A stretch of 64,000 bases of DNA from Candidatus Woesearchaeota archaeon (GTDB lineage Archaea > Nanobdellota > Nanobdellia > Woesearchaeales > ARS49). The notes under the pieces were generated by a model that had not been told where the DNA came from, ran no database searches, and saw nothing but the letters and a program-made list of their open reading frames with translations. This document shows, one piece after another, positions 1 through 64,000 of this stretch. The position numbers and the translations under genes were made by a program. The DNA is taken from contig JAFCDQ010000003.1 of assembly GCA_017609645.1 (NCBI GenBank), forward strand, positions 148,846 to 212,845, in the 5' to 3' direction. The stretch's first letter is position 1. Every line of letters begins with the position of its first letter.

Positions 1-975
1 ATAGCCTTTTAGGCTGCTAAATCTATTTTTTAATTGCTCGTGATTATAATCTATTCCTGTATCTATAACTGCTACATTAACTCCCTGTCCTTTTGTTGTT
101 TTTTGAGCATCATATGCTCCGATTTGCATTAAGTTCCTGTATTTTGTGAGAACATCATTTTTTGTTTTGATTTTTGGCAGTTTTATTATTTTTGCTATTG
201 ATGCATCAAACTGTTGTTTGAGTTCTTTTTCTACTTTTTTCTCGTCTTTTTTCGGGCATCTTACATCAATAAATGGTATGTTTTTGTATGAGAAAGCAGG
301 CAGGCTTAATGCTGTTTTGATTGTGTATAATATTTCTGCTGCGTGTGTTTGTCTTGAATTATTTACTAATACTCTACCAAGTTGTTTTTTGTCTTTTTTT
401 GGCTTGTTTCTTTTTCGTAAATTAAAGAAGGTAAACAATTGTTTTGATATAAAGGAGTCAAAATCCAGTTTTGTATAAGTTCTTATTAATTTTTCAGCAT
501 GTTTGTAATCAAAATTTTGCAGATAATCTATTAATACCTCGTGTATTTTGTGTGAAAGTTCTACTCTTGAGCCGCTTGTTCCAAAAAATCCTTTGAAATA
601 GTCAGGTATTTGTTTTAATCTTAAGTCTCTTCCATACAAGACTTTTGTTCCTTTGTCTGTTACAAGGCCTAATTGTGTGTGATCTGTTGCATGTCTTGCT
701 AATAATTCTAATGGATTTTCTGTTTCTGTTATTGAAACTCCGCTGCTGTTGCTTATTCTTAGTCTTCCTTCTGAGTCGCATAAAGTTATTGGTATGTTTT
801 TCTTTAGAACATGATTTTCTAGTTTTGCAAATGTTTTCTTTTTCTTTAATTGTTTTATTTCATCTTTTTCAAGTCTTTCACTTAATCCAAGAGTTCCATG
901 AAAGTCAAATATTGTTTGCTTGTATTCATTTGAACAGATATATAGATCTTTTTTGTTTTGTATGATGTATATCAT
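1..975 (-). CDS. Subtilisin-like (peptidase S8) serine protease, N-terminal 325 codons; the gene continues beyond the window start
   Basis: I checked by hand that the minus-strand frame is open from the ATG at 975-973 down to position 1; an upstream in-frame stop lies at 1035-1033. Residues encoded at 1-120 read GQGVNVAVIDTGIDYNHEQLKNRF, the canonical subtilase Asp-box (DTG). About 300 aa precede the Asp box and there is no obvious signal peptide. The six-frame track misses it because it is truncated. Confidence 0.6.
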   Translation of the reverse strand, partial: MIYIIQNKKDLYICSNEYKQTIFDFHGTLGLSERLEKDEIKQLKKKKTFAKLENHVLKKNIPITLCDSEGRLRISNSSGVSITETENPLELLARHATDHTQLGLVTDKGTKVLYGRDLRLKQIPDYFKGFFGTSGSRVELSHKIHEVLIDYLQNFDYKHAEKLIRTYTKLDFDSFISKQLFTFFNLRKRNKPKKDKKQLGRVLVNNSRQTHAAEILYTIKTALSLPAFSYKNIPFIDVRCPKKDEKKVEKELKQQFDASIAKIIKLPKIKTKNDVLTKYRNLMQIGAYDAQKTTKGQGVNVAVIDTGIDYNHEQLKNRFSSLKGY

Positions 976-1112
976 GTATTTTACATAGATTCTGTCTTTA
1001 AAACAATCTTCGACGAGAAAACAGTAAAATATTCACGTATTTTCTATTTATTTTCAACAATTAGTAAAGATTTTTCAGAATTAATGCTTTTTTCTGAAAA
1101 TTTTCCTAAAAA

Positions 1113-1120
1113 TTTAAATA
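1113..1120 (+). promoter_or_regulatory. Candidate TATA box (TTTAAATA) 22 nt upstream of the ATG at 1143; the transcript is probably leaderless
   Basis: It lies inside AAAAATTTAAATA (1108-1120). The same 8-mer sits at the same spacing upstream of the genes at 36227 and 49035. Confidence 0.3.
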
Positions 1121-1142
1121 TTACTTGCTAATTTTCCTATTT

Positions 1143-1727
1143 ATGACAAAAATTTATCTTATCAGGCATGGCGTAACGCAGGATAACTTAGATAAAAGAC
1201 ATCAAAGTAGTTCTACCCCTTTGAATGAAACAGGTTTAGAACAAGCCAAAAAAGTAGCTGAAAAACTTAAAGATCTAAAAATTTCAACAATTTATTCTAG
1301 TCCTTTTGTTCGTGCAATGCAGACTGCAGAAGTAATTGCATCTCACCATGAATTAGATATTATCAAGGTTGATAATCTGCGTGAAAGATCTTTTGGTGAT
1401 TTTATAGGTCTTACTAGAAAAGAAGTCTTAAAAATTATGCCTGATATTGAAGAACAATTTAAACATCAAGGAATGGATTGGAAAGCTCCTAACGGAGAAA
1501 GTATGAGAGAACTTCAGTCAAGAGTTGTTAAAATCTTTAAAGATTTAGCAAATAAGCATGGTGATGAGAATATAATTATTATAAGTCATGGTGCTACTAT
1601 TATTACTCTTTTAATTCATTGTCTAAAAGTGCCTATTGAAAATGTTTTTGCTATTCGTCCCCTTGGTAATTGTGAAGTTATTGAAGTAGATTGGAACAAA
1701 GGTAAAGCTGAATTAAAGTATGAATAA
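1143..1727 (+). CDS. Histidine phosphatase superfamily protein (phosphoglycerate mutase / GpmB / CobC-like)
   Basis: N-terminal IYLIRHGVTQDN is the RHG catalytic motif; a later ISHG motif is present. The track start at 1125 is a TTG; the ATG at 1143 matches the family N-terminus. Confidence 0.8.
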   Translation: MTKIYLIRHGVTQDNLDKRHQSSSTPLNETGLEQAKKVAEKLKDLKISTIYSSPFVRAMQTAEVIASHHELDIIKVDNLRERSFGDFIGLTRKEVLKIMPDIEEQFKHQGMDWKAPNGESMRELQSRVVKIFKDLANKHGDENIIIISHGATIITLLIHCLKVPIENVFAIRPLGNCEVIEVDWNKGKAELKYE

Positions 1728-1738
1728 TCAGAAAATCA

Positions 1739-2365
1739 TTAATTAGTCGCTATATTCCTAACTAATCTAACCTTTGCTACATTGCTTTTGCTTAAGAACT
1801 CTCCATCTTTTGTGTATATCTCAAAAAATGCTGTGTATTTATCTCTTGGATAATATCCAATGTATTCATCATATTTGTTTGCATACCCAAACACAACATA
1901 TCCTTCTATAAATGCAGTGGTGATTATTTGTTCGCATGTTGGAGGATCGCTTTCATATTGGTTTTGTGCGCACATTTTTATGACGAGATTTTCTACTGGA
2001 TCATATGGATATGGTCCGAATTTCCCTTCATATGTTCTTATGATATCGTCATAAAGTTGTATCTCTCCATACATCGTAGAGGGCGTGAATATTCCTTGTA
2101 CATAAAATTGAATATCATTTGGCATTAATGCTTTTTGTACTTCTGTTTGCATTGGCAGTTCATATACTCCTGGCAAAGTGCCTGCTTGTCCAACTGAGAC
2201 AATTTGTTGTGTGCCAAATAATCCTGGTATTGGCTCCCATGCTTCTATTATTTGCTGTCCTGTTCTTTTGCCTAGAAATGAGTCGCTTGTTGATGCTATA
2301 CCAAGTAAAAGAATTATGACAATTAAAGCTCCGGATGTTACACCAACTTTTTTTACTCTTTGCAT
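1739..2365 (-). CDS. Secreted or membrane-anchored hypothetical protein; last gene of the surface-protein locus
   Basis: 208 aa with an N-terminal hydrophobic segment (GALIVIILLLGIAS). It follows the giant-protein gene on the same strand. Confidence 0.5.
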   Translation of the reverse strand: MQRVKKVGVTSGALIVIILLLGIASTSDSFLGKRTGQQIIEAWEPIPGLFGTQQIVSVGQAGTLPGVYELPMQTEVQKALMPNDIQFYVQGIFTPSTMYGEIQLYDDIIRTYEGKFGPYPYDPVENLVIKMCAQNQYESDPPTCEQIITTAFIEGYVVFGYANKYDEYIGYYPRDKYTAFFEIYTKDGEFLSKSNVAKVRLVRNIATN

Positions 2366-2404
2366 TTTATCCTCCTTAAGGAATGTGTTTTTTTAAAGGT
2401 TTTG

Positions 2405-5400
2405 TTAATAATTGAATATTTCATTTACTCTGTTGTATTTTTCATTTATCATTTCCAGCAGTAATTCTTCTGTGCACACATAATCTTTGTATGCTCTGCA
2501 TTCATCTATTTTTTCTTGGTATTTGTCAAATCTTGTCAAGCCTATATTACTCGCGACTTTAAGGAAGTTTTCTTCTAATGTTAACACTCCCCAAAGATCT
2601 CCATTGTCTGCTAGATAAATCCATAATTTGTATTCTTCTGGCAGAACATTTCTCATCAATGCAAGGTCTGACTCTTCTGTGTATAAAAGATCTTTTTTCA
2701 CTTGCTGTTCTCTTTCAATTATGCTTTTGCTGATTAAATGAGCAGGAATTTTTAGAGTTTCATTTACATATTGTTCCATACGGTATTTGCCAGTTTGTTC
2801 TGGAGTGATGCTATCTAGGGCAGCAATAATATTATTTAATTGTTGTAGTTGATATCCGTGATGAATATCTGATAATTTTGCTTTGTAAGCTTTTATTTTT
2901 CCTTTTAAGTATTGGAGATTATCGGCCATATTTTGTCCTGAAACATAATCTTTTGAATTTTTCAAGATATCCAAAATAAATACTTTTGCATCATCTGCGG
3001 TTTGAGTGTATCTTTTCATCTCAGAGTTTAATGCTTTTGGAGATGGTTTTACAGCAGGTTTTATTTCTCCTTTAAACTCCAATCTTATTAATACTACACT
3101 GGTTTTTAGATTTTCTTTGACTATTATTAGATTATCCAAACAGTTCTGCTGATAATTATTCATGCATTTCCTTAATTCCATGTCAAAGGCATTCATTTGT
3201 TTTTTCCATTCATTATTCAGTTTTAAATCATTTAATGTTTGCGGCAGTTCATAATAATTTTTTTGAAGTTCTCTTAAGAATTTGATTTCTGTTTTTTGAA
3301 TTTGATTTTTTGTTGCCTGTCCTGCATTTCGTTTGATTCTTAGTTCTTTTTCAGCGTCTATATTATTGAATAAGAAATTTAGAGTGTTTTTAAAGTAAGT
3401 TATTTTGCCTACATACAGCATTGCTCTTATTTCTATTTCTGCTATTTCATTTATTGTTTTTTGTATGTTTTGCTTAACACTTTCTTCACTTGATTTCTTC
3501 AATATGTTTTTCTTTAAATCATCTATTATTTGTTTTTTTGTTGCTAAATTTTTCATGAATTTGTTTATCTCTGTTAATTGTGATGTTGTTTTAACTGATT
3601 CCAATAGTTCTGTTATTTGTTTTTCTGCCCTCGCTAATTCTGTAAAATAAGTATTTATGTGGTCTCTTGCAGTATCTGCAGGAGTGTAATATTTTCCAGT
3701 TTGTATTGCAGGCAGGACTTCTTTTAATTGCCCTCTTGCAGACTTGCTTTTTGCAATTATTGTATCAATCGCTATTTCTTTTATTTTTGCTATTGCTTCT
3801 CCTTCGCTTGCTTTTGGAGGCAATGCCACTCCCGTTAATCTCTCTGCTTCTGTGAGGACTTTTTCTTTTTCTTTTTGTGCATCTTCAATTAAATCTATGA
3901 CTCCTTTCAAATAAGCTTTGATGTCAGCATCATTTTTCTTAACTTCATTAAATCTTTGCAGTTTTCTTGTTAATATATCAAGTATTTTTGCTAAATCATC
4001 TGCTTGGAGTTTTTCAGTTTCTTTTGCTAACGCATTATATTTATCTATTAATTCTAAGAGTTTTTCTTCTACTTGTGATTCTAATGGTTCTGCTTCTCTT
4101 TCTATGTAATTTGTTATGTCTACATAGATTTTTGCCATGTCTGTTTTTTGTAAAAATACATTGATATTGTCGCTTATTACTTTTTCATCATTAATATACC
4201 CGTCTAGCGGATCTAATGCTTGTCTTATTTGGAATAATAAGTCATTTGCTGTTGCTTCTTCAATAATTTCTTTTTCAGGAATCTCGCATACAACATAGAA
4301 TTCTTTTTTCATCTCTACTGGAGAGCCTATTACAGGGTCTATGCTTTGCATTGATGTTGGATTGCCGTATTTGTCTGCATCATATGCCTGGAATATGACT
4401 GTAAATCTTTGAGGTTGATATTTTGTTTTTGCATCTGCACAGATATCTCCTGCAATTGTTTGTATTATCTTGAATTCTTTTCTTTTTCCTTTTATCTTGC
4501 CTATTTTGTCTTTTGCAGGAAGGTTTATTACGACTTCTATGTTTTTTGCTTTATCAATAAATACTATTTTTGTTTTATAATCTCCTTTGTCAAGATTTAT
4601 TCTTTCTGTGTATTCAAAACCATATGCACTATTTTTTACTTTGTCTTCTAAATCTTTTGATTCATGAATTCTATAAACAAGTTCTCCGTTTTCTTCATCA
4701 ATTACTAAAAGATATGATATGCTTGCTGCATAAGGTTGTTTTTCTTCTCTAATTATTTTGAATTCTTCAAATAATTGCAGTTCTCCTGGACGAATAAAAC
4801 TCAAGCGAATGTCAGATTGTGATAATGTGTCAGACATTTTTGCTGTTTCTTTGTCTTTGTCCCATTCTAAAATTCTCATGCCGATGGTTTTCTCTCCCAT
4901 CCATTCTTTTGTTACAAATATATTTCCTATTCCCGCATCTAATGTGCTTACTGTATAATCTCCATTAGTGTTTAGTATTGTTTTTCCAGCAAATGTTTCA
5001 CTTGCAGGATCTTTTTGTGTAACTATTCTTCCTTTTGCATCTTTTATCTGCCATGCTAAGAATTTATTGTATACTGGTTTTGGAGGACTTGGATAATCCT
5101 GGCTTATTGCAAGTTCTGCTTCAAACTTATCTTTTATAGTGAATATTGTTATTTCTTTTTTGTTTTGTTTTATTGTATGAGGTGCTTTGATTGTTAAATC
5201 TCTAAACATTACTCCTCCTTCTTGTTCTCCAAATACACATCTAAAGCTCAAGGTAAAGAGGTCAAATGCGCAAAAGTTTGGAGGATGTGTTCCTGTCTGA
5301 CCTATTGAACAAGTTACTGAATCATCTCTGAATTGTCCGTTTGGATCTGTCCAGCTCCAGGATAATTCTGCCGTGTCATATCTAACCATGCTTTGGTCGC

Positions 5401-8400
5401 CTTGTAATGGTATGAATAATTCTTTGTTTAATATATCATATTTGCTTATTGTTCCTGCTATTTCTGGCGGAGTGACTTCTAATTCTTTTTCTCCTTGCCT
5501 GCAGTCGCATTCTCCTTTAAGGAAGCCGTCTGTTTCTTTGCATTTATATCCTTGGCTGCATTTTAATTTTAATCTTAAGTTAAGATCGCTTCCTGGCGCG
5601 ATCATTATTCCAAAATGATAAAGCCATTTTGCTGATCCTTTTACAGGATAACTTGATGGATCATATCCTATGAATCTTCTTGAGCAAGGGAATATTACTG
5701 CTGAGCTGTCTATTGGTACTTCTTCTAATGACATATCAAACAGAACGTCTGGATCTAGGCTCCACGTGCCTGTAAATGCAAATGAGCACATGCTGTGCAC
5801 TAACTTCCTGTCTACAAACATTGCTTTGTATAATCCTGTTCCGCCGTATCTTTCTTCTACATCTCTGCCTACATTACTCGCTGATGTTGTTAATGCTGTT
5901 AATACATTTTCTACGCCTCCTATTTCTACTCTTTTATTTGCTTTTGGCATGCTGTATTTTTCTGAGAAACATTTTACTACATTAAATATTAAATCACACA
6001 CATATGTCTCTAGTACTGCTTGGCATACTCCTTCGCTTCCTTCTCCTGTTGTTCTTACAACATCAAAGCAGTTTTTGGATGCAGTTAGTATGTTTTTCCA
6101 TAATTTCAAATTAGCTACCATGCCTGGCAGGCAGATGCATTGTCCTGAACGCAATAGTCCACTTGATGGTCTGACAATGTATTCTTTGTCTTCTGAACCT
6201 ATTTTTGTGATTATGCTTTCATATAATTCTGTGGCTCTTGCTTTTGTTATGCATGAAGCACCTTTGCCTGCTGCAGTACATAATGCTTTTTGGAATCCTT
6301 CAATATTTTTTATTTTTCCTGTTGCGTAATATTCTTCTATTATTTCTGGTGTGAAGAATGTGTCAGCCTCTGCTGCTTCTAGTTCTATTGCTTCTAGTTT
6401 TGCATTTAAGTAATGTCTTTTTCCTTCTGCAATTATTCCTGATTGCTCGCTTTTTTGGAAGTTAAGAACTTCTACTACATATCCTAGTTTTACTGTGTAA
6501 AGGCTTGTTGATTTTGTTAAGCTCATTAGCACTTTTTGTTCTTCTGTTAATGGTATGACAAACACATAGAGCATTTGTTCTGGGCTGAATTCTGATAATC
6601 CTAATTCTTTTATTTTATCGTCACTAAACTTCACAATCTTGTATGTTTCTGGTGTTGGCCCTCCTTTTGCTTCGCAGAATCCTGCAACAGAGTTCCATAA
6701 TTTGTTGCATTCTACTTTTTCTTTGCCTACTTCAAATTTGTTTTGTCCTACTCTTTCTGAACTTAGGCATGTGCTTTCTTTTATTTCGTCAAATGTGTCT
6801 AAAAATTCTAGTTTACTTAGTCCGCATGCGCTGCCCCAGGTGTCCATGTATTCATATCCACAGCATTCTGCAGTTGCTGGATGAATTCCTGAGCAGCTCA
6901 GTCCTGTTATTTTTTCTTTTTCTCCGTCATCTTGATGTTTTAGATAGTTTCCATATATTTTTTTTACTTCGTCATTGCTAATCATTAATTTTCCTTTTAC
7001 TCCTTTTTTGTTTTGTTTTATCCATGCCGCACAGTCACTGCCTTGGTATATTTTCCCGTCAATGGCGTATTTTGCTGTTTCTGCATTTTTTGGAATATTT
7101 TTTATCTCGCTTATTCTGTTTTGCTGTCTTTTGATGTATGTTTGTAATGTTGGGGCGTCTGGACAAGCTACTCTGTCACATACTTGTTGATAGATTGATT
7201 TTACTTGATTATAAGTTTCTACTGCATCTTGGCAGGATTTACAGTTTGTTTGTGTTTCTCCTGTGTAAATTTCGCACATTCCTGATTTTGCTATGTTTGG
7301 ATTAAATCCTTTTCCTGATAGGAAACTTGCTGCTGCATTTAATTCGCAGTTTAATGTTTTTTGAACTTGAAAGACATACATTAATACATTTCCTGCTAAG
7401 CAGCCTATTGTTGCTACTTTTCCGACTGTTTCTATTGGTTTTAGTATAAAGTCTATTCCTTTTATTATATCTCCAAAACGCCTTGATAAGAATTCTAATG
7501 CTCCTGATGGTATTATGTCAGCAGGGATTAGTTTGTCTATCATCATTTCTTGTTCTATGCATATTTTTTGTACTTTATTCTCGCTTATTTCTTCTTCTAC
7601 ACTTTCTCCTGAGTATGGATCTGTTACCCATCTTTTCTTAACTTCTTGGAATGGAATCTCTAACTCGAGCATAAATCTTCCGCAGCCAAATCCTGGAACA
7701 AGGCAGTTTCCTTCTCTATGATTGCTTAATTCCATTAACCTGTCTGAGGTTAGTGCTTCTGGATCGTCTGAAAGTAAGTCTAGTGGATTAAAATTAAATT
7801 GTATATATCCTTTTACTTTTTCATTTTCATATCCTCGAACAGGTGTTGCTATTGTGTTTATGTTGACCCATCCATTATCATATTGGTTTGCAACTGCTGG
7901 GCTGAGCATCATTGCATTTGCTTTTATTGCGTTTGATCTTAGTCTTATTTTGTTTACGCCTTTGTATTCTAGTTCAAATGCAAGTCCTATTTGCTGCATT
8001 CCTTCAAACATTAATCTTGGAGTTAGTATATCAGGTATTGGTGTTGAGATTCGTGATTCAAACCACGTGCCGTAACCGCATATTGCATATTCTACTATGC
8101 TTTCTGGTGTTTCTGTCATTAATCCTACTGCATCAACAGCCTGTAATTTGATTTTGTTTGCATAACCTCCTCCTGCTTGCAGTGTTGCTCTCATTTCACT
8201 TGAGGTCATGCCTGCTCCTGTTGTTTTTAGAACAATTTGTGCTGCAAATGTTCCATCATTTTCTGTTAGAACTGTTTTTTCTGCTTTGCCGTTCAAGAAT
8301 ACTGTCACGCTTGCTTTTTCATTTAATTTTCCTCTTACTATTACTGCTTTTTTGTATGAAGGGGTTAATTCTTCGAGATTTGTTTCAATGAATTGAGGAG

Positions 8401-9253
8401 GTCCTGAGTCATACATTATTTCTTTCTTTGTGATTGTTCTAAATCCTGCTTCATCTTTTGCAGTTATGATTACTTCATTTTTTCCTTCAAATAAATCTAT
8501 TGGGATTGTAAAGTTTCCTTCAACACTTTTGTTTTTTGTTCGTGATTCATCACTATCTTCTTTATTGATTTGTATTATCAGTGTTACTGGTTCATTCACA
8601 TATCCATTAAGTTCAATTATTTTTTGGGTCGTTACATCTTCTATTTTAATTTCTAATTGAGGAGGTTTTGTGTCAACTTTGACTGTGAATTCTTTTGTTA
8701 GTTCCTGTCCTCCTATATTTATTGCAGTTATTTTCAATTTGTTTGTATCTTTTGTTAATGCTATGTTGGTTATTGTGAATAATTCTTCTTTTGTCAGGAT
8801 GTTTTTCTTTTCTATGCCATTAACAAATACTCTTATTGTTGTCTCAGGAATTGTTTTTCCTTTTATCTCGATGCTTGTGCTTTTTGCTACTTCAGGCACA
8901 TCTAAATCTAGATAGAATTCTTTTACTGTGAATGTTCCTTCTCTCAATGCACAATCAGGGGTAAGCAATTCTGTGCAGCTTAGTATTTTATAGACGTATT
9001 CTCTTTGTTCTGTATTAAATGTAAATTCATGATGTGTTTTCTTGTCTTGGTATGCTTCGCCTAAAATTTCCTTAAAAGAGCCGTATCCATATTCAAATGT
9101 TGCATTTGTTGCGATGTCTGTGTTCCAGGATACTGTTGTTGTGGTTTCTGTGTGTGTGAAAACTACATTTGTGATAAAATCAGGTTGTGCTAATACTGAT
9201 ATTGCTAGTGCTATGATAATGAGGATCATGATGTTTTTTATTTTTATTTTCAT
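2405..9253 (-). CDS. Giant secreted surface protein (2282 aa): signal peptide, FN3-like N-terminal module, Cys-rich central region, about 900-aa K/E-rich coiled-coil C-terminus
   Basis: Single uninterrupted ORF. The N-terminus MKIKIKNIMILIIIALAISVLAQP is a signal peptide, and TVSWNTDIATNATFEYGYG is an FN3-like start. The C-terminal third is heptad-like and Lys/Glu-rich. Its start overlaps the stop of the upstream pilin-like gene by 4 nt. Confidence 0.8.
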   Translation of the reverse strand: MKIKIKNIMILIIIALAISVLAQPDFITNVVFTHTETTTTVSWNTDIATNATFEYGYGSFKEILGEAYQDKKTHHEFTFNTEQREYVYKILSCTELLTPDCALREGTFTVKEFYLDLDVPEVAKSTSIEIKGKTIPETTIRVFVNGIEKKNILTKEELFTITNIALTKDTNKLKITAINIGGQELTKEFTVKVDTKPPQLEIKIEDVTTQKIIELNGYVNEPVTLIIQINKEDSDESRTKNKSVEGNFTIPIDLFEGKNEVIITAKDEAGFRTITKKEIMYDSGPPQFIETNLEELTPSYKKAVIVRGKLNEKASVTVFLNGKAEKTVLTENDGTFAAQIVLKTTGAGMTSSEMRATLQAGGGYANKIKLQAVDAVGLMTETPESIVEYAICGYGTWFESRISTPIPDILTPRLMFEGMQQIGLAFELEYKGVNKIRLRSNAIKANAMMLSPAVANQYDNGWVNINTIATPVRGYENEKVKGYIQFNFNPLDLLSDDPEALTSDRLMELSNHREGNCLVPGFGCGRFMLELEIPFQEVKKRWVTDPYSGESVEEEISENKVQKICIEQEMMIDKLIPADIIPSGALEFLSRRFGDIIKGIDFILKPIETVGKVATIGCLAGNVLMYVFQVQKTLNCELNAAASFLSGKGFNPNIAKSGMCEIYTGETQTNCKSCQDAVETYNQVKSIYQQVCDRVACPDAPTLQTYIKRQQNRISEIKNIPKNAETAKYAIDGKIYQGSDCAAWIKQNKKGVKGKLMISNDEVKKIYGNYLKHQDDGEKEKITGLSCSGIHPATAECCGYEYMDTWGSACGLSKLEFLDTFDEIKESTCLSSERVGQNKFEVGKEKVECNKLWNSVAGFCEAKGGPTPETYKIVKFSDDKIKELGLSEFSPEQMLYVFVIPLTEEQKVLMSLTKSTSLYTVKLGYVVEVLNFQKSEQSGIIAEGKRHYLNAKLEAIELEAAEADTFFTPEIIEEYYATGKIKNIEGFQKALCTAAGKGASCITKARATELYESIITKIGSEDKEYIVRPSSGLLRSGQCICLPGMVANLKLWKNILTASKNCFDVVRTTGEGSEGVCQAVLETYVCDLIFNVVKCFSEKYSMPKANKRVEIGGVENVLTALTTSASNVGRDVEERYGGTGLYKAMFVDRKLVHSMCSFAFTGTWSLDPDVLFDMSLEEVPIDSSAVIFPCSRRFIGYDPSSYPVKGSAKWLYHFGIMIAPGSDLNLRLKLKCSQGYKCKETDGFLKGECDCRQGEKELEVTPPEIAGTISKYDILNKELFIPLQGDQSMVRYDTAELSWSWTDPNGQFRDDSVTCSIGQTGTHPPNFCAFDLFTLSFRCVFGEQEGGVMFRDLTIKAPHTIKQNKKEITIFTIKDKFEAELAISQDYPSPPKPVYNKFLAWQIKDAKGRIVTQKDPASETFAGKTILNTNGDYTVSTLDAGIGNIFVTKEWMGEKTIGMRILEWDKDKETAKMSDTLSQSDIRLSFIRPGELQLFEEFKIIREEKQPYAASISYLLVIDEENGELVYRIHESKDLEDKVKNSAYGFEYTERINLDKGDYKTKIVFIDKAKNIEVVINLPAKDKIGKIKGKRKEFKIIQTIAGDICADAKTKYQPQRFTVIFQAYDADKYGNPTSMQSIDPVIGSPVEMKKEFYVVCEIPEKEIIEEATANDLLFQIRQALDPLDGYINDEKVISDNINVFLQKTDMAKIYVDITNYIEREAEPLESQVEEKLLELIDKYNALAKETEKLQADDLAKILDILTRKLQRFNEVKKNDADIKAYLKGVIDLIEDAQKEKEKVLTEAERLTGVALPPKASEGEAIAKIKEIAIDTIIAKSKSARGQLKEVLPAIQTGKYYTPADTARDHINTYFTELARAEKQITELLESVKTTSQLTEINKFMKNLATKKQIIDDLKKNILKKSSEESVKQNIQKTINEIAEIEIRAMLYVGKITYFKNTLNFLFNNIDAEKELRIKRNAGQATKNQIQKTEIKFLRELQKNYYELPQTLNDLKLNNEWKKQMNAFDMELRKCMNNYQQNCLDNLIIVKENLKTSVVLIRLEFKGEIKPAVKPSPKALNSEMKRYTQTADDAKVFILDILKNSKDYVSGQNMADNLQYLKGKIKAYKAKLSDIHHGYQLQQLNNIIAALDSITPEQTGKYRMEQYVNETLKIPAHLISKSIIEREQQVKKDLLYTEESDLALMRNVLPEEYKLWIYLADNGDLWGVLTLEENFLKVASNIGLTRFDKYQEKIDECRAYKDYVCTEELLLEMINEKYNRVNEIFNY

Positions 9254-11241
9254 TTTATTATTGGCAGCAGTGCTGTTTGGTATTTTGTTGTAGCGTCATA
9301 ATATCCTTTATCTAAAAATGCGAGCAGGTTCTGCAGGTCTTGTTCTCTTGAAGGGTTTGGTCTGTATTCAACCAAATTTAATTGTATTTTATCTTTGCCT
9401 AATAAATCATGATAACTTACTCCATAATTTTCTTTTTGGTATCCTCCTATTATCATGTCTCCTGCTACTAGATACATTTCTAGTTCATATCGCGCATCAT
9501 CTAGTACAAAGTCCAGAGTTTCATCTTCTGGGAAGATTTTATATTGTTCATAATCTGTTCCTTTTAGTTTTAATGACAGCATAATTCTTTCTTTGTCTTT
9601 TAGTTTGAATCGGTTTTGGTCTGTCTGCCATTGTCTCATGTTTGATTGATATGGATGTATCACAAATTCTGGTTTTAATGCCTGTAGTTTTTTCAGGTAT
9701 ATATCCAGTGTGTCTTGTGTAAGCCATTGTGCTGAGTCAAGATATCCTTTTTTTGTTGCAAGTACTCTTGGATTGCCGCAGCCTTGAGGAACATTTGTTC
9801 TTAATTCAATATCCCCGTTGCTTTGTACTTGTGTCTCACCCATTTCGCAGTCTATGCTCATACATTCTAATGTTATGTTTACTTCTTCAAGAGGTATGCC
9901 AACTGGGCTGTATGGTTCAAAGCCTAGTACTTTGATTTTTATTTCTCTTTCCCCTTGTTCTTCACAAAATCCTGAGCCAATATACATTGGTTCAAATTGT
10001 CTCATGCCAAAGTTAACTCTTTCAGGCGCATTGTCACTTATTATTACTGGCGTTCCAAATTGAAATACAAATCCTTGATTGTCAAATGCTTTGTCGTCTT
10101 TTACTATGACTTTTAGAGGATATATTATATCATATGTGAAGTGCCATTGGTTCATGCAGAAAAATGGTATTAAGTTTTTTGATCCTTTTGCCACCTCACT
10201 TTTTAGCCATTTGCCGTCGTGAGGAAGAGCGCTCATTAATAATTGTGAAGGGTCATAAACAAATTTGACTTTCAAGTCTGTGCTTGAAAGTTTTGGATCA
10301 AATGTCATCTTGTTTATTTCATACACATCTGCAGGAATATCTCCTTCAATTTCTACTGAACTTATTTTTCCTTTGATCAAGTCTTCTGTGATGTCTTCTC
10401 CTTTACTTTTTAATTCGTCATATACTCTTTGCGCTGCTAGCGGCGCTGGTTGAGGAGTATTTTTGATTCTTATCATAGGTATTGTGTAGAATAATATTTT
10501 TTTCATTCTTTCTTGCACTGTTTCTAGGTTCCATTTCTTTTGTGTGCATCCTGCTTCCATTCCTCCTAATGGTATTTTGTCGTCTCCACTCATCATGTCT
10601 ATTGTAAGTTTTTCCAGCCATTTTTGTTTGTTTTCTTCTGCCAGGATTTGTACTGCTGTATCATACATTTCTCTGTATCTTGATTCTTGCAATGCAAAGT
10701 ATTCAGAATGCATGACTGTTCTTTGTTGTGTGTTTATGTTTAGCGGCCATTTTATTTCTGCCACTACTTCTTCTTCTGCATATGTCACTAAAACATCTGG
10801 TTCTTCTAATATTTGCACCATTTGGGATGGCGCTAATGCTTGAAAGTTAACACAGGTTTGTATTTCTTGTTTTATGTATCTAGCTAGTTGTGTTTGCATT
10901 AGTCCATAACTAGGTATTCTGTTTTCTGTTTCATAATACCAGAATGGAACTTTCACAACTCCTAATGAATCTGCATTGATGTAAGAATCTGGATTGCTTA
11001 ACACAAATGCAGGGATTTCTATGTATCCTCCTTGCAGTCCTTGTATTATTAGTCCTTGTTTTAGTGCATTTTTTGCACAGTCATTTACCATGTCAAATAC
11101 TGGTCTTACGTCACTGGGAACACTTGGTGCAGTTCTCCAGGGCTTAGCAGCTTCTGTCGTTACAAAGTATAGAACCATTCCTATTGTGATTATTAAGATT
11201 AAACCTAAGATTATGAATATTGTTAGTTGTCCTTTTCTCAT
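9250..11241 (-). CDS. Large (663 aa) protein with a class III (type IV prepilin-like) signal peptide; paralog of the 711-aa protein at 18052..20187
   Basis: N-terminus MRKGQ followed by about 22 hydrophobic residues (LTIFIILGLILIITIGMVLYFV). A Shine-Dalgarno-like AGGGGT lies 3 nt before the ATG. Shared motifs with the 711-aa paralog are QGGYI, PFWYY/PYWWY and CVNFQAL/CVNNFAGL. Confidence 0.7.
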   Translation of the reverse strand: MRKGQLTIFIILGLILIITIGMVLYFVTTEAAKPWRTAPSVPSDVRPVFDMVNDCAKNALKQGLIIQGLQGGYIEIPAFVLSNPDSYINADSLGVVKVPFWYYETENRIPSYGLMQTQLARYIKQEIQTCVNFQALAPSQMVQILEEPDVLVTYAEEEVVAEIKWPLNINTQQRTVMHSEYFALQESRYREMYDTAVQILAEENKQKWLEKLTIDMMSGDDKIPLGGMEAGCTQKKWNLETVQERMKKILFYTIPMIRIKNTPQPAPLAAQRVYDELKSKGEDITEDLIKGKISSVEIEGDIPADVYEINKMTFDPKLSSTDLKVKFVYDPSQLLMSALPHDGKWLKSEVAKGSKNLIPFFCMNQWHFTYDIIYPLKVIVKDDKAFDNQGFVFQFGTPVIISDNAPERVNFGMRQFEPMYIGSGFCEEQGEREIKIKVLGFEPYSPVGIPLEEVNITLECMSIDCEMGETQVQSNGDIELRTNVPQGCGNPRVLATKKGYLDSAQWLTQDTLDIYLKKLQALKPEFVIHPYQSNMRQWQTDQNRFKLKDKERIMLSLKLKGTDYEQYKIFPEDETLDFVLDDARYELEMYLVAGDMIIGGYQKENYGVSYHDLLGKDKIQLNLVEYRPNPSREQDLQNLLAFLDKGYYDATTKYQTALLPIIK

Positions 11242-11297
11242 ATTACCCCTTTTTTTACTTTTGCTGCCTTTTTTGAGCTTACTTTTATAGTCTTGCT

Positions 11298-11392
11298 AAC
11301 CGCGACAGGGGGTTGCCCCCTTCGGGGATGTCGCCACTCAAATAAACTTTGCAGTCAAGCGAATTGGCAGCAAAGTCTACCCCCTTGTTCCC
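11298..11392. other. GC-rich structured intergenic element (candidate small RNA, leader or attenuator) between the 297-aa membrane-protein gene and the 663-aa pilin-like gene
   Basis: The only strongly GC-rich island in the window. Outer stem GCGACA (11302-11307) pairs with TGTCGC (11329-11334) and encloses a GGGGG-UUG-CCCCC hairpin (11308-11320). That hairpin competes with a CCC-UUCG-GGG tetraloop hairpin (11318-11327). A second 7-bp stem ACTTTGC/GCAAAGT (11346-11352 / 11370-11376) has a 17-nt loop. I found no tRNA cloverleaf. Confidence 0.35.
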
Positions 11393-12286
11393 CTAAAGTT
11401 TAAATTTTTCAATAAATGTTTTCAAATAATTTCTCAGCCACACTACAAGAAGCGCTAACAATAATGCTTGTATGTAAAATGTTGTTGTTGGCGTTAAAGT
11501 TAATGATAATAATGAAAGTATTACTGCAATTAAAAAATAAATAAAGATAATGTAGCTTATTGGATTGAGGCATTTTGATATTAATGTCAGACTTTGTATT
11601 CCTTTTGCAAAGCTTTGTTTTATTTTGTTTGTTTTCAGCATATTGTAATGCAAAAATGTTGTCATATATATGTAAAATACAAGGAATATTGTAGGAATTA
11701 GTGATACTGCTATTTGTCCAGCGAAAGCATCTTCTTTCGGTGCAAAAATATAATATAATATTCCCCACATCAGCCACCATAATAAGTTTAATGCAAAAAA
11801 CTTAAGCAATTTTTTCTTGTTGAATTTTTGTTTAAGTAGTTTTAGCCAAACAAAATATTTCAATATTGAGTATATTATTAAAAGCAAAAGCAAAAATACT
11901 GCGAATATTAATATGATGTAAACGATTGTTTGCTGTGCTAATGCTAGATTTTGTTGTATTGCTTCAAATGTTTGTTCTGTCAATTGTGTTGAAGCGATTT
12001 TTTCAGCGACTTTAGAAACTAATTTTAGCGCCCCTTGTAATAAAAAGAAGAATATTACCAAATAGGCTATATCTAAAACAAATATTGTGAAGATTGTTTT
12101 GTTGAATTTAAATGATTTCAGGAATGTTTGGAACTTTTTCTTGTCTGTTTTTGTTGGAATAAGCAGGACTAATCCTGCTAGCGCAAGTATGATAAAAAGA
12201 TTTTGTTTAACAAATATTGTCAATCCTATTCCTGCTAAAATACTTATGATCCCTATTACTTTTTGTGTTATGTTTTTTATTTTCAT
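11393..12286 (-). CDS. Polytopic integral membrane protein, hypothetical (about 8 predicted TM segments)
   Basis: 297 aa, almost entirely hydrophobic helices. It lacks prepilin-peptidase and archaeosortase motifs. Its start overlaps the upstream gene's stop by 4 nt. Confidence 0.6.
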   Translation of the reverse strand: MKIKNITQKVIGIISILAGIGLTIFVKQNLFIILALAGLVLLIPTKTDKKKFQTFLKSFKFNKTIFTIFVLDIAYLVIFFFLLQGALKLVSKVAEKIASTQLTEQTFEAIQQNLALAQQTIVYIILIFAVFLLLLLIIYSILKYFVWLKLLKQKFNKKKLLKFFALNLLWWLMWGILYYIFAPKEDAFAGQIAVSLIPTIFLVFYIYMTTFLHYNMLKTNKIKQSFAKGIQSLTLISKCLNPISYIIFIYFLIAVILSLLSLTLTPTTTFYIQALLLALLVVWLRNYLKTFIEKFKL

Positions 12287-14811
12287 ATTAATGTACCATC
12301 TTCTGCATCTTCTGATTGTAAGTTATTTGCTGCCAGATTTCTTGAATCCATTGTGCTTGCCGGTCCTGCTCCTGCAAATGGCACACAATATTCACTTTTT
12401 GCACCTGGGAAATCTGCATCAGTCCATTGCATAGCTGCTGGAAGAAGTCCTCCTGTAATTGAACCAATTCCACCTAATATTGTTCTTGCCCATAAGTCTT
12501 CATAATCTTGAACAAATTCATCTATTTTTTCTTTAAACACTAAACAAATTTGATTATAATCTGTTGTGCTGTATTTGATAAAGTGTCTTGTTGCGCCTTG
12601 TCCTGGTTTGAGATATTTCCAGTCAGAGAACCATCTTGCTCGTCTTTCAGGGCCTCTGAATTCTACATTCACGTGCAAGTCTCTGTCTAATGGATTATTT
12701 ACTCTCATTTGTGCATTGTAAAGCCACATAGTGATTACTTCCATTTTCTTTATGTCGAGTTTTGGATCTGTGAAATCTACTTTTACACCGTCAATAAATG
12801 TCTGTTCTCCAAATAAATCTACTAATTCTTGTCTTGTTAATCCTTTGAATTCTATTGAGTCTGATCTCTCACCCACAAGTAAGGCAGCTCCCATTGGTGC
12901 TGCAGTGTCAGGCCCTTTTGTTAGCATGTAATTGCTTGGGCTTGAACTGATAAATCCTTCACATATATGTGATGTCCAGCATTCTTTTAATCCACCTATC
13001 ACACAGAATTTATCTTGAATCTCCTGCTTTCTCTTTGCAGCTTCTTGTAAATAATCAGAATCAAATATTAATGCGCTTAAGTATGCAAATCCCTTATATT
13101 GATTGAATGAATGTGTTAATACTCCTAGAAATCTCCACGTTCCCATTGCACTTATCTTTTTGCCTACAGAAACTGGCAAAGTTAAGTATATTGTTATCAT
13201 TTTTTGTTTGGCTTTTTCTAGCATTTTTTTCATTGCTGGAGTTAATCCTTTTTTTGCCAATAATGCATCATAAAGTTCATCAAATGTTAATGCTTTTCCT
13301 GTTGTTTTTGCTTTTGCTAATAAAGCATCTAATTCAGTATTCAATTTTTTTATAGACTCTCGTGATAATCCTTGCTCTTTTGCTGCATCTTCTAAGACTT
13401 TTTTCGCTTCCTCAAAAAGAGCAGTTGCAATTGCTAAATCTTCATCTGCTGTTGCTGAATCAAATCTTGCTATGTCTTCATTTTCCTCTGCTATTTCTAA
13501 CTTTACTTTATCTTGATCAAGCAATTTTTTTGCTTCTTCAATTGTATCAAGAGTTCGTTCTGCATCTGCTTTCATAACTTCTAATTTTGCTTTGTATTCA
13601 TTTTCCTTTGCTTGCTCTAGTTTTGTTTCTGCTTCATAAAAAGCTTGTTTTGCTTTTTGATATTCTTCTCCTGGTTTTGCTGTTGTTGTTGCTTCTTGTG
13701 CTTTGTCAAATTCAGTTAATGCCTTGGTATATGCAGTTACTGCAGTTTCATACGCTTTATCTGCTTCTATGCTTGCTAATGTATTTTGGTACAGTATTTG
13801 TGAATTTTGATATTTTGCTTCTGCATCTCTATATTCTTCTAGTACATAGTTATATACCTGCTCTGCTGATTCACTATATCGTTTTGCTTCATTTAGTTCT
13901 AACAGTTTTTTCCCTCTATCCATCTCTGCATTTTCTTTATCTTGTGTCGTTGCGTCTTCTATCACTTCCCATGCCAAAAGATCGTTGCTAACTTTTAGAT
14001 AGTCTTCGCCGATTTGTTCTACGGCTAAATCTATAAAATTTCCATCGTTATCAAGTGTATAAGACTTAAATGTGTCTTTGTCTTGCATTACATTAAAGAT
14101 TGTGTTCCATTTTCCTGCAATAAACACTTCTTCAGTACTTCCAATTTTGTTGCCTTGATAATATTGGTTTTTTATTTTTCTTTTTAATTGCCCTGTTTTT
14201 TTGTCAATTACTAACTCAACTTTTGAAACTTGATATCCTAAGTTTGCTTTTTTGTCTGCTTCTGATAATTCTTTATGCAGTTTACTTGCCTTGTCTAGAA
14301 CATATTCTTCTACTGTTCTTCTTAATTCACCATTAGCACTTAATTTGTTTTCAGTTCTTATTGTTGTTTTGTATTCTTTTAATCCTCTGCTCCATTCTTG
14401 TGTGCTTTTGCCCCAGTAATTTATGCTTCCATCTGCTTCAACTCTAAAAGAATCTGCTTTTTTGATATCTTCATATATATTTGAAGTTAGATATTTGTTT
14501 TGGACATATCCTTCAGCTTGTAAGTCTTTAGCACTTACAACGACATCTTTGATTTTGAGTTCTCCTTTTATTAAAGGAATAATTCTGTTATTCTTTGAAG
14601 AAACATAGTAGTCTGCACTACCTGGAGTTTGTTTCATTTTATCTGTCACTGTTTCTTTTGCAGGTTTAGGCGTGATTCCTATTTTATTATCTTCAATCAA
14701 CTTATTTACAGCTCCTTTTTCTGGAGCTTTAGTATCTGCTGCATAAGCTATAAAGCTACTTAAGAAAATCATGATTATCATTATTCCTATAAATCTTCTA
14801 GAATGGTTCAT
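12283..14811 (-). CDS. Large secreted protein (about 840 aa) with a central coiled-coil region of about 190 aa
   Basis: The track ORF extends to 14895. The in-frame Met at 14811 gives a signal peptide (MNHSRRFIGIMIIMIFLSSFIAYAA) and cuts the overlap with the upstream gene to 14 nt. The central segment is A/E/K-rich and heptad-like. Confidence 0.65.
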   Translation of the reverse strand: MNHSRRFIGIMIIMIFLSSFIAYAADTKAPEKGAVNKLIEDNKIGITPKPAKETVTDKMKQTPGSADYYVSSKNNRIIPLIKGELKIKDVVVSAKDLQAEGYVQNKYLTSNIYEDIKKADSFRVEADGSINYWGKSTQEWSRGLKEYKTTIRTENKLSANGELRRTVEEYVLDKASKLHKELSEADKKANLGYQVSKVELVIDKKTGQLKRKIKNQYYQGNKIGSTEEVFIAGKWNTIFNVMQDKDTFKSYTLDNDGNFIDLAVEQIGEDYLKVSNDLLAWEVIEDATTQDKENAEMDRGKKLLELNEAKRYSESAEQVYNYVLEEYRDAEAKYQNSQILYQNTLASIEADKAYETAVTAYTKALTEFDKAQEATTTAKPGEEYQKAKQAFYEAETKLEQAKENEYKAKLEVMKADAERTLDTIEEAKKLLDQDKVKLEIAEENEDIARFDSATADEDLAIATALFEEAKKVLEDAAKEQGLSRESIKKLNTELDALLAKAKTTGKALTFDELYDALLAKKGLTPAMKKMLEKAKQKMITIYLTLPVSVGKKISAMGTWRFLGVLTHSFNQYKGFAYLSALIFDSDYLQEAAKRKQEIQDKFCVIGGLKECWTSHICEGFISSSPSNYMLTKGPDTAAPMGAALLVGERSDSIEFKGLTRQELVDLFGEQTFIDGVKVDFTDPKLDIKKMEVITMWLYNAQMRVNNPLDRDLHVNVEFRGPERRARWFSDWKYLKPGQGATRHFIKYSTTDYNQICLVFKEKIDEFVQDYEDLWARTILGGIGSITGGLLPAAMQWTDADFPGAKSEYCVPFAGAGPASTMDSRNLAANNLQSEDAEDGTLI

Positions 14812-17800
14812 ATTCTGGTTCTCCTCCGTTTTCTCCAGACGCTGTTGTTTTATCATATTCTTCTGCCCATTCTTCCATTTCACCGCACCATTCATTTGTT
14901 ACCATTCCCATTTCATTTTGTCTGTTTGTCATTGCAGCAATACTTGCCCATGCTTCTCCTACTTCTGCAGCTACCCTATACAATGAGCATGCTGTATGAA
15001 TTTGTGCTGGTTTTGTTTCACAAGTCAAGTCACACCAGGTTCCAAAGAATGTTGTAACTATTGTCCATGGATTTGCTAGCATCTCACCTAGCATTTGACT
15101 GATTCCTTCAAAGAATTGTGAGAATGGTATTATGTCAAATAAGGGTCCGCCCCATACATATGCGCAGTTCATGTAATGATTTGTATCTTTGCAATAACTT
15201 ATTGGAACTCCTGTTTCTTTCCAGTCTTTTTCTAAGCAGGTTGCATATTTGCATTCTATTTGTGCTATTTTATTGATGTTTCTGATAATTCCTGGCAAAC
15301 AAAGACATGCCGTGCTTAAGTAAATATTATCTTTTATATTTGTATACATTCTCATGTTTCTTTCGCCTTCTCCGAGATTTCGCATGTTTCCTTGCATCAT
15401 TGCCCAGCCTGCTGTTAAGCTGCCACCTTGATCCATTATCCAGTCTTCAAATGCAGTGCACCATGGAGCTCCTCCTCCAACTAGATTTTCAATTCCCCAT
15501 TGGTCTTTTCCTCCGCTTGACTGACAATTTACTACAGCGCAGGCTTTGTCTAAGATTGTGTATAATGGAACTCCTAGTAATTTTTCTTCTTCAGGTATTA
15601 CTATTTTTTTGAATGAGGATTGTTTTCCTCCATATGCTCCGTCTATTTTTTCTTCTATTTCACATATTGGAGCTCTTGTGAGATAGATTGATTGGGATAT
15701 TGCAGGTCCAAAGACAGGAATGGCGCTTGTTGAGTCTTCCACGTTTCCTATTACTGCAACTAGTGCTGCTCCTGTTGATATTATGCTTGTTATGATTCCT
15801 TTCCATTCACATACTTCTTCTGCTATGTTAACTATTTCATTCATTGTTTCTAAAAGATCTGATTTAAGCACTCTTGCAGTATCCACAGCTTCTTTGATTG
15901 TTTTTTCTCTTCGTTCATAAATATCTCCAAGAGGCAAATCATAAAATTCTAAAAGAATGTCTACATCTTCTTCTTGAGGTGTTGTGTATATTGTTTGTTC
16001 TCTTTTTGAGTAGATTGTTAATGGACATGATAAGCTTAAATTATCTAGATAATAATCTCTTGCAGGAAGTTGTATCATAAAGTAGGGATTTGTGCTTCCT
16101 GGTGCTGTGTTTATTGTGCTTATATCGTCAATAAAGTTTGTTGTATTTCCAATACAATCATTTATTGATGTAGGTCCGATGATGCTTACTGTTTCTGCGC
16201 TTGAGCTTGTGCTTAAATCAACTTCACATACTACTCTTTGAGGTAGTTGTGATGTTGTTTTTCTGTCTATTGGCTGCGGCCTGCATGTTACATCACTTGT
16301 CCAGTATTTTCTTGCAGTGTCAACATCAAGTTCATATATTGTCATGTTGTATTCTGTTTCTGTTGTGTCATCAAATATGTCTGTGAATATGAAATTTATT
16401 GTTGCTTCTGCTGGTCCGCTTATGTCAACTACACTTTCAAACAAACATTCATCTAATCCTGTTATGCTGCTTAAGCTGCATTCAACAGCGTCTGAATCAC
16501 TTTCACCGCCTATTGCACTAAAGTCAGCAAAAGCATTTTCAAAGTTTTTGCTTTCTACAACAAATTGGACTGTGTCTCCTCTAACTGCTTCTCCTCCTAC
16601 ACCTTCTGGTCCTGGAATTACTATATAGTCTATTACTTTTGGTTTTAATGGTCCTTCGCTTTGATAAAATATTTCAAATTCTTGTCCAGAGTCTATTTTG
16701 TTTCCTAAATCATCTTGCGTGTCTGAGGATAATTCAAAATCATATATTCCTGAATTTGTTGTTAAGAAATTTGGATGTATGTTCCATTTGCAGTCCCATT
16801 TGTCAGCTGCAGTATTCTCGCACAAATCTGCTTGTAATTTTTTATCTGCAGATCTTCCTGTTAGATCATAAATGTTAAGATATGCTTTTCCTAGGTTCAT
16901 TCCTACTCCTGGATCACCGTCAGTATCTTTTTCTGAGAATATAATTGTGAAATAAGAATTATAAGCTGCTATTGGGTTTCCGTCTCCATCTACTGGCCCT
17001 TTTCCAATCTGAACAACAACAGGTGATTTATCATCTGCTTCTATATCAAAATCAAGTGTTCCTTGGCCTTGATTTCCTATGTTGTCTGTTGCTCTTACAA
17101 GTATTGTTCCAGAACTTTCTTCATCAACTTCCAGACCAGTCCAGTAATAAAAATTAGGAATTTGTTTATTTGAATAAGGAACTAATTGCACATTGTCATT
17201 AAATGGAGTTAGTTTTGCTTTTACTGTTGCATCTTCTATTCCGCTTAAATCAGTGATTTCTGCTCTGACACTTACTTGCTCGCTTCTTCCTGGCAGGACA
17301 TGTGTTATTTGTGCTCCTTCTGCATTTGTTAATGCTACTTCTATTGTTGGAGCTCCTTCATCTATGTAAAAATCATCACAAGCAGTATCTTCTCCGTCTA
17401 AGAAATCTCTAACAGTTGCGCATGCTCTTAGTTCATTTTCATCTCCATCATATATATAATCAAATCCTTCTGTTATTTCGCATTCTCCGGCCTCGCCTGT
17501 TATTGTTCCTACTTCTTCCATGTTAACATAGAATATGATTTCTTTTATTCCTGAGCATTCTGCTGATGCAGTTGTTGTGCCGTAATCTTTTGCCGTTACA
17601 GCAAAATTTACAGGGCCTGTTGTCATTTCTGGTTCTACATTAAAGCTTATTATTTCTGGGTCTGTATCATCTATGATTATTGTTTCTTCTAATGTTTCTC
17701 TTAAGATTGTATCTTGGTCATGAAGTGTTACTTTAAAGTCTATTTTTTCTTGTCCAATAAGATCTAATTCATCAGTATACGTGCAGGTGTAATAATCATC

Positions 17801-18055
17801 TGTTCCTTTTTGGCAAGTATCAAATGGCGCAAACACATTGCCTATCCAGAAGTTGACTCTTGATGGAAGTATGTTTTCATTTAACAGCATTGCTTTTGCT
17901 TTTATTGTCAAGGTATCTTTTGATCTTGCAAAGCCGTTTGCTTCATCTTCTCCGCTGTATCTGACCAGCTGCAAGTCAGATGTTTCTGCAATTGATATTG
18001 GAAGCAGAACTATCAGGATGATCATCATTATTGATATTTGTTTTTTTGAGTTCAT
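14798..18055 (-). CDS. Giant secreted protein (1085 aa) with acidic DxDxDG-like calcium-binding-type motifs and a Cys-rich C-terminal domain
   Basis: Signal peptide MNSKKQISIMMIILIVLLPISIAETS. Motifs DTDGDPGVG, PVDGDGNPI and DDTDPE are present. Its start overlaps the stop of the 711-aa pilin-like gene by 4 nt. Confidence 0.75.
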   Translation of the reverse strand: MNSKKQISIMMIILIVLLPISIAETSDLQLVRYSGEDEANGFARSKDTLTIKAKAMLLNENILPSRVNFWIGNVFAPFDTCQKGTDDYYTCTYTDELDLIGQEKIDFKVTLHDQDTILRETLEETIIIDDTDPEIISFNVEPEMTTGPVNFAVTAKDYGTTTASAECSGIKEIIFYVNMEEVGTITGEAGECEITEGFDYIYDGDENELRACATVRDFLDGEDTACDDFYIDEGAPTIEVALTNAEGAQITHVLPGRSEQVSVRAEITDLSGIEDATVKAKLTPFNDNVQLVPYSNKQIPNFYYWTGLEVDEESSGTILVRATDNIGNQGQGTLDFDIEADDKSPVVVQIGKGPVDGDGNPIAAYNSYFTIIFSEKDTDGDPGVGMNLGKAYLNIYDLTGRSADKKLQADLCENTAADKWDCKWNIHPNFLTTNSGIYDFELSSDTQDDLGNKIDSGQEFEIFYQSEGPLKPKVIDYIVIPGPEGVGGEAVRGDTVQFVVESKNFENAFADFSAIGGESDSDAVECSLSSITGLDECLFESVVDISGPAEATINFIFTDIFDDTTETEYNMTIYELDVDTARKYWTSDVTCRPQPIDRKTTSQLPQRVVCEVDLSTSSSAETVSIIGPTSINDCIGNTTNFIDDISTINTAPGSTNPYFMIQLPARDYYLDNLSLSCPLTIYSKREQTIYTTPQEEDVDILLEFYDLPLGDIYERREKTIKEAVDTARVLKSDLLETMNEIVNIAEEVCEWKGIITSIISTGAALVAVIGNVEDSTSAIPVFGPAISQSIYLTRAPICEIEEKIDGAYGGKQSSFKKIVIPEEEKLLGVPLYTILDKACAVVNCQSSGGKDQWGIENLVGGGAPWCTAFEDWIMDQGGSLTAGWAMMQGNMRNLGEGERNMRMYTNIKDNIYLSTACLCLPGIIRNINKIAQIECKYATCLEKDWKETGVPISYCKDTNHYMNCAYVWGGPLFDIIPFSQFFEGISQMLGEMLANPWTIVTTFFGTWCDLTCETKPAQIHTACSLYRVAAEVGEAWASIAAMTNRQNEMGMVTNEWCGEMEEWAEEYDKTTASGENGGEPEYEPF

Positions 18056-20187
18056 CTTAATACTGGTTTTAATAATGGCGCTTTAGCGATTGATTCATCT
18101 TTTATTTTGGTTATTTGGTCTAAATCTTCTATAAATCTTTGATCTTGAGGTACTTTGTCTATTGCAAGTGAAAAATATGTAAGCAGTAATTCTTCAGAAT
18201 CATATAGTTTATCAGGTGTGACTGTGAAGTCTATCTCCATCATAGTTGTTGGAAATGGATTTTCTGCATTAAATATCATGTCTTCTGGAGGTAGGTCATA
18301 CGATCTTCGTTTAGTTATAGGAATAAGTCCAAATATTTTTTCTGGTTCTATATATCTTGTGTCTTTTGGTATTACTATGTTTTTTGTTAAAAAGCCTGTT
18401 ATGGTGATTTTGTAGTTTCCTGGGATTAATGTTATTGTGTTTTCTTTTCCTCCTGATAAATCTGTTATTGCTGCAAAATCATCTTCAAACTGGCCTGGTT
18501 CTTTTGTAATCATAACCATCAATTCTTCTTCTTTATCTACTGGATGAAACTCGGTTGTATCTAGTTTCCATTTTCTTACTCCTTCTTTTTCATACAAATA
18601 TTTTCTGGCATTTACTTTGAGTTCTTTTTCTGGATACATTGTTATTGCAAGTTTTCCTTCTTTATCTCCTGTTGTTAATGGAGCATATATTGTCATGTAT
18701 CCTTGTCTTTTGATTTCTAATAATCCGTTCAAGCATCTTGGGAATTTAGAATTAAATATTCCTTGTGCTGTTGTTCCTAGCGCACATGCTGTGTCTCCAC
18801 AAGTGTAGATTATTGATGCATCATCTATGAATTCTTTTGTTGCATAATCTTTCAACTCGATATTTATTTCTCCGCTTGTTCTTTGGTTTGCTTTGCAGAA
18901 TAGGTTAGAGTCAAGATTTTTTAATGCTGCTGCCAGTTTTGTGTTTGATGTGAATGGATTATTATTTCTTAGGTTTGCTTCTAAGAAGAATTTAAAGCTG
19001 TATCCTTTGCCGCCTAGTGCATTTGGATTTGTTATCTCAACTAATACAGGTATGCTTATGTCATATGCAAAATTGTATTTTTGTATTCCAAATATGAAGA
19101 AGCTTTCTGATAATAATGAATTGTCAGGCCTGCATAATTCTCCGTCACAGTTTAAGTCTATGTAGGGTTTCCACCAGTCAAGATAATAAAATCTGACTTC
19201 TAAATCAGGATGAGGCGTGTCCATTGGTATTAAGAACTGTCTGTTGTACATTAGTTCATATGCTTCTGCATCTCTCACACCAGGTGGAGAAGGAACATAG
19301 TTGAAGTTTCTTGTTCCGCTTAATTGTAATAATGGAATATAGCTTGTGAGCATTTGAGTGATTTTCTTTTGTACTTTACTTTTTAACCAAAAGGTTTCTT
19401 TGCCTGTTTCAAATGTCATGTCAGATACAGGAGGCAGTGCATTTTTGTCAAGCTCAGAGAATGAATAAACCAGTTCTTTTATTGCATTTTCCAAGAAGGT
19501 GTATTCTATTTCTATGTTTGTTATGTCTGTTGCTAAATCATATATTTCTTTTAGGTTTACATTCACTGTTGCTGCAAAGTTAGCTAAGTCTTGTGTTGTT
19601 TTGTCTTTTGTTGCTTCTAACTCCCAATCTAATGAAATTAGAATGTCATTATCGCGGATGATTAATTCCACGTCAGGTCTTGATTTTTCTTCAACAACAT
19701 AGCCTTGTTCTCTTAATCCTGCAAAATTGTTGACGCATGCTGCAATGTTTTCTTCTACATAATCTGTTAATTGTTCTTCTATGTTTATTTTTCTTCCTGA
19801 GTATAGTTCAGGTCTTTTTGTTTCAAATGCACATTTGTCCTGGCATTTGTTTGGACTTTGCATATACCACCAATATGGTGATACAGGACCTTTCCCTCCT
19901 AATGATACTGCATCTGCTTCTGTTGGCGCATAAGGATTTTGTGCATAGTCAGGCAGGATATATCCTCCTTGCGAGCCTAATAAGTCAAGTCCATCTATTG
20001 TTGTTTTCTTGATGCAGAGCAGCACATAACTTGTTACAGGATCTGCTTCTGCGATTGGCACTACAGGAGTTATTGCTTTTCTTTCTATTGGTTTTTCCGC
20101 AACCTGAACAAAATAGATGACTAAAGCTATTGTGATTAATAGAATTATTCCTATTATAATGAACAATGTTACTTGTCCTTTTCTCAT
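18052..20187 (-). CDS. Large (711 aa) protein with a class III (type IV prepilin-like) signal peptide; paralog of 9250..11241
   Basis: N-terminus MRKGQVTLFIIIGIILLITIALVIYFV. A Shine-Dalgarno-like AGAGGAAAC precedes the ATG. It shares the N-terminal domain with the 663-aa paralog. Confidence 0.7.
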   Translation of the reverse strand: MRKGQVTLFIIIGIILLITIALVIYFVQVAEKPIERKAITPVVPIAEADPVTSYVLLCIKKTTIDGLDLLGSQGGYILPDYAQNPYAPTEADAVSLGGKGPVSPYWWYMQSPNKCQDKCAFETKRPELYSGRKINIEEQLTDYVEENIAACVNNFAGLREQGYVVEEKSRPDVELIIRDNDILISLDWELEATKDKTTQDLANFAATVNVNLKEIYDLATDITNIEIEYTFLENAIKELVYSFSELDKNALPPVSDMTFETGKETFWLKSKVQKKITQMLTSYIPLLQLSGTRNFNYVPSPPGVRDAEAYELMYNRQFLIPMDTPHPDLEVRFYYLDWWKPYIDLNCDGELCRPDNSLLSESFFIFGIQKYNFAYDISIPVLVEITNPNALGGKGYSFKFFLEANLRNNNPFTSNTKLAAALKNLDSNLFCKANQRTSGEINIELKDYATKEFIDDASIIYTCGDTACALGTTAQGIFNSKFPRCLNGLLEIKRQGYMTIYAPLTTGDKEGKLAITMYPEKELKVNARKYLYEKEGVRKWKLDTTEFHPVDKEEELMVMITKEPGQFEDDFAAITDLSGGKENTITLIPGNYKITITGFLTKNIVIPKDTRYIEPEKIFGLIPITKRRSYDLPPEDMIFNAENPFPTTMMEIDFTVTPDKLYDSEELLLTYFSLAIDKVPQDQRFIEDLDQITKIKDESIAKAPLLKPVLR

Positions 20188-20207
20188 ATAGTTTCCTCTT
20201 TTTTTAG

Positions 20208-21122
20208 TCAGCTGACTTTCAACGTTATCGGAATTTTTGTCAGTTTTCCTAAATCAGATGCTATCACAGTTATGATTTTATCTCCTGTGACTCCTGCTTT
20301 TGGTATGATTATCATTTGATTTCTTTCAACTCTTATGTCTATGCCATCCTCTGTGGTGGATAAAAATACTAATTCATCACCTTCTGGATCTTTGAATTGT
20401 TTTGAAAGGTCTATTATTGTTTTTCCTTTAACTGCAAAGTCTTTTGATTCTCCTATCCATTCTGGAGGCTGGTTCTCTGTTCTTTCGATATGGTAAATTA
20501 ATTCATTTACTTCTAGCCTTCCATTTATTACTTCAACAAATAATTTAGCTACAACTCCTTCAAAATCATTTAATGTACAAGTGTCTAAGCATGATTTTGT
20601 GAATTTTCCTTCATCATCTAATGCAACTTGTTCAGTATCAAACACCAAGACTAATTGCTCTTTATGTTCTAAGAATACTTTTGCTGATTCTCCTTCAAAT
20701 TTTCCAGATATAGCAAAGGATAATGGTACTTGTTTCAACATACCTGTTGAGACTGTTGTGTTTTCAAATACTAAAGTTACTGGTTGTGATATTTCATCTT
20801 GAAATGTTGTTAATCCTACAATCCCTGGATTTAATGCAACAATTATGCTAAAGACTATTATCAGCACTCCTGCGACTATGATGTTTAATGGCATTTTGGT
20901 CGTGCCTTTTTGCACTTCTTTTATTCTGTTGAATACTTTTGTTATTTGATCATATGCTAGTTCTCTTTGAAATTCATCCATGTTTGTTTTCATTAATTTA
21001 GAATAAATATCTAGAAGCAGGTAATATTGTTTTCTGGCAGAGTCTACTCTGCTTGCATCCAAGTGTTGCTGGGCTTTATAGTAGCTTTCTACGAAATCTT
21101 TGACTAGTTGACTTTGTTCCAT
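20208..21122 (-). CDS. Single-pass (type II) membrane protein, hypothetical: about 75-aa cytoplasmic N-terminal domain plus an extracellular beta-rich domain
   Basis: 304 aa with one hydrophobic segment (LNIIVAGVLIIVFSIIVAL) after a charged N-terminal region. First gene of the locus on the minus strand. Confidence 0.55.
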   Translation of the reverse strand: MEQSQLVKDFVESYYKAQQHLDASRVDSARKQYYLLLDIYSKLMKTNMDEFQRELAYDQITKVFNRIKEVQKGTTKMPLNIIVAGVLIIVFSIIVALNPGIVGLTTFQDEISQPVTLVFENTTVSTGMLKQVPLSFAISGKFEGESAKVFLEHKEQLVLVFDTEQVALDDEGKFTKSCLDTCTLNDFEGVVAKLFVEVINGRLEVNELIYHIERTENQPPEWIGESKDFAVKGKTIIDLSKQFKDPEGDELVFLSTTEDGIDIRVERNQMIIIPKAGVTGDKIITVIASDLGKLTKIPITLKVS

Positions 21123-21223
21123 ATCACCACCTTTTACTTTTAAATAAGATTACGTTTTACTTTATAAATGTTTCGGATGTTTATCGTCGAAAAAGTGTTT
21201 TTGAGAACAAGTTAAAATTTTAC

Positions 21224-21781
21224 TTATTTTTTAGTTTCTTCAGAAGGTTTTTCTTCTTTTTTTTCAGCTTCTTTAGGTTTTTCTGCAGGTTTCTCTGCTT
21301 TCTTAGGTTCTTCTTTAGGTTTTTCTTCCTTAGGTGCTTCTTTTTTTGGCTCTTCTTTTACTGTTTCTTTAGGTTTTTCTGCTGGTTTCTCTGCTTTCTT
21401 AGGCTCTTCTTTCTTTTCTTCAATCAATTTTTCTTTGCCTTCTTTTAAGATTTTTAAGTTGATTTGAGAAATTTTAGCATGAACTGCGTTTCCACAGACT
21501 GTTTTTCTTACTTTTATTCCTTTTCCTTTCTTTTTCAAGCCTACGCCTTGTACTGCAAATATTCTTTTTCTGATTGGCCCGTCAATATCTTTTCGCATTG
21601 GAAATCCACAGGAATCACTGCCTCCTGTTATTTCAAATTCATACCCTGCAAATCCGATTGTCTCCCCTGCTATCTTTTCACCTATTTTTTTACCTATAAA
21701 GCTTGAGGATTCATCTTCTGATAGTTCTTTTTGCAGGCATTTGCCTTTTTTTGTGCCAATTACGATTTTAAATGCAGTCAT
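21224..21781 (-). CDS. rps6e: 30S ribosomal protein S6e with a 65-aa Lys/Glu/Pro-rich C-terminal repeat tail
   Basis: MTAFKIVIGTKKGKCLQ...ITGGSDSCGFPMRKDIDGP matches the archaeal S6e N-terminus and core. The tail contains EEPKKAEKPAEKPKE twice. Confidence 0.85.
   Translation of the reverse strand: MTAFKIVIGTKKGKCLQKELSEDESSSFIGKKIGEKIAGETIGFAGYEFEITGGSDSCGFPMRKDIDGPIRKRIFAVQGVGLKKKGKGIKVRKTVCGNAVHAKISQINLKILKEGKEKLIEEKKEEPKKAEKPAEKPKETVKEEPKKEAPKEEKPKEEPKKAEKPAEKPKEAEKKEEKPSEETKK
21271..21412 (-). repeat. Direct repeat of 96 nt (two 46-nt copies, 2 mismatches) encoding the duplicated EEPKKAEKPAEKPKE block in the S6e tail
   Basis: CTTTAGGTTTTTCTGC[A/T]GGTTTCTCTGCTTTCTTAGG[T/C]TCTTCTTT occurs at 21271-21316 and 21367-21412. 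Confidence 0.6.
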
Positions 21782-21805
21782 GATTTAAGTTAAAATTAGC
21801 TGTTG

Positions 21806-21824
21806 ATTTAAAAAGGTTTTGGTA
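21806..21824 (-). promoter_or_regulatory. Candidate BRE/TATA promoter of rps6e (leaderless): ATTTAAAAAGGTTTTGGTA, identical to the 19-mer upstream of rpl21e
   Basis: In the minus sense it reads TACCAAAACCTTTTTAAAT, followed by 24 nt and then the ATG. The same 19-mer occurs at 61413-61431, 25 nt upstream of the rpl21e ATG. Confidence 0.4.
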
Positions 21825-21833
21825 ATAGAAGAG

Positions 21834-22178
21834 TTATGATATGAGCTTTAATTTTCCTGTTACTTTGTCTATTTCTTTTTCTTTGTCAGGACCTATTGCT
21901 AAACAAGTTACTGTTCCTGGTTCTAAATGAGTTTTGCCAGCATCGATTATTAATGCTGTTTTTAATTTTAATTGACCTGCTTTTTTCTTGTATTCCATCA
22001 ATTCTGTTTTGTCTTTGACTTTAAGGATTGATTTTTTCATTCCTTCTTTTTGCCAGCTGTCAATTTTTGTTTTAGAACTCTTTAATACAGCATCAACACT
22101 TGCATGGCTGCATTGTGCTGCCATTTTTCCTTTTGACAATTTTAAGTCAGTTCGCACTAGTATTACTTGTTTGTACAT
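21834..22178 (-). CDS. pth2: Peptidyl-tRNA hydrolase, archaeal/eukaryotic PTH2 type
   Basis: VILVRTDLKLSKGKMAAQCSHASV is the PTH2 signature; 114 aa. Confidence 0.85.
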   Translation of the reverse strand: MYKQVILVRTDLKLSKGKMAAQCSHASVDAVLKSSKTKIDSWQKEGMKKSILKVKDKTELMEYKKKAGQLKLKTALIIDAGKTHLEPGTVTCLAIGPDKEKEIDKVTGKLKLIS

Positions 22179-22198
22179 TGTAATATAAAAAAAAGAAA

Positions 22199-22675
22199 TT
22201 AATTAGGGAATATATCCCTATTTCTTGTTGGAATACAGACTCTATCTGCAGAGTCATACCAATCTAAAGTCTGATGCCCAATATCTGCTAGATAACAAAG
22301 CACATCTGAGTTTATTCTTCCTTGATATAATGGAAGATTATATTGTCTTAGCGTTTGTCCTCTTTGTGCTTTATCTTCTACAACATAACATTTTATTTGA
22401 TCTTGCGGAATTATTTGTTTATCAGACCTTCTATTCCCCCATATAGTTCTACATTGAGGAATATGTTCTACTCCGCCTCCTATAATAATGTAATGAGCTT
22501 GATCATATGACATTCCGCCTGTTTCTCCGACATAGGGTTTGTTATATGTCATGCCCGCATACCATGATTCTCCTGTTGTACTTGCTCTTGTAAATAGCAA
22601 GACTAATCCTATAATGGCTATGATTGTTATAACACCTAAAATAACTAATCCTAATCCTACTTGACCTTTTTTCAT
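22199..22675 (-). CDS. Small (158 aa) pilin-like protein with a class III signal peptide
   Basis: MKKGQVGLGLVILGVITIIAIIGLVLLF. A perfect Shine-Dalgarno GGAGGT (22682-22687 on +) lies 6 nt upstream of the ATG. Confidence 0.65.
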   Translation of the reverse strand: MKKGQVGLGLVILGVITIIAIIGLVLLFTRASTTGESWYAGMTYNKPYVGETGGMSYDQAHYIIIGGGVEHIPQCRTIWGNRRSDKQIIPQDQIKCYVVEDKAQRGQTLRQYNLPLYQGRINSDVLCYLADIGHQTLDWYDSADRVCIPTRNRDIFPN

Positions 22676-22745
22676 TTTTGAACCTCCTTTTTGACTATTA
22701 TATACTTTAATTACGTATATTGATATTTAAATGTTTTGTCTTGTT

Positions 22746-24629
22746 TTACTTCTTTAATTCAATCTCCTCTTTCAAATCTTTAACAAACTTGTTCAGATTT
22801 ACATTATTAATTACTTCATTACTTCTTGTTCTAACTGTCAGCTTGCCGCTTTTCTCTTCTTTTTCTCCAAACACCAGCATATAATTTATTTTGTCTACTT
22901 GCGCTTCTCTTACTTTCTTACCTATACTTTCAGATCTGTTATCTGATGTAACTATGAATCCTTCTTGTATTAATTCTTGTTTTAATTTCTCTGCTTTTTT
23001 GACAAATCTGTCAGCTATTGTTAATATCCTTATTTGTTCAGGTGAAATCCATAATGGAAACTTTCCTGCATAATGTTCTATTAATATTCCTAAGAATCTT
23101 TCTATTGATCCGTATATTGTTCTGTGCAGCATAACAGGACGATGCTTTTTGCCGTCTTGTCCTTCATATGTAAGATCAAATTTCTCTGGCATTAAAAAAT
23201 CAAGTTGTATTGTTCCACACTGCCAGGTTCTTCCTATTGCATCTTTGATGTGAAAGTCAATTTTTGGTCCATAAAATGCGCCGTCTCCTGGATTGACTTG
23301 ATATTTCATTTTTTTTGCTTTCATTGCATCTGCTAATGATTTTTCTGCAATTTTCCAGACTTTTGGATCTCCCATGGCTTTTTCAGGCTTAGTTGAAAGT
23401 TCTACATGATAGTCAAAGTCAAATACAGAATATACTCTGTCTACTAGCTCTATTAATTCTATTATTTGTTCTTGCAGTTGCTCTTCTGTGCAAAATATGT
23501 GCGCATCATCTTGTGTGAATGCTCTTACTCTAAACAATCCGCTTAGCACTCCTGAAAGTTCATGTCTGTGCACTAGTCCAAATTCTCCTGCTTTTATCGG
23601 AAGTTCTCTGTAAGAATGTGCTTTTGTCTTATAGATAAGCATGTTTCCAGGACAGTTCATTGGTTTTAATGCATAATCTTGATTATCAATTTTAGTAAAG
23701 TACATATTTTCTTTGTAATGATTCCAATGTCCAGAACGCAGCCATAATTCTTTGTTTAATATGATTGGCGTTTTGTTTATTTCATAATTTAATTTTTTGA
23801 TTTCTTCTGTCATGTACTGAATTAATTTATCAAAAATATATGTTCCTTTATCATGAAAAAATGGCATTCCTGCAGCTTCTTCGTGAAAACTAAACAAGTC
23901 AAGCTGTTTTCCTAGTTTTCTATGATCTCTTTTTTCAGCTTCTTGTAATTTGAATAAATATTGTTTTAGTTCTTTTTGGTCAGGAAAACTTATGCCGTAA
24001 ACTCTTGTTAATTGTTTATTTTCTGCTTTTCCTTTCCAGTATGCTCCTGCTAGTTTCATTAGTTTGAATCCTTGGATGAATCTTGTTGAGGGAATATGCG
24101 GTCCTCTGCATAGATCAATAAAGTCTCCGCATTCGTATGCGGTTAGTTTTTCTCCTTCTTTTTCAAATTCTTTTGCCATCTCTAGTTTATATTCATTTTT
24201 TGGAAAATGTTTTTTCACATCTGCTAATTTCCATGTTGTTTTTTTGAATGGATAATTTTTTGCAACTATTTTTTTCACTTCTGTTTCTATTTCTGGAAAA
24301 TCATCTAGGGTGAGTTCTATATTGTCAAAATCATAATAAAATCCATTTTCAACAGCTGGCCCAATTGTTATTTTTACATCAGGATATAAATTTCTAACAG
24401 CATATGCTAGTACATGTGCAGAACTGTGCCAGAAGATGTCTTGTCCTTCTTTATCTCTAAATGTAATAAATTTCACTTCACAATCTTTGTTAATTTTTGT
24501 AAACAAATCAAGTGGAACATCATCTACTTTAATCGCAAGGACACCTCTTGCCTTCTCTTTTTTAACAACTTCCTCTCCAGTTATCCCCTTTGGATATTCT
24601 TTTTTCTTCCCATTTACAACTAATTTCAC
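22746..24629 (-). CDS. thrS: Threonyl-tRNA synthetase with a bacterial/eukaryotic-type N-terminus (TGS domain plus zinc-containing editing domain)
   Basis: Class II motifs (RHELSGVLSGLFRVRAFTQDDAHIF), the editing-domain HSSAHVLAYAV motif and N-terminal TGS-like MKLVVNGKKKEYPKG; 627 aa. Confidence 0.95.
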   Translation of the reverse strand: MKLVVNGKKKEYPKGITGEEVVKKEKARGVLAIKVDDVPLDLFTKINKDCEVKFITFRDKEGQDIFWHSSAHVLAYAVRNLYPDVKITIGPAVENGFYYDFDNIELTLDDFPEIETEVKKIVAKNYPFKKTTWKLADVKKHFPKNEYKLEMAKEFEKEGEKLTAYECGDFIDLCRGPHIPSTRFIQGFKLMKLAGAYWKGKAENKQLTRVYGISFPDQKELKQYLFKLQEAEKRDHRKLGKQLDLFSFHEEAAGMPFFHDKGTYIFDKLIQYMTEEIKKLNYEINKTPIILNKELWLRSGHWNHYKENMYFTKIDNQDYALKPMNCPGNMLIYKTKAHSYRELPIKAGEFGLVHRHELSGVLSGLFRVRAFTQDDAHIFCTEEQLQEQIIELIELVDRVYSVFDFDYHVELSTKPEKAMGDPKVWKIAEKSLADAMKAKKMKYQVNPGDGAFYGPKIDFHIKDAIGRTWQCGTIQLDFLMPEKFDLTYEGQDGKKHRPVMLHRTIYGSIERFLGILIEHYAGKFPLWISPEQIRILTIADRFVKKAEKLKQELIQEGFIVTSDNRSESIGKKVREAQVDKINYMLVFGEKEEKSGKLTVRTRSNEVINNVNLNKFVKDLKEEIELKK

Positions 24630-24691
24630 TTCTTACACCTTCTTTTGATAAGTTATATCAAGGCATATAAAAACCTTTTCAGAAATAGTTG

Positions 24692-26302
24692 TTAATTTCC
24701 TTTCACTAAATAATTTCCATCTTTGTTTATCACAGTATTTACTGTTTTAATATCAAAAGGATAATATTTTACTATTTTAAGATTCATTTTTGCGGATACT
24801 TTAGTAGCACCGATTGTTGTTCTGCTTCCTGCATATCTTCTGACAAAATTAAAGAAGTTTCCTTGATCTTCTTTTCCTCCTTCAGCTGTGCTGCAAGAGT
24901 CTAAAAAGATAACTGCATCTTTTGCTAACATAGAAAGATATGTGCCAATATCTGTATCAGTTATATCTAATCTTTGATTTTCTTCACGTCCGCCATACAT
25001 TATTCCTTTTTTTGATCCATGTCCTGAAAGAATAAGTAATTTTGTGTCTTTATTTTTCATAGCTTCTATTGTTTCATATACTTGTTTTTCATTTTCTGCG
25101 ATTGCGAGTTTAATATCATAATGTTTCTTTATTGAATTAAAAAATTTAACCATCGTGTTCATTTCAAAAACTTTCATTGAAGAATGTGTTTTTCCTTCAC
25201 TATAAGGCAAGATCCAAACTGCATTTGGTTTTTCTGTATCTTTAAAATTTAATATTTCATCTGTTGTTAATCCAAGTTGTGCAAATCTATAAATTCTCAT
25301 TCCATCATAACCTTTTTTAGCTAATTTTTCTGCATATCCAAACAAATCATAATCTTCTTTTTCTAAAACTTTATCAAAACCATAGAATTTTTCAACTTTT
25401 CTAAATTTGGATATTTGTTCTGAATTTGTAAAAACAGGATTTCCTTTATTGTCTTTAAATTCTAATAATTTCTTTGCAAATTCATAAGTACCTTTTGCTC
25501 TTTTAAATTCGGTTAATTCACTCTCATCAACAAATATTTGTTCTCCTTTTTCATTTTCTAAAGTTAACATTTTTTCTGCATATTCTTTAGTTCCTCCAAC
25601 TGAAAAATAATTTGAAATATAATGATCAAACAAAAGATTTCCTTTTTTTGTTTTTATTTTCATTAATTCAAGAAGTTTTTCATGTGAAATGTTTGCTTTA
25701 TAAAGTTTAATTATGTCTCCAGACAGATCGAGAGAAAACAACTTTGTTCCATCTGATTTTTTTGATTTGGCAAATCGCATTACATAATCTACAGGAACTT
25801 TTGCCTTTGATAATTCGCATATTTCAGAGTTAAAAAATGTAAAATATGAACGATTTCCCTTTTTATCTCTCACTTTTTTAAGTTTAATGGCATAATCAAC
25901 AGGAACTTTAGCTTTATATAAATCATAAATAAAATCTTCAAAAATAAATAATCTATCTTCCTCTTCATCTCTCGCATTTAATAATTTTTTAGCATAAGAA
26001 ACATCCATATCTCCTGGAAATTTGTATCCGTCAATAATTATATCCTTTAATTTTGGTTTTTCCTTTTCTACTTTACCTTCCAATGTCTGCGGTTGACTCT
26101 GTGTTTGAGAAATAGTTTGTATTTGTGGTTTTGTCTGTACTTTCTTTTTTCTTTTTGTTTGCACTTCTTCTTTTGTTTGAGAATGATAAACTGGCTCTAT
26201 AGGGATAATTTCAGTTGTATTACTACAACCTGTCAAAACACTCCAAGCTAATACAGCTGTTGCAAATATTCCACCAACTAATCTTCCTAACTCCATAATC
26301 AC
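24692..26302 (-). CDS. Lipoprotein with six or more internal repeats of about 35 aa and a C-terminal CHAT/caspase-like (clan CD) domain
   Basis: Lipobox LTGC at the end of the signal peptide; repeats of the form LYKAKVPVDYAIKLKKVRDKKGN..F. The C-terminus has KLLILSGHGS...(about 40 aa)...VIFLDSCSTAEGG, the His/Cys dyad spacing typical of CHAT/caspase-fold enzymes. Confidence 0.6.
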   Translation of the reverse strand: MIMELGRLVGGIFATAVLAWSVLTGCSNTTEIIPIEPVYHSQTKEEVQTKRKKKVQTKPQIQTISQTQSQPQTLEGKVEKEKPKLKDIIIDGYKFPGDMDVSYAKKLLNARDEEEDRLFIFEDFIYDLYKAKVPVDYAIKLKKVRDKKGNRSYFTFFNSEICELSKAKVPVDYVMRFAKSKKSDGTKLFSLDLSGDIIKLYKANISHEKLLELMKIKTKKGNLLFDHYISNYFSVGGTKEYAEKMLTLENEKGEQIFVDESELTEFKRAKGTYEFAKKLLEFKDNKGNPVFTNSEQISKFRKVEKFYGFDKVLEKEDYDLFGYAEKLAKKGYDGMRIYRFAQLGLTTDEILNFKDTEKPNAVWILPYSEGKTHSSMKVFEMNTMVKFFNSIKKHYDIKLAIAENEKQVYETIEAMKNKDTKLLILSGHGSKKGIMYGGREENQRLDITDTDIGTYLSMLAKDAVIFLDSCSTAEGGKEDQGNFFNFVRRYAGSRTTIGATKVSAKMNLKIVKYYPFDIKTVNTVINKDGNYLVKGN

Positions 26303-26374
26303 TATAAAGTAGCTATTTTATATATAAATCTTTCTCTCCCAAAGCTTTAAAAAACAATAAAACATCAATAACTC

Positions 26375-26923
26375 ATGCTTCCAAAAATAAAAGAGGACAT
26401 AATCTCAGTATTAAAAAAAGCAATTCCTGCTTTGAAAAAAGAGGATTTTACTGAATTAAGTGATTTAAGTAATAGAACTATTCATGATGCAAGTATTTTT
26501 CAAGATGCTGATTCAATCTCTTGTGCCGTTCTTATGTATTCTTTGTCAAAGTTTTGCCAGCAATGCAAAGAAAAAGATATCTCTCTTCCAAATTTTGCCG
26601 CACAATTAGAAAAAGCTTTAGATCTCTTAAAAAAAGATAATATTAAACTTTACGAAAATAAAATTAAAGAGATTTTCAAAGTTATGAAAAAATATGATGA
26701 AAAAGTTAATATTTATTTTGAAGAAGCAATCAAGCGTGCAAAAATCAAGAAAGCAAGCTGGATGCATGAACACGGCATTAGTATTGCAAGAACAGCTGAA
26801 CTTCTAGGAGTGAGCCAGTGGGATTTAAGAAATTATGTTGGAGTAACTAAAGTTCCTGACAAAAACTTAGGCGGTTTAACAGCAAAAAAGAGATTAGAAG
26901 TAGCGAGGGACTTATTCAAATGA
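26375..26923 (+). CDS. UPF0175 (COG2886)-type antitoxin-like protein with an N-terminal extension of about 110 aa
   Basis: The C-terminal ISIARTAELLGVSQWDLRNYVGVTKVP matches the UPF0175 helix-turn-helix signature. Its stop overlaps the start of the downstream PIN gene (ATGA). Confidence 0.5.
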   Translation: MLPKIKEDIISVLKKAIPALKKEDFTELSDLSNRTIHDASIFQDADSISCAVLMYSLSKFCQQCKEKDISLPNFAAQLEKALDLLKKDNIKLYENKIKEIFKVMKKYDEKVNIYFEEAIKRAKIKKASWMHEHGISIARTAELLGVSQWDLRNYVGVTKVPDKNLGGLTAKKRLEVARDLFK

Positions 26924-27609
26924 AAACTTTAGTTTTTGATACAGGACCAATAATCTCTTTAGCACTAACTAATTTGCTTTGGCTTTTGCCTGAATTAAAG
27001 AAAAAATTCAAAGGAAGATTCTTAATCCCTCTTTCTGTAAAAAAAGAACTTGTTGACAAACCTTTTCACGGGAAAAAATTCAAATTAGAAGCTATTCAAT
27101 TAATGCAGTTGATTGAAAATAAAGTCTTGGAAGTTATTGATGAGGATAAAGTTTCTAAAAGAGCTAAAGAATTAATTGAAGAAGCAAATAAGATTTTCAA
27201 AGGTTTTCATCATAATATTAACATAATTCAAGAAGGGGAGATGGAAGCCGTTGCTATGGCAGAATTATATAATGCAGATGGCATTGTTATTGATGAAAGA
27301 ATTACTAGAACTTTAATTGAACATCCTCCTGGTTTGCAAAAACACATGGAAAGAAAACTGCACACAAGACTTTCTGTAAACAAACAATTATTAGAAAAAC
27401 TCAGTGATCAATTAGATGATGTTTATATCATTAGAAGCACAGAACTTGCTGCAATTGCTTTTGAAAAAGGATTATTAAACAAATATATTATTCCAAGAAA
27501 AGTCACTAAAAGAGATGTGTTAGACGCCACATTATGGGCATTAAAGCTTAATGGCTGTTCTATCAGAAGCGACGAAATAAGAAAAATCAGTCAAGAAGTT
27601 GTTAAATGA
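26920..27609 (+). CDS. PIN-domain protein (COG2405-like putative toxin or nuclease)
   Basis: N-terminal LVFDTGPIISLALTNLLWLL carries the first PIN Asp; acidic residues recur in QEGEMEAVAMAELYNADGIVIDE. 229 aa, translationally coupled to the upstream UPF0175-like gene. Confidence 0.6.
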   Translation: MKTLVFDTGPIISLALTNLLWLLPELKKKFKGRFLIPLSVKKELVDKPFHGKKFKLEAIQLMQLIENKVLEVIDEDKVSKRAKELIEEANKIFKGFHHNINIIQEGEMEAVAMAELYNADGIVIDERITRTLIEHPPGLQKHMERKLHTRLSVNKQLLEKLSDQLDDVYIIRSTELAAIAFEKGLLNKYIIPRKVTKRDVLDATLWALKLNGCSIRSDEIRKISQEVVK

Positions 27610-27643
27610 TTATTTCCAATATTTTTTTATGAAATGAATTGAT

Positions 27644-29950
27644 TTATTTGGAATTAGAATCTTTTTTCTCTATTTTTTTTAAAGTTCTCTCTTTTCCAAG
27701 TTGAGCTAACATATCTTCAGATCCTATTTTTAGAGCTGTTTCATAAGAAGTAAGTGCTTCGTCTAATCTATCTACTCTTTGTAGAACATCTCCTCTAAGA
27801 ATATAAGGCAATGCATCATCAGGATATAACTCTATTGCTCTTTCATAAAACTTAAGTGCTTCTTCCAATTTTCCTGATCTTTCTAAAATACTTCCTTCCT
27901 TACAATAAGGAATTCTTGTTAGAATTTTGGTTTTGTAATCTTCATAATCATCACATTCAGTATTTTCATTTTCTTCTTTTTGTTGTTCTAGTTTTCTTTC
28001 AACTTTTCTTTTAAAAACTTCATAAAATTCTTTTTTCCTTGGCTTTAATTCAATTGCTTTATCATAATATTTATTTGCTTCTTCTAGCTTACCCAATTCT
28101 TCTAACGCCTCTCCTTTACTACAATAATAATGTGCTTTTTCTGGATCTAGGTCTATTGCTAAATCATACTGTTCAATGGCGTCTACTAGTTTACCTAATT
28201 TCCTCAATGCGTCTCCTTTACTACAATAATAATGTGCTTTTTCTGGATCTAGGTCTATTGCTAAATCATACTGTTCAATTGCATCTTTGAATTCTCCTAA
28301 TTCTTCTAAAGCCACTCCTTTTGTAAAATAAAAAAAAGAATCATTTGGTTCAATCTCAATTGCTTTATTATAAAATTCAATTGCTTTTTCAGGATTATCT
28401 TCTTCAATTTCTTGGCCTTTAAGCAAAAAAGAAAAAGCATCTTTTTCTCTCTCAATATTAGAACTTTCACCCCTCTTTTTGAAATCCAAATCTATTACCT
28501 CTTCAGAAACTTTTTGTTCTAATAAAGATGAGTCATCATTTTTTGTTAAAATATCTAAATTAATTAAAGCATCAATAAAATCATCTATCGTTTGATATCT
28601 ATCTTCAGGATAAAATTCTAATCCTTTTTCAATTACTTTTATTATTTTTCCATCAACTTTTGCTTTTTTCAGTGCATTGTAAATTCCCTGAGGACCTGGG
28701 CCTATATTTACTCCTAATGGTTTGCCTGTTAATAACTCATAAAATATTTTGTTTAAAGAAAAGATATCGCTTTTTTCTGTTGGTTTTTTTCCATTTAATT
28801 GTTCAGGAGACATATATAGAAGTGTCCCTTCAAATTCTTTGCTTTGCACAGTCATTATAGACTTTAATGTTTCTGGATTTGACAAAATTTTAGCAAGGCC
28901 AAAATCACAAACCTTAACTTCTAAGTCATCATTTACAAGAATGTTTTCCGGCTTTATATCTGCATGAACAACCCCTTTAGAATGCGCATAAGACAATGCA
29001 TTAGCGACTTGACTTATGATTTTTATTGTTTTTTCTTGGGTAAAATCATTTATCTTTTCTCTTAAATTTGTTGAATTCTCAAAATATTCCATCAATAAGT
29101 ATGGAAATCCCTCTCTTTGAACATGTTCAACAAGAAGTATATTCTCATGCGTTCCTAAACATTTATGCGCCTCAGCTTCTTTAAGAAGTTCGTAACTAGC
29201 ATTAGGTTTTGGGAACTTCATAGTTTTTAAGATATTAGTTTCAGTTTTGACTTTCCAAACAACACCAAAACCCCCTTCACCAATTTTCTCTTCTAAGGTA
29301 TAACCATCAATAATTTGTCCAGAGCTTAAATTTAAAGCTCTTCTTGAGCTTCTTTTAGTTTTAGAAGAAGCAATAAGTTCTATAACATTCAGTTTGCTTT
29401 CTTTTTCAACACTTTCAATATACTTCTTAGCCCAGTTTTCTATTTCTTTAGGAGCTCTCTTAGAGGTTCGTAATTCTGCTTGTAAATTTAATTTAAGTTC
29501 TTCTGTTAATTTATCAAGATTATCAAAAGAATATTTAATCCATCTCTGATTACGCAGATCGGTTGCTTTTTTTAAAGCCTCATCTAAGTCTTGTGAAATA
29601 AACAATATTGGTTTTTTTTGACCAATTAAGAAACCTGTTTCAAGCATCACATTTTCATTTATTTTTTGGCCTTCTTTTTTACTTAAACTCATATCAGAAA
29701 TTCCCATAGTGGCGTACTCTGCAGCAAGTTGGATATCTTCCCAGATAGAACCTTCCCCTAATAAACGCGTAGCACTAAGCACATTTATGCTATATTCCCC
29801 TAAATTTAAACTAGCGTCTTCAATTGCTTTTAGAATTTCTTCAAAATCCTCATTATATTCCTGAGCTACAAATATATAAGGTATTTCTAGCTGAATTTTT
29901 TCTTCTAGTTTAAGTAAATCAAAATACTTCTGTCGAACAACGTTTCCCAT
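27644..29950 (-). CDS. Multidomain signalling protein: N-terminal TIR-like / nucleoside 2-deoxyribosyltransferase-like domain, Hanks-type Ser/Thr protein kinase, C-terminal TPR repeats
   Basis: Kinase motifs GEGGFGVVWKV, HADIKPENILV and DFGLAK. The N-terminus has NENVMLETGFLIGQKKPILFI, which resembles the NDT/COG4271 TIR-like motif. The C-terminus has 34-aa TPR units (AIEQYDLAIDLDPEKAHYYCSKG...). Confidence 0.85.
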   Translation of the reverse strand: MGNVVRQKYFDLLKLEEKIQLEIPYIFVAQEYNEDFEEILKAIEDASLNLGEYSINVLSATRLLGEGSIWEDIQLAAEYATMGISDMSLSKKEGQKINENVMLETGFLIGQKKPILFISQDLDEALKKATDLRNQRWIKYSFDNLDKLTEELKLNLQAELRTSKRAPKEIENWAKKYIESVEKESKLNVIELIASSKTKRSSRRALNLSSGQIIDGYTLEEKIGEGGFGVVWKVKTETNILKTMKFPKPNASYELLKEAEAHKCLGTHENILLVEHVQREGFPYLLMEYFENSTNLREKINDFTQEKTIKIISQVANALSYAHSKGVVHADIKPENILVNDDLEVKVCDFGLAKILSNPETLKSIMTVQSKEFEGTLLYMSPEQLNGKKPTEKSDIFSLNKIFYELLTGKPLGVNIGPGPQGIYNALKKAKVDGKIIKVIEKGLEFYPEDRYQTIDDFIDALINLDILTKNDDSSLLEQKVSEEVIDLDFKKRGESSNIEREKDAFSFLLKGQEIEEDNPEKAIEFYNKAIEIEPNDSFFYFTKGVALEELGEFKDAIEQYDLAIDLDPEKAHYYCSKGDALRKLGKLVDAIEQYDLAIDLDPEKAHYYCSKGEALEELGKLEEANKYYDKAIELKPRKKEFYEVFKRKVERKLEQQKEENENTECDDYEDYKTKILTRIPYCKEGSILERSGKLEEALKFYERAIELYPDDALPYILRGDVLQRVDRLDEALTSYETALKIGSEDMLAQLGKERTLKKIEKKDSNSK
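28101..28269 (-). repeat. Identical 67-nt segment repeated at 102-nt (one TPR unit) spacing inside the kinase gene
   Basis: 28101-28167 equals 28203-28269 exactly; both encode TPR units, which suggests recent unit duplication or gene conversion. Confidence 0.8.
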
Positions 29951-30002
29951 CTTCAGTCCCTACTCTCTAGTAATCATTTAAAAACCTTTCGTCAGAAAAA
30001 GA

Positions 30003-30698
30003 TCATTTTTTCTTATAACCAATACTCTTTACCTTAATCTTCCCAGGAAACCATTTCAATAATAAATCAATATATTCTTCATGAGGTATTGAATTTGCAT
30101 TTGCTGCTTCATTCAAAAAAGATTGTAAATAACTTTGATAAGGTTTTAATAATTTCTCAACATTGTCGTTAGAATAAACTTTTTCTTTAGCAATAACAAT
30201 ACTCCCGTCTGTTGCTATGAACATAATGCCTTCATCTTCAGCCCATTCACAATCTTCTTCAAGTTCTAATGATAATATTCCTTTTTTCTCTATGCGAGGA
30301 TAAGCTGGAAAGAATAGGGGCTCAGCTTTTAATTGTTGAAGTGATAGTATTGTTGTTTCATTGTCAAATAATTGGCTTCCTGAAAATACTTGGTCTATTA
30401 TATTGCTTCCTTTGTCTTCTGACTCTATATCTACAACATCTAATTCTTCAGCATCAAGAACTTCTCTGCAGACTTTTGTATTCTCAAATGCAACCAGGAA
30501 ATTTTGTTCAAAATATTTGTTCAAAAGTATCATTCTTAAGAAGGGCAATACTCTTGCTTCTAAAAGAAACTTCTGAAAACTGTTAAAATTTACAAAAGGA
30601 AATAAATTAATCTCTTTTAATCTATTTAGATTTACTTCATACCCAAAGTTTTTTGACATTAATTGCTTGATTGTTTCCATGATGAAGGTTTTCTGCAC
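30003..30698 (-). CDS. Hypothetical protein (231 aa, acidic)
   Basis: Long ORF with no recognisable motifs; the likely start is the Met at 30680. Confidence 0.45.
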   Translation of the reverse strand: MQKTFIMETIKQLMSKNFGYEVNLNRLKEINLFPFVNFNSFQKFLLEARVLPFLRMILLNKYFEQNFLVAFENTKVCREVLDAEELDVVDIESEDKGSNIIDQVFSGSQLFDNETTILSLQQLKAEPLFFPAYPRIEKKGILSLELEEDCEWAEDEGIMFIATDGSIVIAKEKVYSNDNVEKLLKPYQSYLQSFLNEAANANSIPHEEYIDLLLKWFPGKIKVKSIGYKKK

Positions 30699-30773
30699 TA
30701 TTCATTTATAAGTTTTATGCTGTTTTGTTAACCAAACATTTAAATATGTATTTCTTATATTTTTCTTAAAAAG

Positions 30774-31316
30774 GTGATGCTCATGAAAGATAAAGAATAT
30801 GAATTAGTTCCTGAAGATGAATTAGAAAAGCTTAGAGCAGAAGTCAAGGAACTGAAAGAATTTGAAATTACTCCAACTAAGAAGATGGAGGTTTCTATAT
30901 TAGAATTAAACAGGAAATTAGACAAATTATTAGATGTTTTTGAGAGAGCTTCCAGAGATTTAAGAAAAGAAGAAGGCGGTTTGACCTTCACAGATAAGAT
31001 GAAGCCTATTTCAGAAAAGCTAAATAAAATTTTAGAACAAAATGCTGAATTAGCTTCAGGTATTCTTGCTTTGGCTGATATGATTAAACCAGAAAGAAAA
31101 CTTCCTCAGATGCCAGGTCAATTGCCTAGGCAGCCTCATGCACCCCCTAGAATTCCTCCTCAAGGAAGGATTGAACATAAAGAAGGTTTTCCTCAGCCAC
31201 CTAGTGGTGTTCATATAAGAACTCCTATACCTCCAAGTCAAGGTTTGCCTCAAAAAGCTCCTTTACCTCCTCCTAGCAATTTGCCTCCTCCTAAGAAGAG
31301 GACTTTTGGCTTGTAA
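30774..31316 (+). CDS. Hypothetical protein with an N-terminal coiled coil and a C-terminal proline-rich low-complexity tail
   Basis: LEKLRAEVKELKEF... followed by PQMPGQLPRQPHAPPRIPPQG...PLPPPSNLPPPKK. Confidence 0.5.
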   Translation: MMLMKDKEYELVPEDELEKLRAEVKELKEFEITPTKKMEVSILELNRKLDKLLDVFERASRDLRKEEGGLTFTDKMKPISEKLNKILEQNAELASGILALADMIKPERKLPQMPGQLPRQPHAPPRIPPQGRIEHKEGFPQPPSGVHIRTPIPPSQGLPQKAPLPPPSNLPPPKKRTFGL

Positions 31317-31545
31317 AATGACTTTTGATGTTAGTAAAGCCAGAATTCTGTTAAAATATTTAGCTAGAGCTTATTCTACAACTCCTGATCATAAACAAAG
31401 GAGTGTTAGAAATGATTTAGTTAGAGATTTCTTAAATATTAAGAGATTGTTAACTCAAGCAAGAAGAGAAGGTGTTGAGCCTGATAGAATTCTTCCTTTA
31501 ATTGAACGCGCTGAAAAAATTAAAAAAAAAATAAAAGAATTTTAG
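31306..31545 (+). CDS. Small hypothetical protein (79 aa)
   Basis: ORF translationally coupled to the upstream gene; no known motifs. Confidence 0.4.
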   Translation: MACKMTFDVSKARILLKYLARAYSTTPDHKQRSVRNDLVRDFLNIKRLLTQARREGVEPDRILPLIERAEKIKKKIKEF

Positions 31546-31706
31546 AGGTCTTTTCCCATTACAGTTCTTCTGTTGTTTGCTCCTGCTCTTTCACATGCAG
31601 CTTTAACAAGCTCTTGCACTTTCTTATCTAGTGCTTCTGCAAAGTCTCCTGCAACATTTAAATCCCCAACAGCTTCTTTTATCTTTGCTTTTACTACTAA
31701 AGACAT
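31542..31706 (-). CDS. Small (54 aa) histone-fold-like protein of the DUF1931 type; absent from the ORF track because it is shorter than 60 aa
   Basis: I translated it by hand as MSLVVKAKIKEAVGDLNVAGDFAEALDKKVQELVKAACERAGANNRRTVMGKDL with no internal stops. A perfect Shine-Dalgarno AGGAGGTG (31713-31720 on +) lies 6 nt upstream of the ATG. The protein resembles the DUF1931/histone-fold pattern (ALD..V.EL...A..RA...GRKTV...DL). Confidence 0.55.
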   Translation of the reverse strand: MSLVVKAKIKEAVGDLNVAGDFAEALDKKVQELVKAACERAGANNRRTVMGKDL

Positions 31707-31776
31707 TCTATACACCTCCTTACCTATAACCTCAGCAAAGCTCGTCTAGTATTAAAATCTTTGCTTTTCAACAAGT

Positions 31777-33486
31777 CTAACGATGCGCATACCAGAATTC
31801 ATAAATATTGTTCTTAATACTATTTAACTTACAAAAGCCAAAGCGTTCAAACTGAATGATATCATTAACTTTAAGCGTCTTAACAGATTCTTCTGCAACG
31901 CCTTTCTTCAAAGTACCGTCTGGCATTAAAACTTCTACCTTAACAGTTTTTTCTTTACTTGGCAGCCAGTGTATAATCGCAGAACCATTTTGTTTATACT
32001 TTTCGTACTCTTCAGAATCAAATATATACTTTGTTCCTTTCTTTTTGAAGTTTATACAATCCATCAACCTAACTATATTATTGTTCTGAATATTTTTTTT
32101 GTCTTGTTTTGTAATGTAAATACTGCTATCAAACTTGAATTTTCTTTTTCCTCGTTTAGGATAATCAGGATGAAGCTTAATTTCAACAGCTTTTTTAGGT
32201 GCTTTGTCTATATTTACTTTAACAGGATCCCAGATAAAGAAGTATCTGTTTGCTTTTTTGTCTATTATATCTCTATTATGAGCATTTAACAGCTTAAAGA
32301 ATTCATCTAGTGTTACTGTTTTGTCTGTTAGTGTTAAACCCATATCTATTGCAAATTTGACAAATGCTTTTGGCTGATAACCTCTTTTCTTTAATGCTCT
32401 AATTGTCTGCAGCCTTATATCATCCCATCCAGTAAACTCACCGTATTCTATTCTTTTTTTTGTTTCTGTTGTGCTTAATTTAATTCCTTTGAAATTGATT
32501 CTGCCAAAATAAAGGTCTATTGGTGGTTTCCATTTGAAGAATTCACATACTTGTGCTTGTTTTCTTGCATTATCCATATGATCCTTGCCTCGTATTGCAT
32601 GAGTTACTTTGAGATCATGATCATCACATACAACTGCAAAGTTCATTAATGGCCACATCCTATATTTAGTACCTTGTTTAGGATGTTTTTCTAAATTCAC
32701 TCTAAACGCAGACCAATCTCTTAAAGCAGGATTTTTATGATTAATATCTGTTTTTATTCTTACAACAGCATCTCCTGGCTTGTAATCTAAGAACATTTTG
32801 TCCCATCTTGTGTGTTGTTCCTTGATTGACAGCTTTCTACATGGACATTCTTTCTTTTTTGTGATTAATTCTCTGAATTTGTCAGGATTGCACGTGCAAA
32901 CATATGCTTTGCCTTTCGCAAATAGTTTTTCCCCATAATCATAATAATCTTTTAATCTGTCACTTTGGCAAACAACTTGTGAGACATTTTTTTCTGTCAG
33001 CCATTTTGCATCTTCATCAATCAATTTATAAGATTGTGGATAAATATTTTCAGGATTAGTATCATCTATTCTTAGGATTAGTTTTCCTTTGTATTTTTTT
33101 GCATATTCTGAATTAATAGATAGTACAAATGCATGTCCTATGTGTAATGGTCCTGATGGGCTAGGAGCCATTCTTAACACAACTTTGCCTGGTTTTACAT
33201 CCTTCAACTCTTTTAACTCTTTTTTCTCAACAATTTTCTTTTCTTCTAATAATTCAGGTGCCATGTCTTTTAATCTTTCAAGTTGCTGATTCATTGGCAT
33301 TCCATTTACTTCTGCTATTATTGATTGTATTTTTGGAGAAATAGTTTTGAGTTTTGTCTTGATGTCAGGCATTTCATTCAACAATTTGCCTATTACAGCT
33401 CCTGGATTGGCTTTTCCATCAAATCTGCGAGCATTATCTAAAGCCCATTTCCATATTATCTTGTCAATATCCTCTTTTTTAGCCAT
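31777..33486 (-). CDS. gltX: Glutamyl-tRNA synthetase (archaeal/eukaryotic GlxRS type)
   Basis: Class I HIGH motif (SPSGPLHIGHA) and 569 aa, typical of archaeal GluRS. Confidence 0.9.
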   Translation of the reverse strand: MAKKEDIDKIIWKWALDNARRFDGKANPGAVIGKLLNEMPDIKTKLKTISPKIQSIIAEVNGMPMNQQLERLKDMAPELLEEKKIVEKKELKELKDVKPGKVVLRMAPSPSGPLHIGHAFVLSINSEYAKKYKGKLILRIDDTNPENIYPQSYKLIDEDAKWLTEKNVSQVVCQSDRLKDYYDYGEKLFAKGKAYVCTCNPDKFRELITKKKECPCRKLSIKEQHTRWDKMFLDYKPGDAVVRIKTDINHKNPALRDWSAFRVNLEKHPKQGTKYRMWPLMNFAVVCDDHDLKVTHAIRGKDHMDNARKQAQVCEFFKWKPPIDLYFGRINFKGIKLSTTETKKRIEYGEFTGWDDIRLQTIRALKKRGYQPKAFVKFAIDMGLTLTDKTVTLDEFFKLLNAHNRDIIDKKANRYFFIWDPVKVNIDKAPKKAVEIKLHPDYPKRGKRKFKFDSSIYITKQDKKNIQNNNIVRLMDCINFKKKGTKYIFDSEEYEKYKQNGSAIIHWLPSKEKTVKVEVLMPDGTLKKGVAEESVKTLKVNDIIQFERFGFCKLNSIKNNIYEFWYAHR

Positions 33487-33515
33487 AAAATAAGTATAAA
33501 TAGCAGGGGTTTAAA

Positions 33516-34244
33516 TTATTTTCTTAATCTATGTATCATAAAAAAAGGATTCTTTTCCATTGCTTCTCTAAAAGCAGCATCTACTGGTTGTTGTGCTCCG
33601 CCTCCTGCAACTATTATCGGCACTTCTTCAAATTCAAATCCTGCTTTTCTAAATGCTTCTTCATATGTTTGTTTTTCCCAATAATAACTTGTGAATTCAC
33701 AGAATTTTTTTGTAAAGTCTACACTGCATAATTCTATCGTAACTTTTGCTCCTTCTTCTTCACTTTCAGCAGTTGCTCTTACTCCATATTGTTCATAATT
33801 AGTATTATTACTCATTATGTTCAAATAAATCCCGCCTGGCTTTAACACACTAAAGATATTGTTTAACATTTTGTCAATTTCTTTTTTTGTTTTAGAATAA
33901 TGTAATAACATCATTGCTGTCACCATGTCAAATTCTCCATGGTAAGTTAAATCATCATTTATCACGTCAGCAACAAAATAATCTATTCCTCTTTGTGTTT
34001 CTTTTTCTATTGCCATTTCTATTTGCTCGTCAGAAATATCTACTCCAACAATTCTGTTTGCGCCGTATCGTTTTACTAATCTTGTTGAATAGCCGCTTCC
34101 GCAAGCCACATCAAGAACATCTAATCCTTTTATATCTCCTAATGCACTTACAAAAGAAGGTATTAATACATATTTAGAAGTAGGTCTTTCCTTAGACTCT
34201 TCATAAGCTTGTTTTATTTCGTTGTATTCATCTCTTGTTGTCAT
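33516..34244 (-). CDS. Class I SAM-dependent methyltransferase
   Basis: Motif I VLDVACGSGYST; 242 aa. Confidence 0.8.
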   Translation of the reverse strand: MTTRDEYNEIKQAYEESKERPTSKYVLIPSFVSALGDIKGLDVLDVACGSGYSTRLVKRYGANRIVGVDISDEQIEMAIEKETQRGIDYFVADVINDDLTYHGEFDMVTAMMLLHYSKTKKEIDKMLNNIFSVLKPGGIYLNIMSNNTNYEQYGVRATAESEEEGAKVTIELCSVDFTKKFCEFTSYYWEKQTYEEAFRKAGFEFEEVPIIVAGGGAQQPVDAAFREAMEKNPFFMIHRLRK

Positions 34245-34279
34245 TTTTTTAAGAATCAGGCGCGCATTTATATTATTTT

Positions 34280-34981
34280 CTAATATCGTCCGCCTAGATA
34301 AACATTTTTTATTTTCTTGTGTTTTAGAATTTCTTTTCCGCCTTTTAATGCCACTTTACCGTCTTCTAACAAGTAAGTTTTGTCTGCTATCTCTACTGCT
34401 TTTTTTGCATTCTGTTCTACTATTAATATTGCTAAGCCTTCTTTTCTTAAATTTTTAATCATTTTGAAAACTTCTGTAACTAATTTTGGGCTTAATCCTA
34501 AAGATGGCTCGTCTAATAGCAATAGTTTTGGTTCTTGCATCAGCGCTCTTCCTAATGCTAGCATTTGTTGTTGTCCTCCACTTAAAGAAAAAGCATGTTT
34601 TTTCTGTTTTCTTTTTAATTCTGGAAATTTATCAAAAACTTTTTTCATATTTTCAGATAGTTTGTGATTAGTTAATCTTCCACCTAATTCTAAGTTTTCT
34701 TTTACTGTTAAATTTGAGAAATTGATTTTTCCTTGAGGAACATAGCTTATTCCTTTTTTGATTAATTCATGTGTTGGTAATTTTGTTATTTTTTCCCCTT
34801 CAAAATTTATTTTTCCAGAATAAATATCACATAAGTTAAAGACACTTTTTAATACAGTACTTTTTCCTGCTCCATTAGGCCCTATTAACGCAACTATTTC
34901 TCCTGCTTTGACTTCAATATCTATCCCTTGCAGTACTTTTAATTTCCCATATCCTGAGTCAAGTTTCTCTATCTTTAGCAT
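34280..34981 (-). CDS. livF: Branched-chain amino acid ABC transporter ATP-binding protein (LivF-like)
   Basis: Walker A GPNGAGKST, ABC signature LSGGQQQ and Walker B LLLLDEP. Confidence 0.85.
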   Translation of the reverse strand: MLKIEKLDSGYGKLKVLQGIDIEVKAGEIVALIGPNGAGKSTVLKSVFNLCDIYSGKINFEGEKITKLPTHELIKKGISYVPQGKINFSNLTVKENLELGGRLTNHKLSENMKKVFDKFPELKRKQKKHAFSLSGGQQQMLALGRALMQEPKLLLLDEPSLGLSPKLVTEVFKMIKNLRKEGLAILIVEQNAKKAVEIADKTYLLEDGKVALKGGKEILKHKKIKNVYLGGRY

Positions 34982-35038
34982 TTACTTTAATAGGATTAGA
35001 TTGTTTTTAAAATTTTGCATATCAAAAAAAGAAGAAAT

Positions 35039-36100
35039 TCAAATAACTAAAACTTCTCCTAACTTTCCATCCTGAACCATCAATACCTTCATTGGAAGTT
35101 CTATCTTCTTCTCTTCATCATATTTTACTCCTTTAATTGCTAAATCATGTGAATTGACATAATCAATCAAGTCTAGTATATTTGATTCTGCATTGTTGCA
35201 AAGAACTTCTGCAAACATATAACCATATGCTGAGTAAACATTTGGTTCTTCTGAATATTTTTCTTTAAATCCTGATTGAAATGCAGGATCATATTCAATC
35301 TTTGCTATGCCTGTAAAATACACTCCTTCTAAGATATCTTCAAACTCTTTTACTTGGTCTTCTTCAACATCAGATCCTATTATTATCATGCCTTTATACT
35401 CTCTTTCTTTCAATTCTTTTACGATCTTGAAATTGACTGACGGTTTCATTGTTGAAACAAAGACAAATTCTGGATTTTTCTCAATTATTTTTGTTGTTAT
35501 TGTATAAAATTCACTATCTTTTACATTTATTTTACTTACGTCTAACAGATTAAGATTAAATTCTTCTGAAATCTTTGAAAGAAGTTCATTTATTGATTCT
35601 CCTACCGCATCATTTGCTAAAATAGAGTAAAAACTCTTCTTATTTTGCTTAACAGGAAATTCAAATGATTTCTTTAACTGATAATAAGGGCTTGGATAAT
35701 TACATATCATGTTTTCATATTCTAAGAATGAATCAGAACACATTGACATTGCTATGAAAGTATATCTTTTCTTATCTCCTTGTGCAGAATACAGTGTTTC
35801 TGAAGCCGCAGGTCCAAAAGGTCCATAAAAAGTATTAATTCCATCTACGCTAGACAATTTCTTGAAAGCATTGATTGTCTCTTTTGGCTGTCCTTTGTCA
35901 TCTTCAATAACAAATGCACAATCCTGCTCTGAACTGTAGAGATTAATCCCTTTAACTACATCATTTCCAAAGTTAGCAAAATCTCCGCTTAAAGGCAAGA
36001 TTGCTCCTATTTTTACACCTTGTGAGATAGGTAAAAGTAAAATAACACATAAAATCGCTATGATTAATAAAATTCCAATAATCCAAAGTTTTTTAGCCAT
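35039..36100 (-). CDS. LivK-like periplasmic substrate-binding protein, membrane-anchored
   Basis: N-terminal TM anchor followed by GVKIGAILPLSGDFANFG, typical of type I PBPs of the Liv family. Confidence 0.7.
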   Translation of the reverse strand: MAKKLWIIGILLIIAILCVILLLPISQGVKIGAILPLSGDFANFGNDVVKGINLYSSEQDCAFVIEDDKGQPKETINAFKKLSSVDGINTFYGPFGPAASETLYSAQGDKKRYTFIAMSMCSDSFLEYENMICNYPSPYYQLKKSFEFPVKQNKKSFYSILANDAVGESINELLSKISEEFNLNLLDVSKINVKDSEFYTITTKIIEKNPEFVFVSTMKPSVNFKIVKELKEREYKGMIIIGSDVEEDQVKEFEDILEGVYFTGIAKIEYDPAFQSGFKEKYSEEPNVYSAYGYMFAEVLCNNAESNILDLIDYVNSHDLAIKGVKYDEEKKIELPMKVLMVQDGKLGEVLVI

Positions 36101-36195
36101 GTGTAAAAAAAGTAAATAAAGGTATAAATAAGTATTCGTAAAAATTTACTAAGAAAAGTAGAAAAACGAACAAATCTTTGCTAATTTTAGTAAAA

Positions 36196-36203
36196 TTTAA
36201 ATA
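36196..36203 (+). promoter_or_regulatory. Candidate TATA box (TTTAAATA) 23 nt upstream of the ATG at 36227
   Basis: Same 8-mer and spacing as upstream of the genes at 1143 and 49035. Confidence 0.3.
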
Positions 36204-36226
36204 AGAATTACTTTTCTTAGACTAAT

Positions 36227-37177
36227 ATGAAATTAAAACTAGATAAAATAGATAAGAAGCTGTTGAGTTATTTATTTCATAACTTCAGAAAACCTATAAC
36301 TCAGATTGCTAAGAATTGCAGGATTTCTAGAGAGCAGGCAGAATATAGAATAAAGAAATATGAAAAATCAGGCTTGATTAACAGATATTTAACAGCTTTT
36401 AATTTATACATGTTTGGATACAGAGAACATTATACTTTGAGGTTGAGAGTTAAGAATCCTAAATCAAAAAATTTAGACAAATTATGCAATAAAAATATAT
36501 TAATATTCACCAGACTTCATTCTTTTGGTGAATGGGATTATATTTTGGCAATTTTTGCAAAAAATAAAACAGATTTCCTTAATTTCATTTCAACATTATT
36601 TAATTCATGGAAAGAAGACCTTCTTGACTACAGCATTTTCGAACCAACAGAAGTGCATTTTTATCCTCTAAAGATATTTGGTAAAAGAGAAGACGACAAA
36701 ACTCTGAGTTTTAAAGAAGATAAAGAGATTAAATTTGATGTTTTAGATAAAAAGCTCATGACAATTCTTGCTAAGAATGCTGATATCAAAATTGTTGATT
36801 TGGCAAGAAAACTCAAAGAAAAAGTAAAGACAATTAGTTACAGATTAAAAAGATTAGAGAAAAATATCATCGTAGGATATAGAATTTTCCTGGATTTAAG
36901 CAAAATAGGTTATAACCTAGCACAATTATCAATTAAATTAAATGATTTGTCAGATTCAACAGTAAGACAATTAAGACAATACGCAAAGCAAAGAGAAAGC
37001 GTGCATGCATTTAATTTAGGTATAGGAAAATATAACACAATGTTTCAAATTATTTATCAAAATCCTAAAGAAGTTAATGAAGAGATAAATAAATTAAAAG
37101 AAATATTCAAAGAAAAGATCATAGAATTTGATGTGACTTTTATTGATAAAGAATTAAGTCCCACATTATATCCTTAA
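36227..37177 (+). CDS. Tandem-duplicated Lrp/AsnC-family transcriptional regulator (two complete HTH plus RAM modules in one 316-aa chain)
   Basis: Both halves carry the AsnC-type HTH pattern (KIDKKLLSYL...IAKNCRISREQAEYRIKKYEKSGLI and VLDKKLMTILAKNADIKIVDLARKLKEKVKTISYRLKRLEKNIIVGY). Confidence 0.8.
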   Translation: MKLKLDKIDKKLLSYLFHNFRKPITQIAKNCRISREQAEYRIKKYEKSGLINRYLTAFNLYMFGYREHYTLRLRVKNPKSKNLDKLCNKNILIFTRLHSFGEWDYILAIFAKNKTDFLNFISTLFNSWKEDLLDYSIFEPTEVHFYPLKIFGKREDDKTLSFKEDKEIKFDVLDKKLMTILAKNADIKIVDLARKLKEKVKTISYRLKRLEKNIIVGYRIFLDLSKIGYNLAQLSIKLNDLSDSTVRQLRQYAKQRESVHAFNLGIGKYNTMFQIIYQNPKEVNEEINKLKEIFKEKIIEFDVTFIDKELSPTLYP

Positions 37178-38251
37178 CGGAACAATCTCTCCATCCTTTA
37201 TCTGCCACCACATGAACTTTCTTATCCCATCTCCTTTCTCGTCAATACTAAATATTCCACTCACACCTTCTCTATTCTCAATGTCATAAAGATATTCTTT
37301 CAAACAATTTGAATCTTCACACTTCTTTAAAGCATCATATAAAACCATGTAAGTATCATATCCTAAAGCTCCATACATCTCTTCTGGAATCTTTTCTCCG
37401 TATACTGCTTCATAATCAGCTAAGAATGTCTGCATTTTAGAAGAATCTAAATCATACTCATAAGTTATCACAATTAATCCTTCAGCAGTATCTCCCATTA
37501 AATTTTTGAGAACTTGTCTAGAAAAGAATGCTTCATTTCCTATTAATTGAGTTTCAATTCCTAACTCCTTTGCTTGTTTTACCAATAAAGTTGCTGAGAT
37601 GGGAGATTGTACTAAGAATAAAATAGCATCGGGATTTGTATTTTCTATTTTTGAAAGTTGGAGTTTAACATCTTTATCTCCTGAATCAAAATATTCAATC
37701 CCTGTAACCTCCTCTTCATAAACTTTTACAAAAGAATCTTTCCATCCGACAGCATAATCTGTATTTTCTACAATTATTCCTATCTTGCTATTTTTTTTAA
37801 TCATATTTGCTGTTTTCTCTGCAAATAAATCTGCTGAAGAAGATATTCTAAAAACATGATCTCCTGCGTCTGATATAGCAGGAGCACTTGCTACAGAAGA
37901 TATCAAGATTTTTTCTTCAGTTAATGGTGCAATAGCTAATGTTGATCCTCCGCAGATTGCTGAAACAATAATATCTACATTATTAACATCTAATAATTTC
38001 TTAGCAGCTGTAACTCCTTCTTTCGGTATGCATTTGCCGTCTTCAAATATAACTTCAATTTCTTTGCCATCTATTGAATGAAACTGTTTATTAGCAAGTT
38101 CAAATGAATTTTTAATATAAACTCCTGGATTTGCTACAGGACCGGTTAAAGGCCCAATAAAACCTATTTTGATTGTTTTCTCTTCAGGAACACAACTGAT
38201 TAAAAACAATGTTAAGATCATTAAACATAATATTTTCTTCATTTTAACCAC
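37166..38251 (-). CDS. LivK-like substrate-binding lipoprotein
   Basis: Lipobox LISC followed by KIGFIGPLTGPVANPG; 361 aa. Confidence 0.75.
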   Translation of the reverse strand: MVKMKKILCLMILTLFLISCVPEEKTIKIGFIGPLTGPVANPGVYIKNSFELANKQFHSIDGKEIEVIFEDGKCIPKEGVTAAKKLLDVNNVDIIVSAICGGSTLAIAPLTEEKILISSVASAPAISDAGDHVFRISSSADLFAEKTANMIKKNSKIGIIVENTDYAVGWKDSFVKVYEEEVTGIEYFDSGDKDVKLQLSKIENTNPDAILFLVQSPISATLLVKQAKELGIETQLIGNEAFFSRQVLKNLMGDTAEGLIVITYEYDLDSSKMQTFLADYEAVYGEKIPEEMYGALGYDTYMVLYDALKKCEDSNCLKEYLYDIENREGVSGIFSIDEKGDGIRKFMWWQIKDGEIVPLRI

Positions 38252-38349
38252 CTAGAAATAGTGTTATCGACGAGATATTTAAGTTTATGTTGTAGAAAAT
38301 CTACTACAATAAAGAAAGATTTATATATCTACTCCTCATATTATCTAGT

Positions 38350-39081
38350 ATGGTAACAAAAGAAGAAGCATTAAAAGAACTGAATTTAAGCGATAAAGAG
38401 GTAAAAGTATATCTATCATTATTAATGCTGGGCCAATCTACTGCTAACTCTATAGCAAAAAAAGCCAGATTAAACAGAGTCACAACTTATGATATTCTTA
38501 AAGCTCTGCTAGAAAGAGGTTTTGTTTCTTATGTTATCAAATCAGGCGTTAAACATTTTGAAGCAGTTGACCCTTCTAAATTTTCAGACACATTAAAAGA
38601 AAAACAAGAAAAAATCAAGGCAATTATGCCAGAATTAAAAGCAATAAAAGCGTCTTTGACAAAAAAACCTCAAGTAGAGATGTTTGAAGAGATCAAAGGT
38701 TTGAAATCAATCTTTAATGATATTCTTAAAGAAAATAAAGAGACTTTGTTTATAGGGGATCCTAAGATGTTAGATAAACTTCAATTTTATTTCCCTCATT
38801 TTATCAAACAAAAGAGAAAACAAGGCATATTCTCTAAAGTAATCACTTTTGACTGTCCTTCTATGAGAAAATACAAGAAACAATCCCCTAAAAAATACCT
38901 TAATATGAAATTCATAAAACAAGAAATAGAAATGACTAAAGTGATTTATGGCAATAAAGTTTCTTTCTTAACCTTTAAGGAAAAGAATTCTATTGGAATA
39001 TTGATTAATAATAAAGATATAGCTGATACTGAAAGAAAATTATTTGATATGTTGTGGAAACAAGCTCATTCTCCTAAATAA
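38350..39081 (+). CDS. TrmB-family transcriptional regulator
   Basis: N-terminal HTH LSDKEVKVYLSLLMLGQSTANSIAKKARLNRVTTYDILKALLERGFV matches HTH_TrmB; 243 aa. Confidence 0.7.
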   Translation: MVTKEEALKELNLSDKEVKVYLSLLMLGQSTANSIAKKARLNRVTTYDILKALLERGFVSYVIKSGVKHFEAVDPSKFSDTLKEKQEKIKAIMPELKAIKASLTKKPQVEMFEEIKGLKSIFNDILKENKETLFIGDPKMLDKLQFYFPHFIKQKRKQGIFSKVITFDCPSMRKYKKQSPKKYLNMKFIKQEIEMTKVIYGNKVSFLTFKEKNSIGILINNKDIADTERKLFDMLWKQAHSPK

Positions 39082-39785
39082 GCATCCAGCACTTTCTTAT
39101 TATTTTGTATTTGTTTAGGTTTGCCCGACGCTATAACTTCTCCTGCATCTAAGACAAATATATGATCTACTAAATCCATAACGAAGTTCATGTCATGTTC
39201 AATCAAAAACACTGTTTCTCCTTTTTTGTTTAAATTTTGAATTATTTTTTTTATTTGTTTCCTTAACTTTGGATTAACTCCAGCTACTGGCTCATCCAGC
39301 ATCAATAAATCATGTGGTTTGGCTAAAGCAACGCCTAAATCTAATAACTTCCTTTGTCCATATGATAAATCACTTCCTAAAGTATGTAATGGCTTAGTCA
39401 ATCCTATCAAATTCATTATTTCTTTTATTTTCCATTCAACATCTTTTTCTTTTGCAAACATTGATTCATCATTTGTTGACAAAGCCATCATGAAATGATC
39501 TTTTATTGTTAAATTCTTGAATAATCGAGGATCTTGAAATGTTCGAGAAATTCCCATTTTAGCGACTTTATTAGGTCTAAATTTATCAATTCGTTCTTGT
39601 TTAAATTTTATAAATCCTGAATTTGGTTTTATCAATCTTGAAATAACATCAAATAATGTTGTTTTTCCAGATCCATTTGGACCTATGAGCGCTGTAATTT
39701 TATTTTTCTTAATTCCTAAACTACATTTATTTAATGCTCTTACTCCTCCAAAGTTTTTAGTTATTTCATGCGCTTCCAATATCAT
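39066..39785 (-). CDS. livG: Branched-chain amino acid ABC transporter ATP-binding protein (LivG-like)
   Basis: Walker A GPNGSGKTT, signature LSYGQRK and Walker B LLMLDEP. Confidence 0.85.
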   Translation of the reverse strand: MILEAHEITKNFGGVRALNKCSLGIKKNKITALIGPNGSGKTTLFDVISRLIKPNSGFIKFKQERIDKFRPNKVAKMGISRTFQDPRLFKNLTIKDHFMMALSTNDESMFAKEKDVEWKIKEIMNLIGLTKPLHTLGSDLSYGQRKLLDLGVALAKPHDLLMLDEPVAGVNPKLRKQIKKIIQNLNKKGETVFLIEHDMNFVMDLVDHIFVLDAGEVIASGKPKQIQNNKKVLDAYLGE

Positions 39786-40654
39786 TCGAGATCAATCCTC
39801 CCAAATAATCCTTTTGGTCTATACAATAATATTCCTAATAATATCAATGCATAGAATATTTGTCTTAATGGTCCTAGTACTGTGCTTGGCAAATACAAAA
39901 ACCTCAATGCTTCTGGGATTAATATAATAATAAAAGTAGCTACTATTGTGCCTTTGATTGACGCTATTCCTCCAACTATTACTATTGTAAATATTAAGAT
40001 TATTTCAGCTAATGAAAAACTGCTTGGATCAATATAAGTTATGTAAGATGCAAATAAGCTTCCTGCTATTCCTGCAAAGAATGCGCTCAGCATCATTGAT
40101 TTTGCTTTTAATTTGAATGTATCTTTTCCTAAAACTTTTAAGCCTATTTCATCATCTCTCACGCCTTGTAACAATCTTCCAAATGGGCTTTTGACTATTT
40201 TATATATTAAAAACACTGTTATAACAGCTAATATTGTTACAAAGATGAAATAAGGCAGTAAGCCGCTGATTTTAAATCCAAATATTACTGGTTTTGGAAT
40301 TCCTGGTATTCCTAATGGTCCTCGAGTTAATTCTGTCAAGTTCAACATTAATGAATAGATTACAAAACTAAATCCTAATGTTGCTAATGCTAAATAATCT
40401 CCTTTTAATTTCCTTGTTGCCAGAACTAGTAAAAATCCAAATATAGCCGCTATTAAGCCTGATATAAAAAAAGCCATAATAAATGAAACTCCTGCTTTTA
40501 ATAATAAGGCAGACGTATAAGCGCCTATTCCAAAGAATGCTACATGTCCTAAATTTAATAATCCTGTAAAACCTAATGCTAAATTCAAACTCACTCCCAG
40601 AATTATGTAAATCGCAATCAAAATCCCAATATGCAGCAAATAAGATTCTATCAT
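39782..40654 (-). CDS. livM: Branched-chain amino acid ABC transporter permease (LivM-like)
   Basis: Polytopic membrane protein; operon position between livH and livG with 4-nt overlaps. Confidence 0.8.
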   Translation of the reverse strand: MIESYLLHIGILIAIYIILGVSLNLALGFTGLLNLGHVAFFGIGAYTSALLLKAGVSFIMAFFISGLIAAIFGFLLVLATRKLKGDYLALATLGFSFVIYSLMLNLTELTRGPLGIPGIPKPVIFGFKISGLLPYFIFVTILAVITVFLIYKIVKSPFGRLLQGVRDDEIGLKVLGKDTFKLKAKSMMLSAFFAGIAGSLFASYITYIDPSSFSLAEIILIFTIVIVGGIASIKGTIVATFIIILIPEALRFLYLPSTVLGPLRQIFYALILLGILLYRPKGLFGRIDLE

Positions 40655-41538
40655 TTCTTCACTCCTTTATTTAATCCAAACAAGCCTGTCGGTTTGAATA
40701 ATAAAAACAAGAATAACAGTAAGAATGTTATTGCATTTTTATATCCTGACGGCAAGAACCATACTCCAAAATTTTCTGCGCCTCCAATAATATAGCTTCC
40801 TAATACTGCAGCAGGCACTGATGTTATTCCTCCTATTACTGCTCCTGTGAAGCCTTTTATCATCAGGCCCATTCCCATTGTTGGTTCTAGGTTTTGTTCC
40901 ATTCCTATTAGTATTCCAGCAAATCCTGCCATTACTGTTCCTAAAATAAATGCTAATGCCATGATTTTTTTAGAGTTTAATCCCATGATTTCTGATAATT
41001 CTGGATTGTCTGCTACTGCTCTCATATCTCTTCCTATTCTTATTTTATGCATGAATAACCATAATAAAACTAATAATAACACTGACGCAATTATTATTAC
41101 TAATTGCAATGGTGTTATGACCGCTCCTAAGAATTTGATTACATGAACTCCTTTGATATAACCTATTGTTTTTACATCTGCTCCATAAGCCATCAAAATT
41201 AGATTTTCAAATAATATCAGCAATCCTACACTTGCTATCAATAAAACTATGCTTGATGATTTTCTTTTCATTAAGGGGCTGTATATTCCTTTATACATCA
41301 AGTAGCCAAATAATCCTGTTATGATTAAAACTAAAATACAGCTGATTAAGAAAGGTATATGTAATAATGAGTACATCTGGAAGAGCATATATGCTCCTAT
41401 TACGACACTCACTCCGTGTGCAAAATGCATAAATCTGCTTGTTGAATATATTAAACTAAATCCAGAAGCCACTAATGCGTATATGCTTCCTGCTATTAAT
41501 GAGTTAACCAGCAACTGAACAAATATATTAAATGCCAT
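40651..41538 (-). CDS. livH: Branched-chain amino acid ABC transporter permease (LivH-like)
   Basis: Polytopic membrane protein; first gene of the livHMG block. Confidence 0.8.
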   Translation of the reverse strand: MAFNIFVQLLVNSLIAGSIYALVASGFSLIYSTSRFMHFAHGVSVVIGAYMLFQMYSLLHIPFLISCILVLIITGLFGYLMYKGIYSPLMKRKSSSIVLLIASVGLLILFENLILMAYGADVKTIGYIKGVHVIKFLGAVITPLQLVIIIASVLLLVLLWLFMHKIRIGRDMRAVADNPELSEIMGLNSKKIMALAFILGTVMAGFAGILIGMEQNLEPTMGMGLMIKGFTGAVIGGITSVPAAVLGSYIIGGAENFGVWFLPSGYKNAITFLLLFLFLLFKPTGLFGLNKGVKK

Positions 41539-41687
41539 TATTTCCTTTTTCTTTTAAATTCAGGCATATTTGTTTTTAAAATTTTGCATATCAGAAGAAG
41601 GGAAAAATAAAATTTAATGCACTAAACGTATTTAAATTTTTAATTGAGCCAATCTCTTCGCATTTTTAATAAAAACTTTTTTAAATG

Positions 41688-41701
41688 CCGAATATATACG
41701 G
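41688..41701 (+). promoter_or_regulatory. Candidate operator CCGAATATATACGG between the TATA-like TTTTTTAAAT and the probable start codon of the HTH_10 regulator
   Basis: Imperfect palindrome. A related copy, CCGAATATGTTCGG, lies at 42380-42393 upstream of the adjacent LivK-like gene. Confidence 0.4.
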
Positions 41702-41708
41702 TTATTGT

Positions 41709-42368
41709 ATGTGGTATATAAAATTCAAAATAAAACATAGTGATTGTGTTTATGCGCCAGAATTAGAAAAGTTAAAGCTTTCAGTATTTTTCTATCCATT
41801 AGGAAATTATAAAAAAAAGGGCTTTATTTTTACTTCGGCTCTTCAAAAAATTTCTGGAAAAGCAAATTCCATTAAAAAATATTTTACTTATCTAAAAAAG
41901 CATAAGAATACTCTAAGAATAGAACAATATGAGAATACTATTTTTACATTAGTTAAACATAAAAAAGTGAAAACAACTTATGAAACAATGTATAATCCTG
42001 CTTTAATATATCCTGCTCCTGCTTTTTTAGACAAAAAAGGATTTGAAATTTGGGAAATTGCTTGCTGGGACAGGAAACCATTAGAAACTTTAATCAGTGC
42101 AATGTCAAAAAGTAAGACAACAATCAGTTTTGAACTTCTTTCTTTTGTAAAAAGAACCCTGCATGAGGTATATATCCTTAATTTGCTTCCAAAATTAAGT
42201 CCAAAACAAAGAGAGGCGATTGAATTAGCTTACAAAGAAGGATATTATGAATATCCCAAAAAAACAGATCTTAATAAGCTTGCAAAAATGATGAAGGTTG
42301 GAAAGTCAACATTTCAAGAGCATCTAAAAAAAGCTGAAAAAAAGATTATTCCCAGATTAATTGAATAA
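41709..42368 (+). CDS. Transcriptional regulator with a C-terminal HTH_10 (bacterio-opsin-activator-type) domain
   Basis: C-terminus LSPKQREAIELAYKEGYYEYPKKTDLNKLAKMMKVGKSTFQEHLKKAEKKII. I chose the Met at 41709 (MWYIKFKIKH) as the start because it aligns with the paralog N-terminus MWIAKFKFKH; the track begins at the ATG at 41685. Confidence 0.7.
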   Translation: MWYIKFKIKHSDCVYAPELEKLKLSVFFYPLGNYKKKGFIFTSALQKISGKANSIKKYFTYLKKHKNTLRIEQYENTIFTLVKHKKVKTTYETMYNPALIYPAPAFLDKKGFEIWEIACWDRKPLETLISAMSKSKTTISFELLSFVKRTLHEVYILNLLPKLSPKQREAIELAYKEGYYEYPKKTDLNKLAKMMKVGKSTFQEHLKKAEKKIIPRLIE

Positions 42369-42379
42369 ATTTTAGAATA

Positions 42380-42393
42380 CCGAATATGTTCGG
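42380..42393 (+). promoter_or_regulatory. Second copy of the CCGAATAT-N-T-CGG motif (CCGAATATGTTCGG), about 85 nt upstream of the LivK-like gene at 42479
   Basis: Inverted-repeat arms CCGAA/TTCGG, preceded by the TATA-like TTTTAGAATA. Confidence 0.4.
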
Positions 42394-42478
42394 ATAAAAT
42401 GTTTTCTACTGCAAACTATCTTCTAAATAACAAAATGAATTGTTACGGGAAAATTTGATGGAAATATAAGGTAAAAAA

Positions 42479-43600
42479 ATGATGAAAAAAATTTTTGCAA
42501 TCATTCTAACATTCCTATTAACCTTAACATTTCTAGCAGGATGTTCACCAGTTAATCAAGAAGAGACTATTAAAGTTGGATTTGTATCTACTCTTTCAGG
42601 TGAAGCAGGTTCTTGGGGTCAACAAGTAAAAAAAGGTTTTGAATTTGCTCTGGAAGAGATTAATACTAACAAGCTTTTAGGAGACAAAAAACTTGAAATT
42701 TTCTATGAAGATGATTTTTGTGATGCGACAAACGGATTAACAGCATTTAATAAATTAATAGATGTTAATGATGTTCAGATAATTGTTGGAACTGTTTGCT
42801 CTTCTGTTGCAATGGCAGTATCAGAGAAGACTCAAAGTAATCATATATTATATCTAGCTTCTGCAGCTACAAATCCTGAAGTAACAGAACAAGGAGATTT
42901 TATATTTAGATTATGGGCTTCAGATGACTATGATGCAAAAGCTATCGCTCAATTTGCTGTTAATGAATTAAGATTAGAAACATTTGCAGTTACTTATGTT
43001 AATGATAATCCTGCAGGCCCCATATTAAAAGATGCTTTTAAAGAAACAATTCTAAAAAAAGGAAAAAAGATTTTGGCAGAAGAATCCTATTCTTCAAAAG
43101 AGACTGATTTTAAAACACATTTAATTAAGATTTTACAAAAAAATCCTGAAGCAGTTTATTTAATGACTAATCCAGAAAGGACTGATTTAATCATAAATCA
43201 AATAAGACAACTAGGTTTTGAGGGCATAATATTTGCTTACGGACCTTCGATCACTTCTGAAGGCGTGGTTGAAAAGATTAAAGATAAAAAAGATATATAT
43301 TATGCTTTGCCGGTTTCAAAACAGGAGACACTATTTTGGAATAAATATAAAGAGAAAAAAGGCGAAGATGCAGATTCTCTCGTGGCTTTAGGTTATGACA
43401 GTATGAAAATTCTTGTTGATGGAATTAAAAAATGTGATGTTGATACTGGGTGTTTAAGAGAATATCTGCTAAAGCTAAAAGATTATGAATCTGCAAGAGG
43501 TAAATTAAACTTTGACTCTGAAGGAGCTTTGACTAATATTGAATTTGAAGTGAAAAAAATAAAATTTAAACCTTACCCAATTCTCCATTCACAACTTTGA
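42479..43600 (+). CDS. LivK-like substrate-binding lipoprotein
   Basis: Lipobox LAGC followed by IKVGFVSTLSGEAGSWG; 373 aa. Confidence 0.8.
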   Translation: MMKKIFAIILTFLLTLTFLAGCSPVNQEETIKVGFVSTLSGEAGSWGQQVKKGFEFALEEINTNKLLGDKKLEIFYEDDFCDATNGLTAFNKLIDVNDVQIIVGTVCSSVAMAVSEKTQSNHILYLASAATNPEVTEQGDFIFRLWASDDYDAKAIAQFAVNELRLETFAVTYVNDNPAGPILKDAFKETILKKGKKILAEESYSSKETDFKTHLIKILQKNPEAVYLMTNPERTDLIINQIRQLGFEGIIFAYGPSITSEGVVEKIKDKKDIYYALPVSKQETLFWNKYKEKKGEDADSLVALGYDSMKILVDGIKKCDVDTGCLREYLLKLKDYESARGKLNFDSEGALTNIEFEVKKIKFKPYPILHSQL

Positions 43601-44681
43601 ATGAATCAAAATCTACCAAGATATCTCCGTTCTCATCAAATGTTATCTCTTGCATTAATCCTTTCCATCCTTTTGTGTTATATAATTCTTTTTTGATGCA
43701 ATCAGTATCTTCTCCGCATTTTTCCATTTTTTCTGCTAATAGAAATAATCCGTCATATAATGTTGCACAAAACACTCCTACATCACATCCAATTGTTTCT
43801 TGTAAATATTTGAAACCTTCTGTTGTTTCATCAAAATGCTGTTTTTGTATAATCATTCCTTCCATATAATCTTTTCCCTCATTTAAAGTATCTCCTAAAC
43901 TAAACATTTCAGCTCCGTAAAGTTTTGCTGAAATATCTTGTTCTTTAACTTGTTTTGCAAAAAGAATTGCTACTGGAATTGTTTGCGGAACTAAATATAT
44001 TGCATCAGGTTCTGATTGTTTTATCTTTAACAATTGCACTCTGAATTCTTTTTCATCAGAATTTACTAGCTCATCTGCAACTATTGTTCCGCCGAATTTA
44101 ACAATTTCTTCTTTGAATTTTTCTCTTAATGCTTGGGCATAGTCAGTATTTTCAGAAAGTACCGCTATTTTTTTGTTTTCTTGTTCAATAACTTTTTGTG
44201 CAGCTACTATTGCTTGATGAACATCTGAACCAACATTTCTAAATATATATTCTCCTGCAGTTGTGATTTCAGGGCTTGTTGATGCTGGCGATAAGAATAT
44301 TATTTTTTTTTCTTCAACAAAAGGCGCAGCTCCTAATGTTTCGCCTGAACAAATTCCTCCAAAAATAGTTTTCACGCCTTTTAAATTAACTAATGTTTGT
44401 GCTGCTGTTAACCCATCTTTTGGATTGCATTTGCCATCTTCAAAAAGCAGATTGAATCTGATATTTTTTTTCTCTTTCTTCAATTTTTCATTTAAGTCTT
44501 CTAATGCTTTCTGTGCTATTTTTTGCCCAATCAAACCATGAAAAGCACCATCTCCTGTTAATGGAAATATTGCGCCTATCTTATAGACTTTAACTTTTTC
44601 TTTTATTGGTTGAGCAATTTGTGTTGTAGTACAAGCTGCCAAGAACAATAAAATCATTATGATTGTGATTATTTTTTTCAT
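43566..44681 (-). CDS. LivK-like substrate-binding lipoprotein (close paralog of 45771..46901)
   Basis: Lipobox LAAC followed by a TTTQ linker and YKIGAIFPLTGDGAFHG. Its C-terminal 50 aa are nearly identical to the paralog. Confidence 0.8.
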   Translation of the reverse strand: MKKIITIIMILLFLAACTTTQIAQPIKEKVKVYKIGAIFPLTGDGAFHGLIGQKIAQKALEDLNEKLKKEKKNIRFNLLFEDGKCNPKDGLTAAQTLVNLKGVKTIFGGICSGETLGAAPFVEEKKIIFLSPASTSPEITTAGEYIFRNVGSDVHQAIVAAQKVIEQENKKIAVLSENTDYAQALREKFKEEIVKFGGTIVADELVNSDEKEFRVQLLKIKQSEPDAIYLVPQTIPVAILFAKQVKEQDISAKLYGAEMFSLGDTLNEGKDYMEGMIIQKQHFDETTEGFKYLQETIGCDVGVFCATLYDGLFLLAEKMEKCGEDTDCIKKELYNTKGWKGLMQEITFDENGDILVDFDSFKVVNGELGKV

Positions 44682-44787
44682 TTTTACCTTCCCTTAAGTT
44701 ATAAAAATTAATAGTATCTACTTGTTAATTAAATATTTTATTGATTTTTTTAACAAAATGGAAATATTTATAAAGAATTAATACTTT

Positions 44788-45762
44788 TTGTTAAGTAATA
44801 TGCATAAAATAGATTTAAAAGATAAAAAAATACTTTATCAATTAGATCTTAATTGCAGGCAGTCTTTTCAAAAAATTGGCAAAAAAGTCAGGTTAAGTAA
44901 AGAATCAGTTTTTTATAGAATAAAAAAACTTGAAGAACAAGGAATTATTGAAAGTTATTCTACATTGCTTGATATTGGAAAGCTAGGTTATACAAGCTTT
45001 AGAATTTTTCTAAAATTTCAAAACACTACTTCTTCAAAAGAAGAAGAAATAATTAATTATCTTAAAAAAGAAAAAATAGTTGGCTGGTTTGTAACAATTG
45101 AAGGTAATTGGAATGTGAATCTTTGGTTAATGTCTAAAAATGTTGAAGACTTTGATTCTTTCTGGATAAAATTCAAGGAAAAATACATTAATTATATTGC
45201 TAAACAGAAGCTTGCTGTGTTTACTAACATCACATATTTTTCTAAATCATATCTAATAAATAAATTCAATAAAGACAAATGCAGGTTTGTATCTCCACCA
45301 AAACAAGGAAAAATTGATAAAATTAATTTAGAAATTTTAAAACTCTTAGCATCAAATGCTAGACTCCCTACAGTAGATATTGCTCAAAAACTTAAAATTT
45401 CAGCCAAAACTGTTGCTCATAGAATTAAAGATTTAGAAAAAAAGAAAATAATTGTCGGTTTTAAACCATTACTTAATCTTAATAAATTAGGATATTCTTA
45501 TTATAAAGCGCATTTTAAACTGCATAATTTAACTAAAGAAAAAGAAAAAGAAGTAAGGTATTTTATTTTTCAACAGCCCAATATTGTTTATGATAATATA
45601 GCTATTGGGGGCTCTGATCTAGAAATTGATATTCAAATAGAAAATAAAGAAAAACTTCGTGAATTAATCAAAGAAATAAAAGACAAATTCTCTTTAATTA
45701 TCCAGGATTCTGAAATACTGCATTATTTGAAAGAGTATAAGTATGTTACTTTTCCTGTTTAA
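44788..45762 (+). CDS. Tandem-duplicated Lrp/AsnC-family transcriptional regulator (324 aa)
   Basis: Two AsnC-type HTH modules (KILYQLDLNCRQSFQKIGKKVRLSKESVFYRIKKLEEQGII and LEILKLLASNARLPTVDIAQKLKISAKTVAHRIKDLEKKKIIVGF). Confidence 0.8.
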   Translation: MLSNMHKIDLKDKKILYQLDLNCRQSFQKIGKKVRLSKESVFYRIKKLEEQGIIESYSTLLDIGKLGYTSFRIFLKFQNTTSSKEEEIINYLKKEKIVGWFVTIEGNWNVNLWLMSKNVEDFDSFWIKFKEKYINYIAKQKLAVFTNITYFSKSYLINKFNKDKCRFVSPPKQGKIDKINLEILKLLASNARLPTVDIAQKLKISAKTVAHRIKDLEKKKIIVGFKPLLNLNKLGYSYYKAHFKLHNLTKEKEKEVRYFIFQQPNIVYDNIAIGGSDLEIDIQIENKEKLRELIKEIKDKFSLIIQDSEILHYLKEYKYVTFPV

Positions 45763-45770
45763 TGCAAAAA

Positions 45771-46901
45771 TTAAATCTTTACCAATTCTCCATCCACAAC
45801 TCTGAATGAATCATATTGAACTAAGATATCTCCATTGTCATCAAAAGTTATCTCTTGCATTAATCCTTTCCATCCTTTTGTATTGTACAATTCTTTCTTG
45901 ATGCAATCTGTATCTTCTCCGCATTTTTCCATTTTTTCTGCCAAAAGAAAAACTCCATCATAAATTGAAGCACAATATATCCCTAATTCGCATCCTGTCT
46001 CTTCTTGGACATACTTGAATTCTTCAGTAGTCTCATCAAAATGAGCTTTTTGAGTTATCATTCCTTCTAAATAATTCTTCCCCTTTTTCAAGGTGTCGCC
46101 AAAAGTAAAAGCTTCATTTCCGAAAAGTTGTGCTGATATTGTTTGTTCAGTTATTTGCTTAGCAAACATTATAGCTACACGAATATTCTGCGCATTTAAG
46201 TACAATGCATCAGGATTGGCTGTTTTTATTTTTATTAATTGAATTCTTATGTCTCTTTCATTAGAATTAACGACTTCATCAGCGACTATCTCTCCTCCTA
46301 GTTTTTTGATTTCTTCTTTAAATTTTTCTCTTAATGCTTGTGCATAATCAGTATTTTCTGAGAGTACTGCTATTTTTTTATTGCCCTCTCCTAAAATTTT
46401 CTTCGCAGCAACAACAGCTTGATATTCATCAGAACCAATATTTCTAAATATATAATCTCCTGCATTAGTAATCTCAGGGCTTGTTGACCCAGGGGATAAC
46501 ATTATTATTTTATTTTCTTCTGCAAATGGCGCAGCTCCTAATGTTTCGCCTGAACAAAATCCTCCAAAAATTACTTTTATATCTTTTAAATTAATTAGTG
46601 TTTGCGCTGCAGTTAATGCATCTTTTGGATTGCACCTACCATCTTCAAAAACTAGCTCAAATTTTATATTTTTATTTTCTACTTTTAATTTTTTATTTAA
46701 ATCTTCTAATGATTTTTGTATTACTTTTTGTGCAGGCATTCCATAAATAGAAGCATCACCTGTTAAAGGCAATATTAAACCTATTTTATATACTTTTGTA
46801 CCAGTTACTATAATTTCTTTTGATTTTGTTGCAACTTGAGTTGTAGTGCAAGCTGTAACTAAGAACAACATGATTAAAATTGTAAATAGGTTTTTTTTCA
46901 T
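45771..46901 (-). CDS. LivK-like substrate-binding lipoprotein (close paralog of 43566..44681)
   Basis: Lipobox VTAC followed by a TTTQ linker; the 3'-end nucleotide sequence is about 85-90% identical to 43566-43760. Confidence 0.8.
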   Translation of the reverse strand: MKKNLFTILIMLFLVTACTTTQVATKSKEIIVTGTKVYKIGLILPLTGDASIYGMPAQKVIQKSLEDLNKKLKVENKNIKFELVFEDGRCNPKDALTAAQTLINLKDIKVIFGGFCSGETLGAAPFAEENKIIMLSPGSTSPEITNAGDYIFRNIGSDEYQAVVAAKKILGEGNKKIAVLSENTDYAQALREKFKEEIKKLGGEIVADEVVNSNERDIRIQLIKIKTANPDALYLNAQNIRVAIMFAKQITEQTISAQLFGNEAFTFGDTLKKGKNYLEGMITQKAHFDETTEEFKYVQEETGCELGIYCASIYDGVFLLAEKMEKCGEDTDCIKKELYNTKGWKGLMQEITFDDNGDILVQYDSFRVVDGELVKI

Positions 46902-46980
46902 TTTTTGCCTACCTCAAGTTCTAATTTTTTATCTACCTTAAATTATTATTAATAAGTCAAAACTAAATATTTAATCTTTT

Positions 46981-46998
46981 TACCAAACATGTTTGGTA
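46981..46998. promoter_or_regulatory. Perfect 18-bp palindrome TACCAAACATGTTTGGTA between the HTH_10 regulator gene and the LivK-like gene at 45771..46901
   Basis: It is self-complementary over all 18 nt. A degenerate copy overlaps the regulator's own start codon at 47653-47669. Confidence 0.45.
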
Positions 46999-47002
46999 TT
47001 TT

Positions 47003-47653
47003 TTATTTAGAATAAGATAATAAGTTTGGAATAAGTTTCTCTTCAGCTACTCTTATATGCTGTTGATAAGTCGCTAAAGAAACTCCTGTAAGCTTAGCTA
47101 GTTTTCTTAAATCTGTTTTTTTAGGAGTTTTATAATATCCTTCTTTTATTGCCAGTTCTATTGCTCTTTTTTGTTTTGCAGTTAAATCCGGCATTAGTTT
47201 TGGAAAAAACACATTGTCAATGTTTATTTTATTAAATTTTAATAATTCAAAATTTTTTATTCTTTTTTTGACTTTGTTAACAAATTTAGAAACTTCTTCT
47301 TTTTCCCAAGAAGCTATTTCCCACGTTTCATAGCCTTTATCATCGATTAATACTGGCTTGACAAAGATTATTTTTGGCGTATAAAACTCAACTGCTTTGA
47401 TTTGAGCTTTTTCTAAAAGGAAAAACATATCTCCTTTTTGTTCTAGTTTTATTACGTTTTTGTCTTTTTTTAAGTCTAAAACAAAATCAGTCATATTTGA
47501 AGGTCTGCCTGCCATATACTGCAAAGAAGATGTAACAGCTCTTCCTTTATCTTTAAAAACAGAAAAAACAACTCCTTGTATGGTTATCTTAAACTTTTCA
47601 CATCTATTCCCTATTATACAATCATGTTTAAACTTAAACTTTGCTATCCACAT
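47003..47653 (-). CDS. Transcriptional regulator with a C-terminal HTH_10 (bacterio-opsin-activator-type) domain; paralog of 41709..42368
   Basis: C-terminus LTAKQKRAIELAIKEGYYKTPKKTDLRKLAKLTGVSLATYQQHIRVAEEKLIP. Confidence 0.7.
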   Translation of the reverse strand: MWIAKFKFKHDCIIGNRCEKFKITIQGVVFSVFKDKGRAVTSSLQYMAGRPSNMTDFVLDLKKDKNVIKLEQKGDMFFLLEKAQIKAVEFYTPKIIFVKPVLIDDKGYETWEIASWEKEEVSKFVNKVKKRIKNFELLKFNKINIDNVFFPKLMPDLTAKQKRAIELAIKEGYYKTPKKTDLRKLAKLTGVSLATYQQHIRVAEEKLIPNLLSYSK

Positions 47654-47669
47654 ACAAACATGTATGGTA
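47653..47669. promoter_or_regulatory. Degenerate copy (TACAAACATGTATGGTA) of the 18-bp palindrome, placed between a TATA-like TTTATAAAA and the regulator's ATG
   Basis: Matches TACCAAACATGTTTGGTA at 15 of 18 positions and overlaps the start codon at 47653. Confidence 0.35.
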
Positions 47670-47757
47670 TTAGGTTTTATAAAAGTTTTGAAAAATTAGA
47701 AGGCCAATAAATTTTCTCTCATTTTACTAATAATTGTTCAAAGTTCCTGTTAAATGT

Positions 47758-48930
47758 TTAATTAAACTCAACTATTTCTCCTTTTTCTGCATCAATTATT
47801 TGTTTCATTGCAAAGTTTATTCCTTCTAGATCTCCGTTTTTATCAAACTCGTATTTTCCTATTACGCCATCATATTCTGGCATAGCATACAAATAATCTC
47901 TGATGCATTCTGTGTCAATTTTTCCGCAGGATTCTATTGCATTCTTGATTATGTAAACAGTGTCATATCTTGCTCCAATTTGATAATCGCTTGGGGGCTT
48001 AGAGTACTTGCTCAAGTATTTGTTCAAGAAACTGGTGGCTTTTGAATTGTTTTTGCTTAGTCCAGGCGTATCTACAAATTTAAAGCCATTTAATGCATTC
48101 CCTGCATTTGTTAATGCATCTCCGCTGCTAAAAGCAAAATTGCCGTAATATGGAATATTTATGAGAAGTTCTTTTGCCTGCTTGACTGCTAAACCTCCTG
48201 AAAGTCCTGTTTGCGGGTTAAAGAAAATAGCTTCTGGCTTTGATGCTTTTATTTTTGTTAATTGAATTCTATAATCTTTTGATTCCATCTCAAATATTTC
48301 ATCTGCTATTATTTCTCCACCTAGTTTTTTAAATCGTTGCAAAAATACTTTTCTTACGCCTTGTGAATAATCTTTATTTTCTGTTAAAACTGCAACTTTT
48401 TTATAGCCGTCATTAAAAATCATTTCAGCGATTGCTTCGCCCCCTTCAACATCTGAAGGTGAATTTCTGAAAATAAAATCTCCTGCATTTGTTATATCTG
48501 AGCTTGAAGAAAATGCTGATAATACAATAACTTTGTTTTGTTCAGCTATTGGTGCTATTGCTAATGTTTCTCCGCTGCATGCACCTCCTAGAATAATCTT
48601 GACATTATCAACATTGATTAACTTATTTGCCGCTGTTGTAGCATCTTTTCCACTGCATTTTCCATCTTCATAGATAACTTCAACTTTCATGCCATTGATT
48701 CCTCCTTTAGAATTGATTTCTTCTAAAGCCAGTTCAATAGCATTTTTCTCTCCTTGGCCATAAGATGCTCCGTCACCTGTAAGAGGAATTATAGCGCCTA
48801 TTTTATATATTTTAATCCCTGTAACAATCACTTCCTTTGCTGGCTGTGCAACTTGAGTTGTCGTGCACGCTGTCAAAAATAATATAAGAAATATTATTAC
48901 ATTTATTTTGTTTATTTTTTTCAGGTTCAT
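47758..48930 (-). CDS. LivK-like substrate-binding lipoprotein
   Basis: The track ORF begins at a TTG at 49002. The ATG at 48930 gives MNLKKINKINVIIFLILFLTAC with lipobox LTAC followed by a TTTQ linker. Confidence 0.8.
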   Translation of the reverse strand: MNLKKINKINVIIFLILFLTACTTTQVAQPAKEVIVTGIKIYKIGAIIPLTGDGASYGQGEKNAIELALEEINSKGGINGMKVEVIYEDGKCSGKDATTAANKLINVDNVKIILGGACSGETLAIAPIAEQNKVIVLSAFSSSSDITNAGDFIFRNSPSDVEGGEAIAEMIFNDGYKKVAVLTENKDYSQGVRKVFLQRFKKLGGEIIADEIFEMESKDYRIQLTKIKASKPEAIFFNPQTGLSGGLAVKQAKELLINIPYYGNFAFSSGDALTNAGNALNGFKFVDTPGLSKNNSKATSFLNKYLSKYSKPPSDYQIGARYDTVYIIKNAIESCGKIDTECIRDYLYAMPEYDGVIGKYEFDKNGDLEGINFAMKQIIDAEKGEIVEFN

Positions 48931-48970
48931 TTTTTTCACCTTTAAAATTAAATTTTTTTCATAATTAAAG

Positions 48971-48988
48971 AATTTTCTATAGAAAATT
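48971..48988. promoter_or_regulatory. Perfect 18-bp AT-rich palindrome AATTTTCTATAGAAAATT in the divergent promoter region between the LivK-like gene and the tandem Lrp gene; overlapped by a second inverted repeat AAATTTTGC-N6-GCAAAATTT (48984-49007)
   Basis: Both are self-complementary. A TATA-like TTTAAATA at 49005-49012 lies 22 nt before the Lrp ATG. Confidence 0.35.
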
Positions 48989-49034
48989 TTGCATAACCGC
49001 AAAATTTAAATATTATTATGTAGTTTCTGCATAT

Positions 49035-50009
49035 ATGAAGCTTGATTTGATTGATAGAAAGATTTTATATGAACTGGATTTTAATGCAAGAATGCCTTTG
49101 ACTAAATTAGCTAAAAAGCTTAGGATTTCAAGGCAGGTTGCTGATTATAGGATTAAGAATTTAGAAAAAAAAGGCATAATAGAAGAATATTTTGTCATTG
49201 TTGATAATGCAAAACTTGGATTAAATTATTTTAGGTTAGTCATCCAAATGACAGATTTTCCAAAAATTAATGAAATTCTTGAATTTGGTAAACAAAATCC
49301 TAATTTGGCTTTTTTAGGCCTTCTTGATGGAATGTGGAATTTATGTATAGGAATTTGGGTCAAGGATATTTCAGAATTTGAAGACTTTTTACGATATGTT
49401 CTTTATAAATACGGAAATTATATTTCAGATAAAGAAGTTTCAATCGGTTTTCAAATCAGACATTTTCAGTCAGGTTTTTTATTAGACAAAAAAGATAATA
49501 AGGAATTCTTAACTGGTGGAAAATTATTTAAAATTAAGCTTGATGATATTGATAAGAAATTACTTATATTATTAAGTAAAAATGCCAGGGAATCAATTTG
49601 TAGTTTAAGCAAAAAGCTTAATATCAGTGAAAGAAGTGCAGCATATAGGATTAGACAATTAAAAAAGAGAAAAGTTATTCTTGGTTATAAAACAAAAATT
49701 GATTATAAAAAACTAGGTTTTTTTAATTATAAAGTTTTTTTTAATTTTAAAAAATTAGAAAAAAAAGATGAAACCGCTTTAATTTTTTATCTCAAACAAC
49801 TGCCAAATTGTATTTATGTGACAAAACCAATAGGAATGGCAGATTTAGAATGTGAACTTCTGATTAGAACAAGAGAAGACTTTTTTAATATAATGCAGGA
49901 AATCATGGAAAAATTTGGATATATCATTAAAAAATACGAACACTTAGTTATTTACAAAGAGCTAATATTAAGATATATTCCTGTAAATTATGACTCTAAT
50001 AAAAAGTAA
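49035..50009 (+). CDS. Tandem-duplicated Lrp/AsnC-family transcriptional regulator (324 aa)
   Basis: Two AsnC-type HTH modules (KILYELDFNARMPLTKLAKKLRISRQVADYRIKNLEKKGII and LLILLSKNARESICSLSKKLNISERSAAYRIRQLKKRKVILGY). Confidence 0.8.
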   Translation: MKLDLIDRKILYELDFNARMPLTKLAKKLRISRQVADYRIKNLEKKGIIEEYFVIVDNAKLGLNYFRLVIQMTDFPKINEILEFGKQNPNLAFLGLLDGMWNLCIGIWVKDISEFEDFLRYVLYKYGNYISDKEVSIGFQIRHFQSGFLLDKKDNKEFLTGGKLFKIKLDDIDKKLLILLSKNARESICSLSKKLNISERSAAYRIRQLKKRKVILGYKTKIDYKKLGFFNYKVFFNFKKLEKKDETALIFYLKQLPNCIYVTKPIGMADLECELLIRTREDFFNIMQEIMEKFGYIIKKYEHLVIYKELILRYIPVNYDSNKK

Positions 50010-50023
50010 AGAAAAAATAAAAG

Positions 50024-51226
50024 TTATCTATGCAAAAAGCACCTTTCATGTGTGTCGAACAACACTAATCCCATCTCATCTGCCATGAATATCACATCAG
50101 TATCTGCAGTTGAGCCTCTGGGAAAGATTATTCCTTTGATGCCATATTGTGCAGCTAACTTAACAACATCAGTCGCAGGCATAAAAGCATCTGAAGCCAT
50201 GAATGTTCCTTTTGATTGATATCCTCGTTCAGATAATCGAATAGCATCCATTGCAGCATCTATTCTGCTTCTTTGCCCAGAACCAATGCCATGTGCTTTA
50301 TTTTCTGTTGCAATAACAATTGCATTTGATCTTGTGTGTGCTGCCACATGCCATGCAAACAGCGCTGTGTATATATCATCCTCTGTTGGTTTTTTCTTTG
50401 AAATACACTCAAGATCTTCAGGTTTCCAAATGTTAGTTTGATATCTGTTCTCAACCAACAAACCACCTGCAGTTCGTTTATAGTCTATTCCACTATCTTT
50501 TACTGGCTCTGAAATATCTGGCATCTGCAAAACTCTTAGTGGTTTTCTTTTCTTTAGTGCTTCTAATGCTTCGTCAGTATAGGATGGTGCTATCAACACT
50601 TCTGAATTTTTCTTAGGTTTTGCAATCTGCTCTGCAACTTCTTCAGTTACTTCATAAGATAAAGCAATAACTCCTCCAAAAGAAGATAATTCGTCTGCAA
50701 ACCATGCTCGTAAATAAGTTTGTAATGGGTCTGTTCCTCTTGCAACGCCGCTTGGCATTTCATGTTTTACTATTGTTGCAACTAAAGTATCTACACTCTC
50801 GTTCTCAAATAATTCTTTGTCATTTTGTTTGTTTGAAAGTTCATGAAGTGATTTTGTCAATCTTAAAGCCAAATCAACATCTCCTATGTTGATATAACCT
50901 AAACCTTTTGTTCCTTCTTGCAATACTTCAAATGTTGCTGTGCATGGTCCTGAAGCTCCGTCTTCTCCATAAAATGCAGCAGATCCTCCTGGATTCTGAC
51001 CATATCTAAGAGAGAGTTTTTTACTAAACGTTGTTGAAGATTCCCGAATAAGTTGCATCAATTCACGGTCTTGATCAATGTCTAATCCTTGGTCATTTTC
51101 CAATCCCAATCTTTCTAATTTTAGTTTAATAAATTTATCCATATCTATAATTGCACATTGTTCTGGAAAAGATTCGTCTACTTTTTTCACATATTTTTCT
51201 TTACTTGATTCCTCTACCATTCTCAT
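50024..51226 (-). CDS. purH: AICAR transformylase, domain-only PurH (lacks the N-terminal MGS-like IMP cyclohydrolase domain)
   Basis: LRYGQNPGG (PurH LRYGENPHQ motif) and the C-terminal ...GIKGIIFPRGSTADTDVIFMADEMGLVLFDTHERCFLHR match the AICARFT domain; 400 aa. Confidence 0.8.
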   Translation of the reverse strand: MRMVEESSKEKYVKKVDESFPEQCAIIDMDKFIKLKLERLGLENDQGLDIDQDRELMQLIRESSTTFSKKLSLRYGQNPGGSAAFYGEDGASGPCTATFEVLQEGTKGLGYINIGDVDLALRLTKSLHELSNKQNDKELFENESVDTLVATIVKHEMPSGVARGTDPLQTYLRAWFADELSSFGGVIALSYEVTEEVAEQIAKPKKNSEVLIAPSYTDEALEALKKRKPLRVLQMPDISEPVKDSGIDYKRTAGGLLVENRYQTNIWKPEDLECISKKKPTEDDIYTALFAWHVAAHTRSNAIVIATENKAHGIGSGQRSRIDAAMDAIRLSERGYQSKGTFMASDAFMPATDVVKLAAQYGIKGIIFPRGSTADTDVIFMADEMGLVLFDTHERCFLHR

Positions 51227-51984
51227 TCACCTCTCTCACTTCTATTTATTCTAAAAAATTTGTTATTAATATTATTAATATCTCTTTCTTGGAAAGCAAC
51301 TGCAACACTTACTCTAAAATCATCTTTGCCTTGTTCTGGTTTTAATGCTTCATAAACAGCTTCTGCTATTTCTTCAGGAGTTTTTCCTTTTAATTCAACA
51401 TCGAATGGTTCTCCTGTAAAAGAAGGAACTGGTTCTACATTCGGTCCTGCATATGTTGTGATTGATTTTCCTTTTCCTGAAATTAATGGAAACTCAAAAT
51501 GATATCTTAATGTTTCATCATTTTCTGCTTTTTTCAATATGCCTAACACAGCCACATTATCTTCTCTCATAACTATGCCACCAATTCTTGGCGTGCAGTA
51601 TTTATCATCTTCATATGACCATTTGTCAGAATGATTTTTTGAAAACGCAGAAGTCATAACTTTCATTGGAGAAGTACCATTTATAAAATAAGAATGATCA
51701 ATTGCTGACATATGGTCTCCATTAGCGATCAGTAAAGCTCTGTCAGCCATTATTGCATTATCATAAAGAAGCAAATCAACTTTTCCTTGTTTAACTGTGT
51801 CTTCATCAATAGCCTCGATTTTGACATTATTTCCAACTACTTCCAATTTCCTTGCCCTGCTTGGCGGACTTCTTCCTGTCAATGCATAAACAACAACATT
51901 ATTATCATCTATCTGTCCAATTATTATAACTCGTCCAAGATATTCCCATTTTGCTAAATTTTCCAATCCTTCTCCTTTTGTCAT
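51223..51984 (-). CDS. purO: Archaeal IMP cyclohydrolase PurO
   Basis: YLGRVIIIGQ...YALTGRSPPSR...TPRIGGIV parallels M. jannaschii PurO (YLGRILAVG...YRVSSRSFPNR...TPRIAAAI). Overlaps purH by 4 nt. Confidence 0.75.
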   Translation of the reverse strand: MTKGEGLENLAKWEYLGRVIIIGQIDDNNVVVYALTGRSPPSRARKLEVVGNNVKIEAIDEDTVKQGKVDLLLYDNAIMADRALLIANGDHMSAIDHSYFINGTSPMKVMTSAFSKNHSDKWSYEDDKYCTPRIGGIVMREDNVAVLGILKKAENDETLRYHFEFPLISGKGKSITTYAGPNVEPVPSFTGEPFDVELKGKTPEEIAEAVYEALKPEQGKDDFRVSVAVAFQERDINNINNKFFRINRSERGE

Positions 51985-51986
51985 TT

Positions 51987-53633
51987 TTATTCCTCCTTTC
52001 TAAAAGATAATTTTAATTCTTTAAGACGAGCTTTTGCATATGTAACAGGAATTGCTGTTAGTCTGCCTGCATCGCCAATATTATTTTCAGGTTTAATTAT
52101 TCCTAGAATTTCATCTCTCACATCAAAGGTTATTTTATTGTCTGCTAAAAGTTTGCTTGTCAAATAAACATAATCACTTTCTTGTACTTTTCTTCCCATT
52201 GTTTTTTCTTTCAAAGTATCATATGCATCTGATATTCCTTCTCTTTTAAGTATTGTCTGCACAGCCGCTGCTGACATTTCTGGATGTTCATCTACTTCTT
52301 TTTGAATATTGTCATAATTTGGTTCATATTTATTTATCTCTTGAATTAATCTTTTTATTCCAATTATTGTTTTTGCAAAAGGTTCTCCTATGCCTCTTCT
52401 TTGTATTGATCTTCTTAAATCTCCCTGCATCTTATATTTAATCTGTCTTTCAAATCCTTGAAATTCTGCATTTGCTTCTGTCAAATATTCTTCTGCTCCT
52501 TCTGACAGCCAAGGATTTGTTTTCTGCGCCATTACAGAAGATCCTGATTCTCCTTTTGTTGTCTTTTTCTGAAATAATCCTCGACTGCAATAATCCCAAA
52601 AGTCAGCGCAAACTTTTATCAAAACATTATTTGTGTTTACAACATCATCATAGAATTTCTGATGCTGCACTCCAAAAACAGGCTGGTCTGCCATTAACTC
52701 AAGTTTTAATTTTAAAATACCTTCAACAAAATATCTGCCAAACTCATCCCAGTCAGCATAATCAGGATATGCTGCAATTAAGTCATTATTATTTCCAATT
52801 GCTCCTCCTAATTTTCCCGGCATTAATAAATATTTATTTGCAAAATTATCTAGTTCAATACCTAAAATAGAAATAAAATTAGCAAATACTTTATGCAAGG
52901 TTGTATATTCTGCATATTGGCCGTGTGTTTGTCCTGCAAATACAGCAGGATCCCAAGTCTCAACTTTTTTAATTAAAGTTTCTTGCAGTTTTAACAATGC
53001 AGGCATATAATGTTCTTTAAACAGTTCTTTTACTGTTAAACTATAAACATTTCCATCAATATCGTCTGATGTTAATGCAAAATGTATGGCTGATTCAACT
53101 TCATTTCTTATGTCTTTTTCCAAAGAATCTCCTAGTTCATATACCATCCATGTTGTCATCGCAACTACATCATGATTTATTTCTCTGTCAAGCAGTTGTA
53201 TTTTTCTAAAATCATTTTCATCAAAATTCTTATACAAGCTTCTTAACTTTTCTTTTTCTTTGTCAGTAAATTCTCTACTTAAAAGATGTTTTTTCTCACC
53301 TTCATATTCATTACAAATAACATCAGTTAATGCAATCAAATATTCTACTTCAACATATACTCTTTTTCTTGTCCATTCATATTGTGATGTAACAGAATGC
53401 AATTCATCAACATATCTATCATATCTTCCTTCTATTGGAGATATCGCATGCATTCTTTTCTTTAGTTTTTCATTTGTTTCAATAGTGTTAAGTAAATAAG
53501 TAATAACTGATTCATCAACCTCTTCAGAAAGTTCGCGCATCAATAATTGTTTTGTATCTAATATAATATTGTCAAACTCAGAAATAAGATGTTCTAATCC
53601 TTTTCTTTTAAGTATTTCTGTATTTTTTACCAT
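51987..53633 (-). CDS. purB: Adenylosuccinate lyase with an N-terminal extension of about 60 aa
   Basis: ISPIEGRY (PurB SPxDGRY motif) and the fumarate-lyase signature GSSVMAQKTNP. The real start may be the internal Met at 53453. Confidence 0.8.
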   Translation of the reverse strand: MVKNTEILKRKGLEHLISEFDNIILDTKQLLMRELSEEVDESVITYLLNTIETNEKLKKRMHAISPIEGRYDRYVDELHSVTSQYEWTRKRVYVEVEYLIALTDVICNEYEGEKKHLLSREFTDKEKEKLRSLYKNFDENDFRKIQLLDREINHDVVAMTTWMVYELGDSLEKDIRNEVESAIHFALTSDDIDGNVYSLTVKELFKEHYMPALLKLQETLIKKVETWDPAVFAGQTHGQYAEYTTLHKVFANFISILGIELDNFANKYLLMPGKLGGAIGNNNDLIAAYPDYADWDEFGRYFVEGILKLKLELMADQPVFGVQHQKFYDDVVNTNNVLIKVCADFWDYCSRGLFQKKTTKGESGSSVMAQKTNPWLSEGAEEYLTEANAEFQGFERQIKYKMQGDLRRSIQRRGIGEPFAKTIIGIKRLIQEINKYEPNYDNIQKEVDEHPEMSAAAVQTILKREGISDAYDTLKEKTMGRKVQESDYVYLTSKLLADNKITFDVRDEILGIIKPENNIGDAGRLTAIPVTYAKARLKELKLSFRKEE

Positions 53634-53671
53634 GCTTTCTCTCTATAAAATTTAAAATAAAAAAATAAAAT

Positions 53672-54988
53672 TTATCTATTAATTGCTTTAGCTGCAATAT
53701 CTGTTCTAAAATACTGTGATTTTTTCCCTGTTTCTTTGTCAACAAATTTGATTTTCTCTACAGCATCATATGCTCCTTTCTGCGCTTCAGCAATATCTTT
53801 TCCATAATGTGTCACTCCTAATACTCTTCCTCCGCTTGTTACTAAATTTCCAGCTTCATCTAATTTTGTTCCTGCATGAAACACAAAAGTATTTGGATCT
53901 GTTACACTTTCTAAGCCAGTAATCAATTTTCCTCTGTCATACTCGTTTGGATATCCTTCTGATGCCATTACTACACAGCATGCAGCTCCGTCTTTATGTT
54001 TAATCTCTACTTCATCTAATTTTCCTGTTGCACATGCCATGCATGCTTCATACCAGTCAAAGTCAGTTAACATTGTTATTGGTGGCATTTCAGGGTCTCC
54101 TCCTCTGACATTAAATTCTAATACTTTTATTCCATCTGCAGTTTTTATTAATCCTGCATAGATTATTCCTTTGTAGGTTATTCCAATACTGTTTAACCCC
54201 TCAACTAATGGAGCTAAGATTGTTTTATAGATCTGCTCTTCCATTCCAAGAATCACTGGCGCTGGTCCATATGCACCCATTCCTCCTGTATTTGGTCCTT
54301 TGTCGCCATCAAATGCTGGCTTGTGATCTTGTGTTGAAACAAGCTGCTTGATTGTTTTGCCGTCACATAATGCTATTACAGATGCTTCTTCTCCTATTAA
54401 TTTTTCTTCTACTACAATCAAATCACCTGCACTTCCAAATTTCTTGTTTACCATGATTAAATCAATTGTTTGGTATCCATGTTCTAAATTGTTTAAAACT
54501 ATTACTCCTTTTCCTGCTGCTAAGCCGTCAGCTTTCACAACTGCTTCTAATCCACTGTCATAAAGATCTTTTAGATAATCTTTTGCTTCTTCTGGATTAT
54601 CAAATGATTCATAAGCTGCTGTAGGTATTCCAAATTCTGTCATTGTTTCTTTAGCAAACTTTTTGCTGCCTTCAAGCAAAGCAGCACTTTTATTTGGTCC
54701 AAAGATATGTTTCATACTTGCGCCCATCTCATAAGTATCTGCAATTCCATCTACTAATGGCTGTTCAGGTCCAACAACTGTTAAAGTAATATTTTTATCA
54801 TGAACAAACTTAATGATCTGTCCAAATTGATCAAGATCTAATTTTACATTTTCTCCTTTTTCCAGTTGCGCAGTTCCAGCATTTCCTGGTCCGCACCAGA
54901 CTTTGTCAACATTAGGGCTTTTATTCATTTCTCGTGCAAAAGAATGTTCTCTAGATCCACTGCCTAAAATTAATACTTTTTCTCCCAT
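53672..54988 (-). CDS. purD: Phosphoribosylamine--glycine ligase
   Basis: N-terminal KVLILGSGSREHSFA, an ATP-grasp core and 438 aa. Confidence 0.95.
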   Translation of the reverse strand: MGEKVLILGSGSREHSFAREMNKSPNVDKVWCGPGNAGTAQLEKGENVKLDLDQFGQIIKFVHDKNITLTVVGPEQPLVDGIADTYEMGASMKHIFGPNKSAALLEGSKKFAKETMTEFGIPTAAYESFDNPEEAKDYLKDLYDSGLEAVVKADGLAAGKGVIVLNNLEHGYQTIDLIMVNKKFGSAGDLIVVEEKLIGEEASVIALCDGKTIKQLVSTQDHKPAFDGDKGPNTGGMGAYGPAPVILGMEEQIYKTILAPLVEGLNSIGITYKGIIYAGLIKTADGIKVLEFNVRGGDPEMPPITMLTDFDWYEACMACATGKLDEVEIKHKDGAACCVVMASEGYPNEYDRGKLITGLESVTDPNTFVFHAGTKLDEAGNLVTSGGRVLGVTHYGKDIAEAQKGAYDAVEKIKFVDKETGKKSQYFRTDIAAKAINR

Positions 54989-55004
54989 TTTTCCACCTCA
55001 AAAC

Positions 55005-56708
55005 TTATTTTGGTCTGTAAACTGTTGCATGTTTTGCATTGTCTTCTGCAACTTTTGCTTTCTTGCCTTGCATATATTTCTCTACACCCTCTTTAACTTC
55101 GTCGTGTTTTAATCCAAGTATTTTTGCTGCAGCTAAAGCAGAATTAGTTCCGCCATATGCAACTGTTGGAGCAACTCCGCTTGGTGTTTGTAAAGAACTC
55201 CAAACTTCATTTGAATCTTTGTCAGATTTATTTTCATAATTAATTATCACTGGATTTAATGTCCTTGCTGCAATAGAAGGTCCTTTTCCATTTGACATTC
55301 CTGTTACATCAATGTAAATAATATCTCCTGAATAAGAATCAAACCAGTCTACTAATTCAAATAAACTTTCAGGATCTCTATGTGCTGATGCAACATTTAT
55401 TCCATGAGGTATATTTAATGCTTTTAATGTTTTTGAAATGTTTTTCACAGGAGACTTTTCCTTCTCAATATCACTTCCAGATCCTGCAATTATTGAAACA
55501 AAATATCCTTTTATTAATTTGTCATTTTGGCTATATGTACAATTTAGATTATGGCAGACTATATGTGACTGATCAAAGTAAGAATCTCCAACTTTTAATC
55601 CTTCTACAACATCGTCTAAATCAGCACCTGTCAAAAATTCATGTGCTTGGCAAATTATTTTTGCTGCTTCTAAACGAACAGAGTCAGGCAATACAACTCC
55701 TTTCTTTTTCCATAAACCTGCCTCTTGCAGATATTTTCTAACATATTCTTTGTCAAAAGCTTGAGGCTCTTCTTCTGCTTCAAATCTTTCTTGATAAGTT
55801 TCTAATTCCCAAAATCTTGAAGAATCTGTTGTAAACCATTCATCAGCTAAAACTACACAATCAGCAGGCTCAGTATAATTTATTTTTTGCTCTTTTGTGT
55901 ATTTTCTGACTCCCCATTCAAACTTTGTGTCAACAAATATTTTGCCTTTTTTCGCTAATTCTTCTGCTCCTAATTTATATAATTTTTTTGAACAATCAAT
56001 CACATAATCAAGAACATTTCTATCACTAATTGAAGCACTCAATAGCAAAGATCTCTCTTCTTCACCCTCGACTATAGGCAGAGGTAAAACAATCTTATTA
56101 AATCTCTTTTGCAAAAATTCATATGCCTCTTCAACAGTTATGCCAGGATCTCCGTCTGCTTTTGTTGTTATTGTAACAATTGGCTTAACAAACTTTGCAT
56201 TTTTCTTTATCTCGCCACCTTCAAACATGTCTGGCGTTAGTTCAATACCATATTGTTCATAGAATTTATTGTTTGTTGAAGAATGCCTCTTTCCATAATC
56301 TATAATTTGATTAAAATCTCGCCAAGCAGATCCTGTTATAAATCCCCTAACTATTACTTCTAATCCTAAAGTATGTAATTGCTCAATAAGCATTGAATTT
56401 GTAGTTAATCTTTTTTTTAGATGATGCTGACAAATCTGCTCTTCTTCAATCTTTTTTGCCCAATATTCCTGAACTTCAACAAATAAAGCTCCTTTAAGCG
56501 GAATAGCACCAGTAAGTTCTACATCTCCTGCAGAAATCCTGTCTGTTGTGAATTGTATTCCTTCTATATCATTTATCTCATAATTATCTCTTACTTTGCC
56601 TTTATGAAAGCCTCCCTCAGGCACTCCTAACTCTGGAAAGCATGTTGTTTCAAGAACTCTATTTTCTTCAATCATAATTTTTAATGTTTCATCTACAGAC
56701 ATTTGCAC
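55005..56708 (-). CDS. purCE: Bifunctional SAICAR synthetase (eukaryotic Ade1-like PurC) fused to AIR carboxylase (PurE); PAICS-like domain order
   Basis: N-terminal GKVRDNYEI...TTDRISAGDV matches the SAICAR synthetase fold. The C-terminal IAGSGSD...SAHRDPE...AYGGTNSALAAAKILG matches PurE. Confidence 0.8.
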   Translation of the reverse strand: MQMSVDETLKIMIEENRVLETTCFPELGVPEGGFHKGKVRDNYEINDIEGIQFTTDRISAGDVELTGAIPLKGALFVEVQEYWAKKIEEEQICQHHLKKRLTTNSMLIEQLHTLGLEVIVRGFITGSAWRDFNQIIDYGKRHSSTNNKFYEQYGIELTPDMFEGGEIKKNAKFVKPIVTITTKADGDPGITVEEAYEFLQKRFNKIVLPLPIVEGEEERSLLLSASISDRNVLDYVIDCSKKLYKLGAEELAKKGKIFVDTKFEWGVRKYTKEQKINYTEPADCVVLADEWFTTDSSRFWELETYQERFEAEEEPQAFDKEYVRKYLQEAGLWKKKGVVLPDSVRLEAAKIICQAHEFLTGADLDDVVEGLKVGDSYFDQSHIVCHNLNCTYSQNDKLIKGYFVSIIAGSGSDIEKEKSPVKNISKTLKALNIPHGINVASAHRDPESLFELVDWFDSYSGDIIYIDVTGMSNGKGPSIAARTLNPVIINYENKSDKDSNEVWSSLQTPSGVAPTVAYGGTNSALAAAKILGLKHDEVKEGVEKYMQGKKAKVAEDNAKHATVYRPK

Positions 56709-56788
56709 TCACCTCATATCGTTATAAAAACACTATAACCCTTTTTTATATACCTTTTTCGCCACAACAAAATATACTTTCTAGGCTC

Positions 56789-56828
56789 TAAAGCGTCATA
56801 AAGCTTCGTAAAGCTATCTAAAGCTTTG
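56789..56828. repeat. Four tandem 10-bp units TAAAGC-N4 (TAAAGCGTCA TAAAGCTTCG TAAAGCTATC TAAAGCTTTG), with further degenerate TAAAG copies out to 56860
   Basis: TAAAG recurs at 56789, 56799, 56809 and 56819 (exactly 10-nt phasing), then at 56833, about 56844 and 56856. The repeats lie in the 275-nt divergent intergenic region upstream of the GHKL ATPase genes. Confidence 0.5.
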
Positions 56829-56910
56829 TTTCTAAAGTTTCTAAAAGTTTGTTTATAAAGTAAAAAATCTATGTATATTACAGCACCCAAGCTGAAATCC
56901 CTTCCCCACC

Positions 56911-56936
56911 CACTCTTGCGTTATTACGCAAGAGTG
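56911..56936. promoter_or_regulatory. GC-rich perfect 11-bp inverted repeat CACTCTTGCGT-TATT-ACGCAAGAGTG, 48 nt upstream of the ATG at 56984
   Basis: The arms are exact reverse complements. The local sequence is GC-rich against an AT-rich background. Confidence 0.5.
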
Positions 56937-56983
56937 ATGAAAACACCGAAAGATTTAAATATGAGTGAGACTGAACTAACACT

Positions 56984-57862
56984 ATGATGCACAAAAGATT
57001 AGAGGAGTTAGCAATAGATACAATCAGCGGTATTAATTATCGAGATAGATCTCACATTAAAGGTATTTTAGATAAATCTTATAAAGTAAATTCTAACAGT
57101 CCTTGTGTTAGCATACAAGAAAATATTTACGGACCTGATTCTAGATTTATTCTTTATCTTGATGCAAAAGACAGAATTTCATATGAAGGTGCTGTTACAA
57201 AAGCTATTTTGATTCCTATTATGCATGAATTATCTCATAATATTCAAAAACAATACCAAAAAATGCAAAAAGAACAGCAATTATCCCTATTTCTTCCTTT
57301 TATTTCTTTCATAGGCTTGAGAAAAAGCAGAGAAAAATATGAAGAACATGGTGTCAAAAAAGAAAATGAATTTTATATTTTTGATTTTGCAGATACCGGA
57401 TTGGGTATTCCAAATACTAAAATAGCTGCTTTACAAGGAAAAGCATTGCTTGCTGATACACAACTAAGCAATAAACTTCCTGAAGAAATACAAAAAGAAC
57501 TAATTAGAATGACTGTTGAAAGTGACGTTACAGAAGAAACAGGCGGAATGGGATTAACCATGGCTTATAGAACTTGTAAAACATCAAAAGGAATTTTTTA
57601 TATTGCTTATGATTTCAGAGAAAATGGTAATGGAAGAAATTGTGCTTTATTCACATCTCTCAATCCAACACATATTAGAAAAACAAATAGAAAACCTATT
57701 AAAAAAATTGATAATTTTTTAGAAAATAGAACTAAAACACATGTAAGAGTTTTTATTCCTACTGATTATGTGTTAACTATTGAAAAGTATTTGATTGAAA
57801 ATTCTGAAACTTTTCAAATACTAGACTCAAAACAAAAATTAGAATTTTTAAAAGATCAATAA
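56984..57862 (+). CDS. Divergent GHKL / histidine-kinase-like ATPase (HATPase_c-like) protein, soluble, with a possible H-box
   Basis: G1-like FDFADTGLGIP and G2-like GGMGLTMAY. The upstream IPIMHELSHNIQ resembles a HisKA H-box. No TM segment or sensor domain is recognisable. Confidence 0.55.
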   Translation: MMHKRLEELAIDTISGINYRDRSHIKGILDKSYKVNSNSPCVSIQENIYGPDSRFILYLDAKDRISYEGAVTKAILIPIMHELSHNIQKQYQKMQKEQQLSLFLPFISFIGLRKSREKYEEHGVKKENEFYIFDFADTGLGIPNTKIAALQGKALLADTQLSNKLPEEIQKELIRMTVESDVTEETGGMGLTMAYRTCKTSKGIFYIAYDFRENGNGRNCALFTSLNPTHIRKTNRKPIKKIDNFLENRTKTHVRVFIPTDYVLTIEKYLIENSETFQILDSKQKLEFLKDQ

Positions 57863-57872
57863 AGAGAAGACC

Positions 57873-59375
57873 ATGGTAGATTATATCGAATACGATGCAA
57901 ACGCTGCAAGAGAATTTATTGCATTAATTAAAAAAAGAATTGATAGGTTAACCCCTGCTAAAACTAAAGAATTCTTAAAAGAACTAAATGAAATTGATGA
58001 GATTCATATAAAAGAAGCTGCTAAAGATATTCTTTTCTTTTCAAAACTAGAACGTATTGATCCAGCAGTCTCATTTATTATTGAACAAAAATATCTTTTA
58101 AATGATAAAACATTAAGACCTACATCAGAAGATATTCAAACAGAATATAATACTAACCTTGATGATGAAGCTTCTGCTCTAAACTTTGAAGATATTCCTG
58201 CATTAGAAAGAGCAGGTTTAGAACAAATTGTTGATCCTTTAAAAAATAAAAAAGGTTTAGGTCACATAAGTTATGTTTTTGATAATCTGCGCGAATTAAC
58301 TCCTAAAAGTGTTGCTAATTTTATTATTGAACAAACAATTGCAAGAATAGTTAGAAAACCAAATCGTAAACTTAAAATAGTTGAGAAACACCCAGTTGGT
58401 CTGCCTAAGAAATACAAAGAAGCATGTAAAAAGTTGAGCGGTCAATCAGGCCAAAAAATTACAAAAAATATCACCATCAATATTGGAAAAGAAAAAAATC
58501 AACTCAAACCAACAGACGAAGCAAAGTTGATTTACAGTCTTAATGCTAATGATAAATTCCATAGTATCTACTTGCCTTTTTTCTTTGGAATGTATGGTGT
58601 TAAAGAAATTACTGAAAACTCAGTCAAACAATATGATAAACTAAAAAAGAAAGGCGAGTGTTCAAAAGATAATCCTTTCTTGATGTTGGTTGGCGCAAAG
58701 AAGATATCTGATCAAAGATACAGTACTAGTCAGCGTTTAAAAGCTATTAGATTAGAAGCTTTGACTGATAAAGTTCAAACAGAGGATACAAAAAAAGAAT
58801 CAGCTACTGAAAAAAAAGAAAAAGCAAGTGTTTTCTTGTTTGAATTTGCAGATACTGGAGAAGGGTTTACCAGAGATCAATTACAGAATTTATATAATAG
58901 AATTTATCAAGCAATGATTGTAGATGCAACTGACGAAACAAAATCATTCAAAAAAACTTTAACAAAAGGGAGTGCTAAAGAGAAACACGGAGAAATAGGA
59001 CTTGCTGGTTCTGCTAAAATCTTTGCACAGACTTTCGGAGGAACTTTTGAAATAAATTCTAATTATCACTCTATTGACGGAGTATTATACAAAGATTCAA
59101 TTATTTGTAATAGTGACAAATATGAATTTAAACCACATCAAAAAGCAGTTCAAAGAGATTATGATATTCAGAATGTAATGCAAAAAAGAGCTAAAACTTA
59201 CATTAATATTCAATTAACAGAACATAGTCTGCGTGATCTTGATAAAATAATTCTCGAAAAGCAAAAATATGCTGCTGCAGAAAGACCTCTTGTTTATGAT
59301 GAAAACGATATGACTGAAACATCTGTACTGGAAACTGTTGATTTTGATGAATTTGTATTTCCAGAAGAAATGTAA
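57873..59375 (+). CDS. Second divergent GHKL / HATPase_c-like ATPase protein (500 aa)
   Basis: FEFADTGEGFTRDQL (G1-like) and GEIGLAGSAKIF...GGTFEI (G2/G3-like). It lies 10 nt downstream of the previous gene, with a long N-terminal region of unknown function. Confidence 0.5.
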   Translation: MVDYIEYDANAAREFIALIKKRIDRLTPAKTKEFLKELNEIDEIHIKEAAKDILFFSKLERIDPAVSFIIEQKYLLNDKTLRPTSEDIQTEYNTNLDDEASALNFEDIPALERAGLEQIVDPLKNKKGLGHISYVFDNLRELTPKSVANFIIEQTIARIVRKPNRKLKIVEKHPVGLPKKYKEACKKLSGQSGQKITKNITINIGKEKNQLKPTDEAKLIYSLNANDKFHSIYLPFFFGMYGVKEITENSVKQYDKLKKKGECSKDNPFLMLVGAKKISDQRYSTSQRLKAIRLEALTDKVQTEDTKKESATEKKEKASVFLFEFADTGEGFTRDQLQNLYNRIYQAMIVDATDETKSFKKTLTKGSAKEKHGEIGLAGSAKIFAQTFGGTFEINSNYHSIDGVLYKDSIICNSDKYEFKPHQKAVQRDYDIQNVMQKRAKTYINIQLTEHSLRDLDKIILEKQKYAAAERPLVYDENDMTETSVLETVDFDEFVFPEEM

Positions 59376-59377
59376 AA

Positions 59378-60712
59378 TTATTTTCTAAAAACCAAACCCT
59401 TTATCGCAGTCACTGCATCATTTATTTGTTCATAACAAGGAATTCCTTTCTCTTTTAGCTTTTTAGAAATCTTGTCAGCAAGTCCTGTTCCTGTCACAAC
59501 AGCAATTAATGGCTTTTTCTTAGCATCAGCACAGATTTTATTTGCTAATCTTTCATTAATTAAAGGAACTTGTGTTAATATTAAAACTAATATCAAATCA
59601 TTATTCTTGTCTTTTGCACAGGCTTTAATCGCTAAGTCATATCTTTCATTTGTTGAATCTCCTAGTAAATCCATAGGGTTATTTACAGAAACTATTGCTG
59701 GAAATTTCTTATTCAACTGTTTAACACATCTTTTGCTTGGCTGCACTAGCCGAAGTCCTGCTTTCTCTAACAAATCAGCTGCATTGATTCCATACCCTCC
59801 TCCATTGGTAATCACTTGGATTTTATTTCCTTTTGGCAGATTCTTAATTTTTTCAAAAGCTTCTGCCATGATAAACATTTCTTCAATACTTTTAACCTGA
59901 ATACAGCCAGCCTGACGCAAAGCACCTAAATAAATCTCTCCACTGCCTGCTAAACTGCCTGTATGACTCTTTGCCGCAGCTCTTCCTGCAGAAGTCATTC
60001 CTCCTTTCAAAACAATTATAGGTTTTTTTATCTTCTTAGCAACACGAACAAACCTTTGTCCGTCTTTAATTTGTTCTATATACATGCAGATTACTTTTGT
60101 CTTCTTATCTTTGCCTAAATATTCTAAAATATCTGTTTCATTCACATCTATCGCATTTCCATAACTGACAAATTTTGAAAATCCCAAATGTTTTTTAGAA
60201 GCTAAATCAAGTATCATCGCTCCAAGTGCTCCGCTCTGTGAAACAAGAGAAATATCTCCTTTTTTTGGTCTGTGCAGTCTTTGCTTGAGCATGAACATAG
60301 TGTCAACATCAGAATAAGAATCAAATACACCTAAACAATTTGGTCCTATTACTCTTAATTTATATTTATCAATAACTTTCTCTAATTCTCTCATTAATTT
60401 CAAATTACCAACTTCTTTAAAACCAGCACTAATAATAACAACATTCTTAATTCCCTTCTGACCACATTCATCTAAAATTCCAGGAACTGTCTTTGCAGGT
60501 GTTGCTATGACCGCTAAATCTATTTTTCCTTTAACTTGTAAAACATTTGAATAACATTTCTTGCCATAGATAGATTTAGCTTTTGGATTGACACAAAACT
60601 CTGAAAATTTCTTATCAAGCAAATTCCTAAAGATAACATTACCTATCTTTCCAGGGAATCTAGAAGCTCCTACCACCACCACTTTTTTTGGATTGAAAAA
60701 CTTATCAAGCAT
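59378..60712 (-). CDS. acdA: Acetyl-CoA synthetase (ADP-forming) alpha subunit / CoA-binding NDP-forming acyl-CoA synthetase
   Basis: N-terminal FNPKKVVVVGASRFPGKIGNVIF...LAVIATPAKTVPGILDECGQKGIKNVVIISAGF matches ACD alpha subunits; 444 aa. Confidence 0.85.
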   Translation of the reverse strand: MLDKFFNPKKVVVVGASRFPGKIGNVIFRNLLDKKFSEFCVNPKAKSIYGKKCYSNVLQVKGKIDLAVIATPAKTVPGILDECGQKGIKNVVIISAGFKEVGNLKLMRELEKVIDKYKLRVIGPNCLGVFDSYSDVDTMFMLKQRLHRPKKGDISLVSQSGALGAMILDLASKKHLGFSKFVSYGNAIDVNETDILEYLGKDKKTKVICMYIEQIKDGQRFVRVAKKIKKPIIVLKGGMTSAGRAAAKSHTGSLAGSGEIYLGALRQAGCIQVKSIEEMFIMAEAFEKIKNLPKGNKIQVITNGGGYGINAADLLEKAGLRLVQPSKRCVKQLNKKFPAIVSVNNPMDLLGDSTNERYDLAIKACAKDKNNDLILVLILTQVPLINERLANKICADAKKKPLIAVVTGTGLADKISKKLKEKGIPCYEQINDAVTAIKGLVFRK

Positions 60713-60758
60713 ATGACGATAAAAGCATTATTTATTTTTAAATGTATTGTAAAAAGAA

Positions 60759-61100
60759 TCAAACAAACCCTTTGACAATATCCCCTATCTTCTTGCAGTT
60801 TTCTTTTGTAATTGTTACATTAAATCCCTGCAGAACAACTTTTACTTCTTCTTCCGTGTTAGGTAGTATGTCAATTATTTTTTGAATTTGAGGTTCTCTC
60901 AATCTAGGAATTTTTAATCCTTCGATTTTTTTGTTAAGCTCGTCTGCTTTCTCTTTTCCTAGTTTTGCTACTTGATTTACATATTCTAATGCTTTTTGAG
61001 CTCTGAAATTCAGTTCTTTGTCTCTTTTCTTTATTTTTTCAAGTTCTTCCTTTACCTCGTAGAGGTTTACAGGAGTTGATTCTAAGACTTCGTGTTTCAT
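60759..61100 (-). CDS. rpoF: Probable DNA-directed RNA polymerase subunit F (Rpo4/Rpb4-like)
   Basis: 113-aa helical acidic/basic protein immediately downstream of rpl21e with a 4-nt overlap, the conserved archaeal L21e-RpoF arrangement. The similarity is pattern-level only. Confidence 0.5.
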   Translation of the reverse strand: MKHEVLESTPVNLYEVKEELEKIKKRDKELNFRAQKALEYVNQVAKLGKEKADELNKKIEGLKIPRLREPQIQKIIDILPNTEEEVKVVLQGFNVTITKENCKKIGDIVKGFV

Positions 61101-61387
61101 AGTTTTTTCAGGTGCACTGGATGCACAATTATTTTTTTGATTTTGTTTCCATCTTTTATATTGACTTCATAACAAGCGCCTCTTTTGGCCTGCACTATTC
61201 CCTTCTTGCCGTGAAATCTTCTGTGATAAAGTGATTTTTGTACTGCGGATTCTGCTAAAAGAATCACTTTTTCTCCTGCTGTTAGCGTAGCCAAGTATCT
61301 TGTAATGCTAATTTTACCTTTCTCCCTTTTATTCTTCTGGAAGATGTGTCTGCTCTTTCTTCTTGGTCCGCCTTGTCTCGTCACCAT
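61097..61387 (-). CDS. rpl21e: 50S ribosomal protein L21e
   Basis: MVTRQGGPRRKSRHIFQKNKREKGKISITRYL... matches the L21e N-terminus and length (96 aa). Confidence 0.9.
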   Translation of the reverse strand: MVTRQGGPRRKSRHIFQKNKREKGKISITRYLATLTAGEKVILLAESAVQKSLYHRRFHGKKGIVQAKRGACYEVNIKDGNKIKKIIVHPVHLKKL

Positions 61388-61412
61388 ATTGTTAACAAAA
61401 AGTTCGTATTTT

Positions 61413-61431
61413 ATTTAAAAAGGTTTTGGTA
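61413..61431 (-). promoter_or_regulatory. Candidate BRE/TATA promoter of rpl21e (leaderless): the same 19-mer ATTTAAAAAGGTTTTGGTA as upstream of rps6e
   Basis: The minus sense reads ATACCAAAACCTTTTTTAAAT, followed by 25 nt and then the ATG at 61387. Confidence 0.4.
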
Positions 61432-61503
61432 TGCTCACCCAAACATTTATATAATAACTAGGCAATCCCATTTTCAAGTAACAAAGAAAGGAGAGGTAAT
61501 AGA

Positions 61504-61896
61504 ATGGCATTTTTTTCAAAAATTAAAGAAAAACTAAGTGGAACAAATTCTAAATTCGACGAGCTCGAGAGTGAAGAAGGTTACGTTGAGCTTGACACTG
61601 ATTCTGAACTTAAACAGAGTAAAGTTCTTGTTAGACCTTTCCTTTTGAAAGACTTTGATGATGTGAAGCAGATTCTTGATGCTTTAAGAGAAGGCAGGAC
61701 TATTGCTTTAATTAACATAAAACCTCTAAAAGAAAGAGATCTTATTGAATTAAAGAGAGCTATAAGCAAGATGAAAAAGACTGCTGATGCTATTGACGGC
61801 GAGATTGCTGGTTTTGGTGATGATTATCTTGTTGTGACTCCAAGTTTTGCTGCTATTTATAGAAGCAAACAGATTAAAGAAGTTAGAGAAGATTAA
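61504..61896 (+). CDS. sepF: Cell division protein SepF (FtsZ-interacting, DUF552)
   Basis: VLVRPFLLKDFDDVKQILDALREGRTIALINIKPLKERDLIELKRAISKMKKTADAIDGEIAGFGDDYLVVTP matches the SepF core. A Shine-Dalgarno AAAGGAGAGGT is 7 nt upstream, and a TATA-like TTTATATA (61446-61453) lies about 50 nt upstream. Confidence 0.85.
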   Translation: MAFFSKIKEKLSGTNSKFDELESEEGYVELDTDSELKQSKVLVRPFLLKDFDDVKQILDALREGRTIALINIKPLKERDLIELKRAISKMKKTADAIDGEIAGFGDDYLVVTPSFAAIYRSKQIKEVRED

Positions 61897-62541
61897 TTAT
61901 TTCTTTTTATTTCTTAATTCTTTCAAAACTTTATTTGCAATCTTATGTGCAATATGCAAAGGTTCCGGTAATTTATGAGGAGGAATTATTGTTTTCTTAA
62001 CAAGTTCTGCTGCAAAATCAACTGTAACTAGATTTCCTGGGCTTACAATAACTGGCCTGGCATGTTTTCTTGTGCTTACTTTTTGCGCTACAATTTGTCC
62101 ATCTATCACAATATTATCACCTTGTTCTTCTCCGTCTAGCAAATCTTTAGCAACTCCTATTGTAGGCTTGACTAACTCCACTCCAATATATGCTGCTAGT
62201 CCGCATTTTCTTGGATGTGCTATGCCGTGCCCGTCTATCATTATGACATCTGGCTCATTTTCAAAGTCATAATATACTTGCAGTATTGGAGGTCCTTCTC
62301 TAAATGCTAAAAAGCCAGGCACATAATTCATTGGCGCTTTTGTCACAATATGTTTTACTTCTAGAACTTTCATTGTTTTTGCATCCAGAACTACACCTGC
62401 GCAGACTGCTTGGTCTCCGTCATAGGTCACATCAAATCCTGCGATTTTCTTGACATCAGAAATTTTGAGAGTTTCATCTACTTTGAATTGTTTTGCTGTT
62501 TCTTGCTGCATGCTTTTAAGCTTATCAAAACCGAATTTCAT
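61897..62541 (-). CDS. nfi: Endonuclease V
   Basis: GFDVTY...VPGFLAFREGPP...IMIDGHGIAHPRKCGLAAYIGVELVKPTIGVAK is the EndoV signature. The track ORF extends to 62607; the Met at 62541 gives the typical length of about 214 aa. Confidence 0.8.
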   Translation of the reverse strand: MKFGFDKLKSMQQETAKQFKVDETLKISDVKKIAGFDVTYDGDQAVCAGVVLDAKTMKVLEVKHIVTKAPMNYVPGFLAFREGPPILQVYYDFENEPDVIMIDGHGIAHPRKCGLAAYIGVELVKPTIGVAKDLLDGEEQGDNIVIDGQIVAQKVSTRKHARPVIVSPGNLVTVDFAAELVKKTIIPPHKLPEPLHIAHKIANKVLKELRNKKK

Positions 62542-62701
62542 TTTTTTTATCTCGATTGAGGTTTTGATGCTCGAAATTCCAAAGGAATTTTGTTGTATCA
62601 AATCCAAATTTCATAGTAAAAACCCCTCTTTAATTACTTAATTAGAATTAAATCAGCTATATTTAAATCTTTCGGTTTGTAACCACTAAAGAATAAGTAA
62701 A

Positions 62702-62965
62702 TTATTTCTTTTCTGAATATATCAAACTTACACCAGCATAAAGTATACATGCCCAAGGACTTGCATAAACAGCATACTCTGTGGCAGTTTCTAATGAAGA
62801 ATAATCAGCTCCCGTAGTTACCAAACCCAGAACAAAGCCTACTGCTAAAGCACCTTTTCCTGTACCTCGGGCTATTTTCTTCAATAAACCTTCTTGTTCA
62901 GGCATTTGATTACTAAATTCAGTTTCAACTAAACTTTGTTCTATTTCACTTAGTTCTTCACTCAT
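62702..62965 (-). CDS. Small hypothetical membrane protein (87 aa)
   Basis: Acidic N-terminus plus two hydrophobic segments; no homolog recognised. Confidence 0.35.
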   Translation of the reverse strand: MSEELSEIEQSLVETEFSNQMPEQEGLLKKIARGTGKGALAVGFVLGLVTTGADYSSLETATEYAVYASPWACILYAGVSLIYSEKK

Positions 62966-62998
62966 TCTCAGTCAAAATCAAGAATTCTTATTTAAAAC

Positions 62999-63526
62999 TT
63001 ACTTCTTTAATTTAGATTTTACTGCTTTTTCAGAAATTATTGCTGAATTTCCTGTAGGATCTTCAAGAATTATCTTCACTTTCTCACTGCCCCATAAAAC
63101 TTTCTGCAGTTTCTTCAGTAACCTTTTAGCTTTTTTCTTGTCATCATCATCTTCTGCAGTTTCTTTGACATTTTCTATCTGCACTTTAAACTTATTCAAT
63201 AAACCCTCTACATTAGTCACATAGCCGTTGCTTGCAGGTCCTGGCGTTATTTCGCCGACATGAGGTATCTTTACCGTTGCCTCAGCGCTTTTCACAACCC
63301 TAACATTCAAATCTTCTTTAGAACTAACTTCAAAAGTATATTTAGCAGGCTCATGCACTTTATCTGCTTCAATATCTGATTTATGATATTTGCACTTAGA
63401 ACAATCCATGGAAAACACATGCACTTTGCCGAAAAAAGGTATTTCTTGCTCTGACTCTGACAAAGTCAGGTTCTTTGTATTACAAAATGGACAAGGCTGC
63501 CCTTTTAACTGATTTACTTTAGCCAT
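62999..63526 (-). CDS. ZPR1-type zinc-finger domain protein (COG1779-like)
   Basis: CPFC-(N22)-IPFFGKV-(N6)-CSKCKY matches the ZPR1 C4 finger; 175 aa. Confidence 0.65.
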   Translation of the reverse strand: MAKVNQLKGQPCPFCNTKNLTLSESEQEIPFFGKVHVFSMDCSKCKYHKSDIEADKVHEPAKYTFEVSSKEDLNVRVVKSAEATVKIPHVGEITPGPASNGYVTNVEGLLNKFKVQIENVKETAEDDDDKKKAKRLLKKLQKVLWGSEKVKIILEDPTGNSAIISEKAVKSKLKK

Positions 63527-63582
63527 AATTATATACTCAAAACCGAGAATACTTAAAAAGTTTTCTCAACAAGCAAATTAAC

Positions 63583-64000
63583 ATGATTTTAAAAAGAGTG
63601 ATCCTTAATAATATTAGATCTTATAAAAATCAAGAGATTAAATTTCCTGACTCTAAAACACTATTAGCTGGCGATATTGGTTCAGGTAAATCTACCATTC
63701 TATTAGCAATCGAGTTTGCTTTGTTTGGTACGTTAAGAGCTGAACTTTCAGGAAATGCTTTGTTAAGAAACGGCTCGGATTCAGGAACTGTTGACCTTGA
63801 GTTTGAAATTGAAAATAAAACTTATCTCATACACAGAGGATTAAAACGCACTAAAAAATCTGTTGAACAAGAAGCAGGCTATATTGTTTTTGATAATAAT
63901 AGACAAGACCTGACTCCTATTGAATTAAAAGCTTTCATCCTTAATCTTTTAGAATATCCTAAAGAATACATAACTAAAAGTAAAAATTTAATTTACCGTT
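63583..64000 (+). CDS. Rad50/SbcC/SMC-family ATPase, N-terminal fragment; the gene continues past the window end
   Basis: I translated it by hand from the ATG at 63583: MILKRVILNNIRSYKNQEIKFPDSKTLLAGDIGSGKSTILLAIEFALFG. It has the Walker A motif and the Rad50-like N-terminus NFRSY...F...G. The frame is open to the window edge. Confidence 0.55.
   Translation, partial: MILKRVILNNIRSYKNQEIKFPDSKTLLAGDIGSGKSTILLAIEFALFGTLRAELSGNALLRNGSDSGTVDLEFEIENKTYLIHRGLKRTKKSVEQEAGYIVFDNNRQDLTPIELKAFILNLLEYPKEYITKSKNLIYR

Follow-up and report, generated by a model that had tools for sequence, protein, structure and literature searches.

A GC-rich hairpin in an archaeal operon spacer as the probable core of a MITE-family insertion

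The GC-rich, hairpin-forming stretch between the genes for a 297-aa membrane protein and a 663-aa pilin-like protein is most probably the core, about 120 nt long, of a MITE-family insertion in an operon spacer, being either a truncated relic or a core-only relative. It is proposed that a non-autonomous DNA transposon landed in a spacer of about 20 nt between these two genes of a surface-protein operon, the host being a Woesearchaeota-like archaeon (DPANN). Both the GC-rich hairpin and the inverted repeat of 9-12 nt on its flanks would accordingly have been inherited from the element family rather than evolved as a regulator of the operon. A passenger element that is co-transcribed in the operon, and whose hairpin belongs to the biology of its family, is the best-supported reading of the locus.

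The operon spacer and its orthologous loci

The window, by which the whole 64,000-nt stretch of DNA analysed here is meant, is archaeal, encoding ribosomal protein S6e and an archaeal-type GluRS, and has an overall GC content of 32% (mean of 40-nt windows 31.9%, sd 7.9%). Both genes of interest lie on the minus strand. The upstream 297-aa ORF (11393-12286) ends with the stop codon TAG at 11393-11395, its C-terminal ...EKFKL* being kept in orthologues, and the downstream 663-aa ORF (9250-11241) begins with the start codon at 11239-11241, which leaves a spacer from 11242 to 11392. The N-terminus of the 663-aa protein, MRKGQLTIFIILG, has the look of a prepilin-type signal. The preliminary description placed the element upstream of the 663-aa gene; the position is right, but the sequence given was that of the plus strand, which is antisense to the minus-strand operon.

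Relatives of the 663-aa protein in Woesearchaeota-type metagenome-assembled genomes share 36-64% identity with it, and 17 orthologous loci (L001-L010 and L125-L131) from at least eight lineages were compared. Synteny is kept in all 17, the upstream protein ending in ...FK[LVA]*, and the spacers measure 13-53 nt. The element is absent from every one of these spacers, and nhmmer with the family profile gave no match across the 17 loci. In the orthologues AAAAAAGGGGTA stands immediately past the stop codon of the upstream gene, and the Shine-Dalgarno sequence AAAAAGGGGTA follows that codon almost directly. L001 reads AAACTTTA joined to AAAAAAGGGGTATTATG, and it is at this junction that the window holds about 125 extra nucleotides. 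Because the element is absent from 17 orthologous loci with spacers of only 13-53 nt, the extra sequence is a lineage-specific insertion, for which unoccupied orthologous sites (n = 17), as looked for in a MITE, are at hand. These loci also bear on the earlier proposal that the 663-aa gene is controlled by a riboswitch, an attenuator or some other regulatory leader, which is not sustained, the element being missing from 17 of 17 orthologues while its homologues are mobile copies elsewhere. That proposal had itself named lack of conservation in related genomes as evidence against it, and at the orthologous position no conservation was found.

Several further features of the window were recorded. 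The N-terminal motif MRKGQ[VL]T[LI]FII[IL]G is common to the 663-aa ORF and a 711-aa ORF (18052-20187), both on the minus strand, and the cluster that holds them also encodes very large proteins of 870, 1085 and 2282 aa without a Pfam match, the 2282-aa protein showing weak matches to the Ig-like Big_13 and Glucodextran_B. The cluster may represent a pilus-like or surface-structure apparatus specific to the Woesearchaeota-like group. The 1085-aa ORF (14798-18055) and the 870-aa ORF (12283-14895) are listed with an overlap of 98 nt (14798-14895), and the true start of the latter is probably a later ATG. In a 768-aa protein (27644-29950, minus strand) TPR repeats occur together with a Ser/Thr kinase domain, and the protein has weak NCBIfam similarity to the defence-associated kinases MADS6 and PglW. 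The divergent intergenic region at 56787-56935, between a purC/purE fusion (55005-56708, minus strand) and an ORF at 56984-57862 (plus strand), contains a tandem array of boxes of about 10 nt resembling TCTAAAGCT (56787-56862), then a GC-rich stretch and a perfect 10-bp hairpin, CACTCTTGCG-TTATTA-CGCAAGAGTG (56910-56935). Rfam gave no match to this region, which might combine an array of operators and a structured leader.

A family of mobile elements in archaeal metagenomes

A metagenome scan for the window element's 9-nt inverted-repeat pair separated by a variable gap returned 93 loci, and five of them (L043, L092, the identical L066, L024, L058) align to the window along the whole interior with 62-73% identity; over the full length blastn and MAFFT put the identity at 66-72%. 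When the interior was scored over 97 nt, leaving out the 20 bases fixed by the search pattern, the family loci scored 13-28, whereas the 98 other pattern matches averaged -18 and did not exceed 7. The host contigs are AT-rich, archaeal and metagenomic. Each family element is 161-164 bp long and is bounded by 13-nt terminal inverted repeats, GGCTCTGTAGAAA...TTTCTACAGAGCC, that are perfect or carry one mismatch, and the copies are flanked by direct repeats specific to each site (TACAAAAA, TTATAATT, TTGTTGTGC and GTAATTTG). A protein-database search with the concatenated open frames of the element led to a single public protein, P0042, whose L35Ae gene call extends across another copy of the element. 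This copy (L118-L123) constitutes a fifth site; its 9-bp duplication, TTTTTCTTA, is perfect, and the contig around it is archaeal, with genes for L35Ae, NAC and Sec61-beta. Taken together, the target-site duplications are 8-9 bp long and different at each of the five unrelated sites, two of which have perfect 9-bp duplications and three of which fit 8 bp or an imperfect 9 bp. The differing flanks and duplications argue against the metagenome copies being one locus instead of five, and a tblastn comparison of the MITE-bearing contigs with the window revealed no genes in common.

No reading frame is conserved across the family copies, because indels shift the frames between them. Five unrelated sites, terminal repeats, duplications of 8-9 bp and the lack of a conserved frame together identify the family as a MITE, and its dimensions agree with this, the family elements being 161-164 bp and the window core about 121 nt long, and non-coding. 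P0042 itself (L118:3726-4166, also in L119-L123) is a 146-aa L35Ae call with a 5' extension of about 45 codons through the MITE copy; the true start of L35Ae is likely to be the ATG near L118:3905, and the extension an annotation artefact arising from the element's open frame. In the window a small ORF of 58 aa on the plus strand (11227-11403) was also considered and set aside, since it has no real relatives and its frames are not kept across copies.

The kinship of the window sequence with this family was assessed independently by a covariance model, R1, built from an alignment (A3) of the metagenome copies with the window sequence excluded. R1 matches the window at 11257-11388 on the plus strand with 47.8 bits (E ~3e-8), and with filters off it finds no other significant match in the 64 kb, so that the copy number in the window is one, a point against the MITE reading. 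That the stretch is chance GC-rich filler or an assembly artefact without homologues is hardly credible. The single copy in the window, the empty result of the first specific scans of viral and metagenome sequences and fold energies close to those of shuffled sequence would suit such an origin; it is nevertheless refuted by full-length homologues with independent statistical support, by a conserved hairpin and by the invariant 19-nt block GCGAATTGGCAGCAAAGTC.

Other matches were examined and discarded. L023, L117, L124 and L097 are chance matches. The apparent terminal-repeat pair of L062/L108, 1.2 kb apart, suggested an insertion sequence and encloses ordinary genes and no transposase. A loose GC-hairpin pattern run on viral contigs retrieved 12 unrelated GC-rich phage hairpins, and the specific hairpin patterns had no matches in the viral and metagenome collections. 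No transposase or autonomous partner was found enclosed by a matching terminal-repeat pair in the fetched loci, which likewise speaks against the MITE reading.

The structural unit in the window exceeds the 95-nt box drawn initially and extends over 11257-11377, bounded by an inverted repeat and placed on the plus strand in the orientation of the family alignment, antisense to the operon. The left inner repeat, ACTTTTGCTGCC (11257-11268, plus strand), contains 9 nt complementary to 11366-11374, and the right inner repeat is GGCAGCAAAGTC (11366-11377, plus strand), the GCGAATT that precedes it being conserved too. The exact inverted repeat is 9 nt long (TTTGCTGCC at 11260-11268 and GGCAGCAAA at 11366-11374) and becomes 11-12 nt if one T indel is allowed. 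Most MITE copies share GCGAATTGGCAGCAAAGT unchanged at the right inner repeat, its left counterpart is invariant across the family except for a G to A change in L118/L122, and the two arms form the closing stem in the predicted folds of both strands. In L118/L122 the left inner repeat reads GCTACC and not GCTGCC (A4 columns 10 and 113), which breaks one pair of the inner stem, and the inner repeat is therefore not strictly a helix in all copies.

The window copy spans left to right inner repeat and lacks the outer 13-nt terminal repeats, which counts against the MITE reading. It would be either a full-length element that has lost both ends or a core-only relative that ends at the inner repeats. 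The flanks contain a candidate target-site duplication. One putative copy, TACCCCTTT (11244-11252; AAAGGGGTA on the minus strand), is the working Shine-Dalgarno sequence of the 663-aa gene, and the other, TACCCCCTT (11378-11386; AAGGGGGTA on the minus strand), is an orphaned Shine-Dalgarno-like sequence. AAGGGGGTA and AAAGGGGTA match at 8 of 9 positions, one abutting the inner repeat and the other being offset by 4 nt, an imperfection that also counts against the MITE reading although the length is one that the family duplicates. Next to the AAGGGGGTA copy stands AACAA, as it does in some orthologous spacers, that of L008 for one. Judged from these positions, AAGGGGGTA abutting one inner repeat and AAAGGGGTA lying 4 nt beyond the other would favour the core-only reading. 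The G-runs at 11380-11392 are probably flank and not element, and on the core-only reading they are a candidate for the orphaned original Shine-Dalgarno region.

The GC-rich hairpin and its possible roles

The 40-nt GC peak at 11298-11340 reaches 72.5%, about 5 sd over the mean and the highest value in the 64 kb. Within it the outer stem GCGACA (11302-11307)/TGTCGC (11329-11334) closes a hairpin at 11302-11334 that contains GGGGG (11308-11312), TTG, CCCCC (11316-11320), TTC and GGGG (11324-11327). The C-run is able to pair with either G-run, giving two alternative inner pairings. A second stem, ACTTTGC (11346-11352)/GCAAAGT (11370-11376), has a 17-nt loop; its right arm belongs to the inner inverted repeat, and its left arm is a third copy of ACTTTGC specific to the window. 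The preliminary description is thus borne out as to a GC-rich stretch in an AT-rich genome, the peak being the top of the 64 kb, and as to the GCGACA/TGTCGC stem, the GGGGG-TTG-CCCCC hairpin and the 7-bp stem with its 17-nt loop. It had also paired CCCCC with GGG across a UUCG; the alternative pairing is real, but the UUCG tetraloop version has 3 bp at most and the 4-bp version carries a CUUC loop.

The interior segment best conserved in the MITE copies is GCTGACA-AGAGGGTTGTCTCATCCGGAGAA-TGTCAGC, and the AT-rich stretches that flank it vary. Differences in the hairpin are confined to the loops (GUUG to GUCG in L058, AUCCG to UUACG in L024), and the 19-nt block GCGAATTGGCAGCAAAGTC is invariant, also in the window copy. 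The outer stem is kept, at 6 bp in the window as against 7 bp in the MITE copies, whereas the second stem is not conserved, its left arm having no complementary counterpart in the MITE copies. The claim of a structured element holds for the hairpin, which is retained in homologues of about 70% identity, and fails for the 7-bp stem with the 17-nt loop. The central pyrimidine run is UCUC in the MITE cluster and CCCC in the window, where GGGG also stands for the cluster's GAGA in the 3' purine run and for its GAGG in the 5' run; at column 63 T to C is accompanied by A to G at both column 54 and column 71. Since the pyrimidine run changes together with the 5' and 3' purine runs, both mutually exclusive pairings are possible in both lineages, and in this respect the earlier claim survives, in the window and in the MITE cluster, over a single contrast. 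Further pairing registers are possible in such runs, and RNAfold favours another pairing in L092.

Six pairs are altered on both sides and none of 500 shuffles reaches the observed value in an alignment that was itself fitted to the model, the basis being a single phylogenetic contrast between the window and one tight MITE cluster. For covariation, which had been suggested as a check, these six are candidate pairs, within one contrast and with five of the six due to a register shift. These five are outer-stem pairs that appear changed on both sides in the ungapped model alignment; they would amount to a shift of one position, which paired single-base indels seem to explain better, and the outer-stem difference is more simply described as one T-A pair lost plus two loop bases. 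Directional GC enrichment could also mimic covariation, because all stem substitutions are transitions from AT to GC. Folding energy is not clearly beyond that of composition-matched shuffles and is weakly better (z from -0.85 to -2.5), with z-scores of -1.3 and -1.4 for the 39-nt hairpin, -0.9 (minus strand) and -1.8 (plus strand) for 111 nt, and -0.85 (minus) and -2.5 (plus) for 154 nt.

What remains of interest here is that a mobile element conserves a hairpin able to pair in two alternative ways. It is unlikely, though worth weighing, that the GC-rich hairpin is a conserved bistable switch carried on the element or that the inner repeat is a functional end. A bistable hairpin of this kind, whose one pyrimidine run would have co-varied with both purine runs across MITE subfamilies, could be needed, as DNA or as RNA, by the transposition machinery, or could bring a processing signal or mobile riboregulator into operons. 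If the hairpin is a switch, the window copy would be a domesticated and immobilised one that uncouples the second half of the pilus-like operon, and if the inner repeat acts as an end in its own right, the termini of the family would be nested in two tiers.

What the insertion would do in the operon depends in the first place on transcription through it. Oligo-T is known to act in archaeal transcription termination. The plus strand carries T7 (11250-11256) and T6 (11269-11274), and the operon sense strand carries A-runs there. As the sense strand presents A-runs and not T-runs, transcription from upstream probably reads through, and the element would be co-transcribed as a long fold-back in the operon mRNA. 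The terminator scan applied bacterial rules, archaeal termination being judged just by reading T-runs; no intrinsic terminator-like site was detected, and the hairpins have no trailing T-run on either strand. The downstream gene would retain a duplicated Shine-Dalgarno sequence. A TATA-box-like motif, TATAAAA (11283-11289, minus strand), read from the sequence about 45 nt upstream of the 663-aa ATG, may add an internal archaeal promoter with a start about 20 nt upstream of that codon; the equivalent position is AT-rich and TATA-like in every family copy. In the predicted fold of the 221-nt read-through transcript the Shine-Dalgarno G-run pairs weakly with downstream coding sequence, and masking of it by the C-runs of the element is not predicted. 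The conserved hairpin most likely serves the element itself, for instance in recognition by the transposase or a host factor or in transcript stability, and any effect on the operon would be a by-product.

It is also conceivable that the element, once inserted, was recruited as a cis-regulatory leader of the second half of the locus, a distinctly unlikely outcome. The pyrimidine run would then pair alternately with the two purine runs, or else with the Shine-Dalgarno G-runs, both orphaned and working, so as to tune read-through, the processing or stability of the mRNA or translation of the 663-aa gene, to which the TATA-like motif would give a promoter of its own. Both alternative pairings persist over about 30% divergence, the stems of the window copy are GC-enriched despite the AT bias of the genome, and the position within the operon, directly 5' of a Shine-Dalgarno-led gene and with a TATA-like motif inside, would suit a leader. 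MITEs such as the Correia elements of Neisseria are co-transcribed and alter the expression of neighbouring genes, and by analogy they offer a precedent. However, every orthologous locus lacks the element, so the operon works without it; there is no T-run terminator hairpin, the predicted partners of the Shine-Dalgarno G-run lie downstream in the coding region and not in the C-runs of the element, no Rfam match was obtained, and the conserved features are accounted for by inheritance within the family.

Very unlikely, too, is that the core represents a small non-coding RNA gene that was carried or captured by the mobile element and has its own transcription, possibly from the plus strand and hence antisense. 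Structural RNA in AT-rich archaeal genomes classically shows itself as a GC-rich island, which the GC peak fits. Folding is better on the plus strand (z -2.5 vs -0.85 on the minus strand), plus-strand G-U pairs correspond to minus-strand C-A mismatches (GUCAA/UUGGC in the window, the 56-61 column pair in the MITEs), and a TATA-like, AT-rich block stands upstream of the hairpin in every copy. Yet transcription begun 26 nt from the TATA-like motif would start within the hairpin and cut the outer stem, the plus strand has no defined terminator after the hairpin, the fold z-scores are weak, and the sequence conserved outside the hairpin consists of the inverted repeats expected at a transposon end. 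Nor does the core resemble a known RNA, there being no Rfam family and no tRNA, C/D or H/ACA pattern. Rfam 15 gave zero matches over the whole 64-kb window at gathering thresholds, so that the Rfam check that had been recommended yielded no RNA family, and on 351 nt it gave noise alone (E ~8-10). C/D and H/ACA boxes are absent from both strands on inspection by eye. ARAGORN found no tRNA genes over 1-64000, despite the aminoacyl-tRNA synthetase and ribosomal-protein genes there; a tRNA, split tRNA or tmRNA was likewise rejected for the element, ARAGORN reporting none in the 64 kb and the stems misfitting T-arm or acceptor geometry.

If the reading as a MITE-family core is correct, annotation is spared a false riboswitch, GC-rich alternative hairpins upstream of a gene in an AT-rich archaeon having proved to be a transposon relic. 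A MITE family in DPANN-type archaea is documented with defined ends, duplications and a covariance model; it inserts beside promoters and within operons, and it has already corrupted a public L35Ae gene call. Should the conserved hairpin prove functional, RNA structures would be able to pass ready-made from one archaeal operon to another on such elements.

Comparison with known systems

The element shares with riboswitches and attenuators one strand common to two exclusive pairings, 5' of a gene with a Shine-Dalgarno sequence. It differs from them in that it is absent at the orthologous position, its homologues adjoin unrelated genes, and there is neither an Rfam match nor a T-run terminator nor predicted sequestration of the Shine-Dalgarno sequence. 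The hgc RNAs of Methanocaldococcus and Pyrococcus are GC-rich non-coding RNAs of AT-rich archaea, and the sharp GC-rich island of the window, in an AT-rich archaeal genome, recalls them; unlike the hgc RNAs it has no Rfam match at any threshold and appears to be derived from a mobile element and not syntenically conserved. Correia and REP/BIME-type repeats are bacterial, are processed by RNase III and are co-transcribed within operons. The window element resembles them as a short repeat between genes of one transcription unit, in which by analogy a stable mRNA hairpin and promoter-like sequence would be expected. The bacterial repeats are unrelated to it in sequence.

From its ends and duplications the family would be moved by a DDE transposase, of the IS6/IS26, IS1 or IS256 type. 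IS26 has the terminal repeat GGCACTGTTGCAAA and an 8-bp duplication (PMC8477213), the IS6/IS26 consensus is GGTTCTGTTGCAAA, and the ends of IS1 are also GGnnnTG (PMC6807381). The family repeat GGCTCTGTAGAAA has G1, G2, G7 and G10, and 10 of 13 positions, as in GGTTCTGTTGCAAA, a match that is not exclusive to IS6/IS26 because IS1 and IS256 ends are similar. By our own comparison GGCTCTGTAGAAA comes about as near to the ISCth4 terminal repeat given in PMC8477213. The likeness to IS6/IS26 thus consists in this end and in the 8-9-bp duplications of the family; the differences are that no transposase gene was found beside any copy and that the cointegrate mode of movement of IS26 suits a MITE poorly. 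The two perfect 9-bp duplications of the family fit IS1 or IS256, the family of ISCth4, at least equally well.

MITEs in the Woesearchaeal group are not new in kind, since in a census of prokaryotic MITEs a Woesearchaeal genome is reported to be among the densest of the archaea (PMC11602168). In common with prokaryotic MITEs such as the SM-type of Sulfolobus, the family is about 163 bp long, non-coding and furnished with terminal repeats and duplications; it occupies several unrelated intergenic sites and folds back on itself, and for the window copy the orthologous sites are empty. It departs from them in that the window copy comprises the inner core and inner inverted repeat alone, and in that the interior of the family is an unusually conserved GC-rich hairpin instead of a simple palindrome.

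Follow-up and report, generated by a model that had tools for sequence, protein, structure and literature searches.

The window analysed here, by which we mean the whole stretch of 64,000 nucleotides, encodes on its minus strand a protein that we read, with a probability of roughly two in three, as an extracytoplasmic cysteine peptidase of clan CD, a divergent, repeat-bearing and lipid-tethered member of the DUF4347-like group. According to this reading, the protein would leave the cell by the Sec route through its N-terminal signal peptide, would probably be lipid-modified at Cys26, and would remain outside the membrane on a tether of about 70 residues rich in Thr, Gln and Lys. Six helix-turn-helix repeats of 34 residues would form an α-solenoid, most likely a module for binding a substrate or a partner, and the C-terminal domain would cleave peptide bonds by means of a His428/Cys470 dyad, with Gly429, next to the histidine, helping to form the oxyanion hole, as its counterparts do across clan CD. 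The substrates could be surface proteins of the organism itself or proteins of a host cell.

Clan CD proteases, among them caspases, metacaspases, CHAT proteases, gingipains and legumains, are decisive molecular switches and virulence factors; we know of almost no work on clan CD proteases at archaeal surfaces. The family, as circumscribed by the analysis, counts about 1,300 representatives; its genome-placed relatives are mostly DPANN archaea, and it has an intact His/Cys dyad, a profile-level tie to DUF4347 and a private repeat module. For a domain of unknown function this yields a catalytic hypothesis open to testing, and for organisms reliant on cell contact a candidate surface protease, along with a new helical repeat type that is a candidate for domain databases. 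The finding is a new architecture within a known fold class, belonging to a large, uncharacterised and mostly archaeal family; it overturns no current view, and its use lies in annotation and as an experimental lead.

Gene layout, predicted export and anchoring

The open reading frame outlined by the first-pass annotation was reproduced with exactly the same coordinates (24692..26302, minus strand, stop codon included), and it codes for 536 aa if read from its opening GTG. The public copy of the protein (P0001, in NCBI and JGI, from a 316-kb contig) is 534 aa long and begins at the ATG at 26296, two codons downstream of the GTG. We took this ATG as the start codon, since the TATA-box-like sequence TTTATATA is found at the distance from it that is usual between an archaeal TATA box and a leaderless transcript; on this basis, TTTATATA would be a putative archaeal promoter, from which a leaderless mRNA is transcribed. 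All residue numbers given here refer to the 536-aa version. From the N- to the C-terminus, the protein consists of a signal peptide, a linker, six repeats, a degenerate helical stretch and a C-terminal domain carrying the His and the Cys (Table 1). No paralog of the protease domain or of the repeats was found elsewhere in the window.

Table 1. Features of the gene and of the encoded protein, in window coordinates.
Feature	Position	Strand	Description or basis
Coding sequence, 534-aa protein	24692..26296	-	ATG 26296 to stop codon 24692-24694
TATA-box-like sequence TTTATATA, putative	26321..26328	-	25-32 nt 5' of ATG 26296; sequence reading
Signal peptide MELGRLVGGIFATAVLAWSVLTGC, predicted	26225..26296	-	basic n-region, hydrophobic core, lipobox L-T-G-C
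Codon of predicted lipidated Cys26	26225-26227	-	last residue of the lipobox
Thr/Gln/Lys-rich linker, 68 aa, low complexity	26021..26224	-	sequence composition
Six tandem repeats of about 34 aa, aa 95-299	25406..26020	-	HMM tests and AlphaFold2 model
One or two degenerate helical units, aa 300-352, bridging to the catalytic domain	25247..25405	-	AlphaFold2 models
Clan CD domain, DUF4347-like type, aa 353-536, predicted	24695..25246	-	opens with the conserved FKDTEKPN motif
Codon of predicted catalytic His428	25019..25021	-	GHG motif, right after strand KLLILSG; codon verified
Codon of predicted catalytic Cys470	24893..24895	-	DSC motif, right after strand AVIFL; codon verified

The N-terminus reads MELGR-LVGGIFATAVLAWSV-LTGC, and the cleavage context, MELGRLVGGIFATAVLAWSVLTGC followed by SNTT, fits the lipobox pattern [LVI][ASTVI][GAS]C, so that the LTGC lipobox noticed in the first reading of the sequence is found where it should be, after a basic n-region and a hydrophobic core. 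An NCBIfam scan of the protein gave a weak lipoprotein-signal match and nothing else. In the same window, four substrate-binding proteins of the Peripla_BP_6 type end their signal peptides in LISC, LAGC, LAAC and VTAC; moreover, in a 2025 survey, predicted lipoproteins and the lipidation enzyme AliA were common across DPANN, AliA being present with gaps in its distribution (PMC12462473). These two observations make the lipobox reading credible here, and lipid anchoring through Cys26 is plausible on sequence grounds. Among 152 family members a lipobox-like motif occurs in 17 (about 11%), most members having a plain signal peptide or a membrane anchor at the N-terminus, and in the close homologs P0003 and P0004 the Cys at the lipobox position is absent. 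As for the lipid-anchored protein that had been proposed, the lipobox is present in this protein, as in the four substrate-binding proteins, but the motif is not conserved in the family; judging from these N-termini, export appears to be the family-wide trait, and the mode of anchoring seems to vary.

The Thr/Gln/Lys-rich linker, also described previously, directly follows the lipobox and presumably acts as a flexible tether. In the AlphaFold2 model that spans aa 85-345, the pLDDT drops under 50 only at aa 85-88, where the linker ends.

A tandem array of helical repeats

Six or more repeats of about 35 aa had been reported in the first-pass annotation, and six units could be delimited at aa 95-127, 128-163, 164-199, 200-233, 234-265 and 266-299, with a spacing of 32-36 aa. 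Since a BLASTP comparison of the protein with itself did not reveal the repeats, HMM-based tests were needed. When each unit was scored against a model built from the other five, every unit outscored all 200 of its own shuffles, by a wide distance for R1 and R5 (33.7 and 22.8 bits, the best shuffles reaching 4.6 and 7.3) and by a marginal one for R2 and R3. The relatives support the array independently: the repeat HMM, iterated over the family, detected 244 units in 84 of the 152 representatives, from 1 to 9 per protein, and of the six units in the window protein this family-derived model picks up five; the core consensus of the repeat in the family is GGTIEYAKELASIKDKEGNPIF. In an alignment of the repeat regions of 17 proteins the register is directly visible.

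These 17 aligned regions were the input for an AlphaFold2 model of aa 85-345, which reached a pLDDT of 86.9 and a pTM of 0.81. In the model, every unit has a helix of 8 residues, such as VDYAIKLK, which a tight, beta-bridged turn on KDxxGNxxF connects to another helix, 6-10 residues long. The pTM value indicates that the units would be packed in a solenoid, rather than arranged as beads on a string. Towards the C-terminus, aa 310-319 were modelled with low confidence, and from about aa 320 three helices, with a pLDDT of about 95, are placed just ahead of the protease core.

A Pfam scan of the repeats, in the window protein and in repeat-rich relatives, identified no family, giving only scattered short matches to Phage_TAC_13 and DUF2430, and among solved structures there was no close match to the repeat model; to this extent, the array is as novel as had been suggested. 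The repeats were seen only in proteins with the protease domain, in the sequences examined, namely the family members and the ORFs of ten related genome loci: in the latter none was detected outside proteins of this kind. The repeat alignment, used as query in a word-indexed search, gave four matches, all of them family members, too small a set to weigh on this co-occurrence. The repeats would be a previously unclassified helical type, found together with the protease domain in the sequences examined.

The C-terminal domain: dyad, fold and family

In the C-terminal domain, KLLILSGHG carries His428 and VIFLDSCSTAEGG carries Cys470, 42 residues apart, which is the His-then-Cys arrangement, with a separation of about 40 aa, pointed out in the first-pass annotation. 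An initial word-indexed search returned five homologs, among which GHG and SC-TAEGG were invariant. The alignment of the five was used for an exhaustive HMMER search of 1.84 billion cluster representatives, which identified 1,289 proteins at E ≤ 1e-3, 155 of them at E ≤ 1e-30. The 150 best-scoring proteins, no two of them more than 50% identical, gave 153 domain matches, on which conservation was counted. The dyad, whose persistence in homologs had been named as the point to check, is kept almost throughout: the His in 151 of 153 matches and the Cys at 149 of 149 non-gap positions, with the Gly after the His in 149 of 153. Alignments A3 and A2 show no exception at the His and at the Cys, respectively. 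The Pro of the FKDTEKPN motif is kept in 149 of the 153 matches as well.

It could be argued that the domain is a mere scaffold, a pseudoprotease comparable to the caspase-like domain of Raptor, in a non-catalytic adhesion or binding protein that attaches through its repeats. Pseudoenzymes normally lose their active-site residues; here, instead, the His, the Cys and the Gly after the His are near-perfectly conserved in about 150 representatives that are no more than 50% identical. Since such conservation is what selection on an active site leaves behind, we consider such a scaffold very improbable.

Returning to the domain as a peptidase, AlphaFold2 modelled aa 310-536 with confidence from an alignment of 148 sequences (mean pLDDT 89.9, pTM 0.90). 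The order of the elements in the model is β1 (AVWILPY), helices, β2 (DIKLAIA), a helix, β3 (KLLILSG, followed by His428), a hairpin, β4 (AVIFL, followed by Ser and Cys470), a helix and β5. His428 comes directly after the strand at 420-426, and Cys470 after the strand at 464-468; the whole forms an α/β/α sandwich around a sheet whose strands are mostly parallel. In the order that defines clan CD, the His stands where one hydrophobic strand ends, with Gly as its neighbour, and the Cys comes later, where the following strand ends; this order is found here. The model thus supports the assignment of the domain to clan CD, with the caspase-hemoglobinase fold, as had been suggested from the letters of the sequence.

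The structural neighbours of the model agree with this assignment. The highest score, 11.9, was obtained with the DUF4347 protein Tce1 of P. aeruginosa (9qpe_G), followed by SAVED-CHAT (10.5), Craspase TPR-CHAT (9.2), gingipains R and K (8.7 and 8.6, respectively), caspase-9 (8.4) and legumain (8.2); C11 enzymes, GPI8, metacaspases, separase and the protease domains of TcdA and RtxA scored lower. An independent comparison by Foldseek gave SAVED-CHAT (E 5e-5), then caspases-3/7/11 and the TcdB protease domain. By sequence, the PDB gave zero matches at E ≤ 10, whether the query was the protein, the 148-sequence profile or the best DUF4347-scoring relative, so that the domain is tied to solved structures through its fold alone.

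With legumain and GPI8 in this list, one may ask whether the enzyme is a transpeptidase or ligase, which cuts a sorting signal and joins surface proteins to an acceptor in the cell envelope, an activity known from the GPI8 transamidase and legumain-type ligases and proposed for PorU. The matches of GPI8 and legumain type, however, score no better than those of plain hydrolases, the nearest neighbours (Tce1, CHAT proteins and gingipains) are hydrolases or putative hydrolases, and neither a candidate sorting signal nor a conserved partner gene was found, so that we regard a transpeptidase as quite unlikely. The presence of toxin domains among the neighbours brings in a different proposal, namely an autoprocessing module like the C80 domains of MARTX, TcdA and TcdB, which would make a single cut in its own chain, for example in the tether, and free the repeats or the whole protein. 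This is also unlikely: the C80 domains score below CHAT and gingipains in the structural comparison, the basic flap that binds InsP6 is absent, and the InsP6 cofactor does not occur outside the cell. Moreover, the linker is not conserved and many relatives are without it.

For a peptidase that cleaves other proteins, two positions offer a hint about specificity. The residue after strand 1 is Glu369 in this protein and Asp in about 90% of the relatives, and at the position two residues before the Cys there is Asp468 here and Asn, Asp, Tyr or Phe in the relatives. Metacaspases and paracaspases have acidic S1-pocket residues at the positions matching Glu369 and Asp468. Because both residues are acidic, by analogy with these enzymes we might speculate that Arg or Lys is preferred at P1.

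To which known family the domain is closest was less evident from the protein itself. Its sole match in a Pfam scan was to Peptidase_C14 (aa 384-479, spanning both motifs), at 18.0 bits and E 0.0025, below the gathering cut-off of 21.4 bits, so that no curated Pfam cut-off was passed; there was no match to CHAT (PF12770), and none to DUF4347 (PF14252, cut-off 24.6 bits) even at E ≤ 10. The family gave a different picture. Scanned at E ≤ 0.01, 44 of 127 members match DUF4347, with a best E of 1e-8, and one each match CHAT (E 6.7e-4), Peptidase_C14 and Peptidase_C25. The DUF4347 matches extend over about positions 10-130 of the 164 of the profile, covering the region of the His and the Cys, and four of the members checked individually exceed the cut-off, with 35.6 (P0085), 30.1 (P0010), 26.6 (P0096) and 25.4 bits (P0018). 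The domain is also structurally similar to the solved DUF4347 member. The link to DUF4347 thus runs through the family and not through the window sequence, given that 44 of 127 relatives match and the window protein does not. By sequence, membership in CHAT, C13, C14 or C25 was rejected, since the scores are below the cut-offs and these 44 relatives match DUF4347 instead; where the first-pass annotation had named CHAT, C13 and C25 as the profiles to search, both the profile matches and the nearest structure, Tce1, place DUF4347 nearer. From the profile comparisons, the family is best described as a divergent, mostly unannotated DUF4347-like clade.

Genomic setting and comparison with known systems

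The flanking genes are archaeal, encoding ribosomal protein S6e, a PTH2-type peptidyl-tRNA hydrolase and a threonyl-tRNA synthetase; the G+C content is about 30%, and no Rfam matches, rRNA genes or tRNA genes were found in the window. A cluster of surface-protein genes is located at 2405-20187, with giant and pilin-like ORFs that have an N-terminal hydrophobic segment each and nearly no Pfam matches; in this region three ORFs have a pilin-type MRKGQ/MKKGQ start. The surface-protein locus reported in the initial annotation is therefore real, but it is not adjacent to the gene, being separated from it by about 4.5 kb in which S6e, PTH2, a small pilin-like ORF and the threonyl-tRNA synthetase are encoded.

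The relatives found in species-representative genomes are labelled mostly as Nanoarchaeota, Woesearchaeota and Nanoarchaeia, two MAGs being labelled Methanosarcinales and one Fibrobacterota. The contigs of two close homologs bear archaeal genes, Hjc, family-B DNA polymerase and HTH_10 among them. Taken together with the flanking genes, this makes a DPANN archaeon with a small genome the most likely source of the window. We found no conserved functional neighbourhood pointing to a substrate in the 10 genome loci and 2 metagenome contigs compared. The only shared gene order, HIT-HIT-gene-PolB, is common to four related genomes and absent from the window, and it is housekeeping-gene synteny among close relatives; at one related locus there are two tandem paralogs. 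A role in the processing of surface proteins is a possibility to which the conserved gene context gives no backing.

A bolder proposal, to which we give a slim chance, is that the family is an enzyme of host interaction typical of DPANN: the solenoid might bind an envelope polymer, of the host or of the organism itself, while the protease would cut S-layer or surface proteins, remodelling the contact between episymbiont and host or feeding peptides to the nearby amino-acid ABC transporters. If so, it would be the first clan CD protease assigned to cell-cell interaction in Archaea, and DUF4347 would for the first time have a physiological role other than in type VI secretion.

Considering the candidate surface peptidase against known systems, for the repeat array alone the closest are the α-solenoids of TALE/BurrH and MTERF. 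Compared to the caspases and metacaspases (C14), gingipains (C25), legumain (C13) and clostripain (C11), the domain is smaller and scores below the curated cut-offs, and the protein is without an evident p20/p10 processing linker, the Ig-like domains of gingipains and a C-terminal sorting domain. The likeness to CHAT proteins (PF12770; SAVED-CHAT, 8tl0, and Craspase TPR-CHAT, 7y83) is only structural; the matched CHAT proteins are several-fold larger, with 478-812 residues as whole proteins, and they are cytoplasmic proteases activated by nucleotide signals or by CRISPR complexes.

The nearest system is Tce1 (PA0256, PDB 9qpe chain G), 15% identical to the window protein, a putative cysteine protease that Pseudomonas aeruginosa delivers as a cargo effector through its H3 type VI secretion system. 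PA0256 had been named earlier as an uncharacterised DUF4347 protein (PMC8262886). In a 2026 study, Tce1 and Tce2 were described as putative cysteine proteases, and His186 and Cys240 of Tce1 were aligned with the TcdB dyad; a Cys-to-Ser change abolished the toxicity of Tce2 in yeast, and for Tce1 neither activity nor toxicity was demonstrated (PMC13323088). We found no other structural or functional study of DUF4347, and peptidase activity is not known for any member; for the DUF4347-like group we therefore infer catalysis from the dyad and the fold. Tce1 is a bacterial effector, loaded in the cytoplasm and bearing an unrelated N-terminal domain, whereas the protein described here is archaeal and combines predicted Sec export, a lipobox and a repeat array with a FKDTEKPN motif ahead of strand 1.

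Relatives of the protease domain at other loci

Members of the protease family, the DUF4347-like relatives of the C-terminal domain of the target protein, were found at other archaeal loci (table). The 706-aa member has a lipoprotein-like N-terminus (AGC-GGGSS), followed by about 12 variant repeats of the form I.PEW[VI]..[IM].FKD..GN.IY. These variants were not detected by the HMM that we built from the ~34-aa repeats of the target protein and its relatives and, therefore, the repeat family is broader than our profile captures. Repeats were detected in neither of the two tandem paralogs; their contig has a G+C content of 56%, and the G+C of this genome is much above that at the other loci. In the metagenome contig L011, the four genes listed lie directly upstream of P0003, an 857-aa close homolog of the target protein, which suggests that P0003 is located within or next to a mobile or defence island.

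Features in the window and at loci carrying family members (window positions unless a locus is named)
Feature	Position	Strand	Remarks
Large-ORF cluster	2405-20187	-	very large, co-oriented; 2282, 663, 297, 870, 1085, 711 aa
Class III-type signal peptide ORFs	9250-11241, 18052-20187, 22199-22675	-	N-terminal motif
ORF pair	26375-27609	+	182 + 229 aa; divergent from target gene
Kinase + TPR protein	27644-29950	-	768 aa; Ser/Thr protein kinase domain of eukaryotic type (E 2.9e-43)
Peripla_BP_6 substrate-binding proteins	35039-46901		five paralogs, branched-chain amino-acid type
Protease-family member	L003 7362-9482	+	706 aa; Woesearchaeota MAG
Tandem protease-family paralogs	L010 7761-8597, 8720-10027	+	adjacent; Woesearchaeota UBA525 contig
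Reverse transcriptase (RVT_1 + HTH_40), phage-type integrase, ParE-like toxin, PLD-type nuclease	L011 4871-6709	+	

Genes close to the target and uptake proteins

The kinase gene, encoding the kinase domain first and then multiple TPR repeats, is located on the far side of the ORF pair, upstream of the target gene at a distance of about 1.3 kb. The two ORFs of this pair overlap by 4 nt (stop/start); Pfam gave no significant match for either, and a weak HTH-like stretch is present in the first. Because of this stretch, the two ORFs could constitute a toxin-antitoxin-like module or a small regulator. Further along the window, canonical lipoboxes (LISC, LAGC, LAAC and VTAC) were recognised in four of the five Peripla_BP_6 paralogs, which flank ORFs at 39782-41538 that, going by their hydrophobic N-termini, are possibly permeases. 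For a small genome, five such paralogs are a considerable commitment to taking up amino acids or peptides.

Large ORFs of a probable surface apparatus and pilin-like signal peptides

Every ORF of the large cluster has a hydrophobic N-terminal segment, and Pfam returned essentially no matches, the sole exceptions being weak ones to Big_13/Glucodextran_B in the 2282-aa protein and to RIFIN (E 1.7e-4, under the cut-off) in the 297-aa ORF, which has about 8 hydrophobic segments. The cluster probably encodes a DPANN surface or pilus-like apparatus. The three signal peptide ORFs, for none of which Pfam gave a match, start with MRKGQ(L/V)T.FII.G or MKKGQVGLGLVILG. Judged from these motifs, the predicted signal peptides follow the class III pattern, like those of type IV pilins or archaellins, which are cut by a prepilin peptidase; two of the proteins, of 663 and 711 aa, are unusually large for pilins.

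What the first reader, a model, noticed from the sequence alone, without database searches (positions are those of the whole stretch)
26375..27609. UPF0175-PIN (COG2886/COG2405-type) toxin-antitoxin-like pair with an unusually extended antitoxin
The two genes overlap by ATGA. The downstream protein has an N-terminal PIN domain (FDTGPIISLA, acidic residues in EGEMEAV...GIVIDE) plus a C-terminal extension of about 90 aa. The upstream protein carries a UPF0175-type HTH at its C-terminus but has about 110 extra N-terminal residues. Canonical versions are about 75 aa and about 150 aa, so both partners are enlarged, suggesting additional sensing or targeting functions.
Basis: partly seen in the sequence, partly recalled or inferred. 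Interest (0 to 1): 0.5.

Follow-up and report, generated by a model that had tools for sequence, protein, structure and literature searches.

The report
Conserved archaeal HTH–PIN nuclease gene pair
Two overlapping genes encode a PIN-type nuclease and a DNA-binding-type partner related to a predicted toxin–antitoxin family, but in this group of tiny archaea the pair is a fixed, single-copy, vertically inherited and often fused module, so it looks more like a domesticated regulated nuclease than a selfish toxin–antitoxin element.

Summary
ORF A (26375–26923, 182 aa) and ORF B (26920–27609, 229 aa) overlap by ATGA.

- **A** is a helical N-domain of about 110 aa, then an HTH, then a short C-terminal helix. 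Relatives match Pfam UPF0175 just below threshold.

The "enlargement" is not a peculiarity of this locus. It is the fixed architecture of a compact family (609 clusters at 50% identity). Named members are mostly Woesearchaeota/Nanoarchaeota, with a few labelled Aenigmarchaeota or Hodarchaeales.

- A sits directly upstream of B in 78 of 85 loci, and 55 of those have the same 4-nt overlap.
- Neighbouring genes vary and are housekeeping-type.
- Base composition is native.
- No relatives were found on viral contigs, plasmids or phages.
- A and B are fused into one 400–443-aa protein in 36 proteins, in 16 separate clades.
- Five B orthologues lack an adjacent A.

Best reading: a toxin–antitoxin-related, vertically retained HTH–PIN nuclease complex in which A binds and controls or targets B. 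A classical toxin–antitoxin or defence role remains a live rival. It is a new variant of a known kind and moderately interesting.

The parts
26340..26354 (+). BRE/TATA-like promoter element (caaagctttaaaaaa) centred about 25 nt upstream of A's ATG. It implies a leaderless or very short-leader transcript for the A–B operon.
   Evidence: Read directly from the sequence. An equivalent element (…AAAnCTTTATATAA…) sits 20–35 nt before the ATG of gene A in most of 74 related loci. Its function as a promoter is inferred from the archaeal promoter consensus, not shown.
26375..26923 (+). Gene A, 182 aa: helical-bundle plus HTH partner protein, a UPF0175-like 'antitoxin-type' subunit.
   Evidence: ORF. 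164 homologues of about 181 aa. Alignment A2 has a mean column identity of 66%. AF2 model pLDDT 81.
26375..26701 (+). A residues 1–109: N-terminal all-helical domain (helices 3–21, 25–42, 45–66, 74–86, 90–107) with the conserved SNHTIHDASIFQ patch. S32, Q43, Y55 and K59 are conserved even in divergent fusions. No known relative.
26702..26857 (+). A residues 110–161: UPF0175-like region containing the helix-turn-helix (helices 137–144 and 148–155; invariant H133, G134, S136, A141, L144, G145, W149, L151 and Y154).
   Evidence: Relatives match PF03683 at residues 110–161, profile positions 8–60 of 75, at 24–26.6 bits, below the 27.9-bit cut-off. The window's own copy gives only HTH_7 at E = 0.034. 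Model.
26882..26917 (+). A residues 170–181: C-terminal amphipathic helix after a low-confidence linker, with invariant R173, R178 and F181. It is a candidate B-contacting segment.
   Evidence: The contact role is inferred by analogy with VapB/FitA C-terminal segments (established knowledge); it was not tested.
26920..26923 (+). ATGA overlap of A's stop codon and B's start codon, consistent with translational coupling.
   Evidence: The same −4 spacing occurs in 55 of 78 paired loci.
26920..27609 (+). Gene B, 229 aa: PIN-domain nuclease.
26920..27321 (+). B residues 1–134: main part of the PIN core carrying the acidic site D7, E43, E107 and D125/E126, plus invariant R130 and E134.
   Evidence: PADLOC alignment covers B 3–132 against profile positions 2–105 of 162.
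27328..27414 (+). B residues 137–165: inserted helical hairpin with the near-invariant KLH motif (L147, H148).
   Evidence: Secondary structure of the model and conservation. Calling it an insertion is inferred from the order of elements.
27472..27606 (+). B residues 185–229: C-terminal helical extension with the invariant LWGxKLxGC motif (L205, W206, K209, G212; C213 at least 90% conserved).
27622..27628 (+). T7 tract in the 34-nt gap between B and the convergent kinase gene, an archaeal-type oligo-T terminator candidate.
   Evidence: Read directly from the sequence. The bacterial hairpin-terminator scan found none. The terminator role is inferred.

Best explanation
The locus encodes a two-subunit PIN-domain nuclease module that is evolutionarily related to the predicted UPF0175–COG2405 (DUF3368/PDC-S70) toxin–antitoxin pairs. 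In Woesearchaeota/Nanoarchaeota-type DPANN archaea it has become a fixed, chromosomal, vertically inherited gene pair.

B is the catalytic subunit, a metal-dependent PIN endonuclease, most likely an RNase. Its acidic site is D7/E43/E107/D125-E126. It has two family-specific additions: an inserted helical hairpin and a C-terminal helical extension carrying the LWGxKLxGC motif.

A is an obligate 1:1 partner. It is co-translated through the ATGA overlap, or covalently fused in many lineages. It binds B and gates or targets its activity through its HTH, its C-terminal Arg-rich helix and a conserved N-terminal helical domain. It may also bind DNA at its own promoter.

Shown here: gene structure, PIN fold, conservation of the acidic residues, strict A–B linkage, recurrent fusions, and a non-mobile context.

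Inferred: nuclease activity, RNA as substrate, physical A–B binding, inhibition or targeting by A, and a housekeeping or regulatory rather than addictive role.
For: - **Relationship to the known family.** PDC-S70 at E = 1.8e-10. UPF0175 is hit in 25 of 36 A relatives. The literature states that UPF0175 occurs only next to COG2405 PINs (PMC5499597).
- **Fixed architecture.** Lengths of about 181 aa and about 229 aa hold across hundreds of homologues. There are 453 related loci among GTDB species representatives, and the 80 listed each come from a different assembly.
- **Linkage.** A is directly upstream in 78 of 85 loci, and 55 of those have the −4 overlap.
- **Obligate partnership.** 36 A–B fusion proteins have linkers of −1 to +21 residues. 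They fall in 16 separate clades of a B-domain tree, including one clade of five members only 35–45% identical to each other.
- **Not mobile.** Neighbours are ThrRS, ribosomal S6e, exosome subunits, RNase HII-like and HerA/Mre11-like genes, and they vary between loci. GC equals the surroundings. There are no relatives in IMG/VR, PLSDB or GenBank phages. The pair is single-copy in the window.
- **Co-divergence.** A and B divergence tracks that of flanking genes, with ρ up to 0.83–0.86, and identity levels are similar to several housekeeping neighbours.
- **B without A.** B occurs without an adjacent A in 5 loci. In three of them B's start overlaps the end of another gene by 4 nt.
- **Own promoter.** A conserved BRE/TATA-like element lies upstream of A.
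Against: - No biochemical or genetic data exist for any member, so nuclease activity, substrate and the A–B interaction are all inferred.
- The closest sequence relatives (UPF0175–COG2405, PDC-S70) are themselves predicted TA or defence genes, so homology favours a TA-like mechanism.
- Chromosomal, vertically inherited TA systems do exist, and fused toxin–antitoxin proteins are known, so neither feature excludes a TA.
- I could not compute the fraction of Woesearchaeota genomes that carry the pair, or genome-wide copy number. 'Near-universal' is therefore not demonstrated.
- The neighbour co-divergence correlations are weak for some families (ρ 0.1–0.2).
- The NJ tree is crude. Some short-linker fusions could be 1-nt indel artefacts at the A-rich ATGA junction.
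- The five B-only loci may have A elsewhere in the genome.
Confidence: 0.5

Rival explanations
1. It is a bona fide type II toxin–antitoxin or anti-virus defence module of the UPF0175–COG2405/PDC-S70 kind. B is a growth-arresting RNase and A neutralises it by direct binding and represses the operon. The extra N-terminal domain of A acts as a sensor whose triggering, by a stress or a viral protein, releases B.
For: - Homology to predicted TA and defence families.
- Classic TA gene layout, with the antitoxin-type gene first and a 4-nt overlap.
- A has an HTH plus a flexible linker and a C-terminal helix with invariant arginines, as in VapB/FitA-type antitoxins.
- An intact PIN acidic site.
- Fused toxin–antitoxin sensors such as CapRel-SJ46 exist (own knowledge), so fusions are compatible with this reading.
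- DPANN archaea are reported to be enriched in PDC candidates (PMC12988326).
Against: - Single-copy in the window, fixed architecture, hundreds of species.
- Housekeeping rather than defence-island or mobile-element neighbours.
- Absent from viral contigs, plasmids and phages.
- Native base composition.
- A is at least as conserved as B, with a mean column identity of 66% against 54%. Antitoxins usually evolve fast.
- Five B genes have no adjacent A.
- No conserved operator palindrome was seen upstream beyond the BRE/TATA element itself.
Confidence: 0.3
2. It is a DNA-directed nuclease and regulator linked to DNA repair. The PIN-like domain would act on DNA structures, as FEN-like members of the superfamily do, and the HTH subunit would bind DNA, in cooperation with the HerA/Mre11 cluster often found next to it.
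For: HerA (DUF87)-like and Mre11-like (Metallophos) genes lie 1–3 kb downstream in 22 of 85 loci, and again next to a divergent fusion gene. B's divergence correlates best with the HerA-like neighbour (ρ 0.83). A carries a DNA-binding-type HTH.
Against: - The association is absent in the window itself and in about three quarters of loci, so it can be explained by inherited synteny in a subclade.
- No repair-related domain is found in A or B.
Confidence: 0.07
3. It is a housekeeping RNA-maturation PIN enzyme of an already known type, for example a protein-only RNase P of the HARP/PIN_5 type or a Nob1-like rRNA endonuclease, with A as an accessory factor.
Against: - Only 1 of 36 members touches PIN_5 (E = 0.038) or PIN_6 (E = 0.031), which is not significant.
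- B has no Nob1-type zinc ribbon.
- Neither HARP nor Nob1 is known to pair with a UPF0175-type HTH partner (own knowledge).
Confidence: 0.05

Closest known systems
UPF0175 (PF03683/COG2886) – COG2405 (PF11848/DUF3368) predicted type II toxin–antitoxin pairs (Makarova et al. 2009, PMC2701414; Matelska et al. 2017, PMC5499597)
   Same: An HTH protein of UPF0175 type is encoded immediately upstream of, and overlapping, a VapC-like PIN with the FD…GP / GE.E / DE(R) motif pattern. The group is mostly archaeal. Function has only been predicted, never tested.
   Different: - Canonical partners are about 75–100 aa and about 150–165 aa. A canonical example, 100 aa + 163 aa, sits in locus L035.
- Here A carries an extra helical domain of about 110 aa. 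B carries an inserted hairpin plus a C-terminal extension of about 45 aa.
- Pfam scores are below threshold.
- The exhaustive profile search returned a compact family: 609 clusters, 518 of them at E ≤ 1e-10, and all 150 listed hits are full-length family members.
- Single-copy, non-mobile, often fused.
VapBC type II toxin–antitoxin systems (e.g. Shigella VapBC 6sd6, Rickettsia VapBC2 3zvk, M. tuberculosis VapBC26 5x3t, FitAB 2bsq)
   Different: - VapB antitoxins use AbrB, RHH or Phd DNA-binding folds and are short.
- VapBC loci are typically multi-copy and patchy (own knowledge).
- Here the partner is an HTH plus helical bundle, and the pair is conserved as one copy with frequent fusion.
- Sequence identity to VapCs is only 12–18%.
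PADLOC PDC-S70 (single-gene PIN 'putative defence candidate', predominantly archaeal; PMC12988326)
   Same: B residues 1–132 match three PDC-S70 HMMs at E = 1.8e-10 to 5.7e-8. The group is enriched in archaea.
   Different: - The PDC-S70 models are about 125–162 positions long and only about two thirds is covered.
- PDC-S70 is defined as a single-gene system found embedded in defence islands and is unvalidated.
- This family is two-gene or fused and is not in defence-island contexts.
Fused toxin–antitoxin proteins (e.g. CapRel-SJ46, EzeT; own knowledge, not checked here)
   Same: Antitoxin-type and toxin-type domains sit in one polypeptide, as in the 36 A–B fusions.
   Different: The toxin folds differ (RelA/SpoT-like and zeta kinase, against PIN). 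Those are sporadic defence or TA genes, whereas here fusion and split forms interchange within one conserved orthologous family.
HARP (PIN_5) protein-only RNase P, Aquifex Aq_880 (7f3e)
   Different: There is no significant PIN_5 sequence match, the structural score is lower than to VapCs, and HARP has no HTH partner.

Membership tests
PIN domain-like superfamily (VapC-like group) | Three-layer α/β/α fold with a parallel central sheet | tested here: met
PIN domain-like superfamily (VapC-like group) | Three to four conserved acidic residues after β1, in α3, and at or after β3 and β4 | tested here: met
   D7, E43, D125 and E126 are invariant and E107 is at least 90% conserved in 36 sequences. 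D, E and D-E are invariant in 20 divergent fusions.
PIN domain-like superfamily (VapC-like group) | Metal-dependent nuclease activity | not testable with these tools
   Needs biochemistry.
COG2405 / DUF3368 (PF11848) / PADLOC PDC-S70 | Significant match to the family's sequence model | tested here: inconclusive
   - PADLOC PDC-S70 HMMs: E = 1.8e-10, 1.2e-9 and 5.7e-8, but covering only profile positions 2–105 of 162.
- Precomputed tags list PF11848 for almost all relatives.
- My own hmmscan against the 2025 Pfam copy gave no PF11848 hit for the window protein at E ≤ 10, or for 36 relatives at E ≤ 1.
- hhalign to one canonical 163-aa PIN: E = 7e-4, probability 26%.
COG2405 / DUF3368 (PF11848) / PADLOC PDC-S70 | Single-domain protein of about 150–165 aa | tested here: not met
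   229 aa, constant across the family, with an inserted hairpin at about 137–165 and an extension at about 185–227.
COG2405 / DUF3368 (PF11848) / PADLOC PDC-S70 | Encoded next to a UPF0175 gene | tested here: met
   A UPF0175-like A is directly upstream in 78 of 85 loci. This holds with the caveat that A's UPF0175 similarity is sub-threshold.
UPF0175 (PF03683 / COG2886) | Score above Pfam's gathering threshold (27.9 bits) | tested here: not met
   The window's A gives no hit. The best relatives score 24.3–26.6 bits (E = 4.7e-6 to 2.5e-5) over residues 110–161. 25 of 36 relatives hit at E ≤ 1. hhalign against one canonical UPF0175 aligns only the HTH, E = 0.13.
UPF0175 (PF03683 / COG2886) | Classical helix-turn-helix motif | tested here: met
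   Helices at 137–144 and 148–155 in the AF2 model. Weak HTH_7 and HTH_23 hits. Local Foldseek matches to HTH domains, for example 2x48 at probability 0.98.
UPF0175 (PF03683 / COG2886) | Small single-domain protein of about 75–100 aa | tested here: not met
   182 aa, with a conserved extra helical domain of about 110 aa.
Type II toxin–antitoxin system (functional class) | Two adjacent co-directional genes with overlap or a short gap, DNA-binding partner first | tested here: met
Type II toxin–antitoxin system (functional class) | Toxin arrests growth, and the antitoxin neutralises it by binding and is labile | not testable with these tools
   Needs expression and rescue experiments.
Type II toxin–antitoxin system (functional class) | Mobile, patchy, often multi-copy distribution and association with mobile elements or defence islands | tested here: not met
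   - One copy in the window.
- The 80 best genome loci come from 80 different assemblies.
- Housekeeping neighbours.
- Native GC.
- None on viral contigs, plasmids or phages.
- Divergence correlates positively with flanking genes.
- Limits: genome-wide copy number and clade prevalence were not measured.
Type II toxin–antitoxin system (functional class) | Antitoxin expressed as a separate polypeptide | tested here: inconclusive
   They are separate in the window and in most loci. In 36 proteins forming 16 clades they are fused.
Type II toxin–antitoxin system (functional class) | Operator palindromes in the promoter for autoregulation | tested here: inconclusive
   Only AT-rich palindromes inherent to the BRE/TATA region were found. 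No conserved operator is visible across 74 upstream regions. No motif-finding software was available.
HARP / PIN_5 protein-only RNase P | Match to PIN_5 (PF08745), and HARP as the closest structure | tested here: not met

The most novel reading that the evidence does not exclude
A toxin–antitoxin-derived HTH–PIN pair has been domesticated into a core, vertically inherited nuclease complex of Woesearchaeota-type DPANN archaea. Fused versions reach Aenigmarchaeota-labelled and Hodarchaeales (Asgard)-labelled genomes. In this reading the 'antitoxin' is not a labile antidote but a permanent specificity or regulatory subunit, with a previously undescribed helical domain. The complex would then be an uncharacterised housekeeping RNA-processing or RNA-surveillance enzyme in organisms with minimal genomes, and it would currently be at risk of being counted as a 'defence candidate' (PDC-S70) in archaeal immune censuses.
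Probability: 0.4. Interest if true: 0.6.

Novelty: new variant of a known kind. Interest (0 to 1): 0.45.

Why it matters
DPANN archaea have very small genomes in which about half of the proteins are uncharacterised. A gene pair that hundreds of their species keep in a fixed form is therefore likely to do something important.

If this family is a domesticated toxin–antitoxin-type nuclease complex, it would be a clear natural example of a 'selfish' module turned into a stable cellular component. The repeated gene fusions would give direct evidence that the two proteins work as one unit.

There is also a practical annotation consequence. The PIN subunit matches the PADLOC PDC-S70 models, so family members could be counted as antiviral defence candidates in archaeal surveys. 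That could inflate the estimated defence content of DPANN lineages.

Both the N-terminal domain of A and the C-terminal LWGxKLxGC module of B lack any recognisable relative. They are targets for structural and functional work.

Tried and rejected
- **Direct Pfam/NCBIfam scans of both window proteins.** Nothing significant. The family assignment had to come from relatives, PADLOC and structure.
- **Profile searches against PDB sequences.** Nothing for B. For A, only HTH-like noise and a designed repeat protein.
- **An HD-phosphohydrolase-like reading of A's 'H..HD…D' residues (H34, H37-D38, D108).** Rejected. The spacing is non-canonical, there are no HD-domain fold hits, and H37 is not conserved in divergent fusion members.
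- **HARP/RNase P and Nob1 readings of B.** Weaker than VapC-type matches.
- **Defence-island or mobile-element context.** Not found. PHROGs gave nothing.
- **Operator search upstream of A.** Only BRE/TATA-associated AT-rich palindromes. The bacterial promoter and terminator scan was uninformative for an archaeon.
- **hhalign of the family profiles against the one canonical UPF0175+PIN pair found in L035.** Weak: E = 7e-4 and E = 0.13.
- **Rfam and tRNA scans of the window.** Empty.
- **Literature.** No paper in the searchable library describes this extended family.
Full report
**Observation.** The two ORFs are real. A runs 26375–26923 (182 aa) and B runs 26920–27609 (229 aa), both on the + strand. 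A's TGA overlaps B's ATG as ATGA. The neighbours are threonyl-tRNA synthetase (read from the translation), ribosomal protein S6e and a Ser/Thr kinase with TPR repeats. The identical proteins are on record from a 316-kb contig, and their relatives are annotated as Candidatus Woesearchaeota or Nanoarchaeota.

**What the proteins are.** Direct Pfam and NCBIfam scans of the two window proteins give nothing significant. This shows how far the pair lies from the curated models.

*Protein B.*
- An AlphaFold2 model built on 36 homologues is confident (pLDDT 93.4).
- D7, E43, D125 and E126 are invariant and E107 is nearly so. In the model they fall just after β1, in the helix after β2, at the start of helix 105–116 and just after strand 121–123. 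These are the canonical PIN acidic positions, judged from established knowledge of VapC structures. I could not measure distances in the model.
- The window protein matches three PADLOC PDC-S70 models (E = 1.8e-10 to 5.7e-8) over residues 1–132.
- Relative to a PIN of about 150 aa, the extra material appears to be a helical hairpin at about 137–165 and a C-terminal three-helix segment at about 185–227. Both carry invariant residues (L147/H148; L205, W206, K209, G212, C213).

*Protein A.*
- The model (pLDDT 81) shows five to six helices spanning residues 3–132, an HTH at 137–155, a low-confidence linker and a terminal helix at 170–181.
- 25 of 36 relatives match Pfam UPF0175, best E = 4.7e-6. 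The match covers residues 110–161 and scores 24–27 bits, just under the 27.9-bit cut-off. The window's own subclade does not match at all.
- The N-terminal domain has no informative relative by sequence or fold.

**The family.** Both proteins belong to compact families of constant length. A has 164 hits of about 181 aa. B has 292 hits of about 229 aa.
- An exhaustive profile search of 1.84 billion cluster representatives with the B profile found only 609 clusters at E ≤ 0.001, and 518 of those at E ≤ 1e-10. All 150 listed hits are full-length family members, so the family appears well separated rather than a tail of the large PIN families.
- Among GTDB species representatives there are 453 related loci. 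The best 80 each come from a different assembly, and all are Woesearchaeota, Nanoarchaeota or unclassified-archaeon MAGs. Some carry an apparently placeholder 'Methanosarcinales' label.

**Linkage and fusion.**
- In 78 of 85 fetched loci an A homologue lies directly upstream on the same strand. In 55 of those it has the same 4-nt overlap.
- No other gene family is present in more than 22 of 85 loci.
- About 15% of the B-family cluster representatives are 400–443-aa proteins in which a complete A domain is joined to a complete B domain.
- On a neighbour-joining tree of B domains the fusions fall into 16 separate clades. One clade holds five members only 35–45% identical to each other. Fusion, or fission, has therefore happened repeatedly and persisted.
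- Some zero-linker cases could be 1-nt indel artefacts at the A-rich ATGA junction. The long-linker and deep-clade cases cannot be explained that way.
- Named fusions come from Aenigmarchaeota, Nanoarchaeia, Woesearchaeota and one Hodarchaeales (Asgard) MAG on a 133-kb contig. There the gene stands alone among ordinary cellular genes.
- Conversely, five B orthologues have no A upstream. In three of them B's start overlaps the end of a CofD-like or unknown gene by 4 nt.

**Mobility tests.**
- The pair's GC (0.29–0.31) equals its surroundings.
- There is one copy in the window.
- Neighbours elsewhere are exosome subunits, RNA polymerase subunit Rpo6 (Pfam RNA_pol_Rpb6), RNase HII-like, GTPase/OapB/OapC and HerA/Mre11-like genes.
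- No relative is found in IMG/VR viral contigs, PLSDB plasmids or GenBank phages. The last two collections contain few archaeal replicons.
- Where loci share a flanking gene, divergence of A and B correlates positively with that gene's divergence. The correlation is ρ = 0.83 for B and 0.86 for A with the HerA-like neighbour over 231 pairs, 0.3–0.8 for most others, and about 0.1–0.2 for one.
- A/B identity levels are similar to several flanking proteins.
- A is more conserved than B within the core family, at 66% against 54% mean column identity.

**Expression signals.** A BRE/TATA-like element (…AAAnCTTTATATAA…) lies 20–35 nt upstream of A's ATG in most of 74 loci. In the window it is caaagctttaaaaaa at 26340–26354. 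That implies a dedicated promoter and a leaderless or near-leaderless mRNA. A T7 tract follows B. No conserved operator palindrome stands out.

**Interpretation.** The 'enlargement' is the invariant design of an old, clade-wide family. The behaviour of that family is not what mobile addiction or defence modules show: one copy in this window, native context, no mobile carriers, high conservation of the antitoxin-type subunit, recurrent fusion, and occasional loss of adjacency.

I therefore favour a TA-related but domesticated HTH–PIN nuclease complex (confidence about 0.5). B would be an active metal-dependent nuclease, most likely an RNase. A would be its permanent binding partner that gates or targets it. 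The fusions show that the two act as a unit. Everything about activity, substrate and the direction of control is inferred.

A classical type II TA or defence role (about 0.3) is the main rival. It is favoured by homology and gene layout. It is not excluded by chromosomal fixation or by fusion, since fused TA sensors exist. Links to DNA repair (about 0.07) and a known RNA-maturation PIN type (about 0.05) are weakly supported.

**Comparison with what is known.** The closest described systems are the UPF0175–COG2405 (DUF3368) pairs predicted by Makarova et al. 2009 and classified by Matelska et al. 2017. They are described there as 'potential toxins', with UPF0175 found exclusively beside COG2405. 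PADLOC's PDC-S70 is an unvalidated, mainly archaeal, single-gene PIN defence candidate.

This family shares the PIN core motifs, the HTH type and the gene order. It fails Pfam thresholds and the size and single-domain criteria, it adds two or three conserved modules, and it differs in population behaviour. A canonical small UPF0175+PIN pair happens to lie next to a B orthologue in L035, which illustrates the contrast. I found no paper describing the extended family.

**Verdict.** This is a real feature and a new variant of a known kind. It is moderately interesting (0.45). It is worth a complex-structure prediction, a proper phylogenomic census, and toxicity and nuclease assays.

**Main limitations.**
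- No complex model was made.
- There is no denominator for clade prevalence.
- The tree is crude.
- The discrepancy between precomputed PF11848 tags and my own Pfam scan is unresolved.

Noticed in passing
window 2405–21122 (− strand): Seven consecutive minus-strand ORFs (2282, 663, 297, 870, 1085, 711 and 304 aa) have essentially no Pfam annotation. The only hits are near-threshold Ig-like ones (Big_13, Glucodextran_B) in the 2282-aa protein. This is a 19-kb block of unknown, possibly surface-associated, giant proteins.
   Followed up: partly
window 27644–29950 (− strand): A 768-aa protein has a eukaryotic-type Ser/Thr kinase domain (residues 217–415) and a long C-terminal TPR array. The N-terminal ~200 aa is unannotated. 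The gene is convergent with gene B across a 34-nt gap.
   Followed up: partly
window 24692–26302 (− strand): A 536-aa protein has no Pfam hit. It has an N-terminal hydrophobic segment ending in LTGC (lipobox-like), internal repeats of the type 'KAKVPVDYA.K…KKGN', and a C-terminal 'LILSGHG … FLDSCST' His/Cys pattern reminiscent of caspase/CHAT-like peptidases. This was read from the translation and not tested. It is transcribed divergently from gene A. An AT-rich palindromic TATA-like stretch at 26303–26328 may be its promoter.
   Followed up: no
L035 4726–5556 (− strand): A canonical small pair lies immediately downstream of a B orthologue that lacks its A partner. It consists of a 100-aa UPF0175 (30 bits, above Pfam's cut-off) and a 163-aa PIN-like protein, with the PIN gene first.
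   Followed up: partly
L001 7158–10929; L087 6008–10136; 22 of 85 loci: A HerA (DUF87)-like ATPase gene, often with an Mre11-like (Metallophos) gene, recurs 1–3 kb downstream of the A–B pair and also next to a divergent A–B fusion. This is either inherited synteny or a functional hint.
   Followed up: partly
L035, L043, L079 (about 3000–4004): In three genomes B has no A upstream. Its start instead overlaps by 4 nt the end of a CofD-family gene (L035, L043) or of an unannotated protein of about 315 aa (L079) that also precedes CofD in the other two.
   Followed up: partly
L086 (Hodarchaeales contig, gene 8001–9332): A 443-aa A–B fusion is annotated in a Candidatus Hodarchaeales (Asgard) MAG on a 133-kb contig, among SMC, MFS transporter, P-type ATPase and MarR genes. 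This is the family's only clearly non-DPANN-labelled fusion seen here. The binning was not verified.
   Followed up: partly
window 1–64000: No tRNA gene and no Rfam family reach threshold anywhere in the 64 kb.
   Followed up: yes
locus titles (e.g. L006, L008, L010): Many GTDB representative MAGs carrying Woesearchaeota-like A–B genes are titled 'uncultured Methanosarcinales archaeon isolate binchicken_*/SRP*'. This is probably placeholder or erroneous taxonomy in the records.
   Followed up: no
Precomputed annotations tag nearly every B relative with PF11848 (DUF3368). A fresh hmmscan against the 2025 Pfam copy reports no PF11848 hit for the window protein at E ≤ 10, or for 36 relatives at E ≤ 1. 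The difference between model versions or thresholds is unresolved.
   Followed up: partly

Follow-up and report, generated by a model that had tools for sequence, protein, structure and literature searches.

Effectors of the TIR/nucleoside 2-deoxyribosyltransferase (NDT) fold are central to Thoeris, CBASS and Pycsar as well as to plant and animal immunity, and they are usually triggered by small nucleotide signals or STAND NTPases. In a 64,000-nucleotide stretch of a Woesearchaeota genome, referred to here as the window, one gene had been predicted from the letters alone to join such a domain to a eukaryote-type Ser/Thr kinase and a TPR array, and perhaps to act in defence or stress signalling rather than in housekeeping. 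The locus poses two questions: what the N-terminal domain of this protein is, and whether a kinase could control it in a stress or conflict response.

Gene and protein organization

The minus strand carries, from 27644 to 29950 exactly as originally predicted, an open reading frame with an NDT/TIR-like domain, a kinase and TPR units; its product is a real, intact, cytoplasmic three-module protein. Pfam matches and reading of the sequence place an N-glycosidase-like domain first, followed by a Hanks kinase and then by six TPR units; the length of the frame and the Pfam E-values of the kinase and TPR regions exclude chance. The frame of 768 codons is unbroken in a host genome of 31% GC. The gene and its parts are as follows.

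27644..29950, minus strand: whole coding sequence, 768 aa, ATG start (open reading frame list and Pfam)
29976..29984, minus strand: TATA-box-like element TTTTTAAAT, ~30 nt 5′ of the kinase-gene ATG (sequence reading)
29456..29950, minus strand: N-terminal α/β domain, aa 1-165, with a predicted TIR/NDT-superfamily fold of the ThsI/BcTpr N-glycosidase type
29633..29659, minus strand: predicted active-site motif N98-E-N100-V-M-L-E104-T-G106 (conservation and alignments)
29315..29455, minus strand: linker, aa 166-212, a helical stretch followed by the basic, Ser/Thr-rich stretch SSKTKRSSRRALNLSS (sequence reading)
28511..29314, minus strand: Hanks-type Ser/Thr kinase, aa about 213-480 (Pfam PF00069 and catalytic motifs)
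27713..28435, minus strand: six canonical TPR units, aa 506-641 and 679-746 (Pfam TPR_1/TPR_2/TPR_8, 5-6 stretches)
28053..28321, no strand: tandem DNA duplication of one TPR unit, period 102 nt, 2.6 copies (Tandem Repeats Finder)

The element TTTTTAAAT is probably the kinase gene's own promoter, with a leader that would be short or absent, a role suggested by the general layout of archaeal promoters. Within the linker, SSKTKRSSRRALNLSS could serve as a region of autophosphorylation.

The kinase domain is complete, as predicted. PF00069 covers residues 217-415 with 148.6 bits (cut-off 31.7, E 2.9e-43), and the motifs GEGGFG (224-229), K245, E260, HADIKPEN (329-336, with D331, K333 and N336), DFG (349-351) and SPE (381-383) are intact. 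With all of these catalytic residues present, the kinase is, to judge from its sequence, catalytically competent; it is also of the non-RD type, because HAD replaces HRD (Arg to Ala), a trait that had not been foreseen. The best solved relative is S. aureus PknB/Stk1 (PDB code 4eqm, E 1.4e-26). Strong matches to PADLOC profiles of anti-phage kinases (Stk2, PD-T4-6, MADS mad6 and MkoA; E 1e-25 to 3e-51) are confined to the generic kinase domain (residues about 197-480), so that they mean nothing beyond ‘Hanks kinase’, and no partner or context specific to any of these systems was found.

At least four TPR units had been expected, and six can be counted, divided by a charged spacer of 37 aa. TPR_2 (118.5 bits) and TPR_1 (117.7 bits) each match in six stretches at E about 1e-35, the units being delimited by eye. 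Units 2 and 3 share AIEQYDLAIDLDPEKAHYYCSKG exactly and are identical at 86 of 102 nucleotides, and the underlying DNA repeat has a Tandem Repeats Finder score of 368 with 82% matches; from its sequence, this pair is a recent tandem duplication.

Family and fold of the N-terminal domain

When searched alone against Pfam, the N-terminal domain matches only PF05014 (E 0.0046) and PF10137, the CAP12/Pycsar TIR-like family (E 0.042), and both scores lie below the respective cut-offs (17.5-18.1 bits for 28.8, and 14.3 bits for 24.7). The PADLOC TIR-effector profile matches it at E 0.003. A word-seeded homology search with the domain alone gave no matches, phmmer against the PDB returned nothing relevant, and a scan of viral contigs for the family was empty. 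Relatives drawn from a search of 1.8 billion sequences do pass the cut-offs, P0003 that of PF05014 (31.6 bits) and P0006 and P0008 that of PF10137 (39.0 and 38.4 bits). PF05014 is matched by 28 of 32 family members and PF10137 by 21, the sole other Pfam match among the 32 being TIR_2 in one member. With an E of 8e-4, the family profile A3 also matches the T. brucei NDT (PDB code 2a0k), and the Glu residues line up.

A model built from the 32 sequences (pLDDT 92) resembles TIR, NDT and MilB folds; a single-sequence AF2 model, at pLDDT 49, was unusable. The top Foldseek and HMM matches of the domain include genuine NDTs and DNPH1. Pfam matches, the scores of the relatives and the predicted fold thus all agree with an NDT/TIR-like N-terminus, and we conclude from sequence comparison and modelling that the domain belongs to a distinct family inside the TIR/NDT (‘DRHyd’) superfamily. 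One detail of the prediction had to be revised: the domain does not end at its motif, which opens helix αC; in the model β4, β5 and a long helix follow, so that the domain reaches about residue 164.

The family signature reads F-V-x-M-x-F ... N-P-N-V-x-x-E-x-G ... K ... D-L. Two departures mark the subfamily of the woesearchaeal protein: strand β1 reads FVAQEY where the family has FVIMPF, and the Pro that comes second in the motif is replaced by E99. The stand-alone homologue P0002 (190 aa) is 47% identical to the domain, which argues that the domain works autonomously.

Two other identities for the domain were tried and rejected. A receiver (REC/CheY) reading finds no PF00072 match at E <=0.01 in any family member; 121 of the 129 family sequences have Ile or Val at the position of D86, K139 is not conserved (alignment A1, by eye), and REC structures score below TIR and NDT structures against the domain model. 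The DUF4062 TIR-like NADase family (PF13271) gives no match to the domain at E <=10.

A conserved putative active site

The motif NENVMLETG, with FLIGQKKPILFIS after it, occupies residues 98-106. Of 129 family sequences, 127 keep N98, 126 keep N100, 128 keep E104 and all 129 keep G106; K113 and D131 are further polar invariants that, like N98, N100 and E104, are present in both the woesearchaeal protein and the stand-alone homologue. The retention of these polar residues across the 129 sequences argues for an active site and not a mere scaffold. With the Glu in place and relatives that match, neither of the observations that would speak against NDT/TIR kinship, a missing Glu or a lack of similarity, was made.

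In the alignment with the T. brucei NDT, E104 falls on the motif Glu, at what would be the nucleophile position. Where NDTs have the Asp of D-x-G-T, an Asn (N98) stands here, and the preceding β3 Asp is present as D86. DNVHLEFG in PycTIR and DNVVFEFG in Cap12 are the aligned counterparts of the segment from N100 to G106, with N-V-x-x-E-x-G at the start of αC. N100 and E104 correspond to N82 and E86 of BcTpr; the substitutions N82A and E86A abolish both NAD+ depletion and anti-phage defence by BcTpr, whose biochemistry comes from one preprint (bioRxiv 10.1101/2023.05.26.542521).

Relationship to ThsI/BcTpr

[quoted passage not shown] ThsI has been described as a ‘CMP hydrolase + TPR’ protein that is activated by cADPR, and the same preprint sees in it an effector that acts on the nucleotide pool, not an NADase (bioRxiv 10.64898/2025.12.03.692087). 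We compared the family with a ThsI-like protein encoded on a Vibrio plasmid, in which residues are numbered as in BcTpr plus one. Its gene, which matches Pfam TPR-S (76 bits) and MAP3K_TRAF_bd, directly follows a TIR_2 gene. The N-terminal domain of this protein is matched by the A3 profile with an hhalign probability of 97.1% (E 4.8e-11). A profile of four bridging proteins, from which the woesearchaeal protein was excluded, scores 77.8 bits against the latter and 57.8 bits against the Vibrio domain. Overall, the family scores 39.7-57.8 bits against the ThsI-type domain and about 12-22 bits against NDTs. The woesearchaeal domain together with one close homologue does not detect ThsI (hhalign E 0.61; BLASTP not significant), so the link is transitive: through the bridging group, and only through it, the domain falls into one family with the N-glycosidase domain of ThsI/BcTpr.

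The likeness extends to the equal spacing of the N-P-N-x3-E motif, to both residues reported as essential in BcTpr, and to a C-terminal helical repeat array of about 12 helices in the same polypeptide. In contrast to ThsI/BcTpr, the woesearchaeal protein carries a complete Hanks kinase of 268 aa between the glycosidase-like domain and the repeats, its subfamily is divergent enough that ThsI is found only through intermediates, its host is an archaeon, its repeats are canonical TPR and not TPR-S, and no ThsB TIR gene is adjacent. A TPR-S identity of the repeats was rejected: PF20308 scores 22.2 bits, below its cut-off of 27.6 and amid far stronger generic TPR matches, and BLASTP against the TPR-S region of the ThsI-like protein gave E 0.13, with no specific similarity. 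As to a ThsB-type TIR gene, whose product makes the cADPR signal in type VIII Thoeris, no Pfam TIR family occurs in the neighbouring genes, and phmmer with three TIR proteins found nothing among the open reading frames of at least 60 aa in the 64-kb window, a search of limited sensitivity for divergent TIRs. The fusion probably arose when a stand-alone domain gene resembling P0002 was joined to a kinase-TPR gene, and not by descent from ThsI.

Distribution of the fusion

The exact protein forms a singleton cluster and is known from one contig of 316 kb. No other kinase fusion was present among 169 family matches or in the 1.8 billion representative sequences, and the combination of N-terminal domain, kinase and TPR was found nowhere else. 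A scan of GTDB genomes gave generic TPR matches only, and a scan of metagenomes with patterns of the subfamily recovered only the 1.2-kb contig of P0002. Members of the N-terminal domain family reside in variable regions and on plasmids and are fused to conflict-type domains (AbiJ-NTD5, REC); one lies in an island with LRR-Roc-TIR, DUF4062, patatin and ThsB-TIR genes.

Genomic context and an accessory two-gene unit

Three further features define the surroundings of the gene.

26375-26923 and 26920-27609, opposite strand: toxin-antitoxin-like PIN/HTH pair, convergent with the kinase gene
30003..30680, minus strand: orphan gene, 225 aa from ATG 30680, or 231 aa if GTG 30698 is used
27599..30729, no strand: 3.1-kb presence/absence unit that contains exactly the kinase gene and the orphan gene

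The orphan gene shares the strand of the kinase gene and lies 52 nt upstream of it. A TATA-like TTATAAAT at 30704-30711 precedes it and favours a start at ATG 30680. Its 225-aa protein has no match in Pfam, PADLOC, NCBIfam, PHROGs, the PDB or viral contigs, and it is a candidate partner of the kinase protein, whether as regulator, immunity factor or trigger sensor.

Presence and absence were compared with one sister genome, in which the proteins that flank the syntenic site are 85-89% identical. By blastn of the window, the sister locus L017 aligns with positions 26375-27598 at 84.8% and with positions 30730-31090 at 76.4%; the 3131 nt between these aligned flanks are represented in the sister by 45 nt, a result with which the alignment of the junction concurs. 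A tblastn search with both proteins found no trace of either in the 21.9-kb sister locus. The two-gene unit is accessory, in the sense of presence or absence without a direction of gain or loss, and its lack at the syntenic site of a close relative means that the kinase gene is dispensable.

The toxin-antitoxin-like pair, which had been put forward as support for a defence role, does not bear it out. The sister genome, which has no kinase gene at the site, still encodes both members of the pair (protein identity 86-88%), and the pair is therefore independent of the module; being encoded on the opposite strand as well, it was rejected as a component of the system and is best described as conserved chromosomal context. 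The other flanking genes are housekeeping genes (ThrRS, GluRS, Pth2, S6e and ABC transporters), and PADLOC detected no other defence system near the gene; no defence island was found. The broader proposal of a defence or stress module gains from the membership in the ThsI/BcTpr family and from the accessory status of the gene, and it loses from the housekeeping surroundings, with neither a defence island nor a TIR partner gene found; it stands as a hypothesis.

Proposed function and alternatives

We infer enzymatic activity, substrate, direction of signalling and biological role from these features. The most likely reading, to which we give a probability of about one half, is a self-contained stress or conflict protein in which the TPR array would be sensor or scaffold, the kinase a switch and the glycosidase-like domain the effector. 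The TPR array would bind a protein or peptide cue, or would drive self-association, and either event would shift the kinase into another state, a shift that includes autophosphorylation of the activation loop or of the linker rich in Ser and Thr. The change in the kinase would release or assemble the N-terminal domain, which would then cleave the N-glycosidic bond of NAD+ or of a related nucleotide, leading to growth arrest or a stress output. The kinase may be the gate, a second output, or both.

A narrower form of this proposal is speculative and rather unlikely to hold in full: a self-contained archaeal sensor for immunity or stress whose ThsI-type NAD+/nucleotide N-glycosidase would be licensed by a Ser/Thr kinase, in place of a STAND NTPase or a small-molecule signal. 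Such a protein would bring about abortive infection under the control of its kinase and together with the co-inserted orphan partner, and it would be the prokaryotic counterpart of metazoan proteins of the ASK type, which also pair an α/β domain with TPR and kinase.

It is possible, if on balance doubtful, that the protein is a regulated signalling kinase whose sole output is phosphorylation by the kinase domain, the N-terminal domain serving with the TPR array as a nucleotide-binding sensor or scaffold. Such an arrangement has a parallel in ASK1, whose TBD-TPR module is both scaffold and regulator of the kinase domain. The N-terminal domain, however, has no sequence or fold match to the ASK1 TBD, and the order of domains differs. 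Purely scaffolding TIR domains are typically without the Glu, whereas here the equivalents of both essential BcTpr residues are retained along with N98, K113 and D131, in the fusion and in the stand-alone homologue.

Improbable, in our view, is a housekeeping role in metabolism, with an N-terminal salvage enzyme of the NDT, DNPH1 or MilB type joined by chance to a regulatory kinase and no part in conflict or stress. The genuine NDTs and DNPH1 among the top structural and profile matches and the housekeeping genes on either side fit such a role, and symbiont-like small archaeal genomes do rely on salvage. Against it stand the dispensability of the gene, the Asn in place of the D-x-G-T Asp, the higher scores of the family against ThsI-type domains than against NDTs, and the variable or plasmid contexts of family members. 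Least probable is a recently formed, decaying or neutral fusion, a one-lineage accident without coordinated function, to which the single occurrence and the recent duplication in the TPR array would be congenial, but which sits poorly with a frame kept open at a GC content where stop codons arise easily, with intact kinase motifs and N-terminal invariant residues, and with a plausible promoter of its own.

Comparison with known systems

The proposed self-contained stress or conflict protein shares features with several known systems. With Cap12 (TIR-STING, CBASS) and PycTIR (Pycsar) it has in common the fold and N-V-x-x-E-x-G at the start of αC; it differs in its score below the PF10137 cut-off, in having no cyclic-nucleotide sensor domain and in having no CD-NTase or cyclase gene nearby, and the β1 motif of PF10137 is presumably absent from it. 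With the enzymes of the PF05014 clan (NDTs, DNPH1 and the CMP N-glycosidases MilB/BcmB) it appears to share the fold, and it has a Glu that aligns with the nucleophile position as well as D86; its sub-threshold score, the Asn at the D-x-G-T Asp, the fusion to signalling modules and the accessory nature of the gene set it apart.

Mycobacterial PknG is built of rubredoxin, kinase and TPR. In the woesearchaeal protein, too, TPR units come after the kinase and another domain, regulatory or additional, comes before it, but this domain is of the TIR/NDT-fold, glycosidase-like type and not a rubredoxin. Compared with bacterial PknG and PknB/Stk1, its kinase is non-RD and its host an archaeon.

Metazoan ASK1/MAP3K5 (TBD, TPR, PH, kinase) likewise combines an N-terminal α/β domain, TPR and a Ser/Thr kinase in one polypeptide with ties to stress or immunity, and bacterial conflict systems have been reported as the source of components of the ASK signalosome (PMC8195603). 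The TPR-S region of the ThsI-type Vibrio protein matches Pfam MAP3K_TRAF_bd; this family (PF13281) is not among the Pfam matches listed for the woesearchaeal protein. Unlike those of ASK1, the TPR units here follow the kinase and are not demonstrably of the TPR-S/MAP3K_TRAF_bd type. Homology to ASK1 was rejected, with no match from the N-terminal domain profiles, the fold search (PDB) or the ThsI-like protein, and we regard the resemblance as an analogy.

TIR and DRHyd domains are typical N-terminal effectors in tripartite NLR/STAND-like conflict systems (PMC7159879, PMC8195603). The succession of effector, NTPase switch and TPR, WD40 or LRR sensor in these proteins is paralleled here by a putative effector, switch and repeat sensor, except that the switch would be a protein kinase and not a STAND NTPase. 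vWA-MoxR or other ternary partners were not found.

Significance

With these results, the family of the ThsI/BcTpr glycosidase domain comes to include stand-alone proteins and fusions to REC, to AbiJ-NTD5 and to a kinase. If the favoured reading is correct, the woesearchaeal protein would represent a different control logic, the phosphorylation-gated depletion of NAD+ or nucleotides within a single polypeptide. To our knowledge, archaeal immunity beyond CRISPR and restriction-modification is poorly charted, and the 768-aa protein with its 225-aa candidate partner offers a concrete, cloneable test case. Were the protein merely a regulated kinase, it would show that an ASK1-like combination of domains has arisen independently in a prokaryote.

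Architecture of the kinase protein

The reading frame at the centre of the original prediction is real (768 residues, ATG start), and that observation is confirmed with minor corrections; its kinase and TPR regions match Pfam families, and the quoted motif, NENVMLETG, is present at residues 98-106. The exact protein forms a singleton cluster whose source is one 316-kb contig (NCBI, JGI). The host is an archaeon, and the window, with a uniform GC content of ~31%, carries genes for ribosomal protein S6e, PTH2, archaeal/eukaryal-type GluRS, ThrRS, and TrmB and AsnC regulators; tRNA and Rfam searches of the window returned no match.

Features of the kinase gene and its neighbours (aa, residues of the kinase protein)
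27644..29950, minus strand: coding sequence of the kinase protein
aa 217-415: protein kinase domain (Pfam, E = 2.9e-43)
aa ~505-750: TPR families, five or six stretches (Pfam)
30003-30680/30698: orphan gene, 225/231 aa, upstream of the kinase gene
26375-26923, plus strand: 182-aa gene, weak C-terminal HTH match
26920-27609, plus strand: 229-aa PIN-like gene (PADLOC PDC-S70, E = 2e-10)

Every kinase catalytic element is present (GEGGFG 224-229, K245, E260, D331, K333, N336, DFG 349-351 and SPE 381-383), with HAD replacing HRD; among solved structures, S. aureus PknB/Stk1 is the closest match. The TPR array comprises six canonical units, two of which stem from a recent 102-nt tandem duplication. 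We take the protein to be cytoplasmic, because no transmembrane segment was seen when the sequence was read by eye.

An N-terminal domain of the TIR/NDT superfamily

Searched alone, residues 1-212 matched only two Pfam families, PF05014 (E = 0.0046, 17.5 bits; cut-off 28.8) and PF10137 (E = 0.042, 14.3 bits; cut-off 24.7), and the region also matched the PADLOC TIR-effector model (E = 0.003). An exhaustive phmmer search over 1.8 billion representative proteins returned the query itself, the stand-alone 190-aa homologue P0002 (47% identity, E = 4e-38) and six weaker relatives (E = 6e-6 to 6e-4). Among the relatives, P0003 lies above the PF05014 cut-off, and P0006 and P0008 lie above that of PF10137. 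Alignment-based iteration brought the family to 169 members. When 32 aligned members were scored at E ≤ 0.01, 28 matched PF05014 and 21 matched PF10137, the sole other family being TIR_2, in one member. The 32-sequence profile also matched the T. brucei NDT (2a0k; E = 8e-4), with the motif Glu of the enzyme aligned to E104.

AlphaFold2 applied to this alignment (pLDDT 92.2, pTM 0.88) predicts a five-stranded α/β domain with E104 placed at the start of helix αC. Foldseek ranked NDT first for the model (4.6e-5), followed by SARM1 (1.3e-4), the SfSTING TIR (3.2e-4), the SPARTA TIR, DNPH1 and BcmB. Residues N98, N100, E104, G106, K113 and D131 are each kept in 126 to 129 of 129 family sequences, counts that are not independent because one subfamily dominates the set. 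A receiver-domain reading was tested in the family sequences and rejected. The N-domain thus belongs to the TIR/NDT superfamily, and its placement with PF05014 and PF10137 in the original prediction is borne out: these are its only Pfam matches, relatives pass both cut-offs, and the fold agrees.

Relationship to the ThsI/BcTpr glycosidase domain

In BcTpr, from the B. cereus BcTir/Tpr anti-phage system, a MilB-like glycosidase domain spans residues 1-189 and a TPR region of 12 helices comes after it; residues I10, M11, N80, P81, N82 and E86 were probed, and neither NAD+ depletion nor cADPR-isomer formation nor defence was reported to survive the N82A or E86A substitution (bioRxiv 10.1101/2023.05.26.542521). 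The Thoeris type VIII effector ThsI, described as 'CMP hydrolase and TPR', has the same architecture and is activated by canonical cADPR (bioRxiv 10.64898/2025.12.03.692087). The N-P-N-x3-E spacing of BcTpr equals the consensus of the N-domain family, NPNVxxExG.

A tblastn search located a ThsI-like gene (412 aa), directly preceded by a TIR_2 gene, on a Vibrio coralliilyticus plasmid. Its product matches Pfam TPR-S (76.3 bits) and MAP3K_TRAF_bd (37.5 bits), and its I11, M12, N81, P82, N83 and E87 follow the BcTpr numbering plus one. The Vibrio N-domain aligns with the 32-sequence profile at an hhalign probability of 97.1% (E = 4.8e-11) and scores 39.7 and 52.2 bits with two other family profiles, against only ~16 bits for PycTIR, Cap12 and NDT. 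The query and P0002 alone do not detect the Vibrio protein (hhalign E = 0.61; BLASTP not significant); the two are connected through four bridging proteins, P0003, P0005, P0007 and P0009. Because a profile of these four proteins, built with the query excluded, scores both the query (77.8 bits) and the Vibrio protein (57.8 bits), the sequences place the query within the ThsI-type glycosidase domain family, as a divergent member. Both essential BcTpr residues have intact counterparts, N100 and E104. The query repeats score 22.2 bits for TPR-S (cut-off 27.6), and a pairwise comparison with the TPR-S region of the ThsI-like protein showed no similarity; by sequence, they are not demonstrably TPR-S.

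The kinase gene lies in a presence/absence unit

A sister genome (GCA_974442395.1) shares the neighbourhood, namely GluRS, three small genes, the PIN gene (Pfam DUF3368 on the sister orthologue), the 182-aa gene, a lipoprotein gene, ThrRS and S6e, and proteins flanking the unit are 85-89% identical. The kinase gene and the upstream orphan gene are both absent from this syntenic neighbourhood. In blastn, window positions 26375-27598 and 30730-31090 align to adjacent sister DNA, and the intervening 3131 nt correspond to 45 nt; tblastn of both proteins against the sister locus found no trace. Since 3131 nt are thus replaced by 45 nt, the two genes form a presence/absence unit. In both genes, the ATG is preceded at 27-30 nt by a TATA-like box. 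The two borders of the 3.1-kb unit (27602-27626 and 30740-30764) carry an imperfect direct repeat of 25 nt (80% identity), its right copy overlapping the conserved TATA-like region of a 180-aa gene; in DNA this AT-rich, the repeat may reflect chance or microhomology.

The PIN and HTH genes overlap by 4 nt and are 86-88% identical in the sister. The toxin-antitoxin-like pair had been used to argue for a defence module, an argument that falls: the pair lies on the strand opposite to the kinase gene and, because both genes are kept in a sister lacking the kinase, is conserved chromosomal context outside the unit.

At 30774-31316 (plus strand), divergent from the orphan gene, lies the 180-aa gene, whose product is coiled-coil in its N-terminal half and very rich in proline in its C-terminal half (PQMPGQLPRQPHAPPRIPPQG...); its identity to the 169-aa protein of the sister is 61%, so it evolves faster than the genes around it. 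At 24692-26302 (minus strand) is a predicted lipoprotein of 536 aa that contains internal repeats of ~40 aa and ends in a caspase-like region (weak PF00656 match, E = 0.0025; SGHG...DSCS). It is hypervariable, sharing only its first ~84 aa (43% identity) with the 508-aa sister counterpart, against 85-89% for the flanks. Pfam recognises next to nothing in a co-oriented run of large ORFs (2405-21122, minus strand; 2282, 663, 297, 870, 1085, 711 and 304 aa), apart from Ig-like matches below threshold in the largest; the sister keeps at least 12.5-21.8 kb of it at ~70-72% DNA identity, against 82-85% for most flanking genes.

The wider N-domain family

No other kinase fusion was found among the 169 family members or the 1.8 billion proteins, and metagenome and viral scans returned no close relative. 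The only close homologue, P0002, is encoded at 422-994 of OMKS01071653.1, where it closely follows the C-terminal part of a membrane-protein gene whose product, as we read the sequence, may have a tail resembling an FtsX-type ABC permease. Because P0002 is stand-alone, an origin of the kinase fusion from a free-standing domain gene is suggested.

Family members elsewhere show conflict-type associations. There are AbiJ-NTD5 and REC fusions, plasmid-borne copies, and members in variable chromosomal regions with Fic, transposase and replication-initiator genes. In one TIR-type-rich cluster (L005, 8001-16813), a P0010-family gene is followed by LRR-Roc-TIR_2, DUF4062, patatin, TPR and ThsB_TIR genes; a recent report identifies the DUF4062 family as TIR-like NADases. 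In the literature, TIR and DRHyd domains are described as effectors typically found at the N-terminus of prokaryotic conflict proteins (PMC7159879; PMC8195603).

The distant P0010-like subfamily combines a coiled-coil N-terminus with a glycosidase-like domain (about 260-295 aa). An unannotated same-strand gene of 187-194 aa repeatedly precedes it, which suggests a conserved two-gene module.

Positions concerned, by locus
L007: 5642-6205
L010: 6368-6934
L011: 162-728
L012: 6156-6740

Functional interpretation

Confidence is high in both the domain assignments and the unit's accessory status. As to function, the TPR array would bind a cue or drive assembly, the kinase would serve as a switch, a second output or both, and the N-domain would cleave NAD+ or a nucleotide through E104. 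A self-contained stress or conflict sensor-effector working in this manner is the most likely reading, and we give it about even odds (roughly 0.5). The chief alternative follows the pattern of ASK1 (PMC10972558): the N-domain and TPR array would do no more than regulate the kinase; an N-domain acting as a salvage enzyme and a neutral fusion are both less likely. The earlier suggestion of a defence or stress role is strengthened by the ThsI-type domain and the accessory unit but is unproven, as the genes flanking the unit are housekeeping genes, no defence island was found around the kinase gene, and no TIR-like ORF was detectable among the ORFs of the window. What is new is the combination, within an accessory gene pair of an archaeon, of a glycosidase domain of the ThsI type with a Hanks kinase and a TPR array in one protein.
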